This document shows, piece by piece, positions 1-64,000 of a stretch of 64,000 nt of DNA. Within the stretch, counting starts at the first letter, position 1; each line of letters opens with the position of its first letter. The translations under genes were made by a program, and so were the position numbers. Below the pieces are notes generated by a model. That model did not search any database. It was not told the origin of the DNA and saw only the letters and a list, made by a program, of their open reading frames with translations. This stretch comes from Thalia democratica (taxonomy: Eukaryota). The stretch is taken from the NCBI GenBank assembly GCA_965202585.1, contig OZ241832.1, positions 53,444,001 through 53,508,000 on the forward strand, written 5' to 3'.

Positions 1-1623
1 AGCAAGATAAAATTTGTGTTTTGATATAAAATCCAGCACTATTTTTCCAATGCATTACAACTGATTTTTCAGGAAAACAGTTTCCCTTAAATTTGCCAAA
101 TACTTTATACAGGTTTAGTAATAAAAAAGCTCATTGTACGGTACTTTTTAGATTTTTTTATCGATAAAAAGTTTTAATTGCTATATGTAATAATTTAACT
201 AACATCTATGCTAATTTTAAACTGCCTGAACAGAATTTTACTAATACTTTTACTAAATCTATTAAACGATGGTTCACTAAAAATTTTACTAAATAAATAT
301 TGTACTACTTTGCAAGCTATAATCTCAGCATGTTTTAGACAAACCAACAGTCCGCTTCAAATCCCATATCAATATTTTTAAACGAGATTAAATCTATTCT
401 TAGCAATTTTAATAAAATCGCTGCTATTTAAAAACCAATTTACTAAATGTTTCTTTTTTTTAACCAAATTTTCTACATTTTGTTGAAAGAATAAAATATA
501 TTACCGTCCTTTCTAAATAAACAAGTATAAAATTACTATAAAAGTTTCAAATGTTAAATTAAACTGTTTGTAGTATTCTAAAAAAAGTATTTCTAACAAA
601 AGTCGTTGTAAAGTCAAAAAATCTTATTTAGTATGAGTAGTATTCAAAATGGTTACTAGTTTTTAACTTAACATGAGTTTTACACGTTTGGTATTTCAAC
701 AAGTTTAATTTAAGTAACTAATTTGAAATATTTTTTTTGTTTTATAATAATATATAAACCTTACTCTTGTAAATAATTTAAATTATTTGTCACTTCGTTT
801 TTAAAGTTCTACAAATGCCAGGATTAGAAGTTTAGTATTTATTAGTACGAACAGAACTTGCACAACTTATTTTTGATTCCGTTAATTGTACCTTAATTCT
901 TTTTTTATTTAGTAAAGCCAAATGAACTATAAATATTGAGCTAAAAACTAACTCAGTCAACTACACGCTTCAAAGCTACTACTAGAGCATACTAATCTAA
1001 TACTTTTATCTTTTAAATAGCATTTTTTATGTTTTTATCTTTAAAAACAAAATAATTTTTAATATTCAAAGTAGAGTTGATTTAGATATTTTAACTTTGT
1101 TATATTTTGTTTACTAATCACAATATCTTTGTATGAAGTACTAAATTTCATTGTATATCTATTCTCTCTGATTTTGCAGTTAAAAGTTTTGTACAAAAAT
1201 TTTATTAAAAAAATACACACTATTTAAAAAAGTAAGACTAAACATGTTATAAACCACTATAAAAATTTTACAAAACAAAATCTTACATCAATAAAACTTT
1301 CGTTATTTTAAAAATCTGTTAATCATACTTAAAATGATTTTTTAAAAGTTATTAACTCATTGTTAGTTTATTTGTTTCATTACTTTTAATTAGTTCATTC
1401 TTGCTCTTTTTGTAATTGTTGTAGCCAACTAACTTGAGATGATAAAAAAGCATTTGTATATTACCAATAAGTTGTTGAGCTTACTTAAAAAATATTTCTT
1501 TATCAAATTGATAAAGTTATAAGATCTAAAAAACATATAAATAAAGCAACAACAAACTTTCAAAACAACTCTAGATAGGAAAATTAACTACTTTTGGATA
1601 AATACTCTGCAGTCTTTATATTT

Positions 1624-2886
1624 TTAATTTCTAGTTACAAAATTGCATTGTGATTCACATGCCAGCTTCACCAGCAAGTTCACTTCCTCCTCCTTCAAAC
1701 CTCCGAGCGTCACCCTCAACGAAAACTCGTATACTCCGCGCTGCAAGGTGAACTTTTGAAAGTATTCGGTTCGCGGGTGGCCCTGCAGCTTTACCAGGTA
1801 CTTGTTGGCGTTCAACTCGTTCGGCATCAAGTAATCGAGCCTAACTCTTCTTCCGCTTGAAGTGAATCGCATTTCCAACCCCTCGAACTTGTCAGTGTAG
1901 GAAAAGACGTTCAACATGAACGTTGAAGCTTTATTTACCATTATACTGCAAGTTCTTACGGTTACAGAACCATCTCTGTCAAAACACGAAGGTTTCAGTT
2001 GTCGGTCGGATTTAAACACCGACTTGTACACTTCTTCTGAATGCAGGCAGGTCATTTGCACTTGCCTCTTGTCAAGTTCGTCAATCGAAACCCAAAGTTC
2101 TCCCTTGCGCGGGTCAGCGGTCTCGGTTAAACTTTCAGGTAAATTTTCATCTGAAACGCACCAGTTAGGGTTGCATCTTGTATCGTAGAGCTTCAGAGCG
2201 TTGTGCTCGTCAGAGTAACCAGTCACCGTGTACGCGTGCCCGTAACCACCAGCGTTCAAACTGTTGAAGAACGGCGTCACTCCCAGCACTATTGAGCTTT
2301 TGTTTTCAACTTCCAGCTCTAGGTTTTCTTTGAGATCAAATTTCGGTTCCTGCCTCTCCCAAATGCGATAGCCGACCATGGAGTCGCTGAAACAGGAAAA
2401 CACGAAAACGGGCCGCGTCGCTATCGAGTACTGGTAGGATTTATAACAAGCTTGCTTCACAAAAGCTTTTTCTAAAAACGAGGACAACATCAGGCTGTCT
2501 TTTTCCAAAGAGTGCGCGTATATCAGGTAATTTTTTTCAGAAAAGTGAAGCGCGTCATCCACCGTGATCGTGTTGGGTTTTCCTTCCTTAAACATTTTGA
2601 AGTGAAGTTTCATGCGGTTTCTTGTGCAGGTGAATTCTGGAGCAATTTTTGTTTTGAACTCTGGCCTGTTGATCAGAGAGGCTAATGAGGATATCAGTCC
2701 ACAGTTTCCTATTTCTCCTTGTTTGAAGTTAGTGTATTCTATTTTCTTCTTTTCTTGAAGTTTTATGAATGTTGTCGTATTAAAAATCTTAAAATTAGTT
2801 TTTTTGTGCATCTCTAAGATTTGGAAAGTCTCAGTTGCTTGTGAATTATCCATCTTAATGTGTACAACGCTTAAAAATAAAGTCAT
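1624..2886 (-). CDS. Intronless calpain-like cysteine protease (CysPc catalytic domain plus domain-III-like C-terminus); first true ATG probably at 2853 (MDNSQ...)
   Basis: 420-codon ORF with calpain-like motifs in the right order: QGEIGNC (cf. QGxLGDC), SSFLEKAFVK (cf. ALLEKAYAK), GHAYTV (catalytic His), GELWVSIDEL (cf. GEFWMSFEDF), FQKFTLQRGVY (cf. domain III RFxLPPGxY). Confidence 0.8.
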   Translation of the reverse strand: MTLFLSVVHIKMDNSQATETFQILEMHKKTNFKIFNTTTFIKLQEKKKIEYTNFKQGEIGNCGLISSLASLINRPEFKTKIAPEFTCTRNRMKLHFKMFKEGKPNTITVDDALHFSEKNYLIYAHSLEKDSLMLSSFLEKAFVKQACYKSYQYSIATRPVFVFSCFSDSMVGYRIWERQEPKFDLKENLELEVENKSSIVLGVTPFFNSLNAGGYGHAYTVTGYSDEHNALKLYDTRCNPNWCVSDENLPESLTETADPRKGELWVSIDELDKRQVQMTCLHSEEVYKSVFKSDRQLKPSCFDRDGSVTVRTCSIMVNKASTFMLNVFSYTDKFEGLEMRFTSSGRRVRLDYLMPNELNANKYLVKLQGHPRTEYFQKFTLQRGVYEFSLRVTLGGLKEEEVNLLVKLACESQCNFVTRN

Positions 2887-3025
2887 TTTAAATTATATTA
2901 TTAAGTGTTAACAGATTTTAGAAAGCTTTTTAATAAAGTGTATTTTAAAGCGTAATTAGCTTATAAACTGTTTAATGATAAAAAAAAGTTAATAAAAAAA
3001 CTTAAATGTTGTTGTAACTGTATAC

Positions 3026-3357
3026 CAAGGTTTCCCAAATGTGGGTCAAATGACCACCTTGGGGGCCATAATTCTAAAAAGATCATAAAGTAAGCATGAC
3101 TAGTTTAGGGTCCAAAAGGGAGCAAAATATTGAAATTTATGGATATTCTTGAGTTGATAACGAAAAGCAAAAAAAAAGTTTCATTCATAATTAAGGGTAG
3201 AGTAAAAACTTCCACTAGATAATTTGGAGTTGATGATGAAGAGCAAAAGGAAAAACAAAGGTCTTAGGCGTATTTAAAGGTTATTTTTTGAGAAAACTTA
3301 TTAAAGGGATCATTGTTTTTTAATTACGTAAAAGTGAGCCTTGTTTGGAAAAACCAG
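3026..3357 (+). mobile_element. Non-autonomous hAT (Buster/Charlie-type) MITE
   Basis: Left end CAAGGTTTCCCAAA, right end TTTGGAAAAACCAG, both degenerate versions of the TIR of the 4745-10145 element. Flanks CTGTATAC / CTCTATAT are a 6/8-matching 8-bp TSD with central TA. Confidence 0.65.
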
Positions 3358-3409
3358 CTCTATATTTACGGGTAGCAGTCAAATTTGCACCAGCGTACAA
3401 AACTGTAAG

Positions 3410-4010
3410 AGTTAATCGGGACAAAATTGCACGAAGACACTTTTGCACGAGCAGAAAATTTTGCACGGAGACACTTTTGCACGGGTTGAAATTTTTTTAA
3501 TTTTTATTTGAATATAACAAACTCAAGTGCAAGAGTTTATTTTGTTAGCTACAGCTGTTTCGAAGGACAATACTATCGTTCTTTTCAGGAGTCAACAAAA
3601 TAGTGGCAAGCACTTTTTAAGCAAATAATGTAAGTAATAAATGAGTTTTATAATTTAAACATTTTTTTTACTTTCACTGCTACCCCTAACCCTTACCCTC
3701 GGTCTGTAGCTTTTTGTTTGCTATTTAACTATCTTTCTTTTTTTTTCTTATTACTTATGTTTTTTATACTATCACTGTTACCTAACCCTTACCCTCGGTT
3801 GTTAACTTGTTTTTTCTTTTTGTTATTTTATTGATTTATCTTTCTTTTTTTTTGTCTATTTATTTACTCTCGTAGAAAAATGAACCTTTGTGAAAAATTG
3901 ACTCGTGTAAATTTTTCTATGTGCAATTTTGTCTTCTTGCAATTTAGTCGCCTCGTGCAATTTAGTTACCTTTAGCAATTTTTTCTTTGTGCAATTTTGG
4001 CCCGTTCCAA
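3410..4010. mobile_element. TIR element with 16-18-bp subterminal repeats, superfamily unassigned
   Basis: Left CGGGACAAAATTGCAC followed by TTTTGCACG repeats; right end has GTGCAATTT repeats ending GTGCAATTTTGGCCCG (inverted). Two internal copies of CACTGYTACC..TAACCCTTACCCTCGGT. Confidence 0.55.
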
Positions 4011-4044
4011 AATTAAACGTATATAGTTTAAATTTATTTAATTT

Positions 4045-4310
4045 TTTCAATTTTTGGACACTACAGGCGCTAAAGAGTGTTAATATTTCAAAATTATCTG
4101 TTAGGAGGGCAAAATCAAGTATAAAAACACTATAAGCTAAAAAAAAAGGGATTTTTTAATCTAAAGAGTTGAAACAAATATTTTTTTATATTTTAAAAAA
4201 TTGTATACATTTCTGCAGATTTTCTAAAAACGTACTAAACTACGTGTCTGCTGAAGACTAACATATAATAATTAACTGTAATATAGTTAAGTACTGTTAT
4301 AGTTTTGAAA
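4045..4310 (+). repeat. Dispersed ~270-bp repeat, second copy at 24380-24657
   Basis: Colinear shared blocks GACACTACARGCGCTAAA, TGTATACRTTTCTGCAGA, AACTACGTG and ATATAGTTAAGTWCTGTTATAGTTTT in both copies. Confidence 0.75.
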
Positions 4311-6873
4311 AAATACCTTTTCCATATATACATATATAATATACTTTAAAGTATAAAGGCTACTTAAAAATAAAAAAATATATACAAAGAAAAGATGTAA
4401 GAAAACATGATCTCACCTAATGTTTTTAAGTTTTTTAAAAATAGCTGACCCTGTTAGAATTATAAATATTAAAATAAATATACAGTAAAATCAAAATTAC
4501 CGACTAAAATATTGATATTTTTTAGATAACAGCATAATGTAACTAGTTTTAGCATCTACATTTGTATATATATCCATAAAAATTTACATAAATTTAAACT
4601 TACAGAGTAATAAATTTTTGTAATTTTTTGATGTAAAACTAGAGTAAAAAATACTAGAAATGTAAAGAAAATGCTTCTAGCAAGAACATTAAAGCCATAA
4701 AATTTATAAGGAGTTTATGTATTTATCATATGTTTAGTTTAGATCAGGGTTTCCCAAAGTGGGCCAAGTGGCCCCCTTGGGGGCCATTTGAGCAAGTCAG
4801 GGGGCCATAAGCCGTAAAGGGGCCAAAGGGGGGGCCATGACTAGAAAAGGGGCCATAAGGGAGCCTTTTCAATTTTTTGCCGTCTTTGAAAATTACGTAA
4901 ATTTTTGCAACAGCAATTTTAGAATTTTAGTTTTTGGCCCTGAGTTTAGATTTAAAATCCACTTTGTGTAAGTTTATTCTAGAAATAGCTTTAGTGCTTA
5001 GGTCAGATAACTCAATGTAAAGTTCAATCTTTTGCCAATTTTATTTACAGTATATGTTTACTTTACAGTTTCAACCAATTAAATTATGAAATTTACAGTC
5101 TAAAGATGTTGCTTAAAACAAAGTTAAACATCAGCTGCTCAGTTTTTAAGTAATTTAAAACAGTTCAGTTTTATAAGGTAATGTGAATTATTAGATTATT
5201 AGCTTATCTTATATAGAGAGATAGTTATTTGTGTATCAAAACTGCAACTCCTACTTGATTCAACATGCCAACCAGGCAATCTCATCAAATGTATTTCAAG
5301 TATGTTTTCATATATTTATACTCATGTTTTAGCAAACAATATTTTATTAAAACTAGTTGTATTTAAAGTTATTTTTAATTTACAATATGATGAATCAGCA
5401 AAAAAAAAAGTTGTTTTTCATGTTATTTTTTATTTTATTTATTAAAGCTTTATTCTTTGATTAATTTCTAATATGTATGGGTTAAGTGGGATAGGGATAA
5501 GGGTAAAAAAACAATAAAGCTTTAAAAAAGTGTATCGATTCTGTAAATATGCATATCAGACTGACCTTTAAGTATACTATTCATTAAATTTTAAATTGTA
5601 AGTTCTTAGAATTTTTAATAACTAACATAAAACATAACTTTTCAAAATTCAATAATGTAAACAACTTTTTTTTTAAATGTAGATTCTTACTTAAATTAAT
5701 ATAGATTTTTTTTTTATGGTTGACCCTATAAGTTATAAAATTGTAACTTTCTAGCATACTGCTAGTAAAACTATTATATTTTTATAAATAAATGTTGTTT
5801 ACGTTGGTTTAACTTTTATTTTAGGCCAAGCCACATTTAAAAATTAATTTTTAGTTACCTTAAAAATTAAGTAGTATGGTACCATTCTTAACTACCACTC
5901 TTATTAAATATTTCCAATAAACTCTGACTAACTCTTTTTTTGGTTAGTATGAACCATTTATTATTCTTACACATGTTGCCTTGAGCTTATTTTTTGTACA
6001 ATTTAAACTTAAGATAATTAAGACTTAAAAAAAAAGTCAAAAGTTGTTTACAAAATTAATGGTGTGAAGTTCATTACCAAAATGTTTTTCTCCACACTAA
6101 TCCATTGACCTTAGTTGTAAGTGTTTACATTTTTCTTTCTTACTAATCTTCATCTATTTTTTAAATCTTTACAATAAACTTTGTATATACTTGTTAGTAA
6201 TGTTAAAAGTGCTAATAACCTATTTTATCTATTACCAGTTATAAATGAGATTTTTTTCAAATTATTTAAAGTATATTTGAAATAATATAATAAAAAAAAC
6301 TTAATAATATTTGAAAAGGTTTAAATTTTTTATCACTGAAACCTTGTAAAAAATATAAGAGTTTATTTTCACCTTTTTTTATTTAATTAATCTCTTTACT
6401 TTACAGTAAATTTGAGCAATATTTTAAAGTTTAGTCAAATAAGTATATACATTTTTTTTAAACAAGTCATATGGTGAAATTGAATGTTTTTTAATTACTT
6501 CTCAGTTTACTTACATTACACTTAACATTTTACATACAGGGTTGCTAAATACTTGGTACACTCAGAATAAATCAGGATATTTTGAAACTTTTGAAAATCT
6601 AAGAATGACTCAGGACAGCTTAGGATAACTCAGGGTTTTTTCTAACTCAGACTGACTTAGGATAAGTTTAAATAGAATAATAGACTGAACTATTATTTTG
6701 AATTATTGAAAAAGATTTAAGATGCCATTCTCAAATTATAATATTTTTTGGAAAAGTAAAGTTGCTCTTGTAAACTTATAAATTACCCATGGATTGCTCT
6801 TTTTATTCTTCATACAAAATTGTTTAAAACTTTTCAAGATATGGCTAAAATAAATTTTAAATTATAGTATTTT

Positions 6874-8451
6874 TTGAAAATAGTTAAAAAAAAAGAACCA
6901 GACCCAAATAACAAGTATGTTCAAAAGAAGTGTACACAAAACATTGATGACGGTGTATTATTTTTATATTACCTGTCTTTAATAATTGCAAAACAAGGGT
7001 TACCTCACACCATTGGGGAAAAAGCATTTATTCCAGCCATAAGAACAGTACTTGAAAAAGTTCTACATATCAAAAACATCAGCAATGTTCTACGCATAAT
7101 CCCATTGAGTAACAACACAGTTAAACGACGCATTGATGAAATGGGAGAATGTGTAGAAAAAAAACTAATTACATTGATGTGTACCAACTTATTTTCCATA
7201 CAAGTTGACGAGTCTACCTACTTTGTCTGGAAATAAGTGTCTACTTCTTTTATGTGTACGAATGGTAGTTGGTGACAAAACCTATGAAGAATTAGCTATA
7301 TCTCAGCTAATGGAAACCCACAGCACAGGCCAACTTGTTTTTAATAAGATCAAAAACTATTTTGAATCTAATAAAATACCTTTAGAAAACATCATAGGTA
7401 TTGCAACAGATGGTGCTCCCTCCTGGTTGGTAGGCATGTTGGATTAATCACGTTTTTTAAAAAGGTTAATCCTAATTAATTTACAATTCATTGTGTATTC
7501 CATAGGCAACATTTAGTTGCTAAAAAATTAAGTAATCATCTACACACCTCATTGAATTTAGTTATTAAAGCTGTGAACAAAATTAAAAGACATGGTTTGC
7601 AAACTCGTTTGTTTAAAGAGCTTTGCAATGTCAATGAGGAGGAGTTTTACAACTTAATCATACACACTGAAGTCCGATGGTTATCAAAAGGAAACTGCTT
7701 GGAAAGGTTCTTAGCAGTTTTTGATACAGTAATTGAATTTTTTTCTACAAAAAACAGTGAGTTATCAATTAAACTGCAAGAAAGAAAAATTGACATAGCA
7801 TACTTGTCTGACCTCTAAGGAAAATTTAATGTTCTGAACAAACTCCTACAAGGAAAAAATTTAAATATCATAAAAGTCAAGGCTAGTCTAACCAGCTTTA
7901 CAAACAAACTGGAACTGTTTGAAAGAAACTTTAAAAAAGATCAATTCTGCCAGTTTTCAAGCTTAGAAAACTTAAAACATCAGCTAAGTAAAGATGAGGT
8001 AGAAATTTATACATCCCACTTAAAAGAGCTAAAACTTGATATAGTTCACAGATTTAAAGATATATTTCAATTAAATGTTCCAAATTGGATAGTAAGCCCC
8101 TTTGAAGCAAGTCTTGATGAAGTAAAAGTTGAATTACAAGAAAAGTTCATCGAACTAGTTGCTGGTCCTGAGCTTAAAGTAAAGTTTTTGCGATTTGGGT
8201 ATGAAAGTTTTTGGTTGCAAGAAAAAGTTAGACAAGAATATCCAGATATTTGGGAGGAAATAAGTCTTTTATTCATTGCATTTCCTTCTAGCTATGTAGT
8301 TGAAAAAGCTTTTAGCTCAGTTATAAATGTCTTAAATAAAAGATCAAACTTAGACATATCCAAAGGAGGAGACTTGAGGTTGTATCTAACTGAATTAAAA
8401 CCTAACATAGAGAAGTTAGCCAGTAGTCATCAAGCTCATCCTTCACATTGA
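6874..8451 (+). pseudogene. Disrupted Buster/Charlie hAT transposase (ZBED5/FAM200/SCAND3-like family)
   Basis: Motifs IIAKQGLPHTIGE, FSIQVDES (D), ATDGAP (D), HCVFHRQHL, TEVRWLSKGNCLERF, FPSSYVVEKAFS (E) and terminal QAHPSH*. At least two frameshifts (~7220, ~7420) and two in-frame stops (~7477, 7816); no BED finger found upstream. Confidence 0.92.
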
Positions 8452-9052
8452 ATGGTAGGAGCAGACCAAACTTACTGTAAGTTTTTTTTAATACAAGAAT
8501 TAGTAAATGTTTTTATTCGAAGTAAATTGTTTCTAGTGTGCATTTATAAAAAAGTTTTACATATAATTTTGCAGTTTGATATTGTTATATTTATAGTATT
8601 TAAAATAAGCTTTTCCAATATACCTATGAACAAAAAGAATTAACTATATGAGTTCCTTTTTTTTTATTAGCTTAAAATATTTCAATCTGGTTTAAAAAAG
8701 TTACAGCATAGTTGTCTAAAAATTATAAAAATGTTATTATATACAGAGAGATTTGTCATTATATATATAACATTGATTAAAGTATTCTAATCAAGCAAAC
8801 ATTTTTTTGATTTTATAACACATTACTTAGTTTACTGGTTGAAATGTCAAGAGTTTTTTTTTTTTGATTATTTATTTTCAAGTACAAATTAAATCAGATT
8901 TTAATTGTTTTTTGACTTATTCTAAAAATAATTTTTATATTGATCTTATATAATTATAGTACTATGCATATATAAGACCACATAGAATGTTTACTTATGA
9001 ATTCAAATAGAATTGTTTTTTTACAGTTTTAGTTCAGCTTTTATTTAACTAG

Positions 9053-9292
9053 TATGGTTGCCACACAATCAGACCACCTCAAATGTTTTGAAATTAAAAA
9101 ATTAACTCCAGCTGGTTTGAACTTAATAGTTTTATTTTAAATTTTCTTATTTGTCACATTTTTTCTTATTTTTATACTTTTAAGCATTTCTTTTTCAAAT
9201 TTTGGCCGTTAGTTTTTTTTTTCAAATAATGACCAGGTCAGTTTTTAATCAGTCGTGATGATTTTACTTTATTTTCAAGAGTGGCAACCCTC
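9053..9292 (+). mobile_element. Degenerate CAGGGTTGCCAC-family MITE nested in the hAT; a related left end lies at 6537
   Basis: TATGGTTGCCAC ... GTGGCAACCCTC inverted ends resembling those of 30112-30525. No TSD recoverable. Confidence 0.45.
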
Positions 9293-12200
9293 ACTTAATT
9301 AAGACCAGTTTTTTTCTTGTTAAGTTATCTTAATTAGGTATTTAAAATAGCTAGATTTATAAACTAAGTACAAATTCAACAGTCTTTAGCAAGCGAACTA
9401 GCCACATCAACTAGTCTACAGCAACGTAACTAGACAATCCAGCAATCAACACCCTAACAAGCAGTTTGCCTATCCAGAGAAAAGTGTCATCTAATTTTAT
9501 AACTCAATTATGTTTTATGTTTGTTAAATAAACTAATAATTTTATTGTCCTGGACAAGACGTTAAACTGTATCCAAGTAGTGTACAACGCGATTACCGAA
9601 AGGTTTTTTCAAATACTAGTACATTGGACTAAGTATTTTTGAGTTCTTTTTTTTTCATTCCACAGAATAGTAATTTCTTTGCAATTTTTATGTTACAACC
9701 ATTAAAAATATCAAAATGTTTTTGATTAACATTTCATTTTCTAAATTTGATATATAAGGTACGAACTAAATTATTTAATTTGTTGCAACTAACATTTACA
9801 AAGACATTTCAAATTAATAAATTGTATTTATTCCAAGTTTTTATTGTGATAGAGTAGCTTTCATTTAAACAACATTTTTGTTACTATGAAAATTATTTAT
9901 TACAACCAGATGTAATGTCAGCGTTAGAAGCGAATTAAGAATTTGAATGAGTCACCTTAAAAATTCAAAAATAGAGTCTTTTAGTAACAGTGGTATTACG
10001 CTGAACTTATTAGAATGCACCTATTCGTTTTTAAACGAATAAAAAGAGTGAACAATATAATTTTGTGAAGCCATATTGTAGGGGGGCCATGGCCTTTTAA
10101 ATTTACTCGAAGGGGGCCATTAGAAAAAAAGTTTGGGAAACCCTGGTTTAGATTAATCTTCTACCTTTGTATTCTTAATTTCATAAAAAATCTCAAAACA
10201 TAATGTTAAAGCTTGCAAAAATAAAATGTTTTAATTAGTTTTTTTTTTTGAATTAATTTGATAACATTTTTCAAGTACTTTAGTTTAACAAATCATCTCA
10301 GTGTAAAACTACAATATCAATTTACAAGTTAGGTAAATGTTTCATAGTCTTTTTTGCAGTATATTGTAATTTATGTAGTAACTGATTTAAAAAGCATCTA
10401 GGTTTGTCTAATTAAAAGCAGTTATAGTTAATAAGGAAAGATTTAAAATTAAATTACTTTGAAGATTAAAGATAGTTAAGGCTACTAATAAATTATTTAT
10501 ACAATTTTATTAGTTTTATACTAAATCAAACTTATAGTTCATTTATAATGAAATTAGTTAATTTGTAATAAAACTTTAACTTATTGCTTAAAATTTTATA
10601 TAATAGTTCTTGTAAACTAAAAGTTTTAGTTCTAATTTTTTTTATAGTTTTATAACTTGATTAACTTCATTTGTTGAAAATCTCTTGGTAAAAAAAAGTA
10701 TTTATGTTGGCAAACTATAAAGTGCTTCGAGTATTTATGTAGTTATTTTTTTTTGCATGTTAGAAAACTTTTGGAAATACTACAGCATTTGAATCATTTA
10801 CATTTTGAAGCAAAAATGTACTAGAAGTTATTAGTTTAAAAAATATTGTAAGATAACAGTTTATTTTATATAATAAAAATTTAAACTAGCATTAAATATT
10901 CACACCATTTTTGACTAGTTAAAAAAAAAATATTTTAGATTTATGTATGATAAATGTTCATTACATTATTTAACTAGCATCTTGAAGTCCTTTATATACA
11001 AAAACTATTAAAAATTTCAGAACGTATTTTTAAAAATAAAAAAACAATGTTCTTTATAAGACTCAACTTCTAATAAAAAAATTAATTATTTCATAACATC
11101 TTTGAATTTTATACTACTCAATAAAAGATCTGTTTAAAACTAATAAACTAAATATAATTTTAGTTGTAGATACTACATAAAAACTCAGTGTAAATATATC
11201 TCTAAATCTATAAGTTCATTTGAAGTCATTACTTATTATTTAAACTTGAAAATGTTAACTTTTATAATAAATGACTATGCTTTTAAATTTTACATGTTAT
11301 ATAAAAGTTGTTATAGTGTTCAACATTCAAAACATTAAGATTTTTTGAAAATAATCGACTCAAAAATATAAGCAGGATAAAAAATATTAAATCTCATAAG
11401 TTTAAAGATTTGGTAAAAAAATAAAATAAAAATAGTTTTTCTTTATGTAGATTATAAAATATTTACAAAACAAGAAAATATTTAAACATTAATCAACAGT
11501 ACTAGTTTTGAATGAAATTTTAAATTAGTTTTAAACATGTCAAATGGTTTAATGCTGTTTAGTATAAGTAAAGATGACCCTGAATGAAGCTACACAATTT
11601 TTTACACAGAAAGTATGCACATACAATAAAAATTTAATTTCTTATTTCTATAAGGTAGTAAATAGTTTATTATTCTAAAGTAGTTACAATAGATTTTCAC
11701 AGGTCAAAGTTGTCATCATACTTAATTAATAATCTACAGTTAAAAGCACAAAACAAATAACTTTTACTAAACTAAACTGAAACACTCATAAATGATTGTA
11801 TTACTTTTGTGAATCATAGTTCTAATATTAAGTTTATAACAAGCTTAAATCAGTTATATTTAGCTTTTAATAATAAATACTATACATACTGTTTCACTTT
11901 AGCAAAAAAAAAATTTTAACAAAACTTATGTTAAAAAAACTTTTATTTTAAAAATTTATAGAAGGTAATAAAGTTTTATAGCCCAAATAAATTAAAAAGA
12001 ATAATATAAACTATTTAAGTTAAATTACAAAAAAAACAGCACTATTATGTTTTACAATCTGTTTAAAAATACATCTCACGTAAAATATAAGGGTACAATT
12101 ATAAAGCGGCTTTATTAAAGCCATTCAAATTATAAATAAAATTTCAAGTTTTGTGTTTAAGAGTCTATATTAAAATTTTAAAAGAAAATAACTTAAATTT

Positions 12201-14049
12201 ACACATTACACACAAAACAATTTATACAATGCAACAGTTTTTAATTAAAAACTCAAACTAAAGCTAAGTAATTAATAAACTTTACTTAAAGATTTGTCTA
12301 TTGATAACAACGTAATAAATATTCAAAGTTATGAAAGTAGTTAGAATTGTTATATGATTGTGCAAAACATCATGTAGTGCAAAATTTTAACGATATAACA
12401 AAAGTGACTTATTCATTTCAAATTAAATACATTAATTCCAAATAAAAGTGGTTTTCAATCGTTATTATCTTTTCACAAAGGTTTAAAAAAGCCTTTAAGG
12501 CTACCAAAAGTAATTCTATTAGTTGATGACGGAGCTATTTAACGTGACTTTTTGTAGTTTTTTTTTATAATTAGTTTTATAATAATTACTTGACAATAAG
12601 ACTTATGATACGAAAATTTTAAGGCTATAATTAAAATTTACACACTTCAAAATCATATCTTTGTATTAAGATTAGGCATTTTTAGCTGACTTATTTTTTT
12701 CAAAACATTTTCTTAAGTTTTAAACTGTCTGTTAGTTTGCTTTCTTTTGTTTTCCACCCTCGTTTTTTATGATAACAGTACGCGAAATAAAGACAAATGC
12801 ATTCAATTTGAGTAGGCGCTTTAGCGTCAATACTAACTGTTTCATTTCTACATTTCTTTATTTTAATGTTTTATTTTCTGACTAGCTATGTTTCTTGTAT
12901 TTAAAAAATATGTTTATTTAGTAATTTATTTTGTATAAGTTACATTTATTAAGGCAACCAATCTAAAAGTTTACTTTCTTTAAATAAGAGATATATCAAA
13001 TAGATAAGTTAGTTAATAAATATTGATTAGGTTTAATTTTAAATGACAGTCTTAAATTTGAGTCCTCTCAATCTTCGGTTTGCTACACCTTTTGTATCTG
13101 TGAGCTGAGTGTAAATTAGTAGGGCAGTTGCCATCAATACTAATTTAATTTTGTTTGTTTTTAATTGTTAAATTGATAAGTGATCGGTTTAAATTTTTAG
13201 AATAATTTATTTATAATTTTTATGATTTATAAATTATATTAATAAAGCTATTTAAAAACAATTGTCTAAAAAGGAAGCACAAAAAATATACAATTATTAT
13301 TCAAAAAAAATATGATTAATTATTATAAATCGATTTTTTCTTCAAAGATGTTTTAAACAAATTTCATAAAGTGTAAATTTGAACGATATACAAGTTAAAA
13401 ACTCTGAAAGCACAGCATATAAAAAGTACAATACTTTCATATACTTTTACAGAAGTTGTAAACTAGTAAACGCTCATGCCAGTATATTTATGCTGAACAT
13501 GACTGTTCTCATGTGAAATAAGTAGAAAGCTTGTAGCAAGCTGCTTAAATAGCTTAACTAACATTCTGTTTATTGTCTGTTGCGTATTAAGCACGTAGGC
13601 GCAAACTATTGAAGCTTTTCAACATTTAGTGTGGTTTGCTTTCTTAGTTTGTTTTATAAACAACTTAATTTAATAAAAATTTTCAATGCACCGTTGATAA
13701 CCTACCAAAGCAGCAGTTTGCAAACTTGCAAAAAATATTCGCAGTACACAGTTTAAAAATAATTCTGTACAGTGTACTTGCAAGACTATTTACTATAAAT
13801 AGTGTATTTACCGAAGCTTGTTTTTATGTTTAAATTATAAAATGTAGTTTATGAAATTGCCATAAAGTACTTAACATATTATAATTACTTTCTTCTTCTG
13901 AACCACCAATAAATTGATGATTTTAATTTTTATTAACTGAGCTATAACTGTGCTATAATTGCAAAAAGAAAGCTAAGCCAATAAGTTTGATCTTGTTGAA
14001 AAATTTACGGTTGAAAAAGGCTTGTATAATTTACTTTTGTTTTCAAAAC

Positions 14050-14800
14050 TTGTGCAAAAATTCAAGTTTCTATATTATAGTTGTCACAATAAAAATCTTA
14101 AAAGATCAACGAAAGCTTCAAGATAAAAGAAAAACAGTAAGATTTTAACATCTTTCAAAACAGCAAAACAAATTTTAACGTTAAAGCTTAACGTAGACAA
14201 AGCCGCAGGTAGACAGAAATAGAAAGAAAAGACAAACTGTTCCACAAAATTTTTATGTGATGGGGAAATTGGTTTTCGCACAAGTTTTTATCTAATAAAT
14301 CATCCGCTTTTAAAAAAACTTGTTCTACTGCAAAAGCTTACATAATAGACTTGTTTAAAATGGTAAATAGTTACAAAAAGCATCGCAATAGGGCATTCAC
14401 ATTAAAAATATTAAATTGTCTTTAAAAACACCTCTGTAAAAAAGATTTAGTTCAAAATAACAGCTTTTAATTTGAAGCGATGGTTTGGGACGGTATACTT
14501 TTTATAAATTCATCTTTGGCTAACAGTGTAAAGTACACAGCAGATTATGAAAGAAATTTGCTTTTATAAATCTAAACCACGTTCTTCAGAAAGAATCAAA
14601 TGTAAATTTTTATATAGTTCGTAAAATTAGAATTTTTTTAGTTTATAAAACTTTTTAACCAGGAAACTTTTTCATGTTTCCAAAACTATGTTAATGTTCA
14701 AAATAGGCTGTGCGCTGTTATTCTGCCACTTGTTATTTTCTAATTACTACACTTCGTTTACGAAAATTTTGTTTGGTGATAATACTTCTACCTTTGAATT
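14050..14800 (+). pseudogene. Possible highly decayed Tc1/mariner transposase relic
   Basis: Broken reading frames give TSFKTAKQI..LKLNV (Tc3-like HTH segment) and AMVWDGI...NSVKY....ERNLL (cf. VMVWG...NSxKY...LExxLL). Many stops; no TIRs found. Confidence 0.3.
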
Positions 14801-15519
14801 AAAAGCTAAATAAAATTTCAAGGACGTATCTTTGATAGTTAGATACATTTTTATTAAAATTTTTTTTATCTCCGTAGAACTGTGTTATCGATTTAGTAGT
14901 AAAATTATAATATTTGTCTTAAATTGTCCTTCTGGTATGTCAATCGGGTTTGTTTTTTTGTCTTTATCTTAATTACTATGTATAAAATTTTATTATACTT
15001 CAAAATAATAAACAAAACTTTAATTTTATACACGAAACTATTGCTTGAAGTACTTTCAAATGCGTCGTCAGCAAGCAAGTAAAAAATTACTGAATCGACT
15101 TATATTTTTATTAAGTAAACCTTTAAAAAATAGAATGATGTAAGTGTACAATTAAAAAAATCTTATAGTTTGAGTACTTTTCTAATATAATGAATATTTT
15201 TTTACTATCACGTACAGTCGGTCTTTTTAAGGGTTTCCTAGTTACAGCAAAACGTAGTAGTTTTTTGAACTTTATTTTACGAGACGTATTTTTGTATTTT
15301 TTTTCATATAACAAAGTCATTTAGGTAAAGTCTTTTCATAGATAGATCAATATTCTTTAGTTCTATGTTTATCAGACATCTTTTTCAACTTTTTTATACA
15401 ACTTGACTAATAGATTTTAAGCAACAAAGGGAAGGATAACGCACATTAGATATTTTTGAATTTTAAATGAATAACTAAAAAAAGAAGTCATAAATACATC
15501 TAATGGAAAATTTGAAACA

Positions 15520-15606
15520 TGTATTCTGGGGCTTGTAATGAGTGGGGGCGATTATGTTTCTATTTCTGAAGAGGGGCGATTATGAGAAGGAGTTTGGGAA
15601 ACCCTG
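15520..15606 (+). mobile_element. Orphan right end of a Buster-type hAT
   Basis: GAGTTTGGGAAACCCTG ending at 15606, preceded by two GGGGCGATT boxes spaced like those in the 10145 end, and followed by TCCTAAAC (nnnTAnnn). Confidence 0.6.
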
Positions 15607-17222
15607 TCCTAAACCATAACCAGAAGTAAATAACTTGAATATTTTTCAAAATATGCTATTTGTCTATCAATAGATATAAATGATACGATTTTTAGAAAAC
15701 ATTTTCGAGGTAAATTTTACGTGCCCACTAAAAATGCTACTACTTGATAAGCTTTTCGAACACATAAGTACCTTCTGTAACAATAAAACACATTAAAAAT
15801 TCCTGCTGACTCAATGGCAGCGTAAACCTCGTTAGCTTTCAAATGAAAAATACTTTTAAGTATGTTGGAATTTTGTTCAGATTTTAGATACTATCTGTTT
15901 GTTTAACACCAGAAACAAGAAATAGTAAAAGCATTTAGTAACAATACTTAAACATTAAACTCTTAAAATGTTTACTTAAGATATATCTTATAATACAAAA
16001 AAGAAAGTTACTTGCTTTTTTGTTACATTTTATGCCTAAATTTGAGTAGGGGGTTTTCATGGTAACTCTAAGATTTATTGTCTAAGAAAACTATTATGTT
16101 CTTCAATATACGCTTATTTACATCAGGTAAAGTTTCATGAGATGCAGTTTTATGAAGGTTATAAAATATTGAATGATTTATTAAAGCTGAATATGTGTTT
16201 TTCTAATGTGTTTAACTGTAAACCAGGGACATTTTTTGTGCAAGCCCACTGAAAAAGTTTAGACACGCCCATGATTTAAAGGTAAAATTAGCAATAATAG
16301 TTTTACAATCAACAAATCTAAATAGCATAGTATAAAATTAAGGTATTTTAAAACTTTTATAACTTTAGTAATTTTTTATTGTAGATTAGCTTTCTGCATA
16401 GCTTTGTAACTAAATTTGATTATTAACATTATTTTACAGGATAAGTATCTTAAACCTATACACATTTAAATTACTTAGTTAAATCATAACGAAGTTTTGA
16501 TATAGGTATTTTTTGTAGAAGGTTCACTGTTTTAACCGTAAAGTACTATTGTTATAAGAAAATATCATTACTTTAAAAAATTTGTTTATAAGCAATGTCT
16601 TGTAATGTAGAAAAAATTAGATTTATATTTGAAAGCTGAAAAATATTTAAAAAACTGTAAATAAAATTAAAATCAAAGTTAAAACTAACTATTAATAAAA
16701 TTTTGTTCAAAAATTATATAAATTTTTATCTATTTAATTGCTTTCCAAAATTAAGTTACGTGTCTTAATCAAATTACTTTTTTACTGAATTGTGATTTTT
16801 AACTTTTGAACAATAACTTTAGTAACTTCGAATCTTTTACTATTTATAACGATTTTTTTCAATATGACATCTTACTTTTTGTAATAGTAGTAAAAATAGT
16901 CTTTATTTTACTATAAAATATCGGTAATAATTTAGCTTCGCACATACACTAATATTTATATGAAAGCTTTGTTTTATTTTCTCACTAAGTTATACACTCC
17001 AAAAACTATTTTAAAACAAGAAAACTGCTTTAAGATTTTAAATTATTTTATTTTTAACTAAAATGATAAATATACATTTTTTTAAAGAAAACGAGGTAAA
17101 ATATTCTTTTTACAACAAAGTATTTGAGAAAGTAAGTTTTAAAAAATCCCGTAAAAATTATTTGGCAATTATAGCAGTATAAGGTAGGTTATTTATCAAT
17201 TAATTTCCTACAAGGCTCGATT

Positions 17223-20200
17223 TTAATTGGAAAACACCAAATAACTAATAACTGACACACATGCAAACATCAACCACTTGTTTTCTGTTGAGCTTGAGGC
17301 TGAGTTGCCTAAAATTTTATCATCTTTTAGTTTTACTTTAGTAAAGTTAAAAATTGCTATTAAGAACTATTCAATATCAAAAACTAAAAATTTACAGTTT
17401 ATTTTAGACAAAGATAAGATTGTTCATACAAATATTTTTGCCTTTTGTTAATTTTATTGTAGTTGATAAAGTTGATCAAAATACTTAAAAAATACAAAAC
17501 TACAGCAAAATTTACTTTGTTAGTATATTTCTTAAAGACTTAAAAATATTGTTTATAAAGTTTATTTTAAAAATTTCATTTAAATCTAGAAATAAGACAA
17601 TTTTTAGAATCTAAGATTAATTTAGTTTAAAAGCTAGTTTGCGATAGTATTACAAAATCTAATTTATGTATTTCAAAACATCAATATTTATATATACCAT
17701 ATTTTTATAGGATTTTGTGAGGATGCTTATAAATTTATAACATGTTATTAAACTTAAATAAAATGTAAAAGAAATATACAAACTATACCTAACTAAACCT
17801 AAAATTAAAAGTGCTTCCCGTAATAAGCTTATTTACAAACTATTAAAAAAATACAAACCTGCAAATTTAACAGAAGTTGTTTCTGTTGAGTTTTGGTCTC
17901 GTTTTCCATGTATGTTCTGTTGGCATGTATATTTTTGTTTGACGTAAATATCGTTTACATCAAACTCCTGTCTGATGCAAACTTGACTCTTCTCACAACC
18001 CCCATTGCATTTCGATTCTGTTTTAAAATAAAAAAGTTAAAGAGTTTTTTATTTAACTTTTATTGAGTTTAGTTACATCTGTCATATTTGTAGTTTTTCT
18101 GTTTGTTCTCAAGTAATAATTTGTTGAAAACAGACTAAAAACTCAACAAAAAGTCTTATTTTCCATACCAAGAATAATCAAACTATAAAAGTTCCTTTTC
18201 TATTTTTTCAGCTCTTTTGTAATGGTTTTACTTACTTTAAGTCAAAAATTTTGTAAATGCTCACGCTAAATTTATTTAAAGTTTAAATTAAAAACTTTAT
18301 AACTAACAATTGCTATTTACTAACTAAATTTTTGTAATTTTAAAATGTCAATCTTTCTGTTATTTTCTTAACTGTATTTAGTAATAAGCTCGTTATCTCA
18401 AAGAAAAACTATATTTTTAAAATAAAAAACTTTTTGTCAAATAAGCCAGCAAAAATACAACGTATTAGTTCTTAAAACAAAATATTTAGGAGTTGATCTT
18501 TCATTTATTAAAAAATCAATTCTGCTAAGCTAAACATACTTATAAGTTTAAAAAAGGACAGACTGTCAGCTTACTTTTTATTTTGTAAAAATAGAATTTT
18601 TTAATAAAAGGTGGCTGCATAAACTTAAAAGTATATTTCAGCAGTGTTACGTGTTTTAGTATATTTTGTAAACTTAATTAAATCTTTAATGTCTTTATAA
18701 ATGTTAGTCTTTGTTTCTAAAACAGAGTTGTAATTGAGGGTCTCATTAATCTTATTGATTAAGTGAGTGAAAAATTGTTCTTTAAAAAATTTTTTTAATA
18801 ATAAGTTTATATTTCTATTTTTGTAGGTATAAAAGTTTTAGTTGAAAAATTTTATGCTAATACAACCTAATTAAAAATCCCTTAAAAAAATTACTTTTAG
18901 TAACATGTTTACTAAGTTGAAAACAATTTACCATCTGTATTTGTTTGAAAGCTCGGTTGAGAACATTTGTAATCAACAGTACTTCCAGTGACGTTTGTCA
19001 CCAAACAACTCTCATCTGTCCCGCATATCTCAGGTTTTTCATGACTTTTTGTGTTTCGAAGGCAAACGTCTGCAACATTCCAAAACAAAGTTGTTAATCG
19101 CAGTAAAAGTTTTATAATAAACTTTTAATTTACAATAGTTTAACTAAGACAACTAGGTAAAATAATCAAAAGATTGTTTTTAAAACATTTAAAAACTTTT
19201 ATTGCACAGTCAAATTCAAAACGTATTAAAGAGTTTTACTCTCTTTTTCAATAAACTTAATAATAATAAAAAAAATTATTCAAATAGAATCATTCCATTA
19301 TTTATTCTACTTGAATGAAATATTAAATATAAAAGAACTGCAAACAAACGTTGGCTACGTCTTAGAAATACTTGAGTTTTATATTGTACTTATAAAGCTT
19401 GTTTAAGATAACCTAAAATACAACTAAAAACTGCAATATACGATAAGTATTGAAAACTTTTATTATTACGTTCTACGCGAAACTTTTGGTTTAATCACAA
19501 ACCAGCGTTCTCCACAGTTACATTTGCGCAGCGCGGATGTGTGTGACAATTCTCATCGTCCAAGCACTCAGTTGCTTCACACCAATCCCGGTGGCCGTCT
19601 GTAGTTTTTCAGATTTGCTGATTTAATGCCCGGTTTAAAAAAATAAAACAAAATACTATTATATTTTGATTACAGTAATTTTTAAAACAATACTTTAAGT
19701 ACAACCAGTAGGTATGAGAAAGTTTTGTGTTTTCGTATTATATTTCTAACTAAACTACCGTGAAAATATGTTTTTAAACTTTTTTATAAAGTTTTTGATG
19801 ATCAAAGATTGTGTGAAAGAAACTAAATAGGAATAGTACCAAATTGGTTTTAAAATAGGAAAACTTACGATGTTCACAACGTTCACCAAAATAATCACCG
19901 GAACATATACACGTTTTAACATTATCCTCAGATTCGACGCATTTTCCGTTCACACAAAAATTATCAGTTGTGCATGGTACTGGTTTAAAAGATTGTATTA
20001 ATTAAAAATGAGTCAGCTCGAAAAGTTATAAAAACGTTTTAAATATTTTTACATAAAAACAGCTACCGTTACCTTCATAAAACGTTAAGTAAAATTTTTA
20101 CAAATTTGAAAACAACACTTTATAACATCATAACTAATAAAGATAAATTATTAAGATAACATAATAGAATAAGTTGTCGATAAAATATGCATATATTATA

Positions 20201-21771
20201 CTGTTTTAAATCATTTCATTGTTCAACTTAACATAAAACTAACGATAGCTGGTTCCGTTCTGGTTGTTACAGTCCAAAGAGTAGGTGTTGTTTAAACAAA
20301 GTTCTGAAAACAAAAAAAAAGTTATAACACTATTTATACTTTTTAAAACTTACTTAAACAGTCTTTTTTTAAGATCTTCGTTATAAACTACTGTTTTTAG
20401 CAAATGTCAAAATTTTAATGCTTAGCTATGTTCGAGATTATTGAGGTAATTGTTACACATATTACAAAAAACATTTTACTGAATAAGTGTGACTAAATAA
20501 GGTTTATAGGTAAAAACCACAACACATACAATGATACAGGAATAAAATTACATAAACACGTGTTTCAATAAGTTAGGAACATGGTCTTAACTTGTAGTTT
20601 TCGAGCTTGTTCTTTTTTAAGATTTGTTCAAAGTTGGTAAAAGGTTATGTATAAAACAAATTTACTTTAAAAGTAATTATTATGGTATATAACATAAAGT
20701 TTTGTTAATGTCAAAAATATAGCTTTTATTGGCTATACATAACTTAAAATACAAAAATACAACAAAAAGTTACTGAAACTAATCAAAAAAAATTCTTCAA
20801 AATTGAAAAACATAATTTTTTGTTAAATGTCAGAAGTTCATTTTTTATTAATTTTCTAAACTTTTTTTTCAATAACTTTTTCAAAAATGTTTAAATTACT
20901 GAAATATGTTTAATAAGCGTAAAAGCGATTTAAAAGCCTTAATTTTTTCTTTTATTAACTTAATTTTCCAAAACTATGTAGCTTCAGTCATTTTTTTGCC
21001 TTTTTAACAAACCAGTCATTTAATTAACTTATAAAATTTTTAATGAATAATTAAACTAACCAATATCGCAAAATACTCCGAAATACCCAGAAAAACAGCT
21101 ACAATAAGGTACACCCATAATATCATTCATGCAGATTCCTGGTGCGGCGTTGCCACTTCTACCGCAATCGAAATCAGTTGAACATTGTTTTGAAAGTTCA
21201 CCTTTACAAGTAAAATTTTTTCAAGTAGTTATAATCATTTTCGTAGTCGAAATAAAAAATTTTACAATAATATGGCTTATAAAAACTATTTAGTACCAAA
21301 ATAGTTTACTTTTGTTGAATACTAAACCTTTAAGAGTGTTTCTTTTACGAATTTTGTGTAAAATTGTAAACACTTAACAAAATAAAACTTCTTTTAATAT
21401 AGATTAGTTTTGTATTCAAAAACTCGTATTCTATTTATTTAATATAACAAAATCATTAGAATATATAAGAATATTAAGTAGAGTTATTGAACTTTTTTTT
21501 TTAATTTAGTATATGTAAAATGTAAATTAATTTCTTATACCAAAAGTAAAAGAAAAATTTTCGTATAGAGCATTTGAAATTTTTTTAAACGTTATAAACG
21601 TATAATAAACTTTTGCCAAAAAAACTAATTTCGATTAAAAAAATAAGTAGAATTTTAACGTAATTTCTACTAATTTAATTTGTTGACACATAATTTAACT
21701 TTACCTTTTACTATGTGAATTAAAAAATTCATTTTAATAGTTATAAGACAAATTCGTAGCAAAATAGACAT
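17223..21771 (-). CDS. 8-exon secreted cysteine-rich protein, 285 aa: signal peptide, two EGF-like domains, three 4-Cys (FOLN-like) modules and a GPI-anchor-type C-terminus
   Basis: Exons (minus): 21771-21705, 21201-21061, 20303-20244, 19979-19869, 19598-19503, 19069-18932, 18017-17859, 17308-17223. All introns GT-AG and phase 1; total 858 nt, open to TAA. EGF1 CSTDFDC...GICMNDIMGVPYCSCFSGYFGVFC; EGF2 CTTDNFCVNGKCVESEDNVKTCICSGDYFGERC; tail GNSASSSTENKWLMFACVSVISYLVFSN*. Exon 1 (MSILLRICLITIKMNFLIHIVKG) is the least certain. Confidence 0.85.
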
Positions 21772-24109
21772 ATTCAGGACTTCAGATATAGCTTATAAAA
21801 AACTGCTAAGTAAGCTTTGAATTATTTTTAATCTTAACAGAATTAATATCTAATACAAATACTTAAAATTTACTTTAATTAAAATACAAATTTTTTTTAA
21901 TACAACTTGTACAAAGTTTTATCTAGAAGTAAAAAAAGCATGTTATATCTTATAATCTTATTAAAAATCATTTTATTTAAACAAAACTATAAAACAGTTA
22001 AACTTTGTTTAAGAAAAATACCTGTTTCAAAATAAACTTATATAACTAGAAATATAATTTATTCATCAAATGATAAAACTTTTGGTTATTAATACTTTTT
22101 AACGAATGCCAACTTTTAAATACTGTTATTTTTATATTTTTAAAGAATGCGTTTATAACTAAATATTGAAAAAATAATATGTACTCAATAAGTTCCATAA
22201 AAAAAACCGATACTAATTATTTCACATTATAAAAAAAAACATGGTAACAAACAACTGTGTGCTATTGTATAGTAGCTGAATAACATTATGTACCTTTATA
22301 TAGATTCAAAATTTTGAAAAGACACCTTTAAAATCCTTTAAAAAGTTTTTTTTTTAATGTGCAATTACTTTTTATTTATTTATATTTGCTGTCACTATAA
22401 ATAATTAATATTATTAACTTAGTTTAGTCTATAAGAAATAGCGAAAACGATTGTTTTAAAACTTTTTCACGTTTTATTTTATAAAATTGTGATTATAAAC
22501 AGCAAATTTGTCCTTAAATTATATAAATAACAGTTTTTTCTTAAAAATGATACATGCTATATGTTACTTCAAGTTGTGAATATTTTTGATTTACATAGTT
22601 TTAAGGTGAAAATTTAAATAAAGAAAAATTTAGTAGTCATTATTATATATAAGGCAAATCTTTAGACATAGTTTCTGCTTTAGTAAAGAACATTTAAAAG
22701 GTCAAATTGTTTAAGTTTTATAACTCCTGAATTCTTTATACTTTTTTTTTTATTCAGCTGATAGTAAAAAAAATAAACAAAAAATAAAATTTAGTGACTT
22801 CTTTGTATCTTTCTCATAACACAAAACTAATGTATGAATAACATTGTAATAATATAAAATACTAGAACAGCTCAAGCTATTTAGTTTACTATTAGCATTA
22901 ACGTAAAGTTTTAAAACACTTTACTTGTAAACTGACATAAATAACCATACCAATGAGTATATAACTTAAATAAAATTAAACAGTGATAATTTGTTACATA
23001 AAAGCAAATAATTTGCTTTAATACAAGTTGTTGAGATTATAAAATCATTAAAACAAATTTTTTTTAATAGTGTATAAGAAATTAGAAATTATTTTATCAA
23101 GCTGTTTTCAGTTAAATTAGATCACTATTTAGTTATAACTTTTATAACTAATTAGAAAGGTATCATTTAAGTTATTTTAAAATTTGTTTGAACTAATTAA
23201 ACAACAGAAGAAAAGAGTTTTTTTAATTGAAAAAGATCTTTGTTAAAAAAGTTCTAATGTCATCAAAATAGATAAGACAGTTCATATTTCTAAATAGTTC
23301 TAAACGAACAACTACAAGCCTTTAGTTAATATAACTTTGTAATTAAAACATAATATTTTATTTTAAATGTAAACTTGATAAATTTCTTCCCCTTGAACTA
23401 TATTTATAAAAACCTCAAGTTTTTGCTATTACGTGAGAAGTTTAGAATACTACACCGATTATGCGAGCAAAACCTTCACAACAAAACATTATAAACCGCT
23501 TTGTAGATGGACTACTGCAGGATTTTAGGTTTTGACTGACGAGTTCAATAAAACTACTACTCTCAGTCTACCGAAAACTTGTCGTCTGATGATCGAAGTC
23601 ATATGATCAGACCTTCATGTTAACTTGAATTTATGTAACAGCAACGTGGCTAGCTTGAAAAATTTACCAATCTGCAAAATACAAAAACAACGGTGACGAC
23701 GCATGATGACGTAATAGAAGTAACAAGGTAATTTATACTACCTCCAGTGTCATTGTGTTTTGTATTAAAGTATACAAGTATGTTAAACTTCGAAATAAAT
23801 GGAATTTTGAAGTATAAGAAATAGTTGTATGCAAGGCAGTTTATGTTGCTACACACCAGTGGTATCGCCAGGTATTTTTGTTTAAAATGTGAAGAATTAA
23901 AGACAATCCCCAAACTAAAACTTGTATTTTAAATCAATTTAAGAACTTTTTACGTTACAACTACGTCAATTTGTCAGTGTAACAAAACATTTGTTTTTGT
24001 TTTTTTTTATCAAAGTAACATAAAAAGTCTTAATGTAAAAAACTACCTAATCTTAATAGCTGTCACTACTTTTTCAATTTAAAACTATTCTGGTCCTGAT
24101 TGAGTTTAC

Positions 24110-24195
24110 GCTGCTCGAGTTGTCCTTACTCAAGTTGCCCCTGCTAGAGTGGCACCTGCTAGAATTTTCCAGGCTCGAGTTTTTCCTGCTCCATT
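24110..24195. repeat. Degenerate 15-bp tandem repeat (about 5-6 units)
   Basis: Units such as CTGCTCGAGTTGTCC, CTGCTAGAGTGGCAC, CTGCTAGAATTTTCC and AGGCTCGAGTTTTTC. Confidence 0.6.
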
Positions 24196-27100
24196 TCAAC
24201 TTGTTATTACCTGTCTTATTTTTATCGCATTGTAGTGAACTTTTAACAACACAGATCATAATTTTCAATTCTCATTTAATAAAACAACAGCTTTTAAAAA
24301 GAATTTTTTACAATGCATTGCTTTTTGATAAAGAAAATCTGAGCTAAGTTAAATGTATACAAATTAAGTTTATCTAAAGTTTTCAATTTTTTAGACACTA
24401 CAAGCGCTAAACAGTTTTTATACTTCAAAATTATGTATCAGATGGGAAAAACTATGTATATAAGATACTATAATCTAAGATAGCAGGGTCTTTTTAAGTC
24501 TAAACGAAAGCTCGTTTTTTTTTTTGTTGTAAAAATGTATACGTTTCTGCAGACTTTCCAAACACGTACAGAACTACGTGCCTACTAAAGACTAGCATAT
24601 TAAAAAATTTTTTTTACTTTGCCGTTATATAGTTAAGTTCTGTTATAGTTTTAAAAAACCAGTTTAGTTTAAGTTTAGAATAAAACAAAATTTTTAATTT
24701 AAGCAAGATATACTTTCATATTATAGAAACCAATACACCTATAACTAAATTTATTTGAAACGATTCAATTTTCAAAATTTTAAACCTAAATCAATAAAAA
24801 ATGCATGAAAATAAAGCGTGTTTAAAAAAACAATTAATATTCGTTTGCATTAACAAATTCACTTAATTGGAGAGTTAACTTTGGAGCTTCAGAACAAACA
24901 TTATCATCAACTTCATAAACTTCTGCAAAGTCAGTAAGATTGTCACTATCTAAACGTCCAAGTATACAAAAGCCTTTTCATTTAATATACTGCATCTAAG
25001 CTCAAACATGCTTGACTCATTGATCTAACATAACTGAACTGATTTGTTTCAACCTTTGAGTGATGAAAGCACTTCATGTCCCTTATAACCGCCAACGACG
25101 TAGATTTTTTGTTGTGAACTACAGAACTGTGACTACTTCGTTTTGTTTGGAATTTGACTTTTGCATTTGTCTTTTTGTTCTCACTTGGTTCATATTAAAA
25201 ATTCATTGTTTGAGTAACCTCCGGTTGTCCAAAAAAAAAAACTAAAACTATAATAAAGCCGTTATTAACTTACTAAAAACCTAAAAAAAAAACCTTCTTT
25301 TATAAAAAACAACTTGCACTTCGTTTTTAGTTTGTCTTTGATTTACATTTTGTACTTGCGTCATTCTATAATTCTCTTTAGAACTTTTTACAGTATTTCT
25401 GAGCTTTTTGTATTTCAATCTTTAATTTATCAAGGTCAATTGGAAGCTGTTTGTTAAATTATCTTAAAAATTGTTTTCATCTCAGTTTTTCTCATCTTTA
25501 TAACTAATGAATTAAGTATTTTGTTTTTGAAGCCTTTCATGTCTATGAGCACATTTTATACTTCTTTAAATTGCCCAAGGTTAAAAATTCAGCGGTAAGC
25601 TTGTATCAAGTTTGTTGATTTTATCATATTGTTTTATTCTTTATTAAGATGTTCAAACACTTAAAATATAATTTGCATAAATAAAACTAGACAACAAAGT
25701 TCTAAAGATTAAAAATATAACATCTATAAATTAACAATTAACTTTTAAGTTAACAATAATTAAACTATATAACTCGTTTTACGTTTATCAATAATTAAAA
25801 TTGTATTATAAAGTATTTGTAAGAATTCTTTGAATTAAAACTGGTTTAACATTACCAACCTTTAAAATTTGACGTTTTATCGCTGGAACAAGTACTTTCG
25901 ATTTCTACATTTAGGTGTTCAAGTACTTTGTAAGTTTTCTTATCATTATTCAACTTTCTCGCTTCTGCTAACAAAGTATAATTTTTCTGCAAAAACTTAC
26001 TTTTCTCTTGCCATTCCTTGCTATTTTTCCCAAAAACCTTTATAAATGTTTTAACAACTTTAACACTATTTTCATAATTTTCGCTTGTTTCTTTAGACCG
26101 ATGTTTTTTTTTGTCAAGTTTTATAATTGTTTTTAGCAAAGCTTTCCTTTTTTCAATTTCATAGTCAAAAATTCATCAAGAAAATCTTTTGTTTCATTTG
26201 AAAACAAATGTAGTTAAGCTGATCACAAATATCAGGGTAAATTTTTTCTACACCTTTATTGACTTTAATTTACATATTTAAGATTTTTGTTTAGTCATCA
26301 TTGCCCTTTCTATATAGCTTTTGTAGTACATGTGGTCACATCGAATGACTGATGCATCACTGTTTACTGGAAACAGCTTGTAAGCATTTATACTCTATTT
26401 TTAAAATTTATTTAGTTTAATACAAGTAAAAGTAGTTTCTGTCAAAGAAAAACATTGAGTAACATTTGAAAAAACTAGTACTTACACTTTTAACTTTATT
26501 AAGATTAAAACTAGATTTTTAACAGTACAAATAAAGAAAAATATCTTGTATACTAAAAATATGTTTTATTTTTATACCTGACATATATTTATACGTAGAT
26601 GTTTTATCTCATTATTATATTTAAAGTAAAATTAATTTTGGTATTTCAATGTTTCAAATATAACTTATTTACCAACAGGTAAAATCGATTATAATTATTT
26701 TTGTTCATCACGCTTGTTCACATATCTACAGAGGCAAATCACAAAGCTAAACAGCAGATAATCTAACAAAAATTTTGAAAGTTCTTCACAAAACACAGAC
26801 GCTTTTAACGCTAAGTCTTGAATATCGTGCATAACGAGTTTCAAATTGCCAAGGGAAAAGCTTTGATTAATGTGGTAAGTGCTGAATTAGAACAACAAAG
26901 TTGAACGCTTTTCAATAGTATTTTTGAAGATTGTGTTATGCAGTATCTGAGCTATATTTTGTTTTACTATAGTCCGATGGAAACTGCGAAGATACAGAAA
27001 GCTTTTGCAAAACCACTACTGCTTGCAAATCAAAGGAATTTTTTTAAAACCATGCCATTTGGTAAATTTTTATCGTTTTATTTATAAAGTATTTTATGAT

Positions 27101-28989
27101 TTTAATTTAAATAATTTTTCTTTTAAATAATGCCATCTGATAAATGTTGTTAAAAGAATTTGTTTTATTATCTAAAATAATTTAGGTCATTCTTTAAGTT
27201 TACTTTAAGTTTCTACATCGAAGCAAAATAATTATTCTGCCTACAGTTATAAAGCAATGAAAAAAGCATTTAGATGCAGTAAACAAGTTGAAAAATTAAG
27301 ATGCAACTCTTTAATTTGGGAGAAGAAAGGTACTATTTTTAAGGTATGTAAATGGTTAAAGTTGTTTATTTTTGTTTTTTTTTATAATCAATATTCCTTT
27401 AATGAGCTATGAATACAAATATTTCATTTTGAAAAATCATTATATAAATATAGGTATTGAAAACAAGGTATATCTACTATTCTACTAGCTGCGCTATTTG
27501 TAAATTTCGTCATGCAAACTTAAAAAGGTAACTATAAGTCACAAATAAATAGTTAAACAACTGTTTTTACTTGTGCAAATAAATGTATTTACGAGAACTT
27601 GGTGCCATTTTTCCAGTTCATCAAAAAAGACTTTGTGAATGATGATGCGTGAAAAATGGAAAAAAAAGGCAGTATGGTTGACAGGTGGAAAAAATGTTGC
27701 AAGGTATTTAGTTGGATGAAAACTTTTACTTATGTTTTTATGAAATCTTCGCAAAAACAGCAGCCTTTAGTCTTTTGGGAACTTACTAAGATCAAATAAT
27801 AACCTTCATGTGCAATTAAGTTCTGAAAAATTTTTTAAATCGTTGCAAAAAGTATCAAAAACCTATAAAAGTTCTTAAAGTTGTAGTCATATAACTCATA
27901 TGTTAAAAACATTGTAAGGAAATTACCATCCACCTGTCCTTTTGAGAAGCTCATATTCTTTCGAGTATTTGCCGTCGTATTTAAAATGAGATTTTCCAGC
28001 CTTGAAAAAAATGTTACACAAGTACTTAATTAAATTATATGAAGTTTCCGCACAAATGGATACTTTTCCCGAAAGAAAAGCAAATTCTCTCGAATCAATT
28101 CTGTATAAAAACACGAGTTTTGCCTATTGCAACGCGCTTCCCATAATTCAAAGGGCTAAGTAGCCAGTATCGTGTCTTTATTACGAAGTTTTATTTATTA
28201 CGTCATCGTTCGTCGCCTTTTCATTGTTTCAGTCGAAGCACAACTCTTGCTCTTAAATTCACTTACAAATTGAAATATTTCGTTAAGAACTATAAAAAAG
28301 AGTTAGTTATTTTATTTTTTTTATATGCTACAGAAACTAAAATAAAAGCCAAAATATACAGTATTTTCTATAGACTTTAGTACCGACTTAATGAACCCAA
28401 ACTAAAAAAATCATTATAGCTGTATCATTTAGCTATTAAATTCGATAAAAAACACTTGAGGAACAAAGAACAAAGATAGTGTTCTGTATTGAAATTTTTA
28501 AGTCAACAAATTTTTATTAAACTTACATTTATTTGAAATTGTTTTCGTATTTACTAAACTGTTTGTCAACTTTTATAGATATTGCTTTGTAGGATTACAG
28601 TAAGCTATTTTAACTTTATTAAAATATAATTTTTATTATTAACAATATAATACCTATATTTTACATGTTTGCTTAATGAAAGTGCTTTTGAACGATTTCT
28701 GTCTCTTTAAACTCTTTTGTTTAAACTCTGAGATGTCTTTTCAGACTTAAACTTATAGTTTTAACCGTGATTAAAACTTTTTATGTAAATATTTTGAATA
28801 GTGAACTATATTTTTTTAGGTCCTATTATATTTTTTTCTACAATTATTTATTTTGTAAAAAAAAGTCTGTTGTTCCACCTATAATCTTACAAGTAAGTTC
28901 TACAACTTTTAATAACTTCATATTTCATTAATAAGTTTTATTTTATAATTTTTAAACTCTAATAAGTTTGTGTTTTAAGACTATAAATA

Positions 28990-29190
28990 TTATAGAATAT
29001 GGAAGTAAAATGTTGTTTTTTGTAATCTAGTTTAATTGTTTATACATAATACATATTTTTAAACTAATTATAACATAAGTTCCTCAAGTTTATTAAGAAG
29101 TTTGTAGGTAAATCTATGCACAAAGCATTTTTCAAGTTTTTATTATTTTTATCCTCACATATAGTGTTTAAGTCCTTTAAAATATGTTTT
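28990..29190 (+). repeat. Dispersed repeat, second copy at ~35440-35615
   Basis: Shared colinear blocks ATGGAAGTAAAATGTT, AAGTTTGTAGGT, TATGCA.AA.GC and TTTTTATCCT.ACA.A.TRTGTTTAAGT. Confidence 0.55.
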
Positions 29191-29397
29191 AATCCTTATA
29201 TTACTATAATTAAATAGACATCTGTACTTATTTAGTAGTACTTTTTTCTGTTATAGCTTAATTTAGGCTAGTTTTTTGTCAATCAAACTTAAATTTTAAA
29301 ATGCTGGCCTTGCTGAAATAAATTAGATTATTTAGTATCAACTTGGTAAAATTGTTATTTAACACTGTTTAGCTCACGAGCGTGAACTTAGCTTGAG

Positions 29398-30857
29398 AGC
29401 ATTTTTAGGAATTTTATAAAAAGTCCAAACTTAAGACCCAATTATTTTCCTTATCTTAATAGCTAATTAAAACTTTTTCCAGAGAACGGTTCTTTGTATT
29501 GAATTTTAAAAAAACCATTGAATTGGGGTTTGACTTTTTGAGTGGGCCCAGTTAAATTTTGTGTTTTTTCTATTTTTTTATTTATACAACCTTTTCTTTA
29601 ATAATAATTTTTTTTTCTTATTTTTTTTTTCTAACATACGTATTTAAATGAGTTTAATGATGTTGTAAATTTTTTTAATTTATTTTTTCAATTTTTTTTT
29701 ATACCATAAGACTGAATAAACTTTTCAGAAAAATTCAGTTTTGTATGATTTTTGTTTTTCAGATAATACAACCTTTTATGAAAAAATAAAATATAAGTGA
29801 TATTTTTTCCCAGTTTATTGTTGCTTTTAAAATATATGCCCCATACAAGTTTTACCTAAACTCTTAGCAATGCTATTTGAGGGATTTCTTGAGGGCTCAA
29901 GTGCTAAAAGTCTAGGTAAAACTTGTATAGGTCATATATTTTAAAGGAAATAATAAACTGGGAAAAAATATCACAACATCATAAAACCTAACTATACAAA
30001 TCTGTTAAAAATAAAAGTTATTAAGAAAATATTTTATTTTTGCATAAAAGGTTGTATACCTGAAAAACGAAAGTCATGCAAAACTGTAATTTTTCTTAAA
30101 AGTTTATTCAGCAGGGTTGCCACTTTACCTGGAAACCTGGAAAAACCTTAAAAAACCTGGAATTCGACAATTTAGGCAAAAATAACCTTGAAAAACCTGG
30201 AATTTGAGAAATTTTGAAAAAAAAATATGGAAAAACCTGGAAATTTGATCATAAAACCTGGAACTTACAATAATTTTAACATTATCATTAGTAAATTTCG
30301 ATTTGACACAAAAAATCTATCATATTAATAAGATTTTTTTGTCATTATCAAAAAAAATTTTTATTATAAAACACAATTAAAGTAACTTCACACTATCTTT
30401 TCAATGTTTCTATACTACTTAATGCAGTTTCTTATATAGAAATTAATCTAAAACCAAAAATAAATCCTAAAATGTGTACTTTTAAAAACCTGGAAAAAAA
30501 ATTGAAAAAACGACTGGCAACCCTGATTCAGGCTAATAGTATAAAAAAAAAATGAAACAAATGAATTTAAAAAAACTTTACAACATCATTAAACCCATTT
30601 TAATACATGTGTTTAAAAAAATATTAAAAAAAAAATATTTTTGGAGAAAAGGTTGTACAAATAAAAAAATAAAAAAACACAAAATTTTGAAATGGGCCCC
30701 ACTCTAAAATTCAAACCCCAATTCAATGGATTTTTTTTAATTAAAGACAAAGGACTGTTCTCTAGGATAAAAAGAAAAGCTTTCAATTAGCTATTAAGAT
30801 AATGAAAATAATTGGGTCTTAAGGTTGGACATTTTTATAAAATTCCTAAAAAACGCT
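29398..30857. mobile_element. Foldback (near-whole-length palindromic) element, ~1040 bp without the nested MITE
   Basis: 29398-29869 is the reverse complement of 29902-30111 plus 30526-30857 (e.g. CTTAAGACCCAATTATTTTC vs GAAAATAATTGGGTCTTAAG; GTTTTACCTAAACTCTTAGCA vs TGCTAAAAGTCTAGGTAAAAC). Loop of ~31 nt centred near 29885. Confidence 0.85.
30112..30525 (+). mobile_element. 414-bp hAT-like MITE with a 6-bp TSD, inserted in the foldback arm
   Basis: TIRs CAGGGTTGCCA / TGGCAACCCTG. ATTCAG at 30106-30111 and 30526-30531. Many AACCTGG subterminal repeats. Confidence 0.88.
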
Positions 30858-30927
30858 AGTGTTTAGTTCTACAAAATAAATTCATGGCAGGTAAAATTGC
30901 TAAACAGGACCTAAAAATTACAAATTT

Positions 30928-33900
30928 TTAGAAGATTAAGACTAGTAAGCAGAATTGTTATTTATACTGACTGACTTAAGCGAGTAAAATAATTTTTGTA
31001 AAGACAGTAAATCTAGATTATTTGTATTTTTTTTATGAAATAGACCTTTCATTAAACTTCAATTGTTATCATATCCCTACTTCTCCTCACTCACAGTTTA
31101 ACAATAAGGTTATGAATGAGGGTATAAGTCTAAAATTTATATTAGGTTCAATAGAACTATGGACACTTTATTCAATTAATGTGCTTTATGTGCATTATTA
31201 GCTCTCAAAAATTATTTTGCTCACTAAGAATTGGTAGGTAAAATTACTTCTTGTATAAGTATTGTTTAGTTCTACAATAATCACTCTTACTCAGACAAAG
31301 CGAGTAACAGGTTGTACAGTGAGTAGCATGTTTAATTTAGTAATCAGAACTGTCATACATACTATCTAACTTGAGCTAGTGAAAATAATAAAATAATCAT
31401 GTAAAAGTTGAATATTTTTACAAAACTTCCAAAATAATTCTAGGTCAAAATTTTTAAATTGAGAACATGTATACTTTTGCTTAAGTTTAACAACTAGTTT
31501 TCCTAACATTAGCTAAGTACTCATATTTATCTTATAAAAATTCTGTTTTTTTTTTTTGTAATCTGTGTAAGTTTAATTATCTTGATATCTAAATGTGTTC
31601 ATCCATAGGTAGCTCAAAAATTTGTTAGGTATAAAAAAAATAGGGTGTTAGGATATTTTAAAGAGGTACCCAAAAATGTTGCTTAGTTTATATTTAGTTC
31701 AATTTCAAAAACTCAAGACAATAAAGCTTTTTTGAAAGTTTACTCAAGACTGCCACACACTCAGAATAATTTAAATTTCATTCCTAAACTCATCGTGACT
31801 AAAATTAGCTTTATTATTTTATGAAAAATTTAGGATATTTTTTGATTGTTTTACTAATGTCAGGACATATTTTTTATATATTTTCAAAGATATTTATTTT
31901 ATTTGGTTTTGATAAACTTTTTATATTTTATACAAATTTTATATAACTTTTAACCAAAATTATAACTATTATTTTTTTACGACTTTGTTGAAAATGTTTT
32001 ATTTTATATATTTTAAAAAGTAAAAAAAAAAATAAAGGTTTAAAAAACTCAGGACTGTTTTTTTTTTTTTTTGAGGCAAAGATTATAAATTTTTATAACT
32101 TGTTTACTAATTTTAAGGTTATCTAAAAACTTTAGTAAACTCAGGCCAAACCAGGATAGTTTAATACAGGGTTGCGACTCTTTTAGACTACTATAATTTT
32201 TTTTTTTGTAAAATTCTGACTAGTTTGGATGTAATTGCTGAATCTTAGGCTCTATTTTAAAATTTTAAATGATATTATTCCTTTAGAAATTGTGCTTTAT
32301 TAACTCATTTTTTGTATAAATACTTAATAATGCCAAAATAATAAAGTATTTATACAAAAAATAATCATTTTTTGGTCATATTGAAAATTCAGCGTTGCAA
32401 CTTTACCTGGAATCCTGTAAAAACCTAGAGTTTGACAACTTAAGCAAAAAGAACTGGAAAAACCTGGATTATGGGATTTTGAAAAAGTCCTGAAAAAACC
32501 TGGAACTTCAAATAAAAATCACTTAAAAAACCTGGAATTTTAAGGATTTTCACATGTTCAGTAGTGAAACTTCAAATTGTCTCAAAAAATCTATCATATA
32601 AATAAAAACACTTTGTAATTATCAAAAAATTTATTTCATTAAAAAATATATTTGAAATAGCTTTACAGTATCTTTTTAATGTTATTATGCTATTTAACAC
32701 AGTTTCTTACCATAAACTTACTTTAAACTAAAAATAGGCCTAAAAATGTGTACTTCTAAAAACCTGGAAGAAATTTGGAAAACCTGCAAAATTTTTGAAA
32801 CCCTTAGATTCACTTTTTTCTTTTACAAAGACTAGCTTAGTGTAATTTAAGCTAGTTTTTAGTCACTAATGCTGGCTTTTTGCCTTTAAAAGTAGAAACT
32901 CTGTTAGAATAACTTTGCTCATTCATTACTTCTTGGGTTAGAAGATTAAGACTAGTAAGCAGAATTGTTATTTATACTGACTGACTTAAGCGAGTAAAAT
33001 AATTTTTGTAAAGACAGTAAATCTAGATTATTTGTATTTGTTTTTATGAAATAAACCTTTTATTAAACTTCAATTGTTATCATATCCCTACTTCTCCTCA
33101 CTCACAGTTTAGCAATAAGGTTATGAATGAAGGTATAAGTCTAAAATTTATATTAGGTTCAATAGAACTATGGACATTTTATTCAATTAATGTGCTTTAT
33201 GTGCATTATTAGCTCTCAAAAATTATTTTGCTCACTAAGAATTAGGTAGGTAAAATTACTTCTTGTATAAGTATTGTTTAGTTCTACAATAATCACTCTT
33301 ACTCAGACAAAGCTGGTAACAGGATCTACAGTGAGTAGCATGTTTAATTTAGTAATCAGAACTGTCATACATACTATCTAACTTGAGCTAGTGAAAATAA
33401 TAAAATAATCATGTAAAAGTTGAATATTTTTACAAAACTTCCAAAATAATTCTAGGTCAAAATTTTTAAATTGAGAACATGTATACTTTTGCTTAAGTTT
33501 AACAACTAGTTTTCCTAACATTAGCTAAGTACTCATATTTATCTTATAAAAATTCTGTTTTTTTTTTTTGTAATCTGTGTAAGTTTAATTATCTTGATAT
33601 CTAAATGTGTTCATCCATAGGTAGCTCAAAAATTTGTTAGGTATAAAAAAAATAGGGTGTTAGGATATTTTAAAGAGGTACCCAAAAATGTTGCTTAGTT
33701 TATATTTAGTTTAATTTCAAAAACTCAAGACAATTAAGCTTTTTTGAAAGTTTACTCAAGACTGCCACACACTCAGAATAATTTAAATTTCATTCCTAAA
33801 CTCATCGTGACTAAAATTAGCTTTATTATTTTATGAAAAATTTAGGATATTTTTTGATTGTTTTACTAATGTCAGGACATATTTTTTATATATTTTCAAA

Positions 33901-34950
33901 GATATTTATTTTATTTGGTTTTGATAAACTTTTTATATTTTATACAAATTTTATATAACTTTTAACCAAAATTATAACTATTATTTTTTTACGACTTTGT
34001 TGAAAATGTTTTATTTTATATATTTTAAAAAGTAAAAAAAAAAATAAAGGTTTAAAAAACTCAGGACTGTTTTTTTTTTTTTTTGAGGCAAAGATTATAA
34101 ATTTTTATAACTTGTTTACTAATTTTAAGGTTATCTAAAAACTTTAGTAAACTCAGGCCAAACCAGGATAGTTTAATACAGGGTTGCGACTCTTTTAGAC
34201 TACTATAATTTTTTTTTTTGTAAAATTCTGACTAGTTTGGATGTAATTGCTGAATCTTAGGCTCTATTTTAAAATTTTAAATGATATTATTCCTTTAGAA
34301 ATTGTGCTTTATTAACTCATTTTTTGTATAAATACTTAATAATGCCAAAATAATAAAGTATTTATACAAAAAATAATCATTTTTTGGTCATATTGAAAAT
34401 TCAGCGTTGCAACTTTACCTGGAATCCTGTAAAAACCTAGAGTTTGACAACTTAAGCAAAAAGAACTGGAAAAACCTGGATTATGGGATTTTGAAAAAGT
34501 CCTGAAAAAACCTGGAACTTCAAATAAAAATCACTTAAAAAACCTGGAATTTTAAGGATTTTCACATGTTCAGTAGTGAAACTTCAAATTGTCTCAAAAA
34601 ATCTATCATATAAATAAAAACACTTTGTAATTATCAAAAAATTTATTTCATTAAAAAATATATTTGAAATAGCTTTACAGTATCTTTTTAATGTTATTAT
34701 GCTATTTAACACAGTTTCTTACCATAAACTTACTTTAAACTAAAAATAGGCCTAAAAATGTGTACTTCTAAAAACCTGGAAGAAATTTGGAAAACCTGCA
34801 AAATTTTTGAAACCCTTAGATTCACTTTTTTCTTTTACAAAGACTAGCTTAGTGTAATTTAAGCTAGTTTTTAGTCACTAATACTGGCTTTTTGCCTTTA
34901 AAAGTAGAAACTCTGTTAGAATAACTTTGCTCATTCATTACTTCTTGGGT
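30928..34950 (+). repeat. Tandem duplication of a ~2.01-kb unit (30928-32937 and 32938-34950)
   Basis: Near-identical text at offset 2010, rising to 2012 after two 1-bp indels. Each unit contains a decayed copy of the 30112 MITE family (starting ~32391 and ~34403). Confidence 0.95.
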
Positions 34951-35894
34951 AAGAAAACTTCTTATCTGAGTACAGTTTGGTTCTACTATATATTTTTTTC
35001 CCTATAAAACAAAATAAGACTTATAGTTTATTATTGAAAAGGCTTAATAAAGTTAAGCTTAATAAGCAGGATTGCCAAACACATGAGCTAACTTAAGCTA
35101 ATCAAAATACTAATTAAAATTAATTAAAAAACTAAAGTCGGGCTAGATTAAACTTTACATAGGTTTTCGTTTATGAAAGAACTTAATAGGCTAATTAAAA
35201 TTTAAAAACTAGTTTGTTGTATTAAAAACTAATTTACTTTTTTATTTAAATACAGTTAATTTTCTAAATTTTATTTCATTTAAGGCAAAGCTAGTAACAT
35301 GACTTATGATCAACATATAAAAAAAAATGCTATCGTGTTAACGGTCACCACCTGCCCCATCTAACTTGCAACTTTTCAGAGTTAAAAATTGTGAAAAATT
35401 TATGTTTTGACTTTATAGAAATTTGTCTAATAAACAATATTTAAAACATGGAAGTAAAATGTTATTTTTTATAAATTTGTTCAATGGATTTTTATTTCAT
35501 ACATTTTTTCAAAAAAGAAAATTATATGTACTGTTTAAGATGTATCAATAAGTTTGTAGGTTAACTTATGCATAAGGCTTTTTTTATCCTTACAGACTAT
35601 GTTTAAGTTTTTAGAATTATATGTAAATTCTTGTAATATAGTTTTGATAATTTTAAGTTTATATAAATATGAATTTATTATACTTAGTTGATATATTTAT
35701 TCTTTCAAAAATTTATTTTGCAAACTAAGTTTCGGTCAAAGACCTCGTCAGTGCTTAAATAAATCTTATTCAAATAGAACCTATTTGAATCTTTTACTTA
35801 CTTAGTTTCTATCTTTAACCTTTTTATATAGTTTTTTAAATTAAAAAATATAAAGCTTTAAAACCTTTCAGATTTTTAATTTTAACTAAATCAG

Positions 35895-36410
35895 GCAAAT
35901 TTTGTTGAAGCTTCGATGTCTAATAACGAAAATTCAGAAGAAGTAGCTGACAGTTTCTTACAGTTCGCCAAGCATCAATCTACTTGCATGTATGAGAAAG
36001 TAAAGGTAAAATCTGCTAAGGTCGCCGCCAAAGTACTACAGGGCGACCTTAGCATTTACCAGATTCTTAAAGACTTAAATGATATAAAGCTATATGATGA
36101 TGACGAACTTCAAGCTACAGTAGAAGGTTTAGTACACTTTGTAGACGGGGTGAAAGGTTTCGCTTCGACCACCGTAAAGCAAGCATCGAAATTCACTGAA
36201 GCAGTAAAAGAATCCTTCCAAAGCGCTTTGTCGTCTGAAGCGTTTAAAAACGTCAAGGATTTTTCTTTAAGTGCTTTTGAAGATGACAAGAAGATCGTAG
36301 AAGTTTTCGTCCAAAACACCGTGAATCAAGCTACTAATAGCTACAAAATGATGAGCGGTTTTGCCAAGTCCCTCATGGACAAATTCAAACAGAAGGTACA
36401 AACCCAATAA
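35895..36410 (+). CDS. Uncharacterised helical protein (164 aa from ATG 35916), amphipathic, apolipoprotein/perilipin/LEA-like composition
   Basis: Open frame with coding-like GC against very AT-rich flanks, rich in K/E/D/A/S/F/V, with no Pro or Trp. An AG acceptor at 35893-35894 extends the frame by 7 codons (ANFVEAS). Confidence 0.7.
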   Translation, partial: ANFVEASMSNNENSEEVADSFLQFAKHQSTCMYEKVKVKSAKVAAKVLQGDLSIYQILKDLNDIKLYDDDELQATVEGLVHFVDGVKGFASTTVKQASKFTEAVKESFQSALSSEAFKNVKDFSLSAFEDDKKIVEVFVQNTVNQATNSYKMMSGFAKSLMDKFKQKVQTQ

Positions 36411-36662
36411 CAATCCAGCTCGTCTGTTTTATTAAAACATAGGATAATTAAAAAATGTTTCATGATGTTTTTTTATTCGCTAATCGTTGTTATCTTATAT
36501 TAAACTGAGTGAGACTATGAATCTAGTTGAATTTTTTTTTTTGTAATTTTTAAACTAACTTCATTGTTAGACTAATAGGTTTTAAATAAGTAGAAATACT
36601 ATGCGTACTTTTAAGCGTTAATAAGGTTTGTAGTAGATTAAAGTAATCCAAAGGATGAAGAA

Positions 36663-36830
36663 CATGGTTTCCCAAACTTTTTTTCTAGTACCCCTTTCCC
36701 GAAGTTAAAAAAAACAATGGCCCCATCCAAAAGTTTCATAAAAACTTCCCTGAGATTTTTTTGCTCTTTATCATCAACTCCGGAATATCTAGTGTATCCT
36801 TTAAATTATGCCCCTCCTTACATTCTAAAA
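36663..36830 (-). mobile_element. Reverse-oriented partial copy of the Buster MITE family
   Basis: CATGGTTTCCCAAACTTTTTTTCTAG matches the reverse complement of the 10145 end. The minus strand has CACTAGATA.....GGAGTTGATGATRAAGAGCAAAA, also present at 3212-3250. Confidence 0.6.
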
Positions 36831-39800
36831 TGGCCTGTTTTTTTAACCTCATCAATATTCCAGCCTACCTGCTGTCTCACTGCGACTTTCCCCATGGTAT
36901 GCACCCATATTCAAAAACAACCTCAACGATTTTATCAACCGCAAGTGTTCTCGCAACTTAGAATGATATTTTTTGCGTTTTTTAGTAAAACTGCATTTTA
37001 AATTAAGATTACTTTTTGTTTCTTTCTTATGTATTAGAGTAAATATTATTAGTTTATTGAAATGAAAAGTAAGTAATGTGACATTTCAATGTTAGGTAAC
37101 ATTAAAATAAAAACATAATAGTTATTCACTTAATATTCCGGCTAATGTTTCTAAAATAGATAATTCCGATTACTTACCTAAAAGTTGTACTAAAATGTTA
37201 TATTTCACAATATTTCAAATTCCATGAGTTTTCTGCTGAAAAACGTGGAAAACCATAAAACAAACGTCTATTATTTCTTATTGTAGTAAAACTTTCAATA
37301 AAAACTAGTTTGTTAGAAGTGATATGTTTCCGTTGAATTGACTTTTAGTTTAGTCAAAGTTTCCCATTTTCTTTCTGTCTGTTTTTTAATTAAAAAAACT
37401 CTTATAATATAATTCATTTTAAGAGATAGGTTTACATAATTTTTGTTTTTAAAGATAAATTTAATTTATAATTTCTCGTATACAAAAATTTATATATATT
37501 TTTTAAATATACAGTTAGGGCAGGTGGAATTTTGAATGATAAATTTTAAGAGGCTATTTTGCTTTAAAAAATATCTCGCAGGCCTCAGATTTTGGCTTTG
37601 GGGGTTTTCCAATCCCTGTGTTAAATAATTAGAAAGCTACGGTAGAGCTTGCTTAAAATACTAAATTTTTAAATCCAGATTTCAAAAGACATTACTGATC
37701 TAAAAAACTGTATCTTTGCAAAAAAAGTTGTTAACTTCCATTGAAAATGATAAAACGCAAATGGAAAGATAGCTTTATTGACAGTATATTTTATTAATTT
37801 AATAACTTAATATTTTTTAATTCTAACTGAAACTTTTAAATTTCATTTAACTTTTGAAAAAGAATTTAGATCAATTCAAAAAGCTTTAGGTACTATTTAA
37901 GTTTATTAAAATGAAAAATACAACTTTTTTGAGTTGCAAATGGCTTTTGAAAACCTCGTTATAATGTGTAAAGGTCTGGAGATAAAACATTTATAAAGCT
38001 TGTAGTTTAAATCTAGATTTTTTGGTCTATTAGGAATTATTTTAGTCAGTAAAAATCTTTAAACACAATCTTAGGCTGTTTTAAAATGTAGTGTTTGGAT
38101 AAAATCACATAATGTTGATTTTATACAAAACTCCATACCCTATTTTCAGCACAACGTGATTTGCGCCGACTGTCGGGTTATCAATTTATTTGACATCAAA
38201 CTTTTATGAATTAGGTATATTTAAATATAATGCCTCAAGCTATTTTCAGGATTTTTTTATAGGTACCTGATAAGCAACGTCGCTATTTTAGAATAGATAG
38301 TAAAACTATTTTATTTCTTAAAACTTTGAAAACAATGATTAAACATTAACTTTATAATCAAACTTATTCTTAATAAATTTTTAATGTTTCGTTGCAACTT
38401 ATGAAGGCTGCTTATGTTTATTCGTTTATGCGTTCTAATATGTTTATTTAAGTCGACAACATCAGTTCGTTCAATGATCTAAACAATCGGGGAAGGATCA
38501 AAACACACAATGCTGAATGATTATCAGAGGTTAGATATTTTTAGTTATAATATATGTAAACTAAGCTAAATAACTCGTTTTTGTTAAAAACAAAAGCTTA
38601 GTGTTTTATCTAACAGACTAAACAACTGTTAAATATTAAAACTCTTACATCACTTTTTTGGTGAGTGCTAAAATAAAAAGACTATTTTTGATAAATAATT
38701 ATATTAGTAACAACAGCAGTAGAAATAACGATAACAACAAAAAAAAAGGCCTGTTATAAGCCACAACCGGCTGTTTTTGTATATACCACAAACAAAACTT
38801 TATATATATGCAATTTTTCGTTTACTTCGGTTTCTTGAAGTGCTATTTTCCCTTTTTTTCCAGTCTTTTATATCGAAAACTGCATTTTTTCACGTTCAAC
38901 TTCATGCTCTTCCCACTCATCAGCGCTGATATTAAGGCTAATCAGTTCGCGCATACAGACGTCATTAAAGCGTAATGTTGAACGATAGCGGTTGCGTCAA
39001 TTGTAAATTTTAATATTTATAAGAAAGATCTTGCATGATGTTAAACTTAAATAAGAGTTAGGGTCGGACTCGGCAGCATTTCACAGCTAGTTTTTTGTTT
39101 AAATATCACAAGCCGCGTTGTTTAAATAAAAAAATTTTGCAGGCTCCATCTATGTTTGTTGAGGTAATCAATACAAAGTGTACTGTTTTAAACACAAAAC
39201 ATGATAGAATAAAATAAACAATAAAGCACAAGTAGTTAGTAATTTTAAACATAAGTGACTTTTTGTTATGTTTTTGAAAATTATGCGTTTTAATTTTCTT
39301 AATAAGGTAGTTTTACCCATTAGTGCCTTCATATAAATAGGCAACTTTTTTTACCTTTTAAAAGAGTTTATTTAAAAGTTTTGAATTTACTTTTGATTGG
39401 GTTTTGGTTTGTTTTTCAGCTTTATCAAAAAACTCTAATTTAGCATTAATCAATGGCTTTGAGAAGAAACTAAAAGTTGAACAATTGAATTTGCTTTGAC
39501 GCTTTTTTTTATTCTTTAAAAAATTCAACTTTGTTAAAAAAATATTGCAACCTACTCCACTCGCTTATTACCAAGCTAGTGTTGGATATTATAAAACCAA
39601 AAATAATTAGCTGTAGAAAATTTTTCATTTTATTTCGACTAGCAAAATGTAAGCTTTAGTGTTTTTATGTTTATGCATTTGTTAAATATTTTTTTTTGTT
39701 AAAGTGATCACTAAAACTAAAGAATTAAGATAAATCTATTTAGTTTGATAACTTATTGGTTCTGATTAACTAAACCCATTTTATCAAATAAGACTAAACT

Positions 39801-40239
39801 ATTGCCATCATATTTTAGCCTACAACAAAAGGCCTACCTTTTTTTCACATATAAGTCATTTTTACAACATAAAAAAATCCTAACTTTCAGAGTCTTCATC
39901 GGTACATCGATAGAGGATTAGTTTATGACCCTAAAAACTGTTAAAGTGAACAAATAATATTTTCAAAGGTAACCTCCGAAAAAAGTAACTACATTATTAT
40001 ACTAAAACAAAAGCTAGCTTAATAAAGACAAAAAAAATTAGCTTAACGAACGAAAAACACTTTTCAACACCAATTACATGGTAATGAGAATCGGATTTAT
40101 GTTTTATATTTATAAAATAGAATGTTTTTGTTCTATTTTTAATACATGAGATAGCTACTTAAACTTTACATTAGGTAATTCGATTTTCATTCTATTACTT
40201 TATTGAAATTACTAGAAACTTCTAAATGCACAAACTTTC

Positions 40240-40350
40240 AAGTAAACAACGGTCAACTTAGTAGCGGCGAACGGAAGATTTTTTGACCCGGTTACCTAGA
40301 TTTAGTAAAAATGAGTTTATTTCGTGTTTTCGATGTTTTCATAAAGCAAC
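40240..40350 (+). promoter_or_regulatory. Candidate promoter / 5'UTR exon of the dynein gene
   Basis: Local CpG-rich patch ~1.5 kb upstream of the ATG, with a forkhead-type GTAAACAA (40243) and an X-box-like half-site GTTACCTAG (~40271). The ATG at 41859 directly follows a TTTAG acceptor. Inference only. Confidence 0.25.
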
Positions 40351-41858
40351 GTAAATTAGATTTGTTATTTTTGTAGGTATAATTCTTTGCAAAGTAAAAA
40401 ATGTAAAATTGTTTTAATATCTATGATGGTTTTTAATTTCCTTATCAAGACTTTTATGTTGCAAATTTTAGTTTTGGTTTTTGAAAAAGTATAAAAATAA
40501 GGTAGTGAATGTGAATCTAAAAATGAATGTTAAAAATATTTTTTAATTTTAAAAGGTAATGTTTAACTTATTTATAAACAAAAATCTTCAAATTTTAAAT
40601 TATAGTGATAATTTGTTTTTACTTTTATAAATTTTTAATACGTATAAATCTTTATAAATATTTATAAGCTTAAACAACTTAAGCAAGCACATTTTATGAA
40701 ATTTTGTAGAATACTTTAAAATACTTTGGTACTACCAATTTTTTTTTGATTTTTTACTGTATAATAAAAAGTCAATGTCTAAATCACTCTTAAAACTTTT
40801 TAAAGTAAATGAAAACTATTTAGTAGTAATTATATCGCAAAAACTTAAACTTTCATTTAACATTTCTACATATTATGAAATTAAGATACACTGATTATTA
40901 AGTCAGTTTTTTTAAAGTTTTATATCTTTAGGCTTTTGTAGTAAATCGTAAGTTTTGATAAGCAGTATTAAAATATTAACTTTAATTTTAAAAATCTAAA
41001 GCGAGTTTAATGAAAAATAAAATGGTGTATAAGTGAAATCGATAGGTTTGACTTTACAAAAAATTAAAAAAAAAAAACTTTTTATAAGATAGTAAATATT
41101 TGAAATTATTTTTTTTTCAGGCGGTATATTTTCAACAGTTTTAAAAAGTTTACAAAAATTGTTTCACGTCTGATGTGTATAAGTATAAGTATTGCCTCTT
41201 TCTGTAATTGTAGATTGTTTTTATTCTTTATTTAAATTTAAGCAAAAAAAAAGAACTATGTTTGTTAGAAATATACTGGAATAGCTTTTATTATATTTTA
41301 AAGATCTTTTATCTAAAAAAAAAACTAAATAAAGTTACTAGTTTGATGTTATGAAGAAAATTTTAAATCTGCGTTTTATTGCAGTAATTCAAGTAAAAAA
41401 TGATTTAACTAAAATATAGCAGTTTAATTAACTTTTATTTTACTTTTATCTTTGTTGTTGCACTTTAGATTAATTACATCTTTGTTTACTGTTAACGATG
41501 CCTTAAGTTTATTAGTTTTAGTGAAACACTATAAAACAAAATTTCAAACTTAAAACTCCATAGCAATGCAATAGATACGTCATAATACAATGTCTTCCAA
41601 TTGTGTATCTAACTAACTATTATCTACAGCTAAGTTTCTTTTAAAACAGCCCAAACTTTAAGCTATTTAACATTAAAGACACTTTTCTTTTTAACTCTTA
41701 AAGTACAAATGAATTTTGAAATAGCTACAGTTTTTAATTTTTTCCAAAACAATTTTGACAATAAATTTTATGTATTAAGATTAAAAAAAAAGTAGTTTAA
41801 ACAATTTCATTAAAGAAAAACAGTAAAAAACAAAATGTTAGTGTGAAAAAGTTTAGAC

Positions 41859-44800
41859 ATGAGTGAAGAACCTCGAATAAGTACAGTAACAAATATTTCA
41901 AATGACGAAAACAGTGAAAATCAGGAATCTAGCAGCAAGGAAACAAGATTTAGAACAAGTTAGTTTTTTTTCTTAATTTAATAAGAATAAAAATCTTAAA
42001 ATCTGTATAAGTATACAAAATTTATTTATGTGCTAGTGTTTTAAGTATTCAAAGCTATGAAAGCTTAAATTTTACTTTGTATAAGTGCACATACTGCTTT
42101 TCACATTGAACTATACATTACTGTTAAAATAATTTAGTATTTCTAAGTAGCCGATTCTAAAAAATAATTACATTAGACTTTTGCTGATCAAATACTCTAA
42201 GTCTCAACATTAAATCAAACGCTACAAAGTGTAGGAAAATCCTGAAACTTAAGTTACCAAGGAGGTGTTATCAAGAACATTTAGCTTAAAAAATAAACTT
42301 AAAATAATTTTTACCACTGCATGACAAAATATTTCAAAGTTTTGAGTTTGAAACAAGCCCAATAGTTAATAAAAAATATTGTACTTTAATTATGCTATAG
42401 AAACAGTGGTCCATCTTGTTTTTTATAAGCTGAATTTCAACGCAAATTGAAACAGTAATCACAACTAGTTGAAATTTTCTACAGTTTAAAATGTTTAAGT
42501 TTAACTTATGTGGTATAAAGTATTAATGTTGGAAAGCTGAATTAGATCCTTGTAAAAGAGGAAAATTAAGAAGACTATTGTTGTTAGAATTTATCTACTC
42601 TTTCATTTTTTAAATAGTAGTTTTCAAATTTTCACAATTTGTACTTAATTAAATTAGAAATATAAATTGCAAGAGTTGTTATTATTGTAGAGAAAATTGT
42701 ATATTTTTGTTCTCATTAAATGTATGTAAATACTTGAAAAAGACATCAATGTCTAGGTTTAAAAATACAGCATTGCTGTCCACGCACACTACAAGCACAA
42801 CAAGCAGCAACGCTCCCATCTTAATATAACACTTAATAGAAGCTAGATTCCAAGTGCATGTCAAAGAGCCTACCTTAGTTACTGTAAGTAACTTACTGAG
42901 CACACTTAGATAAATATGTTAAAAAAACATTAATAGTTTCAATAAAACATTTTTCTTCAGCTTACACCAACATGATGATATTCAAAAAAGACATCAGCAC
43001 ACAATTTTCAAAACCTATATTGAGTAAATGTCATTCATAATTTAATTTAGAATTAGTTCTATATATGGAGTAAGCAGCCTTTTATAGTTCAAGGGCCAAT
43101 TTTTCATTTAAAAATTTGCTTACTAGTAAAAAAAAATAAAATCTTTTCAGGGACCACAATTATAATAAATGTAATAATCAATAGAAAAATACTTAATAAA
43201 ATCAAACATTTATGTAGTAAGTAACAATAGTATTTAGTAGTAGGCACTTGTAATTACTACTTAATTAATTTGGCATAGGGGGGGTTCGGACATTTTTTTA
43301 CTAAAAATAACATAGGATCTTATATGAAAGCTTGAAGTAGAAACTACAAGCCAGTTTTTATAGAACTAAAAAATCTTATTAAAATTTTGAGATATAGTAA
43401 TTTTTATAAAAAGTTTCCGATACAAACATATAGACCACAAATTTTTTGGGGTCAATCTTCTTTTAAATTTAAAAAATCACTAAAAACCTATCAATCTTCT
43501 TCTTCATTTTTTGAGTTAGAGACCTCAAACTTTCAAGAAACGTTCCTTTTATAGTTTATAAGACTCTGAATGTTGGAATTTTTTAAATATTATAAAATAA
43601 AAATTTCAGATTAAAAAAACAAAAAAAAAGTTGGTTTATTTTTAATAAAAAATTTATTTTTCAAAATTAAAAAAATTCCTGCATTCAATCTTTTTAGTGT
43701 TTAATAATACACTTTCTCTAAAATTTGAAGAAGATTGATCAAATAATGAAGGAGGAGATTGATTTTTAGTGAAATGGTCTTTTTTTTGTGTTTTAAGTTT
43801 GCGCCTTCCATTAGGAACCTATTGAGGTCACTGATTTTGATTGCTCATGTCTCAAAAAATACTTTGAATTTTTTCAAGTAGTTAAAAATATCTGATAGTT
43901 CAGATAAAACCTATGAAATAAGATCAACTTGTAATAACCAAGGTGGACCCCCCCTATGCTCTTAATAGCCTAAATATAAGTTTTTACTGCAAAAAAAACT
44001 ATTTTTTATTGTTTTGATATAGTATGTTTTTATAGTGTTCTACCAAATCTAGCTAGATCTGCCTTTAGCTTGCCCAGGTCAGGATCTAACTAGATTTTGA
44101 TAATAAATATTTAGATCAGGTTTTAGTTGGATCTTGACTAAAAAATCGTTCCTATCTGGCTATAGTTTGGATTTCTATGAAGATTAAAGATCTAAGCAGA
44201 ACTAGATATGACCTTTAACATTTAAAACTAGCCAAAACCTGATCTGAGTATTTTGATAATTTTAAACTATAGTTAGATCCGGATCTTGGTAAGCTATGGC
44301 CAGATCCAGCATTTGAATAGGGTAAACCATTAACTTTAAGGCTAAAAAGTGCATTGGAAATTGTTGATTTGCTAGCCACATTTGGTCAGCTGGCCGCAGT
44401 TTGCCAACTTGTTTTCTATAGCTGTAACTTAACCTATAAAATAGTTGCAAATCAAAGTAACTTAAATTTTATTTAAAACTTTTGACTGTTTAGATACTTA
44501 AAAAAATTGATCTAGTTTTAATGACTAATTTTCTGTGTTTCTTTTTTGTAAAATGTAATTTGTTTCATTAAAGCTTTAGTGGTGGGGGGTCACATATTAA
44601 CATTTTTTACAAGGATTAACATTGACATTTGAAGAATTAAAGTTTATACTGTAAATAACTTTTTATTGTACAAAAAGTTTCTATTAATCTTTGAAATGTT
44701 AACTGTTTAAAAAAAGTTTCCTATACAAATGTATAGAACAAGGGTCGGCAAACTGCGGGCCACATTAATTTTTTTTCCAACTAGTTTAATATATTAATAT

Positions 44801-47800
44801 TCTCAAAAAACAAAAACAAAAGGTATGTTTTAGTGCTATCTTTAATAGATAATCTTATAGCCTAAATTTTTTTTGTTCAAAAAATTATCTTTAAATATGT
44901 TTTTTAAAGCACATAAAAACGTTCCTTTTTTGACCTGCCTACCCCTGGTATAGAAGATAAGTTTTTAATAGCTCTTTTCAGCTTTATACTTCAAATTTTT
45001 TATAATGTTCTTTGAAATATTACAAAGACAACTTTTGTAGGAAGCAAAAAAAATCATATAGATTTAAAAACGGATTTAATAAGAAACTAAAAAAATAGGT
45101 TTCCTACAAGTTGTTCTTATTATGTTATATATTACACTAGAGGTCGGCAGCCTTTTGTATCTTGCGGGCCAATTTTTTTTGATAAAATTGCTCACAGGCC
45201 GCACTATTTTGAAAAAGTCTTCAAGGGCCGCATTTATTTTAAAATAGTTGTTGTTTTTAGTATAAAAATACTGTTTGAAATAAAAAATATGATAAAATAA
45301 GCAATAATAAAGCACTAGTTAAGATTATTTATTGAAACAGGAGTCTAATTCTAAGTTTTTATAATATTTTATTTTGGATTAAAAAACTATAATTTTAGCA
45401 AAAAAGTACCTTGCAGGTCGCAAATTTTGGCTTCACAAGCCGCATTTTGCTCGCGGGCAACAGTTTGCCAACCCCTGTATTACTATGAGAAGCTTAAACA
45501 ATTTCTCAAAAACTTTAGGAGAATATAGGTTTTTATTAAAAAAAATTATTTTCACCTTATTAGTTTGTGCCTTTATAAGTAACCTATTGAACTAATTTAA
45601 CTTTGTCTGTTGATGTCTCAAAAATTTCTTAAATTTTAATATAAGGTAAAAAGCACTAATAACTAATACAAAAATCTTACAAATTGATTCAACTTATCAA
45701 GAACAACAATTTTACCCCTAGCCAGAATTTTTATAAAAATATAAGATACTATGAAAACTTATCTCATTGTACAGTTTCAATGTGGATTTTACTGTAAAAA
45801 AGAAAGTAACACAACATTTTGTTTTGTTAAAGCTTTTGAGTGTTGACAAGTACTGTTTTAGTATTTAAGTAAGATTTTGTAATTATTTTTGTTTACATTG
45901 TTTTCTCCATACAGATCTTGTTTTTGCTAAAAATATTTTGTCTACAGGATTTTATTGGTATTTAAAAAATTATAATTGTTTTTATTTCTTACCAGTAATC
46001 ACAGTAAATAATAATTTTGTGTGTTAAAGTCTAATGTCTGATTAATTTCTATTAATTTGCTCAAATTACCGAGTTATTTTTCATTATATGTTTCTGTTTG
46101 ATTTGAAACTAACAACAAATTCTACAAATTAATTACTTATGATTAACTGTGATTAATTGAAAAATAAATCGTTTACTAAATTAATGGTTTTTCTTCTAAG
46201 CTGTAAGTTTTGATGATACCAGAAAATTTAATAATTTATGAGATCACCTCTAAAAAGTTGTAGTTGTATTTTTAGGCTCTATTTTTTCTTAAGAATTTTT
46301 TCAAACCCTAACTAAATAATAAAAACCATTTTTATGTTTATTTTTTTATGTTTATTTTTATATCAATAAGTTGAATGCTCAAATTTATTTATAATGAAGG
46401 CTTATTTTTATTGTAGATGCTTTATCGAAATACTTGTAAAATGCTAAAAGTTTTGATTGATGCTTGTAGGTATAGTAATAGTTGGTTTTTTGTTATACTA
46501 GAATTCATTTTTTCAGGTGTCCGATTAGGATGTAGCTACAAAGAACTTAAATCCAGGCTTTATTTTAAGCCTACACCACCAAAGTTTAATCCTTTAACTT
46601 TGGGGTTACACAGAGTAACCAGAACACAACGCATGGCAATCAAGAGGCGTCAACCAGCAAAACTTGATCCACTAGTGGGTATTAATAAGAACTATTTTAT
46701 ATTTCAGTAAATTAAACATTTTAAAAACATATTTTTAAGAAAATTTAAGCTTATACAAAATGAAAATAAAATTATTGAGAAACTTATAGTTTTATTTTCT
46801 ATTTATATTTCTGTTTTTAAAGTTTCTACGTAAATACTTTTAAAGTTTACGATTTATTAAAAATCTGTTTTCATGCTTTTAACATTCTAAAAAAATAAAT
46901 AGTTTAATATTTTCATAACTTTAGGATTGTTTGTTTTACATTTAAAATATCTTCATGATAACTAATTTTGTTAATCACCATTACAGCCAACATTGTCTAC
47001 GTTTCAAGATAGAAACCAACCAGAAAACATACAAAGAGAAAACAAACAAGTTTTATCACAAAGAGGCTGGACTCAAAGAACAGGTGTTTATGTTGCTCCA
47101 ACTTCAGCCACTGATCTGAGGTACAGAAACGAAACACCTCGAAAGCTTCTGAAAAAACAAACATTTCATCTGGTAATTTTTCAATGTTCATAGAGTTTCA
47201 TCAGCACATTCAAGTTTTATGTGTTTAAGTGTTAACAAATTAAATTTTTACTTTAAGATGTTGTAATTTGTTTAGTGACAAAATATTATTTTTATACCAA
47301 AATTTAGTAAATTGTATTGTTTAAATATAGTATAAGATCAATTAAAGTAATAATATTTTTATTAGTGTAAGTTTCAAGGTACATTCCCCAACATACTTGA
47401 AAAATATTAAACTGTAATGACATGAAGTTTGTTTTTATAACTTACATAGTCTCTTATGAACTTTATGTTACTTATTTCATTAAAACTGCCTTTTAAACTA
47501 AAATAATTTTATCAGACTTATAAAAAACAAAACTTAAGTTGTAATATAAAAACCAAAAGTTTAGATCAGCTTAATAAATATTATAGGGCCCTGGTCGTTC
47601 TGTATTGTCAATGGTAAGCAAAAGTAGAAAGACCAGAACAATATCTGCAGCTTCGTTTCACGACAAGACTGAAGAGATTCCAGCCAATTATATGTCTTCG
47701 TATCGACTCGACTCCAAAAAGTCGTCAAAACCTGCAGTTTCAGTAAGGGACCCAATGTCAATATACAAATTCAAACCTCACTATGACCTTGAAGTTCTAA

Positions 47801-50800
47801 AGAAAGCAAATTTAGAAGCCATATACTCTGTTGATATCAGAGACCCTTTGGATATCATTGAAATAATCAAATGCAAGTTAGTTACTCTATTATTTTTAAT
47901 TTTATTTAAAAGTCTAGAAAACAATTAATCTCACTATGTATCAAACATTAAAATTATAAACTTTCCTATGAACTTAAATAAATAAATATATATCTAAAAC
48001 ACAGATTTTATTGAAAAGTTTCCTTTGGTGATATTAAAAAAAGTTTTTTAAAGTAGTTTTTATTATTTATTATTAAAACACCAGTCACAATACAGAACTT
48101 TAAACTATTCTAAAGCAAAAAATATCATTTTGAACACTACGTTTTTCGGCTAAAAAGTGCGTACCACACTGGCAGTACATACCTAGGAAGTGCGTATACA
48201 GGTGGCAGGTTACTGTATATTGCACTTTTGTTGAGTCAATATTTCCTTTAACTGAATGAGTATAAGTCAAACTTTTAATTAAAGTATGTAACAAACTGCA
48301 AGGTATATTATAATTCAAACAGCAAGAAAGTTGATTATTTGTACATGACACCGCGCCACCATCAATCATCGAATGATTACTCACCTTACAACCTGAAAGT
48401 TGTGCCTTACGATCAAGTCAATGTGAACAACTACATGACAATGAGCTCTCGCGGAGTCATCAGGATTAAAGGAAAGGAGCAAGTCTTCACCGAATTAGAC
48501 AGGTGGAAAAAAGAGTTCCAGTAAGTCAAGCTTGTTTTATTATTTTACAGTAGTAATACAACCCAAAAATTGTTGTTTACTAAAGCTGTTCTAATTTTAA
48601 AGCAATTTTTTAGTCTACTAGTAATTAAGTTTTATTAAACATTATTTAGCTTAAACGTTCAAAAACTTTGGCATGCATAAAATAGGTTGTACTGTAAGCT
48701 GATAGGCATTAAAACTTTTACGATGTTTCGAATGTGGAAAGCGTTTGCTGTTTGGAGAAAAAATGTGCGGCACAGCAATTTGAAAATTAATACGAAATCG
48801 TTGAAAAAGAACTTATTTTTCCTTCATCCAGTTAGTTTTACTAAGCAATTTTATATATTTTTTCAAATGTACTCTATCTTACACTTTTTAAATCGTTAAA
48901 AAACAACTTATTTTTTTTCAAACAGGCTCTCCGAGAGGCATTGTTGAACATAAAAGAGTTGTGTTACCGGGTGGGAGACATGCATTTGTGCGTCATACAA
49001 GCAAAAACTTTCAATCTTGAGGACTTCACCGAGATGCAGTACGCGCAACTGCGTACTGTCAAGTACAGGTTGTATGAATTCAGAGAGCTCGTCAAAGAAG
49101 TAGTCAGAAATGCCTGCAGGTTGGTAGATATAAAAGAAAAAGCTGTTTTTAAGTTTACTGTAAATATTTCTAGTACTTATTATATAAATAACTATAACTA
49201 GTTTCTGTAACGTAGTTATAAAAAAAGTTCACAAGCTAATCAAGTATTTTTATAGGACGTCACTTTTGGAAGCTGGTTTTACTCCAGATGATTATTTCAA
49301 CGATGCAAATATGAACAAGCAGTTACTAAATGGCATTAATCAATCTATTGCTTCTTCCACTGCATTAAAAGTTAGTTTAGTTTATTATTTTAGTTTATAT
49401 TTTTAGTCCTTCCTTACTGTATCCTAATTAAAGTTTCAAACAATGGTGGCAGTTAAAATTTTAGAGAGCAATTTAGCTCAGAAGCGTATAGAAAAAACTA
49501 TCTTTATAGGAAAATTTAATATTAGGTATAAAAACATACAATCTTAAAAAAACTAGCATATATAGTAATTGTTTTGTTTATCTTGTATTTCGTTTAAATC
49601 TTAGAAAGTTTTATTTTTTTGATCATAATAGTCGCGAATGGATATTGTGTTGGGTGATGGACCAGAAAAAATGACTTACACAGAGCAAGCAAATAAAAGA
49701 GCCCAATGCAAGAGATTGAGTAGCTTTATTAAGTTAGTGTGATATGCGTTGCTTGTAACACATTTTTTTTTAAGTTTGCTCAAGATAGTCTTTATTTTAA
49801 TTTAAGTTTATTAATTTAATGCTGAAAATAAGGTTTTAGACAACACTTTGCACTGTTTATTTAAGTGAAGTTGTCATTTGACATGATTGTTATTAATAAG
49901 AAAGTTATATATTAAAAAAAAAAAAAGTGCACTTCTATGTTTTTTCTTACTTTTTGAATCTATAATGTTTATAATTTATATTTGAAAGCTAATTACAATA
50001 ATTTATTAATAATTTCGTGCAAAAATATACAAAGTAACTTACTCACTGATTCAATGTAGACTTGTCGACTACATCATAGCAACGACCATGCAAACCTTGG
50101 CTAAAAAGTCAACTGAATTTTTGTTGTCTAAAATTAAAACTTTACTGGAAATGACTCCTGCTGATGATGTGATTCAAAGCTGGAGAGATGTAAGATTTTT
50201 GTATCATTTTGTTTATTTGTTTTCATGTCATTCAAATTTTATTTTCTTTACTTTTCAGGAAGAAGCAAATCAACCCGAAGAAAAGAAAGAGAAAAAAGGA
50301 ATGGCTGGAGGTAGTGTTTAAGCTAAAATACTGTTCTACATTATTTAAGTATTTGATAAACAAGTGAAATAATAAGTTTTTTACGTTTTACCAGTGAAAA
50401 CGTTTTGATATTAAATTCAACTTTAACTGTAAATATACTGCTTCTGTCATTTCTTTTTAATGATGCATATAAATATTTAATTAAAAATAAATTCAGATAT
50501 AGAAGTGGATATGTCGCGCAAGCCGCTCTTCATCACTGAGCTCGGCATCGATTTGGAAGGAATGCAGTTTGATCCCGACCTCAACAAATTTCAAACTCAC
50601 ATCACTGATATCATGAACAGGTTAATCATTCGTCGTTGTTTATCTACACTTTTGACAAATTCAAGTTAAAGGCTTCTCTATAATCTGAAATTATGTATAT
50701 GTTTACATTTACATAATCAACTGCGTTAGATAACCTGAAGATTATTTTATTAATGTAAAACCAGGTTTCAGAGCACAGTGCTGAGTGTTAAAAATTTGGT

Positions 50801-53800
50801 GGTCGATAATTACTTCAACGCGTTCACAAGTCCCAATGTAAACGGTAAATTCGAGGAGAAGACTTGTGGCGAAGGGCCATCGTTGGTAGCCATGTTTGAA
50901 GACGACAAGCAGTTGCATCAGCTTATAAGCGAAACATCCGTAAGTTTGCAAATTAAGTTTTGATGTTCTAAGGAATTGGTAAAAATATTTAAGGATAAAT
51001 ATTCTTATTTACTTTTTATTAGTTTAAAATAAGGTATAGTTGCCTATGTTACTAATTCTTTTGAGTTTTTGAAATAGTAAAACAAAAATGTATTGATAAA
51101 CTTATTTTTAGAATAAAAAACTAAACTAATTTTTTTTACTAAACTAATATTATATATCAAAAGTAGGATGTTAATGTTTTGCTAGAAATCAGTGGATAGC
51201 GCGTTCAAGTCAGCAGATTATTACGTTCACACAATGAGAAAATTCCACAAGTTCTATGAGGAAAACGAGTTAATGGATGTAAAATCGCTGGACAATGGGT
51301 CGTACGATGTCGAGTTAGTTTACTGTTTTGTATTTCATTTTGCTTGTTTGTTTTGTTCCGAATATTAACAGTTAACATAACAGATGGTTTGAGAGAATGC
51401 TGAAAAAGTTCAACGAACAGCACAGCACAGCTCAATCCATAGTGACGAAGCGTGAGATGGGAGTATTGCTGTTAGATGTAACTAAATTGAAGAAAAAAAT
51501 TGTTCCCAACCCACTGAGATGCCTGAAAGTTTGTATAGTTTACTAGCACCTAAAAACATAATCAATTTGTTAATTACCTTTGTTTTTATTTAATTCTAGT
51601 TATGCAGATAGATGCTTTAAGTAAAAATGTTATGTTTTACTACTAAACAATTTAATTATAAGATAGTATTAGTTGTTTTTTTGATCTGTTCGTTGTGAAA
51701 AGCTTCTTAGAATCTTTTGTATTTCATACTGCAGGCGATACACGATGTTCTTCCGGTTTTAGCCCGTCAACAGATGAACGCAATTGAGGTGGAGGCTCAC
51801 GATGCGCAGTTTAAGCTGGAAATGAAACCTTCCAGCACCATTGAATTTGTAGACAGTCTGACGTTCCTCGATGAGATACAAGACAGAATTGAGGAAGTTG
51901 ACGCCAACGCCGTTATTGTTGAAAAAATGTACTCTTTAATCGAGCAGTACGACATTTCTGTTTTCCCTGAAGACATAGCTGCTTTTAAGGTCTGTAAAAC
52001 CTCTTTTAAGCAGTTCAATACATTTTCTAAGCTATTAGTTTGATATTAAAATAATTTGACTTTTATTTAAGTATCATTGATTATAAATTTATTAATTTAC
52101 CTCAACGTTGGAAAGAAGTAAATCATTAAAAAAATCTGTAGCAATTAAGAACAACTGTGAATAATGTTCGAAACGCAATTGACAAGTCAGTTAGCGAGCG
52201 AGAAAAGGATATTTTGAATTTTGAAGAATGCCTTCAAAAAGATATTGCTGAGCTTAAAAAAGAAGTTAAGTCACTCAAACAAGAAGGCCAGGTTATAAAT
52301 TTATTTACTATGTATCCAATTAAAAGTTGACATTGTTTTGTCTTTGACTTTATCTTTCTAACTACATCATGTTTTTTTATTTTGAACTTTATCATTTTAA
52401 TTTCTTTGTATTTGAATTCGTAGATATAAAGTCTTTTGATAAAAAACTTTTAATAGGATCCTGCGATATTAGATAAACATTCTACTAAAGATAAAGTCGT
52501 TGAATCGATAAAGCACATGATCTCAAGAATGGAAGAATTAAATGCAAGCTCTCTCAGATACAAAGGATATCAAAAGCAGTTTAAGGTTTTGAATTATTGT
52601 CTAAATTAAGTTGTACCTGATTAGATTTGTAGTAGACTACTTAATGGTTTTGCTGTTTGAATAATGAAGTCAACGCTACTTAAACACTTCTTGTTAATTT
52701 TAATACTTAACCCTGAAAAAAAATAGTAAACAAAAACATGTATACAGTTAAACTTAGTTCATATTTGAGTAGAAAAACCAGTATTCAGTTTTATACAAGC
52801 AAAACAAATACAACAAGTAAATTGTTAGTTACTGTTGAGAAGATTTCACTTGGTGCGTATTTTAGAGCTACTTTTATAGTGAACATTCAGATCTATTAAC
52901 GTATAATATAACAAAAAGTCAAAGCAAAAGTTTTTAGAGCTTGTTTCTAAACCTACTTGTAACCGTAATATCTTTTAATTAAGTTTGTTCTCAATTTTTT
53001 TCAATTTAAGCTTGAAGTGACAAAGTTCGATGAGTTAGAAGAAGTTCACTCGGAACTCAAACTGAAAGAACTGCTTTGGTACTCGTTAGACGATTGGGAT
53101 GCACTGTACAACAAATGGGTCGCCACAAAGTTCGACGAAATCGACATCGAGGAAATGACTACCCAAGTATATTGATTAGTTTAGAAGGTTTTGTGAAACT
53201 TAAGTTTGATATTGATTTCTTTTCAAGGTTAACAAATATGCGAAAATAGTTCATCAAATTGAAAGAGGCCTCCCTCCAAACGACGTTGTTCCAATGTTAA
53301 AGAGCAAAGTGATGACTTTCAAAGAAAAAGTGAGTAATTATTAGTATGAAGCCTAAGGACTAAAATAAAACTTGATAAACTTACAGATGCCTATGGTATC
53401 GAATTTGAGAAATCCCGCTCTGAAAAATAGACACTGGGAAATGATCGAAAGCGTGTTACAAAACAAAATACCAGGGCGCGAGGAACATAAAGAAAGTGGT
53501 TGGTGTTTTTTATAAATTCAGTTGAATTTAGTGCTTGTATACGAACTGATTTGTTGATATAATGTATCATAAAAAATTGAGTAGTTCAAAGTTTAGATGT
53601 AAATTTTATTTAAAATCTTATTTTGATGTATATATGATCTTTATTAGAATAATTTACATTTTTGAGAAAATTTAACGAACTATTTATGTAACTAAAGTCT
53701 TACAATATTAATTGTGCCGAAAGATGATACTGCAGAAGAAGAATACTTGACTGTGGAAATGTTGGACAGCTGGAAGGCGTTCCAGCATACTGAAGTTGTC

Positions 53801-56800
53801 GAGGAAATATCGGGAATGGCGAGCGGCGAAGCTGCGTTGGAAGTGATGATCAAGAAAGTAGAGGAGCAGTGGAAATCGCTGGAATTCAACCTACAGCTGC
53901 ATCGCGACTCGAAAGATGTCTTCATACTTGGCTCCACCGACGACATACAGGTTTCTATATTGCTTGCTTCTGTGTTTAGTGTGTGAAGCTGATTGTATTT
54001 AGTATGTTGCAATATATTATTATTTGTTTTGATTTTAGACATGTGAATAAGTTTTAATTTGTTATTTTTAAGTTGAATTAGATAGAACTATACTTCTAAT
54101 ATTTCACCATGCAAGTTCGTTTTCAACCAGGTAATGCTAGATGACAGCAGGATAACAGTTTCAACAATCGCGTCCAGCAGATACGTGGCACCCATCAAAG
54201 AAAAAGTCGAGGAATGGCATCGCCACTTGAACCTCATGAATGAAACACTCGTTAGTGGTTTGAGCTTTAAATTTTTGAATGTTTTTCTTACAAACTGTAT
54301 TGTTTTTAGGAGGAGTGGTTGGTTTGCCAACGCAACTGGCTGTATTTGGAATCCATATTTTCAGCTCCTGACATACAGCGTCAATTGCCTGCAGAAGCTA
54401 AAATGTTCTTGATTGTCGACAAGTCCTTTAAGGAAATAATGAGAAAAGTTTACAGACTGCCAAATGCTCTAAGGTATAAATGACTTTATTTAAATGCTTT
54501 TGTTTTGTGGATTGTATATAAATAAATTGATATAATGCTTTTAGGGCTGCTACATCACCTGGTCTTTTAGAAGAATTCCAGAAGGACAACGCTCTTTTGG
54601 ACCAAATACAGAAGTGTTTGGAAGCTTACCTTGAATCTAAGCGCGTTGTGTTTCCCAGATTCTACTTTCTTTCCAACGAAGAGCTCCTTGAAATTCTTGC
54701 TCAAACCAGAAATCCCATGGTTAGATGATCGTTTAATTTTTTTCAAATTCTTCAAAGTGTTTATTATCTTGAGTTACACTAAACTCTTGCAGGCCGTGCA
54801 ACCGCACCTTCAAAAATGCTTCGACGCCATCAAAAAGCTGCAGTTTGGTCGCACCGAAGAGGGCAAAGTGACCACTGACATCCTCGCAATGATTTCCCCC
54901 GAAGGCGAAAACGTCACTCTCGGCAAGGGTATCAAAGGTACAGTGTTAATTTACTAAAAAATAAATTGAACTTACAACTGAGATGTTTTTTATCAGCGCG
55001 TGGAAATGTTGAAGATTGGTTGGGAAGAGTGGAGGAGGCGATGGCGGTGAACTTGAAGAAGTTGATGAAGGCGGGAATGCACGAGTTCATAGAAGCGGAA
55101 ATCAGCAGGGAGAGCTGGTGCGTGGACCACTGCAGCCAGGTGGTTCTCACCGTCAGCCAGATCATGTGGTGCCAGGAGGTCACCGAGATACTCAACTTCA
55201 ACTACGACGAAGTTCAAGGGGAAGTCAACGACGATGACGCGCCTCTCAGCCCTGATTCCAGCAAGGAGCACCCAGGAAGCAACGGAAAGCACAGCGCTGA
55301 GTTTGACTCTCGCCAATCCTACTCGTATACAAATGCAGGTAACATGATGACTTGTAAATAATCCTTCATTGTTTTTAAAAGTTTAATTAATTTGATTTTT
55401 CTAACCTTTCTTTTTTGAACTATTTATAAAATCGCCATCAGAAAAGTTCAATCCTGTCCTTGAAGCCATGAAAGAGTTTGAGGAAATAAATTTCGAAAGA
55501 CTAAACTCACTTGCTTCCTTGACAAGATCAAATATTCCAAAGCTGCACCGAAACAATATCACTGCCCTCATTACCATTGATGTGCACGCCAGAGATATAA
55601 TTTCAGAAATGGTTGGTCTTCAATTAAAATATACCTTTCATGGCCATACAATAAAAAAATCAATCTAAAATAAATTTCACGCTACTAGTTCAAATTTATA
55701 TATCTGTTTACATAGTACAGGTATTTTTAAAATTAACAAAAATATTCAAAGGTGCGTCAAAAGATAGACAACGACCAGGACTTCATGTGGCTGCGTCAGC
55801 TGAGATACTACTGGGAACCTGACATAGACGATTGCGTGATAAAGAGCGCAGGCAACAAGTACGTGTATGGATACGAGTACCTGGGCGCGTGCCCTCGCCT
55901 CGTCATAACTCCGCTCACCGACCGGCACTACCTGACCATGATGGGAGCTTTGCAAGTTTGAACTACTTGTTTTTTTTAAATTTAAGCATAAAACAGCTAG
56001 CTTTTTTGTAGCTAAAATTATATTTTCATTTTGATTGAAAGCAATATAAATGTAATAATTTGTCACAATCTTTTTCTTAAAAAAATCTCTCTAACAGTTG
56101 GATTTGGGAGGCGCACCTGCCGGGCCTGCTGGTACAGGAAAAACTGAGACAACAAAAGATCTGGCGAAGGCCCTAGCTAAAATATGCGTCGTTTTCAACT
56201 GCAGCGAAAGTCTCGACTACAAAATCATGGGTCGATTTTTCAGGTATCATATCAAACACTGATTTGTTTTGTTTTGTTTTCAAAACCGGTTTGACTAACT
56301 TTTTACCCGAATCACAGCGGGTTGGCGCAATCAGGTGCTTGGCTGTGTTGTGACGAGTTCAACCGAATCGACATTGAAGTTTTGTCTGTCATTGCACAGC
56401 AGTTGCTCACCATTAGAAACGCTAAAATGCAGCATCTTTCAAGGTAAAAAAATATTTTTATGTATACAGCATTTTGCTTTATGAAAGCATTCATTTGAAT
56501 TTTGATATCAGGTTCATGTTCGAGGGTCGTGAGATAAAATTGATACCGACTTGCGCCGCCTTCATTACAATGAACCCCGGTTACGCGGGAAGAACCGAAC
56601 TTCCGGATAATTTGTCCGCTCTCTTCCGTCCCATCTCCATGATGGTGCCCGATTACCAACTGATCGCAGAAGTTATTCTGTACTCGGAAGGTTTCGAGGG
56701 CTCAAAAATTCTTTCAAGAAAAATGACGCAGCTCTACAAGCTTTGCTCTGAACAAGTTAGTGTGAAAAAGTTGTAGGTGTTTTATAAACCAAAATATTTT

Positions 56801-59800
56801 GTTGACTAGAAAAAATAATTGCAATGTAGCAACAGTATAGTCAAAAACTAATACTTTAATGAAAATTGTTCAACAGCTGTCACAGCAAGACCACTACGAT
56901 TTCGGCATGCGAGCAGTCAAGTCGGTGCTGGTGATGGCTGGAACTCTCAAGCGTGAAAATCCCGACATTCACGAAGAAGCCACCCTCATCAGGGCTCTTC
57001 GCGACTCCAACCTGCCCAAGTTCCTTTCACAGGTTAGTATTATTATTTCTATGTTAAAGTTTGTAATAAAATTTTCGTAAGATCCAAAGGTTATTTGTAA
57101 ACTTGATATACAACTTTAAAGTTGAACGTTTTTAGGATGCACTCTTATTCGGAGGTATTTTGAGCGACTTGTTCCCAGGAGTAGACATTCCTGAACATGA
57201 CTACGGAGTTTTTGAACAAACTATCAAAGATGTCATGCTCAGAAATAAACTCAAACCTGTTTCTGTGCTTGTTAAAAAAGTAGGCATAATAAAAATGTTA
57301 TTTTTATACATGCCACAAATATAAAGCTTTTAAACTTTCACACAACTTATATAATAACTCTTTTAACGTGCAATCAAACTGAAGGTGATACAATTGTACG
57401 AGACGATGCTGGTGCGTCACGGCTTGATGCTGGTGGGACCGACCGGCGGCGGAAAGACCGTTTGCTACCAGATGCTGGCGCAAGTGCTCGAGATGCTCAA
57501 GATCAAGGGCCATCAGAACCCCGAGTACAAGCCGGTGAAGACGACCGTCATGAACCCCAAGTCCATCACCATGGGCGAGCTGTACGGCGAGGAAGACCCG
57601 AATACCATGGAGTGGAAAGACGGTTTGATGGCAATCAGCGTCCGGCAAGCTGTTCTGGTATGTGTTTTGTATTAACATTATATGAGTTATAGACCTTAAT
57701 GGAATTCATTTGTTTTACTTTTGTATTAGTTATTATTTTATTAGTTTATTATTTGAATAATTTTATAAATACTGAACTACAATGTAGAAAATCATCTAAA
57801 ACAATGATTTTCATACAGTATATTTCATACACAAACCAGTAATATATTTTACAAATGCACTGACAACTGTGACTTGCAACAGCAAACAAAGGATTCATCG
57901 AGTGATCATCAATGGATAATTTGCGATGGTCCCGTAGACGCGCTGTGGATAGAAAACATGAACACAGTACTCGACGACAACAAGATGCTCTGCCTCGCCA
58001 ACAGTGAGAGAATTAAGCTGGCTGAAACGATCCACATGGTTTTTGAAGTGCAGGTGATTTAAAAATAACGACTAATAAAAATAACGTTCAATAATGAGTA
58101 TAGTAATTTTGCTCTCATAAAACTTTTGAAACTCATTTAACTTAAAACAAATATTAAGATTTTAAAACATCCATATAGGATTTAGCAGTTGCCTCTCCTG
58201 CAACAGTTTCTAGATGTGGTATGGTTTACATTGATCCGCCAGATCTCGGATGGAGACCAATAGTCGGTACCTGGCTAGACACGAAGATGGCCCAGCACAT
58301 GACGGTTACTACTAAGAATTTCATCAGTGATTTGTTCGATGCTTATGTTGAGGACGGAATTAGGTAGATCATTATCAACTAAACTTATTTATTATAAGCT
58401 TTTTTTTCTATGATTAAATTGTATAAATATGCTTCATTTTACAATAAACATAAAAAATTACTATTTTATAAAAAGTTTAGTGTATGACTTATAAAAAACG
58501 TTTAGAATTTTTTTCTGTTTCAACAGATATGTCGAGAAAAAGCTCATACAGACCATGGTCCAAGTTCCAATAAGCAAAGTTAAAACTTTGTGTAAATTGT
58601 TGGAATCGCTGCTACTTGGAAATAATGCACCTGATCTTAAAATGGTTTGCACTTTTTACTGGTAAACTAAATAACTCTACGTATATATATATACATATAT
58701 ATATATATCTACGAATAAATTAATTTTTTTCACACTGAGCCCACCTTCAGGGCTTTATTAATAAAAAAGTTTATTTCAAGATGCAAAACTCAAAGGACTC
58801 GAGTTTCGTGCCTATGCACCCATCAGCTTCAAAACAAGTTTAAAATAAAGCACAAAACAAAATCACGAATGAAAGTTAAAAATTTTTTGCATAAATAGAT
58901 TATGACGTAATTTTGAAACTATCAAAAATCATGCAAAACAGCTTGTGCAAAAATTAATTTACCAATCGACAATAAACTGGCAAAAATTCATAAAATTTAG
59001 TGAGTAAATATATATTAGGACAGATAATTGAAAGAGATAAAGATAAAATTAAGATACAAATTGAAATTTAGATTATTTTAAGATGAAATTAAAACTTGTT
59101 GAACTTTAAAAGCGACTTTTTTATATGTCTACAAGACGATACAAACTCGCTTCTTTTATTTAGGCATCTCTTGTCTTTCAGTGCATATACAACGGCTGAT
59201 GCTTCTTTGAGACACAGCCTACATATTGGGCTATTACCGTCAGCTATAGGCTGTGCTCTTTTTATAACTTCCCAGGATATTTCAAAGTCAATGCCGCTGC
59301 GCTTTAAGCCACAAACATACTTCAAAAAGTTCAGTGTCATTCTTATATATGCCGCCTCTAAAAGATTTTTTATGGTTGGCATACCTAAATCTAAACTGAG
59401 TCGAGCACAAGCCATACATAATATACATAGAAATATATTCAGTTAATTAACTTAATAAATTAAATCTTTCACACTGAGCCCACCTTATAGGCTTTTTTAA
59501 TGCTTTATTTCAAGATATAAAACATGAAGAACTCGAGTTTCGTGCCTATGCACTCATCAACTTCAAAACAAGTTCAAAATAAAGCACAAGAATAAACTTT
59601 TCTTGGAACAACTGTTTCTGCGTTCAACACGCTTCCTCAGCCAAGTATTTTATACAATTAAAGGCAAACTTCTGAGTACAGTAACAAAATTGTAAAAAAC
59701 AGATGTTACGTAATAATAAAATAATTAATTAGTGCATTTTAAACAACATAAATAACACATAGTTTATATAAATTGTTTTCGGTAATGTAAACCAGTTTGC

Positions 59801-62800
59801 AGTTCATTTTTTTGTTAAGAGATTCTGATTTTTTAATGTTTAAAATTTCTATTTTATCCGCGTTGCATAGTTTACATCCATTTTTTTAAACTATATTTTT
59901 TTTTCGTTCTTGTTAATTTCTCAGTAAATTTTAAAGTTAACTCTGTTATTTTTTAGTTTCCAAATATACTGTGATAAAGTTGTCGCATTATTGTTTTTCA
60001 TGGCTGTACCTGTGTTTTGTGTAGCGATCTTTGAACGTTAGTCCAGTGGAGCCAATATAAAACTTGGTTTGGGTTTCAGTTTTCACGGTCGCTTTATAAA
60101 TCAGATTTTGCGTTAAACATTTACCGGACATTCTTGTTTTCTACAGTCACACTTTCGCATCTCTTTCTCTTGCGTGTAAAAACGAAGTATATTAAAAGTT
60201 ATTTGAAAATAACAAAACAAATAATTTTTTACAAAATTAAAATACATAAACGTATTTTTAAAACATGTTCATTACTCACTAAACTTTCTGTGCACAGTAG
60301 AACGAATTCTATGTACACTACTGTGTACAAGTCTACTTTTTCAAAAACATTAATTTCTTTATTTTTCTTTGATTATTTTCAATGTATTTAAAGTTCTAAT
60401 TCATACATTTTGCATTCTGCTCCAAAATTAATCTTTTTCGTCATTGAATTTTTTCAATGTCACATATCGATCAATTCTTTTTTCTTGTAAACTCAAATGA
60501 TTTTGTCGTAACAACACCTTTGTTTGTGGTAACTTTTACTTAGCTTTTTGATAATGTTGAATAGCATTTAGAAAAAGCTTTTCTTAGTATTTGTCATGTT
60601 TTGGAGTTATATACAATATTGGTTCATTCTGCTCAGAATTATTTTTAATGAAGTTTTCTCCTAGCAGAACTTTTTGTTTTATATGCTGGACTGCTTCGGC
60701 TAAACTACCATTTTCGCTCCTGACAGCTTCAATAGCGGCATTTTGTGGTTGAAGTATTTTATTAACGACTATTTTTTATTTAAAATATAATTTTTGTATT
60801 TTCTTCTTCTACTTTATACATTAGCCCTTCTGTTATATTTTAGCTAACTTTTCTTTCTACATATATTTTCTTTGCTTTAAAGAATTATAAAGCAGCTAAA
60901 GTTAAATTACAAACAGGATTATTTAACAGTTTTTTGTTGAAAATTTTGTGGTACGGATGCGTTAATCCAACGTTTCTCCGAACAATTTCCAAGACAAGTT
61001 TACACGTTAATGTCTTTACCGACAAATAAAATGGTTGCGTGAAGTATAGGAGTTTTCCTTTTCCTTTTTGTTTTTTTTTCCTTTGCCAGCATTATACTTC
61101 AACTATTTCGATATTTTCTACGTTACAAAGTCTGCAACCAAATTTAGCATTAAACTTTGATTTTGTTTTGCAAAGTATTTCCATTTTATTTTAAAATCTG
61201 TATTGCTGTCTTTTAAATCTCAAATATAATTTGCAAGTTCTGCTGTATGTCTTTTATTTATATTTTTAAATGAAAGTTTATAATATCTATATCTTTCTGT
61301 TAATCTGTTTCCTATAGAAACTGTTTTCTTTGAAACTGTTTCAAATTTCCCTTTGATATATATAAGTTTAGTTACACAAAAGTTAACTATTGCCTTGGAC
61401 AGCCATTTTCAGCGTTCTAAAAGCTTTTTTTTCAGGTGTTTTATTCAATTAAAAACAAACTTGAAAACAAAAACAAGATTATATATTTACGTAGTAATAG
61501 CATATGTATTTATATATTTATATATATATATAATTTATTAGAAAAATAAGATTTTAAAAATACTGGTACAAGTGTTTCATAAGACTAGACGCCTTAATCT
61601 TCATCCAGCTAAATTTAAAATAAAAAGCACTTTGCTAAACATAGAAGCAAAAGTTATACAAAAAACAGTATGACGTAATAATTTGCATTATAAGAATTCA
61701 GTACAAAAATCGATCTATTACCTAACTTTCAAACAACTAAAATTAACAAAAAAAACAATTAAGTGACTATAAAATACATCTTCAAAATTAAGTGAAATGA
61801 AAATATATTGTATTTTAAGAGGAGCTTTTTCATATGTCGACAAGACGATATAAATTCACTCCTCTTATTTAAACAACCTTCCTTTTTAACGCATATATAT
61901 ATTTTTAACGCATATATATATATATATATAATAAGGTTATTATTCAAACTTGAACACCTTCTACAGAGCCCACTTGAATGACTTTAATAATTTATTGGAA
62001 AAGTACGATTTAAAAAATACTTGTACATATGTTTCATAAAGCTCAACGCTTAAAATAACGCAACAACTAAAATTCACAAAAATACTATTAATTGACTTTG
62101 AAATATTTCAAAATTTATTGTATTTTTGTATTATAGGTCGACAAGACAATGTAAATTCATTCCTCTTATTTAAGCAACCTTCTTTTTCAACGCATACACA
62201 ACGGCCGTTGATTTTTTTAAGCACATCCTACAAACAGGGTTATTACCATCTGCTATTGACTGTGCTCTTTTTATCATCTCCCAGGTTATTTTGAAATCAA
62301 TGTTTTTGCGTTTTAGGTTACAAACATACTTTGAAATCTCAGTCTCATTTTCATATGCACCACCTTTTAAAGATTTTTTAATGGTTAGCATACCGAAATC
62401 TGAACTGAGTTGAGCATAAGCCGATGTAGAACTTCTTCTCAAGGTCAGAGTTAACTGTTGCCTTGTAAGTAATGTTCTCCGAACGGCAATTGCCCCTTTC
62501 TAATTATGTTTGCATCCACCAGCACAAATGCATTGGTTCAGGATTAGATTACTTTTATATAATATTTTATGATTGTTGGAAATATCCTTTTAATGATTTT
62601 CACTGTTCTCATTTTTTGATCTTGGTTGAAGAAGAACGTTTTACACCTTTTTGTCTCTATCAGTTGGTGAACCTTCTAGTACACTAAAGTCGTATACACC
62701 GCTTTATTGATTGTCGATATATTTTTAATAATTAAATTTGACTTTTTGAAAATGTTGCGTGTTTTCAACCACTTCTTATTTATAGAGGCTTCGTCTTTCA

Positions 62801-64000
62801 CTTTGAAATAAGTTTCATGTAAAGCAATGTTTATAAATAGTAGAATACTTTAATACACTTATTTTTAGTTGTTTTGGGTTTTTATGCAGCCTTATTGTTT
62901 TCAATACCCAGTTTATAACTACAAAAAGTTTTTTATTCATTAGAGTTCAGGTCTTATTTTTCAATACTTACAGGTTGATATTTTGAAGAACTTCCTGAAA
63001 ATTAGAGACTACTGCCTTAAGTATAAAGTGATTTTTTAAGCTTGATATTTTTTTAACAGATAGTCGTAAAGCTCCCTTCGTTTTACTAGTAGGCTAATTT
63101 TATTTATCTTTCACATCTTCTTTTCTCGTACTTGAAAAAGTTTAAAGATTTAAATAAATTTATTTATAATCAGTTTTAAACATACAAAGCAAAAATAAAG
63201 GTGAAATGTTTCAACGTTTTTACCTTTTCAAAATGATTTATATTCTAATTACAGTTTTGAGTTAAAACTTTGTGCTTTGAAAATTTTGTTTCCTATCATC
63301 TATTTATCTTACTACGACTTTTATGTGTAGTAAATTCTTTCTTACATGATTAAAAAAAAATCTCTACAACTGTTGAACTGTAAAATCTTGTTTGTATTAA
63401 AATGGCTAACAATAATCAGTTTAAAAGTGCAAACATTTTACAGGAAGGACAAAAGTTGCACCAGCTAATAGGAATGGCCTTCATATTCTCATACACATGG
63501 GCAATCGCTGGCAACATAGATGAGAGTTGCTACGACGAATTCGACACATTTCTCAGAGCGCTCGTGGAAGACTGCAATGACCTTAAGGTTTGTACTTGAA
63601 TCTAACTCCACTTTAATTTATGTGTGAAAAATATAACTTCTTTTGTACTATCATTGCATATTGTAAGTAAAATAATATTTTTATCAGTTTAAACTAAGTT
63701 GTTTGCAAATCACTAGTTTACTTCAGTTGAAAACATAATGCAATAATTAATTTTAGTATTCTTCATTTTTTTTAAAATAATGTAGTAGTTTCATGTACTT
63801 TAAAAAACAGACACCAAACAACGGAGATGTATTCAGTCACGTGGTTGATTTTGAATCAAAGAGATACGAACTGTGGGACAGATACGTTGCAAAGTTCGTG
63901 TATGACAAGAAGCAGCCCTTCTTCGAAATTCTGGTGCCCACCGTTGACACCACCAGGTTCGGATTTCTCATGGACAAGCTCCTGGACGTCGGACAATCTG
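41859..64000 (+). CDS. DNAH6: Axonemal inner-arm dynein heavy chain, DNAH6-like; 5' part (tail, linker, AAA1, AAA2, start of AAA3), continuing past the window
   Basis: 40 exons, all GT-AG and phase-consistent: 41859-41958, 46517-46674, 46987-47172, 47587-47876, 48323-48520, 48686-48830, 48926-49119, 49256-49370, 49632-49732, 50060-50189, 50259-50310, 50497-50620, 50765-50939, 51186-51313, 51384-51528, 51735-51989, 52142-52291, 52457-52585, 53011-53166, 53228-53329, 53387-53502, 53698-53950, 54131-54250, 54310-54473, 54545-54719, 54793-54937, 54997-55338, 55442-55611, 55752-55955, 56098-56243, 56318-56443, 56512-56755, 56877-57032, 57136-57279, 57385-57657, 57883-58053, 58179-58363, 58527-58644, 63444-63587, 63811-end. 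Motifs: [14 protein letters not shown] (AAA1 Walker A), CFDEFNRI-type Walker B (here CCDEFNRI), GPTGGGKT (AAA2), [35 protein letters not shown] and [10 protein letters not shown] match DNAH6 as recalled. Exons 1-4 and the exon 21/22 junction are less certain. Confidence 0.88.
43271..43961. mobile_element. Non-autonomous TIR element, Kolobok-like, with internal palindrome (in dynein intron 1)
   Basis: GCATAGGGGGGGT / ACCCCCCCTATGC inverted ends. The right end finishes ...GCTC followed by TTAA; the left flank is degenerate. Internal inverted pair CACTAAAAA..ATCAATCTTCTTCTTCATTTTTTGA / TCAAATAATGAAGGAGGAGATTGATTTTTAGTG. Confidence 0.6.
44739..44947 (+). mobile_element. 209-bp hAT (Charlie-type) MITE
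   Basis: Ends CAAGGGTCGGCAAA and CCTGCCTACCCCTG. Perfect 8-bp TSD GTATAGAA at 44731-44738 and 44948-44955. Confidence 0.85.
45138..45477 (+). mobile_element. 340-bp hAT (Charlie-type) MITE
   Basis: Ends TAGAGGTCGGCAG and TTTGCCAACCCCTG; GCGGGCC/GGCCGC subterminal motifs; flanks TATTACAC / TATTACTA (6/8). Confidence 0.75.
58682..58709. repeat. (TA)n microsatellite; further tracts at 61511-61532 and 61893-61931
   Basis: Directly visible dinucleotide runs. Confidence 0.9.
58730..59425 (-). mobile_element. 5'-truncated Penelope-like retroelement (copy A1): GIY-YIG endonuclease C-terminal part, 3'UTR and hammerhead-bearing terminal repeat
   Basis: With one frameshift it reads [53 protein letters not shown]...CRLCLKE...[13 protein letters not shown], the typical C-terminal EN of PLEs. 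The terminal ~130 bp (58730-58860) is repeated at 59465-59590. Confidence 0.85.
58791..58831 (-). ncRNA. Minimal type I hammerhead ribozyme (core variant CUGAUGG)
   Basis: Minus strand: TGAAG CTGATGG GTGC-ATAG-GCAC GAAA C-TCGA-G TC / CTTTG. Stem I (5 bp, two G-U), stem II (4 bp), minimal stem III, GUC cleavage triplet. Confidence 0.85.
59525..59565 (-). ncRNA. Minimal type I hammerhead ribozyme (core variant UUGAUGA)
   Basis: Minus strand: TGAAG TTGATGA GTGC-ATAG-GCAC GAAA C-TCGA-G TT / CTTCA. Perfect 5-bp stem I, GUU triplet. Confidence 0.85.
59760..60170 (-). pseudogene. Penelope-like GIY-YIG endonuclease relic, subfamily B
   Basis: Across frameshifts: [49 protein letters not shown].../[13 protein letters not shown].../[13 protein letters not shown]...SLNKK. 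Confidence 0.85.
60900..61070 (-). pseudogene. Penelope-like RT-EN linker relic
   Basis: [41 protein letters not shown] resembles the PLE linker [38 protein letters not shown]. Confidence 0.7.
61090..61420 (-). pseudogene. Penelope-like GIY-YIG endonuclease relic, subfamily C
   Basis: FCVTKLIY...[71 protein letters not shown]. Confidence 0.8.
61560..61900 (-). mobile_element. Short 3' fragment of Penelope-like subfamily A (copy A3) with decayed hammerhead
   Basis: [23 protein letters not shown]; downstream relic GCTGG..ATGA..stem..GAAAC-ACTT-GTA/CCAGT. Confidence 0.7.
61960..62760 (-). mobile_element. Penelope-like subfamily A copy A2 (linker, complete EN relic, 3' end)
   Basis: QCICAGGCK.../[71 protein letters not shown]...CRMCLK. 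The 3' end has GAGCCCAC, as in the 58730 repeat. Confidence 0.85.

What the first reader, a model, noticed from the sequence alone, without database searches (positions are those of the whole stretch)
17223..21771. Hidden all-phase-1 EGF/4-Cys gene with signal peptide and GPI-type tail
Seen: eight short exons, none in the ORF track, splice by GT-AG into a stop-free 285-aa protein. Every intron is phase 1 and each internal exon is one module: EGF (6 Cys), a 2-Cys spacer, EGF (6 Cys), then three 4-Cys modules with FOLN-like spacing (e.g. CNGGCEKSQVC...C), several N-x-S/T sequons and a small-residue omega region plus hydrophobic tail. Established: symmetric phase-1 exons are the signature of exon-shuffled extracellular modules. 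Inference: a lineage-specific cell-surface adhesion or recognition protein. I do not recognise this architecture; it is not EGF-CFC.
Basis: partly seen in the sequence, partly recalled or inferred. Interest (0 to 1): 0.7.

Follow-up and report, generated by a model that had tools for sequence, protein, structure and literature searches.

The report
Unannotated EGF-rich surface protein gene
The stretch holds a real-looking, intact eight-exon animal gene for a small cysteine-rich, probably lipid-anchored (GPI) cell-surface glycoprotein. It is one of three related genes in this genome and has no detectable relatives elsewhere, so it is a sound but fairly ordinary lineage-specific gene whose function is untested.

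Summary
On the minus strand, eight short exons (21771 to 17223) join through seven GT-AG introns, all phase 1, into a stop-free 285-aa protein. Its layout is signal peptide, EGF, 2-Cys spacer, EGF, three 4-Cys modules, then a small-residue stretch and a hydrophobic C-terminus.

This is not chance.
- Exons 2-8 are 37-54% GC against 19-24% in the introns.
- The genome holds two paralogs (contigs C4 and C10) with the same exon plan and 27 shared Cys columns.
- Against the C4 copy, dN/dS is 0.27 (p = 3e-14) and every exon length difference is a multiple of three.
- Two marine metatranscriptome contigs of the C10 paralog confirm six homologous phase-1 introns and show that exon 1 is the first coding exon.

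No RNA or protein record was found for the window gene itself. An exhaustive profile search of 1.84 billion proteins found only the C10 product. Only the two EGF exons match known families. FOLN, CFC and DPY models do not match, and fold searches gave nothing.

Best reading: a lineage-restricted, N-glycosylated, probably GPI-anchored EGF-type surface protein, with C10 as a soluble variant. An adhesion or recognition role is inference only. Interest is moderate to low.

The parts
21705..21771 (-). Exon 1: ATG plus a hydrophobic N-terminal signal-peptide-like segment (22 codons + 1 nt). Donor GTAAAG, phase 1.
   Evidence: The homologous exon 1 of the C10 paralog is the first coding exon in two transcripts, with in-frame stops upstream. 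In the window an in-frame stop lies 8 codons upstream.
21061..21201 (-). Exon 2: EGF-like module 1 (6 Cys, spacing C5C10C9C1C8C), phase 1-1.
   Evidence: Pfam EGF_2 scores 19.2 bits, below the 22.1 cut-off. hhalign of exon 2 against exon 4 profiles gives 95.5% probability. The exon is conserved in both paralogs.
20244..20303 (-). Exon 3: 20-residue 2-Cys spacer with two sequons, phase 1-1.
   Evidence: No Pfam match, Dumpy DPY included. Same length in the C4 copy.
19869..19979 (-). Exon 4: EGF-like module 2 (6 Cys), phase 1-1.
   Evidence: Pfam EGF/EGF_2 scores about 15 bits here. The C4 copy of this exon passes both cut-offs, at 23.5 and 21.9 bits. The C10 product matches Notch EGF repeats in the PDB at E = 1.2e-6.
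19503..19598 (-). Exon 5: 4-Cys module A (C4C5C5C) with one sequon, phase 1-1.
   Evidence: No Pfam match above noise. A divergent second haplotype in runs X1/X2 carries 3 synonymous and 3 conservative changes and no stop.
18932..19069 (-). Exon 6: 4-Cys module B (C12C5C13C) with one sequon, phase 1-1.
   Evidence: 67% aa identity to C4 and 44% to C10. No Pfam match. Only three genomic copies.
17859..18017 (-). Exon 7: 4-Cys module C (C3C5C17C) followed by a polar, sequon-bearing linker, phase 1-1.
   Evidence: The AF2 model built on a 3-sequence alignment has pLDDT 69 and shows a long beta-hairpin between Cys3 and Cys4. No fold match. Only three genomic copies.
17223..17308 (-). Exon 8: a small-residue stretch (G-N-S-A-S-S-S-T), a short polar spacer, a 15-residue hydrophobic tail, two more residues and the TAA stop. 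This is a GPI-attachment-type signal.
   Evidence: The C4 copy has the same length, frame and stop position, and its first eight residues are identical.
22582..23159 (.). Conserved non-coding block 0.8-1.4 kb upstream of the ATG, shared only with the C4 paralog locus. It may be a promoter, a 5'UTR or simply duplicated flank.
   Evidence: 70% identity over about 600 nt. Both copies carry stops in all frames. The genome holds exactly two copies.

Best explanation
An intact, selectively maintained protein-coding gene lies on the minus strand at 21771-17223. It is one of a three-gene family confined, as far as can be seen, to this marine planktonic animal. Other agents' notes call the animal a pelagic tunicate; I did not test that.

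Shown here:
- The eight-exon, all-phase-1 structure.
- Its conservation in two paralogs.
- Purifying selection against the C4 copy.
- The EGF nature of exons 2 and 4.
- Transcription and splicing of the C10 paralog at the homologous introns.

Inferred mechanism:
- The N-terminal hydrophobic segment sends the protein into the ER. There 26 cysteines form 13 disulfides within six exon-sized modules (EGF, 2-Cys, EGF, three 4-Cys hairpin-type modules), and up to five sequons are glycosylated.
- The C-terminal signal (small residues, spacer, 15-residue hydrophobic tail with no cytoplasmic part) is swapped for a GPI anchor. This leaves an acidic, stalk-like glycoprotein of about 235 residues on the outer face of the cell membrane.
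- There it most likely acts as a binding partner: a tethered ligand, co-receptor or adhesion molecule.
- The C10 paralog lacks the tail, through a phase-0 last intron, and would be the soluble version.
For: - Gene model: 285 aa, seven GT-AG phase-1 introns.
- Composition: exons 2-8 are 37-54% GC against 19-24% in the introns.
- Paralogs: the C4 copy has the same eight exons and phases, 295 aa and 62% identity. The C10 copy is 40% identical.
- Cysteines: 27 Cys columns are shared by all three genes, with near-identical spacing.
- Selection against C4: dN/dS is 0.27 overall (Fisher p = 3e-14), 0.09 in the EGF part and 0.41 in the 4-Cys part (p = 4e-4).
- Lengths against C4: exons 1, 3, 4, 6 and 8 are the same length and the others differ by 24, 21 and 15 nt, while intron lengths differ freely.
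- Sequons: 4 of the 5 are conserved in C4.
- Polymorphism: 7 synonymous and 7 conservative changes in the exons, with no stop and no Cys loss.
- Paralog RNA: contigs L012 and L013, from JGI 3300018856 and ERR1712200, align to the C10 locus in eight blocks. They confirm six phase-1 introns at homologous positions and a 5'UTR contiguous with exon 1.
- EGF identity.
- Ends: hydrophobic segments occur only at the two termini, and the tail is conserved in frame and length in C4.
- Standalone gene: no Cys-rich exons in the flanking GC islands.
Against: - No RNA or protein record exists for this gene or its closest paralog C4. The only runs that hold the locus are DNA-like contigs. The exhaustive exon-7 profile search, the fragment searches and the junction scans were all blank.
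- The signal-peptide h-region of this copy carries a Lys at position 13.
- The tail exon alone shows dN/dS near 1, on very few sites.
- GPI and signal-peptide calls rest on hydropathy and rules of thumb, not on a trained predictor or biochemistry.
- The only transcribed family member seen, C10, lacks the tail.
- The 4-Cys modules match nothing known, so no function can be transferred.
Confidence: 0.7

Rival explanations
1. The gene is real and its product enters the secretory pathway, but the protein is not GPI-anchored. Either the short hydrophobic C-terminus acts as a membrane-spanning tail anchor, or it is retained or trimmed and the protein is simply secreted into the matrix or tunic.
For: No predictor or experiment supports a GPI anchor. 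The transcribed C10 paralog ends without any hydrophobic tail, which shows the family can work as a soluble protein. The tail exon has dN/dS near 1 on few sites.
Against: The hydrophobic run is only about 15 residues and is followed by just two residues, with no basic cytoplasmic stop-transfer. It is preceded by a run of small residues identical in C8 and C4 and by a short polar spacer. That is the classical GPI-signal layout by established rules. Length, frame and stop position are all conserved between C8 and C4.
Confidence: 0.17
2. It is a silent or decaying duplicate: an intact-looking copy of the family that is no longer transcribed, a young pseudogene whose reading frame has not yet been hit.
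For: No transcript or protein record was found for C8 or C4, whereas the C10 paralog turned up three times in metatranscriptome-derived protein sets.
Against: dS against C4 is about 0.85, so the duplication is old. Even so, the frame, all splice sites, all 26 ectodomain Cys and 4 of 5 sequons are intact in both copies. dN/dS is 0.27 and all exon indels are multiples of three. Within-species polymorphism is half synonymous with no stops. The missing records are weak evidence, because no RNA run of this organism was on offer.
Confidence: 0.08
3. The eight exons are a fragment of a larger gene, with further upstream or downstream coding exons, or lie inside another transcription unit.
For: There is no direct 5' or 3' end mapping for this gene. 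A conserved block lies 0.8-1.4 kb upstream.
Against: The upstream block is non-coding in both copies. An in-frame stop precedes the ATG. In the C10 paralog the homologous exon 1 carries the start codon behind a contiguous 5'UTR of at least 540 nt with in-frame stops, and the last exon carries the 3'UTR. The stop codon position is conserved in C4. The flanking GC islands hold no Cys-rich open frames.
Confidence: 0.05

Closest known systems
EGF-CFC proteins (Cripto / Cryptic / FRL-1 / one-eyed pinhead)
   Same: Small extracellular proteins with a signal peptide, an EGF-like domain, a further Cys-rich part and a C-terminal GPI-type signal. They act as membrane-tethered co-receptors.
   Different: There is no CFC domain: no Pfam CFC hit at E<=10 on any exon or on the paralog product. 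Here there are two EGFs plus one 2-Cys and three 4-Cys modules, against one variant EGF plus one 6-Cys CFC. It is not a member.
Notch / Delta-type EGF repeats (Pfam EGF PF00008, EGF_2 PF07974)
   Same: Exons 2 and 4 have the six-Cys EGF pattern. Exon 4 of the family matches Notch EGF repeats (PDB 5mwb, E = 1.2e-6) and passes the Pfam cut-offs in the C4 copy. The language-model neighbours are Delta/Notch/Dumpy-like EGF proteins (score 0.86, a lead only). Phase 1-1 exon modules are typical of shuffled EGF domains (established knowledge, Patthy).
   Different: Only two true EGFs are present. There is no DSL, no Notch-type Ca-binding consensus hit, no transmembrane or intracellular part, and the whole protein is only 285 aa.
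Follistatin/osteonectin N-terminal EGF-like domain (FOLN, PF09289)
   Same: The first three Cys of exon 7 (C-x3-C-x5-C) resemble the start of FOLN. The predicted fold is a disulfide-pinned beta-hairpin.
   Different: No FOLN HMM match at E<=10. The C-x-C end of FOLN is absent, the hairpin is longer (17 residues), and no Kazal domain follows.
GPI-anchored EGF-module surface proteins of apicomplexans (P25/P28, MSP1-19, MSP4/5/8/10)
   Same: The design principle is the same: signal peptide, a few EGF-like modules, GPI signal (from my own knowledge, not tested here).
   Different: They belong to unrelated organisms and no sequence relationship was detected. This is analogy only.
Drosophila Dumpy EGF-DPY-EGF unit (PF21164)
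   Same: A short Cys-containing spacer sits between two EGF modules. Dumpy-like clusters are among the language-model neighbours.
   Different: No DPY HMM match on the spacer exon or on the paralog. The protein is tiny and has no ZP domain.

Membership tests
EGF-like domain (PF00008 / PF07974) | Six Cys in the pattern C-x(4-7)-C-x(4-10)-C-x(8-10)-C-x-C-x(8)-C, with an HMM score at or above the gathering cut-off. | tested here: met
   The pattern is present in exons 2 and 4. The window's own exons score 15-19 bits, below the cut-off. The C4 copy of exon 4 passes, at 23.5 against 22.1 and 21.9 against 21.5 bits. The C10 product matches Notch EGF at E = 1.2e-6. Exon 2 against exon 4 profiles give 95.5% probability.
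EGF-CFC (Cripto family) | A CFC domain (6 Cys, PF09443) directly after a single variant EGF. | tested here: not met
   No CFC hit at E<=10 on exons 2 and 4-7, nor on the exon-3 open frame or parts of the paralog product P0004. None at E<=1 on whole P0004. The Cys patterns after the EGFs are 4+4+4, not the CFC pattern.
FOLN / follistatin-like module (PF09289) | A match to the FOLN HMM, including the terminal C-x-C. | tested here: not met
   No hit at E<=10 or at E<=1. There is no C-x-C in exons 5-7.
Dumpy DPY module (PF21164) | A match of the inter-EGF spacer to the DPY HMM. | tested here: not met
   The spacer exon's open frame had 0 families at E<=10. P0004:60-135 matched only EGF families.
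GPI-anchored proteins | An N-terminal signal peptide. | tested here: inconclusive
   Residues 1-22 are hydrophobic in all three paralogs, and AF2 gives a helix over residues 2-27 of the paralog product. The window copy has a Lys inside the h-region. No SignalP-type predictor was available.
GPI-anchored proteins | A C-terminal signal made of a small-residue omega region, a polar spacer of 5-10 residues, and a 12-20-residue hydrophobic tail that ends the protein. | tested here: inconclusive
   The layout is present and conserved in C8 and C4. It was judged by rule of thumb only. No NetGPI or PredGPI was run and there is no biochemistry.
Exon-shuffled class 1-1 extracellular modules | Each module is encoded by one exon flanked by phase-1 introns. 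| tested here: met
   All seven introns are phase 1 in C8 and C4. Six of seven are confirmed by transcripts in C10.
Expressed gene (spliced mRNA) | Reads or cDNA across the predicted junctions of this locus. | tested here: inconclusive
   No RNA run holds the locus and the laid runs are DNA contigs. The junction scans were blank. Only the C10 paralog has transcripts.

The most novel reading that the evidence does not exclude
The three 4-Cys exons are so far undescribed disulfide-hairpin modules. The family forms a lineage-specific tethered/soluble pair system. Two GPI-anchored members (C8, C4) and one secreted member (C10) would have the same ectodomain plan, with the switch made by moving the last intron's donor from phase 1 to phase 0. 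The soluble form could then act as ligand or decoy for the surface forms in cell-cell recognition of a pelagic tunicate.
Probability: 0.2. Interest if true: 0.5.

Novelty: new variant of a known kind. Interest (0 to 1): 0.3.

Why it matters
The finding shows that short-exon, cysteine-rich surface-protein genes escape ORF-based views and, apparently, public protein sets of this genome. It adds a small lineage-restricted family with a clean one-exon-one-module, all-phase-1 design, a textbook product of exon shuffling. If the GPI anchoring and the soluble paralog are confirmed, the family would offer a compact system for studying tethered versus soluble EGF-type ligands in a poorly known planktonic animal. 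Without expression or binding data it remains a well-supported gene prediction, not a functional discovery.

Tried and rejected
1. RNA evidence for the window gene.
- The look-up of sequencing runs returned only DNA-like contig runs.
- Read laying showed contigs running through the introns and no true splice joints.
- An exon 6/7 junction 24-mer was absent from metagenome contigs and, with up to 2 mismatches, from the organism's own genome, so there is no retrocopy.
- The search for related loci with the exon-6 alignment was blank. That collection also failed to return the known C10 transcript, so the blank says little.

2. Protein records.
- The exon-7 profile against 1.84e9 representatives found only the C10 product, plus one spurious repeat protein, P0002.
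- A word-index search with P0001 found only itself.
- Searches for short fragments with the exon-6 and exon-4 open frames were blank.

3. Naming the 4-Cys modules.
- Pfam gave nothing credible: TAFA, defensin and metallothionein noise far below cut-off.
- hhalign found no link to the EGF exons or between the modules.
- AF2 on the whole paralog product failed, with pLDDT 38.
- The exon-7 model (pLDDT 69) gave no Foldseek PDB hit at E<=0.001 and only VIA Z<4.
- The Atlas gave no hit on exon 7 alone and only generic EGF-repeat neighbours at 0.86 for the paralog.

4. Mixed alignment. An alignment of full-length and exon pieces, meant to deepen the MSA, was mis-registered by MAFFT and was not used for folding.

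5. Tunicate test. A GH6 (tunicate cellulose-synthase) search in the organism's own genome was blank, but its control was also silent, so it is uninformative.

6. Superseded models. My first 277-aa model (acceptor at 17284) was replaced by the 285-aa model (acceptor at 17308) after comparison with C4. My first C10 model, with a weak phase-1 last donor and a hydrophobic tail, was overruled by the transcripts.

7. Omitted step. The spliced 285-aa protein was never handed to a search or folding tool, because it has no reference and must not be typed. All searches used single exons or the paralog's stored product.
Full report
**The observation**

The window is AT-rich animal DNA, 21-30% GC over most of its length. 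Reading the minus strand between 21800 and 17200 and joining the open segments at GT-AG sites gives eight exons:
- 21771-21705
- 21201-21061
- 20303-20244
- 19979-19869
- 19598-19503
- 19069-18932
- 18017-17859
- 17308-17223

All seven introns are phase 1. My first pass used a second in-frame AG at 17284 and gave 277 aa. The closest paralog lacks that AG and keeps the upstream one, and the eight extra residues are identical in both copies.

The exon-by-exon content matches the description:
- Exon 1: a hydrophobic N-terminus.
- Exon 2: a 6-Cys EGF pattern.
- Exon 3: a 20-residue 2-Cys spacer.
- Exon 4: a second 6-Cys EGF.
- Exons 5-7: three 4-Cys modules, with spacings C4C5C5C, C12C5C13C and C3C5C17C.
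- Exon 8: a run of small residues, a short polar spacer and a 15-residue hydrophobic end.

There are five N-x-S/T sequons. The mature part is acidic (net charge -16) and 11% Cys.

**Is it more than chance?**

Yes, on four independent grounds.
- Composition. Exons 2-8 are 37-54% GC, while the seven introns are 19-24%.
- Paralogs. The organism's genome (802 Mb; the window is C8:53444001-53508000) contains exactly two other copies of the family-specific exons 6 and 7. At the C4 locus all eight exons recur in order, with the same GT-AG phase-1 boundaries, giving a 295-aa product 62% identical to this one. At the C10 locus all eight have counterparts, and the product is 40% identical. In a three-way alignment 27 Cys columns are shared by all three, with nearly identical spacing.
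- Selection. Against the C4 copy, dS is 0.86 and dN is 0.23, so dN/dS is 0.27 (Fisher p = 3e-14). It is 0.09 in the EGF part and 0.41 in the 4-Cys part (p = 4e-4). Exons 1, 3, 4, 6 and 8 have identical lengths and the other three differ by 24, 21 and 15 nt, while intron lengths differ freely, for example 270 against 1349 nt. Four of the five sequons are conserved.
- Polymorphism. Variants seen in public DNA runs of the same or a near-identical organism are 7 synonymous and 7 conservative replacements, with no stop and no Cys change.

**RNA evidence**

None could be obtained for the window gene itself.
- The only runs that hold the locus are contig sets that run straight through the introns.
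- A 24-mer across the exon 6/7 junction is absent from the metagenome collection and from the organism's own genome.
- No protein fragment matching exon 4 or exon 6 is on record.

An exhaustive HMM search with the exon-7 alignment against 1.84 billion representatives found one true hit, P0001. It is the product of the C10 paralog. Its cluster has three members, from a JGI sample (3300018856) and a Logan assembly of ERR1712200. From memory, these accession ranges belong to open-ocean metatranscriptomes.

The two contigs (L012, 2117 nt; L013, 1935 nt) align to the C10 locus in eight blocks at 96-100% identity. Their junctions fall on GT-AG sites. Introns 1-6 are phase 1 and lie at the positions homologous to introns 1-6 of the window gene. 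The 5'UTR is contiguous with exon 1 and has in-frame stops before the ATG. The family is therefore transcribed and spliced as predicted, and exon 1 is the true first coding exon in the paralog. In the window, an in-frame stop lies eight codons upstream of the ATG. The conserved block further upstream is non-coding, and the flanking GC islands hold no Cys-rich frames.

**What the modules are**

- Exon 4 is a conventional EGF-like domain. It scores below the Pfam cut-off in this copy and above it in the C4 copy. The C10 product matches Notch EGF repeats in the PDB at E = 1.2e-6.
- Exon 2 is a more divergent EGF: 19.2 bits against a 22.1 cut-off, and 95.5% hhalign probability against exon 4.
- The 2-Cys spacer and the three 4-Cys modules match no Pfam family, including FOLN, CFC and Dumpy DPY. 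They show no profile-profile link to the EGF exons or to each other beyond a shared C-x5-C core.
- AF2 on the whole paralog product failed, with pLDDT 38.
- Exon 7 folded with the three-paralog alignment gives a moderate model (pLDDT 69) with a long two-stranded hairpin between Cys3 and Cys4. This fits a cut-down EGF-type hairpin, but neither Foldseek nor VIA-align found a meaningful match.
- Language-model neighbours of the paralog product are generic EGF-repeat proteins at 0.86, which is only a lead.

'FOLN-like' is therefore a spacing resemblance, not a demonstrated relationship.

**The ends**

Hydropathy finds strongly hydrophobic windows only at the N-terminus and the C-terminus.

The N-terminal segment is conserved in type in all three paralogs. 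This copy carries a Lys in the middle of it, which weakens the signal-peptide call but does not remove it.

The C-terminal exon has the classical GPI-signal layout by established rules: small residues, a short polar spacer, then about 15 hydrophobic residues that end the protein without a cytoplasmic part. It is conserved in length, frame and stop position in C4. Its dN/dS is near 1, but on very few sites.

The C10 transcripts use a strong GTTAGT donor in phase 0 for the last intron and end in a short polar peptide without any hydrophobic tail. That paralog is therefore predicted to be secreted. A hydrophobic open frame persists in the +1 frame of its last exon and resembles the C8/C4 tail only weakly (p about 0.02). 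This fits a lost anchor signal but does not show one.

**Most likely mechanism**

The exon structure, the selection, the EGF identity and the paralog splicing are shown. The rest is inferred:
- Co-translational entry into the ER.
- Formation of 13 disulfides within exon-sized modules.
- N-glycosylation.
- Replacement of the C-terminal peptide by a GPI anchor, and display on the outer leaflet as a short, acidic, stalk-like glycoprotein.
- Action by binding a partner, with C10 as a soluble counterpart.

Adhesion or recognition is plausible by analogy with other EGF-module surface proteins, but nothing here tests it.

**Comparison and novelty**

The protein works like small GPI-tethered EGF proteins such as EGF-CFC co-receptors, but it fails their defining feature, the CFC domain. 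It shares domain type with Notch/Delta EGF repeats but not their architecture. No relative outside this species' three genes was detectable. It is best classed as a new variant of a known kind: a lineage-restricted EGF-module surface protein with three unclassified small disulfide modules.

Such families are common in marine invertebrates, so a specialist would not be very surprised. The clean all-phase-1 design and the possible anchored/soluble split are the more interesting points. Notes by other agents on this genome call it a pelagic, salp-like tunicate. I did not test this. The marine metatranscriptome origin of the paralog transcripts fits it, and a GH6 search was uninformative.

**Context in the window**

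- An intronless calpain-type ORF at 1627-2886 (-).
- Dynein heavy-chain exons on the + strand from about 51.7 to at least 57.7 kb.
- No annotated-looking feature overlaps the gene on either strand.

Noticed in passing
window 22582-23159: A block of about 580 nt, 0.8-1.4 kb upstream of the gene's ATG, is 70% identical to the matching place upstream of the C4 paralog. It occurs nowhere else in the genome and is non-coding in both copies. It may be a shared promoter, 5'UTR or enhancer, or just the best-preserved part of the old duplication.
   Followed up: partly
L010 (G000:C10:22368000-22377999), minus strand 9345-5107: The C10 paralog is transcribed (contigs L012 and L013). Its last intron is phase 0, so the product ends in a short polar peptide without the hydrophobic tail. 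A hydrophobic open frame survives in the +1 frame of the last exon, now 3'UTR, and a second GT lies 4 nt after the donor in use. This could mean a lost anchor signal or an alternative donor switch.
   Followed up: partly
window 19261-19582 and 20647-20909: In runs X1/X2 the locus is covered by two half-depth contigs that differ at 24-27 of about 265-320 positions (8-9%), while neighbouring kilobases are identical. These are patchy, very divergent haplotype blocks, and one covers most of exon 5.
   Followed up: partly
window 1627-2886 (-): An intronless 420-aa ORF with a calpain catalytic domain (Peptidase_C2, E = 3e-15). It may be a retrogene in an otherwise intron-rich region.
   Followed up: no
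window 51700-57700 (+): A GC-richer stretch (up to 40%) carries exons of an axonemal or cytoplasmic dynein heavy chain (DHC_N2 and AAA_6 matches).
   Followed up: no
P0002: A 660-aa database protein made of about 11 tandem copies of a 57-residue Cys/His-containing unit scored E = 8e-16 against the exon-7 profile through repetition. It is judged spurious and unrelated.
   Followed up: no

What the first reader, a model, noticed from the sequence alone, without database searches (positions are those of the whole stretch)
58645..63443. One intron built almost entirely from head-to-tail Penelope-like fragments of at least three subfamilies, all antisense
Seen: five GIY-YIG EN fragments (A1, B, C, A3, A2), an RT-EN linker and a terminal-repeat copy lie within 4.8 kb, every one on the minus strand. 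No PLE sequence was recognised elsewhere in the 64 kb. Established: PLEs form 5'-truncated partial tandems with pseudo-LTRs. Inference: repeated targeting of one site or of earlier PLE copies by divergent families, with uniform orientation from insertion mechanism or from selection against sense-strand ribozymes that would cut the dynein pre-mRNA.
Basis: partly seen in the sequence, partly recalled or inferred. Interest (0 to 1): 0.72.

Follow-up and report, generated by a model that had tools for sequence, protein, structure and literature searches.

The report
Retroelement pile-up at a TA microsatellite
One unusually long intron of a dynein motor gene was swollen by repeated landings of small Penelope-like jumping genes in a single (TA)n microsatellite, which is published behaviour for this element group, so the locus is a clear but ordinary example.

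Summary
The 4.8-kb intron (58646-63443) of a plus-strand dynein heavy-chain gene contains nine minus-strand fragments of Penelope-like elements (PLEs). They belong to at least four families, here called A, A', B and C. No PLE coding sequence occurs elsewhere in the 64 kb. "Almost entirely" is overstated: about 70% of the intron is PLE or (TA)n, and about 1.4 kb is single-copy.

Intact copies elsewhere in this genome are 2.55-2.67 kb with one 709-718-aa ORF. Their RT folds like telomerase RT and their C-terminal nuclease is GIY-YIG-like. They carry the motifs of the published "Hydra" PLE clade and sit between (TA)n runs.

The fragments in the intron are also joined and ended by (TA)n runs: four in 4.8 kb against one in the other 58 kb. 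The hotspot is therefore a TA microsatellite about 33 bp from the splice donor, hit repeatedly over a long time. This targeting is published (Craig et al. 2021), and this scan has reported it before at other loci of the same genome.

Neighbouring copies of different families elsewhere are same-strand about as often as opposite. The uniform antisense orientation is thus not mechanistic. It is chance (about 0.4-3%, judged post hoc) or ordinary selection against sense insertions. The ribozyme-specific idea is untested.

The parts
58646..63443 (+). Intron of the dynein heavy-chain gene (GT at 58646-47, AG at 63442-43). At 4.8 kb it is far longer than its neighbours of about 120-220 bp.
   Evidence: Sequence. 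Flanking exon 63444-63590 matches Dynein_AAA_lid at 9e-9. The gene spans only about 21.7 kb from DHC_N2 to its C-terminal domain.
58679..58711 (.). Surviving (TA)n run, 33 bp downstream of the splice donor. It is the 3' junction of A1 and the presumed remnant of the ancestral microsatellite. It is bracketed by TCTACG on both sides.
   Evidence: Assembled contigs of three other runs all break here, at 58671/58672.
58712..59413 (-). A1: the 3' 0.7 kb of a family-A element. It holds EN residues about 607-713 with one frameshift, plus the full 3' tail. The tail has a hammerhead at 58790-58831 whose core reads CUGAUGG (A9 changed to G).
   Evidence: 91.6% identity over 655 bp to intact copy L019 3941-4594. 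blastx 99%/78%. Rfam Hammerhead_1 scores 20 bits, below the threshold. Alignment.
59414..59466 (.). AT/TA-rich spacer between the A-tail fragment and A1, read as a decayed TA run.
   Evidence: Sequence. This reading is an inference.
59467..59596 (-). Its hammerhead at 59525-59560 has the core UUGAUGA (C3 changed to U). It is the same tail variant as A1, sharing the helix II GUGC...GCAC and the extra 3' hairpin.
   Evidence: 85% identity to L019 4499-4585. 87-89% identity to the A1 tail (D3/D6). Alignment; regex.
59576..60177 (-). B: family-B EN (about residues 555-709, with frameshifts) plus a complete 3' tail. It abuts the A-tail fragment with no TA run between them.
   Evidence: 79-80% identity over about 615 bp to B copies in L022/L023/L029. 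blastx and HMM.
60178..60923 (.). Unassigned stretch with no PLE signal. It is single-copy except 60225-60332, which matches about 20 copies of a non-PLE repeat.
   Evidence: Single-copy depth. Present in a relative 7-9% diverged (X4 record 22).
60924..61085 (-). X: an isolated, old RT-EN linker fragment (profile positions 478-530) of a B/C-like element.
   Evidence: HMM i-E 5e-8. blastx 46% to B and 37% to C. No DNA-level match.
61098..61356 (-). C-EN: an old family-C endonuclease fragment (about residues 598-685), 5'-truncated at a TA run and lacking its own 3' end.
   Evidence: 76% identity over 210 bp to L027/L028. blastx 68-71%. Near single-copy depth.
61357..61364 (.). Short (TA)4 remnant between the B-type tail and C-EN.
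61373..61496 (-).
   Evidence: 72-74% identity to the last about 120 bp of B tails in L022/L023/L024.
61503..61532 (.). (TA)n run at the 3' junction of A3.
61533..61899 (-). A3: a heavily 5'-truncated A'-type copy holding the last about 34 EN residues plus the full tail.
   Evidence: 76% identity to L029 2098-2489. The best copies genome-wide are 78-85% identical. HMM 2.6e-6.
61894..61930 (.). (TA)n runs (61894-61902 and 61913-61930) between A2 and A3.
61931..62580 (-). A2: an A'-type copy from residue about 484 (linker) through the whole EN, with frameshifts and a shortened tail.
   Evidence: 83% identity over 525 bp to L029 1724-2247. The best copies genome-wide are 84-86% identical. blastx and HMM.
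62612..62808 (-). C5': the 5' UTR plus N-terminal residues 13-69 of a C-like element, abutting A2. A 5' piece on its own implies a later deletion.
   Evidence: 72% identity to L027 5722-5924 and L028 2115-2317. blastx 49%.
62809..63443 (.). Single-copy intron sequence with no repeat or PLE signal, probably ancestral intron.
   Evidence: Only a self-match in the 802-Mb genome. Single-copy depth and presence in a diverged relative.

Best explanation
**What it is.** The intron originally held a (TA)n microsatellite about 33 bp downstream of its splice donor. Small single-ORF Penelope-like retroelements of the 'Hydra' clade nick (TA)n with their GIY-YIG endonuclease. They then copy their RNA into the nick by target-primed reverse transcription, usually stopping early (5' truncation).

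**How the pile-up grew.** Over a long period at least six, and up to nine, insertion events landed there. They came from four or more families, with divergence from living relatives ranging from about 8% to more than 25%. Small deletions at junctions also occurred. Together these inflated a short intron to 4.8 kb.

**Shown here:**
- the family identities of the fragments;
- TA runs at the junctions;
- the same TA-flanked structure in intact and variably truncated copies elsewhere in the genome;
- the different ages of the fragments.

**Inferred:**
- EN cleavage of (TA)n, taken from the literature and from junction anatomy;
- the order of events;
- that the uniform antisense orientation is chance or ordinary purifying selection against sense-strand insertions in an essential, compact gene.
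For: **Element identity**
- Natural intact copies are 2.55-2.67 kb with one 709-718-aa ORF and lie directly between (TA)n runs.
- The AF2 model of the A ORF has pLDDT 89.8. Its best PDB matches are telomerase RTs (6zdq_A, E 3.4e-9).
- For the EN-only model, the top four of 48,161 chains are all GIY-YIG nucleases (I-TevI Z 7.1).
- The Atlas neighbours carry HTH_animal, DUF8422, GIY-YIG and RVT_1.
- The RMRWK, DKT, YRDDG, CxC..C linker, CxxC and CxH motifs are present and CCHH is absent. This matches the description of the Hydra clade (PMC8557442, section 11).

**TA targeting**
- The 3' ends of copies elsewhere sit at family-specific fixed distances from a TA run: A 327-339 or 395-397 bp, B 183-189 bp, C 352-458 bp, A' 269-321 bp.
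- Copies truncated at residues 28, 63, 96, 131 and 232 have a TA run exactly at the 5' junction.
- The intron holds four (TA)>=5 runs against one in the other 58 kb.
- The paper states that almost all Hydra-clade families insert into (TA)n.

**Serial, independent events**
- The four families differ at 34-40% amino-acid identity.
- Identity to the nearest relatives is 91.6% (A1), 84-86% (A2), 78-85% (A3), about 80% (B) and 72-76% (C).
- Depth of reads at least 90% alike is repeat-level only over the A, A' and B parts.
- The old middle and 5' parts are present in a relative 5-9% diverged.
- No other locus carries the A2-TA-A3 arrangement.
Against: - Two junctions lack a TA run (B to A-tail at about 59576-59596, and C5' to A2 at about 62580-62612), and C-EN has lost its 3' end. 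Deletions or template jumps must therefore be invoked.
- No TA run survives at the 5' edge of the chain (about 62809-62880).
- About 1.4 kb of the intron is unassigned.
- EN specificity for (TA)n was not tested biochemically, here or, as far as I know, anywhere.
- The all-minus orientation of 6-9 events has a neutral probability of about 0.4-3%, so pure chance is not comfortable.
Confidence: 0.8

Rival explanations
1. Orientation filter by selection. Insertions land in both orientations, but sense-strand copies are removed. This includes the inverted partner of head-to-head pairs. Sense copies would put a hammerhead ribozyme, polyadenylation signals or splice sites into the dynein pre-mRNA. 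Only antisense copies would then accumulate.
For: - All 6-9 events are antisense.
- Heterologous neighbours elsewhere are about 18 same to 16 opposite.
- Families A and C normally form head-to-head pairs, yet no partner is present here.
- The host gene is compact with short introns.
- Antisense bias of intronic retroelements is established for other element classes (general knowledge).
Against: - This is a single locus, noticed because it looked striking, so the probability is post hoc.
- Only family A tails have a canonical hammerhead.
- Minimal PLE hammerheads are thought to need dimerisation.
- No genome-wide count could be made.
Confidence: 0.3
2. Same orientation through mechanism. Several fragments were made in single events by the reverse transcriptase jumping from one PLE RNA to the 3' end of another (heterologous pseudo-LTR formation). 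There would then be fewer independent events, and head-to-tail order would be automatic.
For: - The complete 3' end of B is fused directly to the truncated A-tail fragment with no TA run.
- PLEs are known to form partial tandems (PMC3846280; PMC8557442).
- Intact A copies in L020 carry an upstream tail with no TA run between.
- L029 and L009 show other same-strand chains of different families.
Against: - Most junctions in the intron do have TA runs: A2|A3, A3|B-tail, B-tail|C-EN and A-tail|A1.
- The fragments differ widely in age.
- Heterologous neighbours elsewhere show no same-strand excess.
Confidence: 0.15
3. One rearranged element, or a segmental duplication of a pre-assembled block.
For: A2 and A3 share homologous segments, as do A1 and the A-tail fragment.
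Against: - The families are only 34-40% identical in protein.
- Each fragment matches a different family of intact copies.
- No other locus in 802 Mb has the A2-TA-A3 arrangement or the unique spacers.
Confidence: 0.02

Closest known systems
'Hydra' clade of Penelope-like elements (Craig, Yushenova, Rodriguez & Arkhipova 2021, Mol Biol Evol; PMC8557442)
   Same: - Elements under 3 kb with a single ORF.
- RT followed by a C-terminal GIY-YIG EN without the CCHH motif.
- RWK and DKT motifs, a Cys-rich linker, and CxxC/CxH around the conserved E and N.
- A hammerhead in the tail (family A).
- Insertion into (TA)n.
- Tandem and inverted arrays.
   Different: - The linker spacing here is CxCX3-4C, not the published CxCX5C.
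- No canonical hammerhead was found in the A', B and C tails.
- The host appears to be a marine animal, not freshwater Hydra.
- I could not compare directly with the Repbase families.
Canonical PLE partial tandems with pseudo-LTRs (Penelope/Poseidon/Neptune; e.g. PMC3846280)
   Same: 5'-truncated copies lie head-to-tail. An upstream tail copy precedes a downstream copy (A-tail + A1).
   Different: A pseudo-LTR tandem is one family made in one event. Here the chain is heterologous (four or more families, different ages) and most joints are TA runs.
Microsatellite-specific non-LTR retrotransposons of the R1 clade (Waldo, Mino, Kibi, Koshi, Dong; recalled from the literature, not checked here)
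   Same: They are retroelements whose endonuclease targets a simple repeat. The target is regenerated, so copies stack in arrays.
   Different: They have a different RT lineage, an AP-type endonuclease and different repeat motifs.
Antisense bias of intronic retroelements (LINEs/LTRs in mammals and flies; general knowledge)
   Same: Intronic copies are antisense to the host gene.
   Different: That bias is a genome-wide statistic. Here it rests on one locus, and it has not been shown for PLEs.

Membership tests
Penelope-like elements, 'Hydra' clade | Reverse transcriptase of the PLE/TERT lineage | tested here: met
   The AF2 model of a natural intact A ORF (pLDDT 89.8) has telomerase RTs as its best PDB matches (E 3.4e-9 to 1e-7), followed by DRT, LINE-1 and R2 RTs. 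YRDDG is invariant in 44 homologues. The Pfam copy held here found nothing.
Penelope-like elements, 'Hydra' clade | C-terminal GIY-YIG endonuclease | tested here: met
   For the EN-only model, ranks 1-4 of 48,161 chains are I-TevI (Z 7.1, 90 of 92 residues), T4 EndoII, PD-T4-3 and the UvrC GIY-YIG domain. The support is moderate, because the model has pLDDT 61. The Atlas neighbours carry PF01541. The domain sits at the C-terminus.
Penelope-like elements, 'Hydra' clade | EN lacks the CCHH motif; Cys-rich linker; CxxC and CxH flanking the conserved E and N; RWK present; DKG replaced by DKT | tested here: met
   Alignment A1 shows RMRWK, SDKT (A/A') or ADKS (B/C), CxLC..E, and LNK..E....C.H, with no CCHH. 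The linker is CxCX3-4C rather than CxCX5C, a minor departure.
Penelope-like elements, 'Hydra' clade | Short element (<3 kb) with a single ORF | tested here: met
   A is 2,551 bp between TA runs (L019 2041-4591). C is 2,669 bp (L028 2047-4715). ORFs are 709-718 aa.
Penelope-like elements, 'Hydra' clade | Hammerhead ribozyme motif in the terminal repeat or tail | tested here: inconclusive
   A canonical CUGAUGA..CGAAAC motif is in every family-A tail, and the two intron copies each have one core change. None was found by regex in the A', B and C reference tails. Rfam at E<=1 over 30 kb missed even the canonical ones, so variant cores are not excluded.
Penelope-like elements, 'Hydra' clade | Insertion into (TA)n microsatellites | tested here: met
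   TA runs lie at both ends of full-length and variably 5'-truncated copies and at fixed family-specific distances after the stop codon. The background is 0.017 (TA)>=5 runs per kb.
Penelope-like elements, 'Hydra' clade | Phylogenetic placement inside the published clade | not tested
   No Repbase or Hydra-clade reference sequences were available to the tools. Placement rests on motifs only.
Single pseudo-LTR partial tandem (one PLE insertion) | All parts belong to one family and are of the same age | tested here: not met
   There are four or more families at 34-40% amino-acid identity, and identities to relatives range from 72% to 92%.

The most novel reading that the evidence does not exclude
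Introns of this animal act as a one-way filter for hammerhead-bearing Penelope-like elements. Insertions at TA microsatellites occur on both strands. Copies whose ribozyme or termination signals would lie in the host pre-mRNA are purged, so intronic PLE stacks are systematically antisense. The purged copies would include the sense member of the usual head-to-head pairs. If true, this would be the first evidence that retroelement ribozymes impose a strand-specific cost on host genes.
Probability: 0.12. Interest if true: 0.5.

Novelty: new member of a known kind. Interest (0 to 1): 0.22.

Why it matters
The locus is a clean, readable example of how a microsatellite-targeting retroelement turns one simple repeat into a self-renewing landing pad. 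It also shows how such a pad can account for about 40% of the intron length of an otherwise compact essential gene. It adds no new mechanism. The TA specificity, the arrays, and the domain and motif set are all published for this clade, and this scan has already met the same thing at other loci of this genome. The only open point of wider interest is whether intronic PLE stacks are antisense-biased genome-wide. A routine repeat-by-gene intersection on an annotated assembly could settle that.

Tried and rejected
**Searches that gave nothing**
- Pfam scans of the fragments and of the intact ORFs gave no hit. The relevant models (PF26215, PF28514) appear only as precomputed labels on homologues.
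- A profile of four ORFs against PDB sequences gave nothing meaningful.
- Rfam at E<=1 found only the A1 hammerhead, below threshold. It missed the canonical ones in the reference copies, and its 'mir-' hits are TA palindromes.

**Tests that could not be run**
- As a result, no genome-wide or gene-wide strand-bias test was possible.

**Limits of the read layout**
- Only assembled contigs were available, and they break in the repeats.
- It could not show presence or absence of the young insertions in relatives, nor splicing across the intron.

**Ideas rejected**
- TA runs are part of the element. Rejected because variably 5'-truncated copies have TA at the truncation point.
- A2-TA-A3 is a mobile composite. 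Rejected.
- The unassigned 60178-60923 is decayed PLE coding sequence. It gives no HMM, blastx or genome protein match.
- The host is freshwater Hydra. Doubtful, because related sequence turns up in marine metagenomes.

**Caveats on method**
- The neighbour-orientation tally (about 18:16) was made by hand from hit lists and is approximate.
Natural copies served as references. The alignment tools print a consensus line by themselves, and I did not use it.

Full report
**The locus**

The window is G000:C8:53444001-53508000 of an 802-Mb, very AT-rich genome (about 26% GC). The finding spans one intron, 58646-63443 (GT...AG), of a plus-strand dynein heavy-chain gene.
- The downstream exon matches Dynein_AAA_lid.
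- DHC_N2 and Dynein_heavy exons lie on + from C8:53497723 to 53519420.
- The gene is compact: about 21.7 kb from the N2 domain to the C-terminal domain.
- Neighbouring introns are about 120-220 bp, so this 4.8-kb intron is an outlier.

**Checking the observation**

Stop-to-stop translation of the minus strand shows the endonuclease-like pieces. The Pfam copy here does not recognise them. I therefore used the genome itself for reference.

Each piece has hundreds to thousands of relatives in the genome, including copies with open frames of 709-718 aa. I fetched natural intact copies. They define four families:
- A: L019, ORF 2123-4261.
- A': L029, ORF 269-2197, 79% identical to A.
- B: L023, ORF 4439-6565 on the minus strand.
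- C: L027, ORF 5756-7909.
- B and C are 34-40% identical to A.

Three methods place every match inside 58712-62808 and on the minus strand. These were blastx of the whole window against the natural ORFs, blastn, and a profile HMM of 44 homologues against all 3,518 six-frame pieces of the window. Nothing matches in the rest of the window or in the 10 kb on either side.

The map, read 5'->3' for the elements (high to low coordinates):

| Piece | Coordinates | Note |
|---|---|---|
| C5' | 62808-62612 | 5' UTR + residues 13-69 of a C-like element |
| A2 | 62580-61931 | A'-type |
| (TA)n | 61930-61894 | |
| A3 | 61899-61533 | A'-type |
| (TA)n | 61532-61503 | |
| B-type tail | 61496-61373 | |
| (TA)4 | 61364-61357 | |
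| C-EN | 61356-61098 | |
| Linker fragment X | 61085-60924 | |
| Unassigned | 60923-60178 | 746 bp |
| B | 60177-59576 | |
| A-tail | 59596-59467 | |
| TA-rich spacer | 59466-59414 | |
| A1 | 59413-58712 | |
| (TA)n | 58711-58679 | then 33 bp to the exon |

PLE plus TA runs make up about 70% of the intron.
- Region 62809-63443 has no other copy in the genome.
- Region 60178-60923 has none except a roughly 100-bp non-PLE repeat.
- Read depth at 90% or more likeness agrees: it is at repeat level only over 58682-59651, 59846-60039 and 61398-62561.

**What the elements are**

An AlphaFold2 model of a natural intact A ORF, built with a 44-sequence alignment, is confident (pLDDT 89.8). Its best solved-structure matches are telomerase reverse transcriptases, followed by other RTs.

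A model of the C-terminal 150 residues alone is weak (pLDDT 61). Even so, its four best matches among 48,161 chains are all GIY-YIG nucleases, led by the I-TevI catalytic domain (Z 7.1). The protein-atlas neighbours carry HTH_animal, DUF8422, GIY-YIG and RVT_1.

The alignment shows these motifs:
- RMRWK;
- DKT in place of DKG;
- YRDDG;
- a CxC..C linker;
- a GIY-YIG core without CCHH;
- CxxC and CxH around the conserved E and N.

This is the motif set that Craig et al. 2021 give for their 'Hydra' clade of PLEs (PMC8557442, section 11). That clade also has a size under 3 kb, a single ORF and hammerheads. [quoted passage not shown]

Family-A tails carry a canonical minimal hammerhead, CUGAUGA-GUGA GUAA UCAC-GAAAC. 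The two intron copies share a tail variant with a compensatory helix II (GUGC...GCAC) and an extra 3' hairpin. Each has one different core change, A9 to G in A1 and C3 to U in the tail fragment, so both are decayed.

**Why this site**

The intact A copy in L019 lies exactly between (TA)19 and (TA)13, and C in L028 lies between two TA runs.

Copies of B truncated at residues 28, 63, 96, 131 and 232 each have a TA run at the truncation point. The runs are therefore target, not element.

Across the sampled loci, a (TA)>=5 run sits at a fixed, family-specific distance after the stop codon:

| Family | Distance after stop (bp) |
|---|---|
| A | 327-339 or 395-397 |
| B | 183-189 |
| C | 352-458 |
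| A' | 269-321 |

Such runs occur once in the other 58 kb of the window and four times in this intron. The intron's joints A2|A3, A3|B-tail, B-tail|C-EN and A-tail|A1, and the 3' end of A1, are all TA runs or their remnants.

The hotspot is therefore a TA microsatellite that each insertion regenerates. Heterologous stacking is common elsewhere too: at least 11 of about 29 sampled 3-10-kb loci hold copies of two or more families. At a density of roughly one EN-bearing copy per 80-100 kb, chance would give only a few per cent.

**Independent events and ages**

Identity to the nearest living relatives:

| Fragment | Identity |
|---|---|
| A1 | 91.6% |
| A-tail | 85% |
| A2 | 84-86% |
| A3 | 78-85% |
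| B | about 80% |
| C pieces | 72-76% |
| X | protein level only |

- The youngest piece lies next to the surviving TA run.
- No other locus has the A2-TA-A3 arrangement.
- Contigs from a second organism (about 0.2% different) hold the old middle and 5' parts (60087-61498 and 62471-63733).
- Contigs from a marine-metagenome relative (5-9% different) hold 60142-60961 and 62448-63900, so that part of the pile-up predates their split.
- Contigs break in the repeats, so the status of the young copies in relatives is unknown.
- Two joints without TA (B to A-tail, C5' to A2) and the missing 3' end of C-EN need junction deletions or a template jump.
- I count 6 events as a minimum and 9 as a maximum.

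**Orientation**

All fragments are antisense to the gene. In the sampled loci, adjacent copies of different families are 12 same-strand to 6 opposite. Adding cross-family neighbours read by hand from the hit lists gives about 18:16. That is no mechanistic preference.

Families A and C mostly occur as head-to-head inverted pairs, and B as tandems.

Under neutrality, 6-9 same-strand events have probability 2^-5 to 2^-8. The locus was picked because it looked striking, however, so this is weak evidence. Ordinary selection against sense insertions in a compact essential gene is plausible. The ribozyme-specific version is untested.

My planned test was PLE orientation in the introns of the 16 dynein heavy-chain genes.

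**Comparison and verdict**

The elements meet the testable defining features of the Hydra clade. The exceptions are a slightly different linker spacing, no canonical hammerhead seen in three of the four families, and clade placement by tree not tested.

The arrangement is a heterologous stack at a microsatellite target, not a single pseudo-LTR tandem and not one rearranged element.

Earlier notes of this scan on other loci of the same genome reached the same reading (PLE ends landing in one TA microsatellite). I re-derived the TA targeting on my own loci.

The host seems to be a marine animal. Its name is withheld, and I did not pursue it.

The finding is real and well explained, but it is ordinary for this element group.

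Noticed in passing
window 58673-58714: The (TA)n run next to the exon is bracketed by the same 6-mer on both sides: TCTACG-(TA)n-TCTACG on the + strand. It could be chance or a small duplication scar of an insertion event.
   Followed up: no
L019 1980-2063: The 5' end of an intact family-A copy and its mirror image form a perfect 21-bp inverted repeat around (TA)19. It looks like a head-to-head stub of only the extreme 5' end, which simple 5' truncation cannot make. The Rfam 'mir-' hits there are palindrome artefacts.
   Followed up: partly
genome-wide hit lists: The families differ in array habit. Young A and C copies are mostly head-to-head (-,+) inverted pairs 0.3-7 kb apart. B copies are mostly same-strand tandems about 1.6-2.7 kb apart.
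   Followed up: partly
L023, L027, L028, L029, L022, L026 tails: No canonical CUGANGA...CGAAAC hammerhead was found in the 3' tails of families A', B and C, unlike family A. An earlier scan note reports a variant-core hammerhead in about 1,900 PLE copies of this genome, which might be what these tails carry.
   Followed up: no
window 30112-30508, 32390-32797, 34402-34809: Three copies of a non-coding repeat, the last two 2,012 bp apart. It also lies beside PLE copies in L023 and L024. A CUGACGA...CGAAAC motif at about 35717-35751 (-) was not confirmed by Rfam at E<=0.1.
   Followed up: partly
window 58885-59413 (read-laying run X8, record 27): A 1,250-nt contig from a marine metatranscriptome matches family A and continues upstream into the coding region. 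It comes from another copy, and it suggests that family A is transcribed in wild samples.
   Followed up: no
G000, 16 dynein heavy-chain loci: Dynein heavy-chain genes in this 802-Mb, repeat-rich genome are compact, at 15-44 kb from the N2 to the C-terminal domain. This implies generally short introns in these genes.
   Followed up: no
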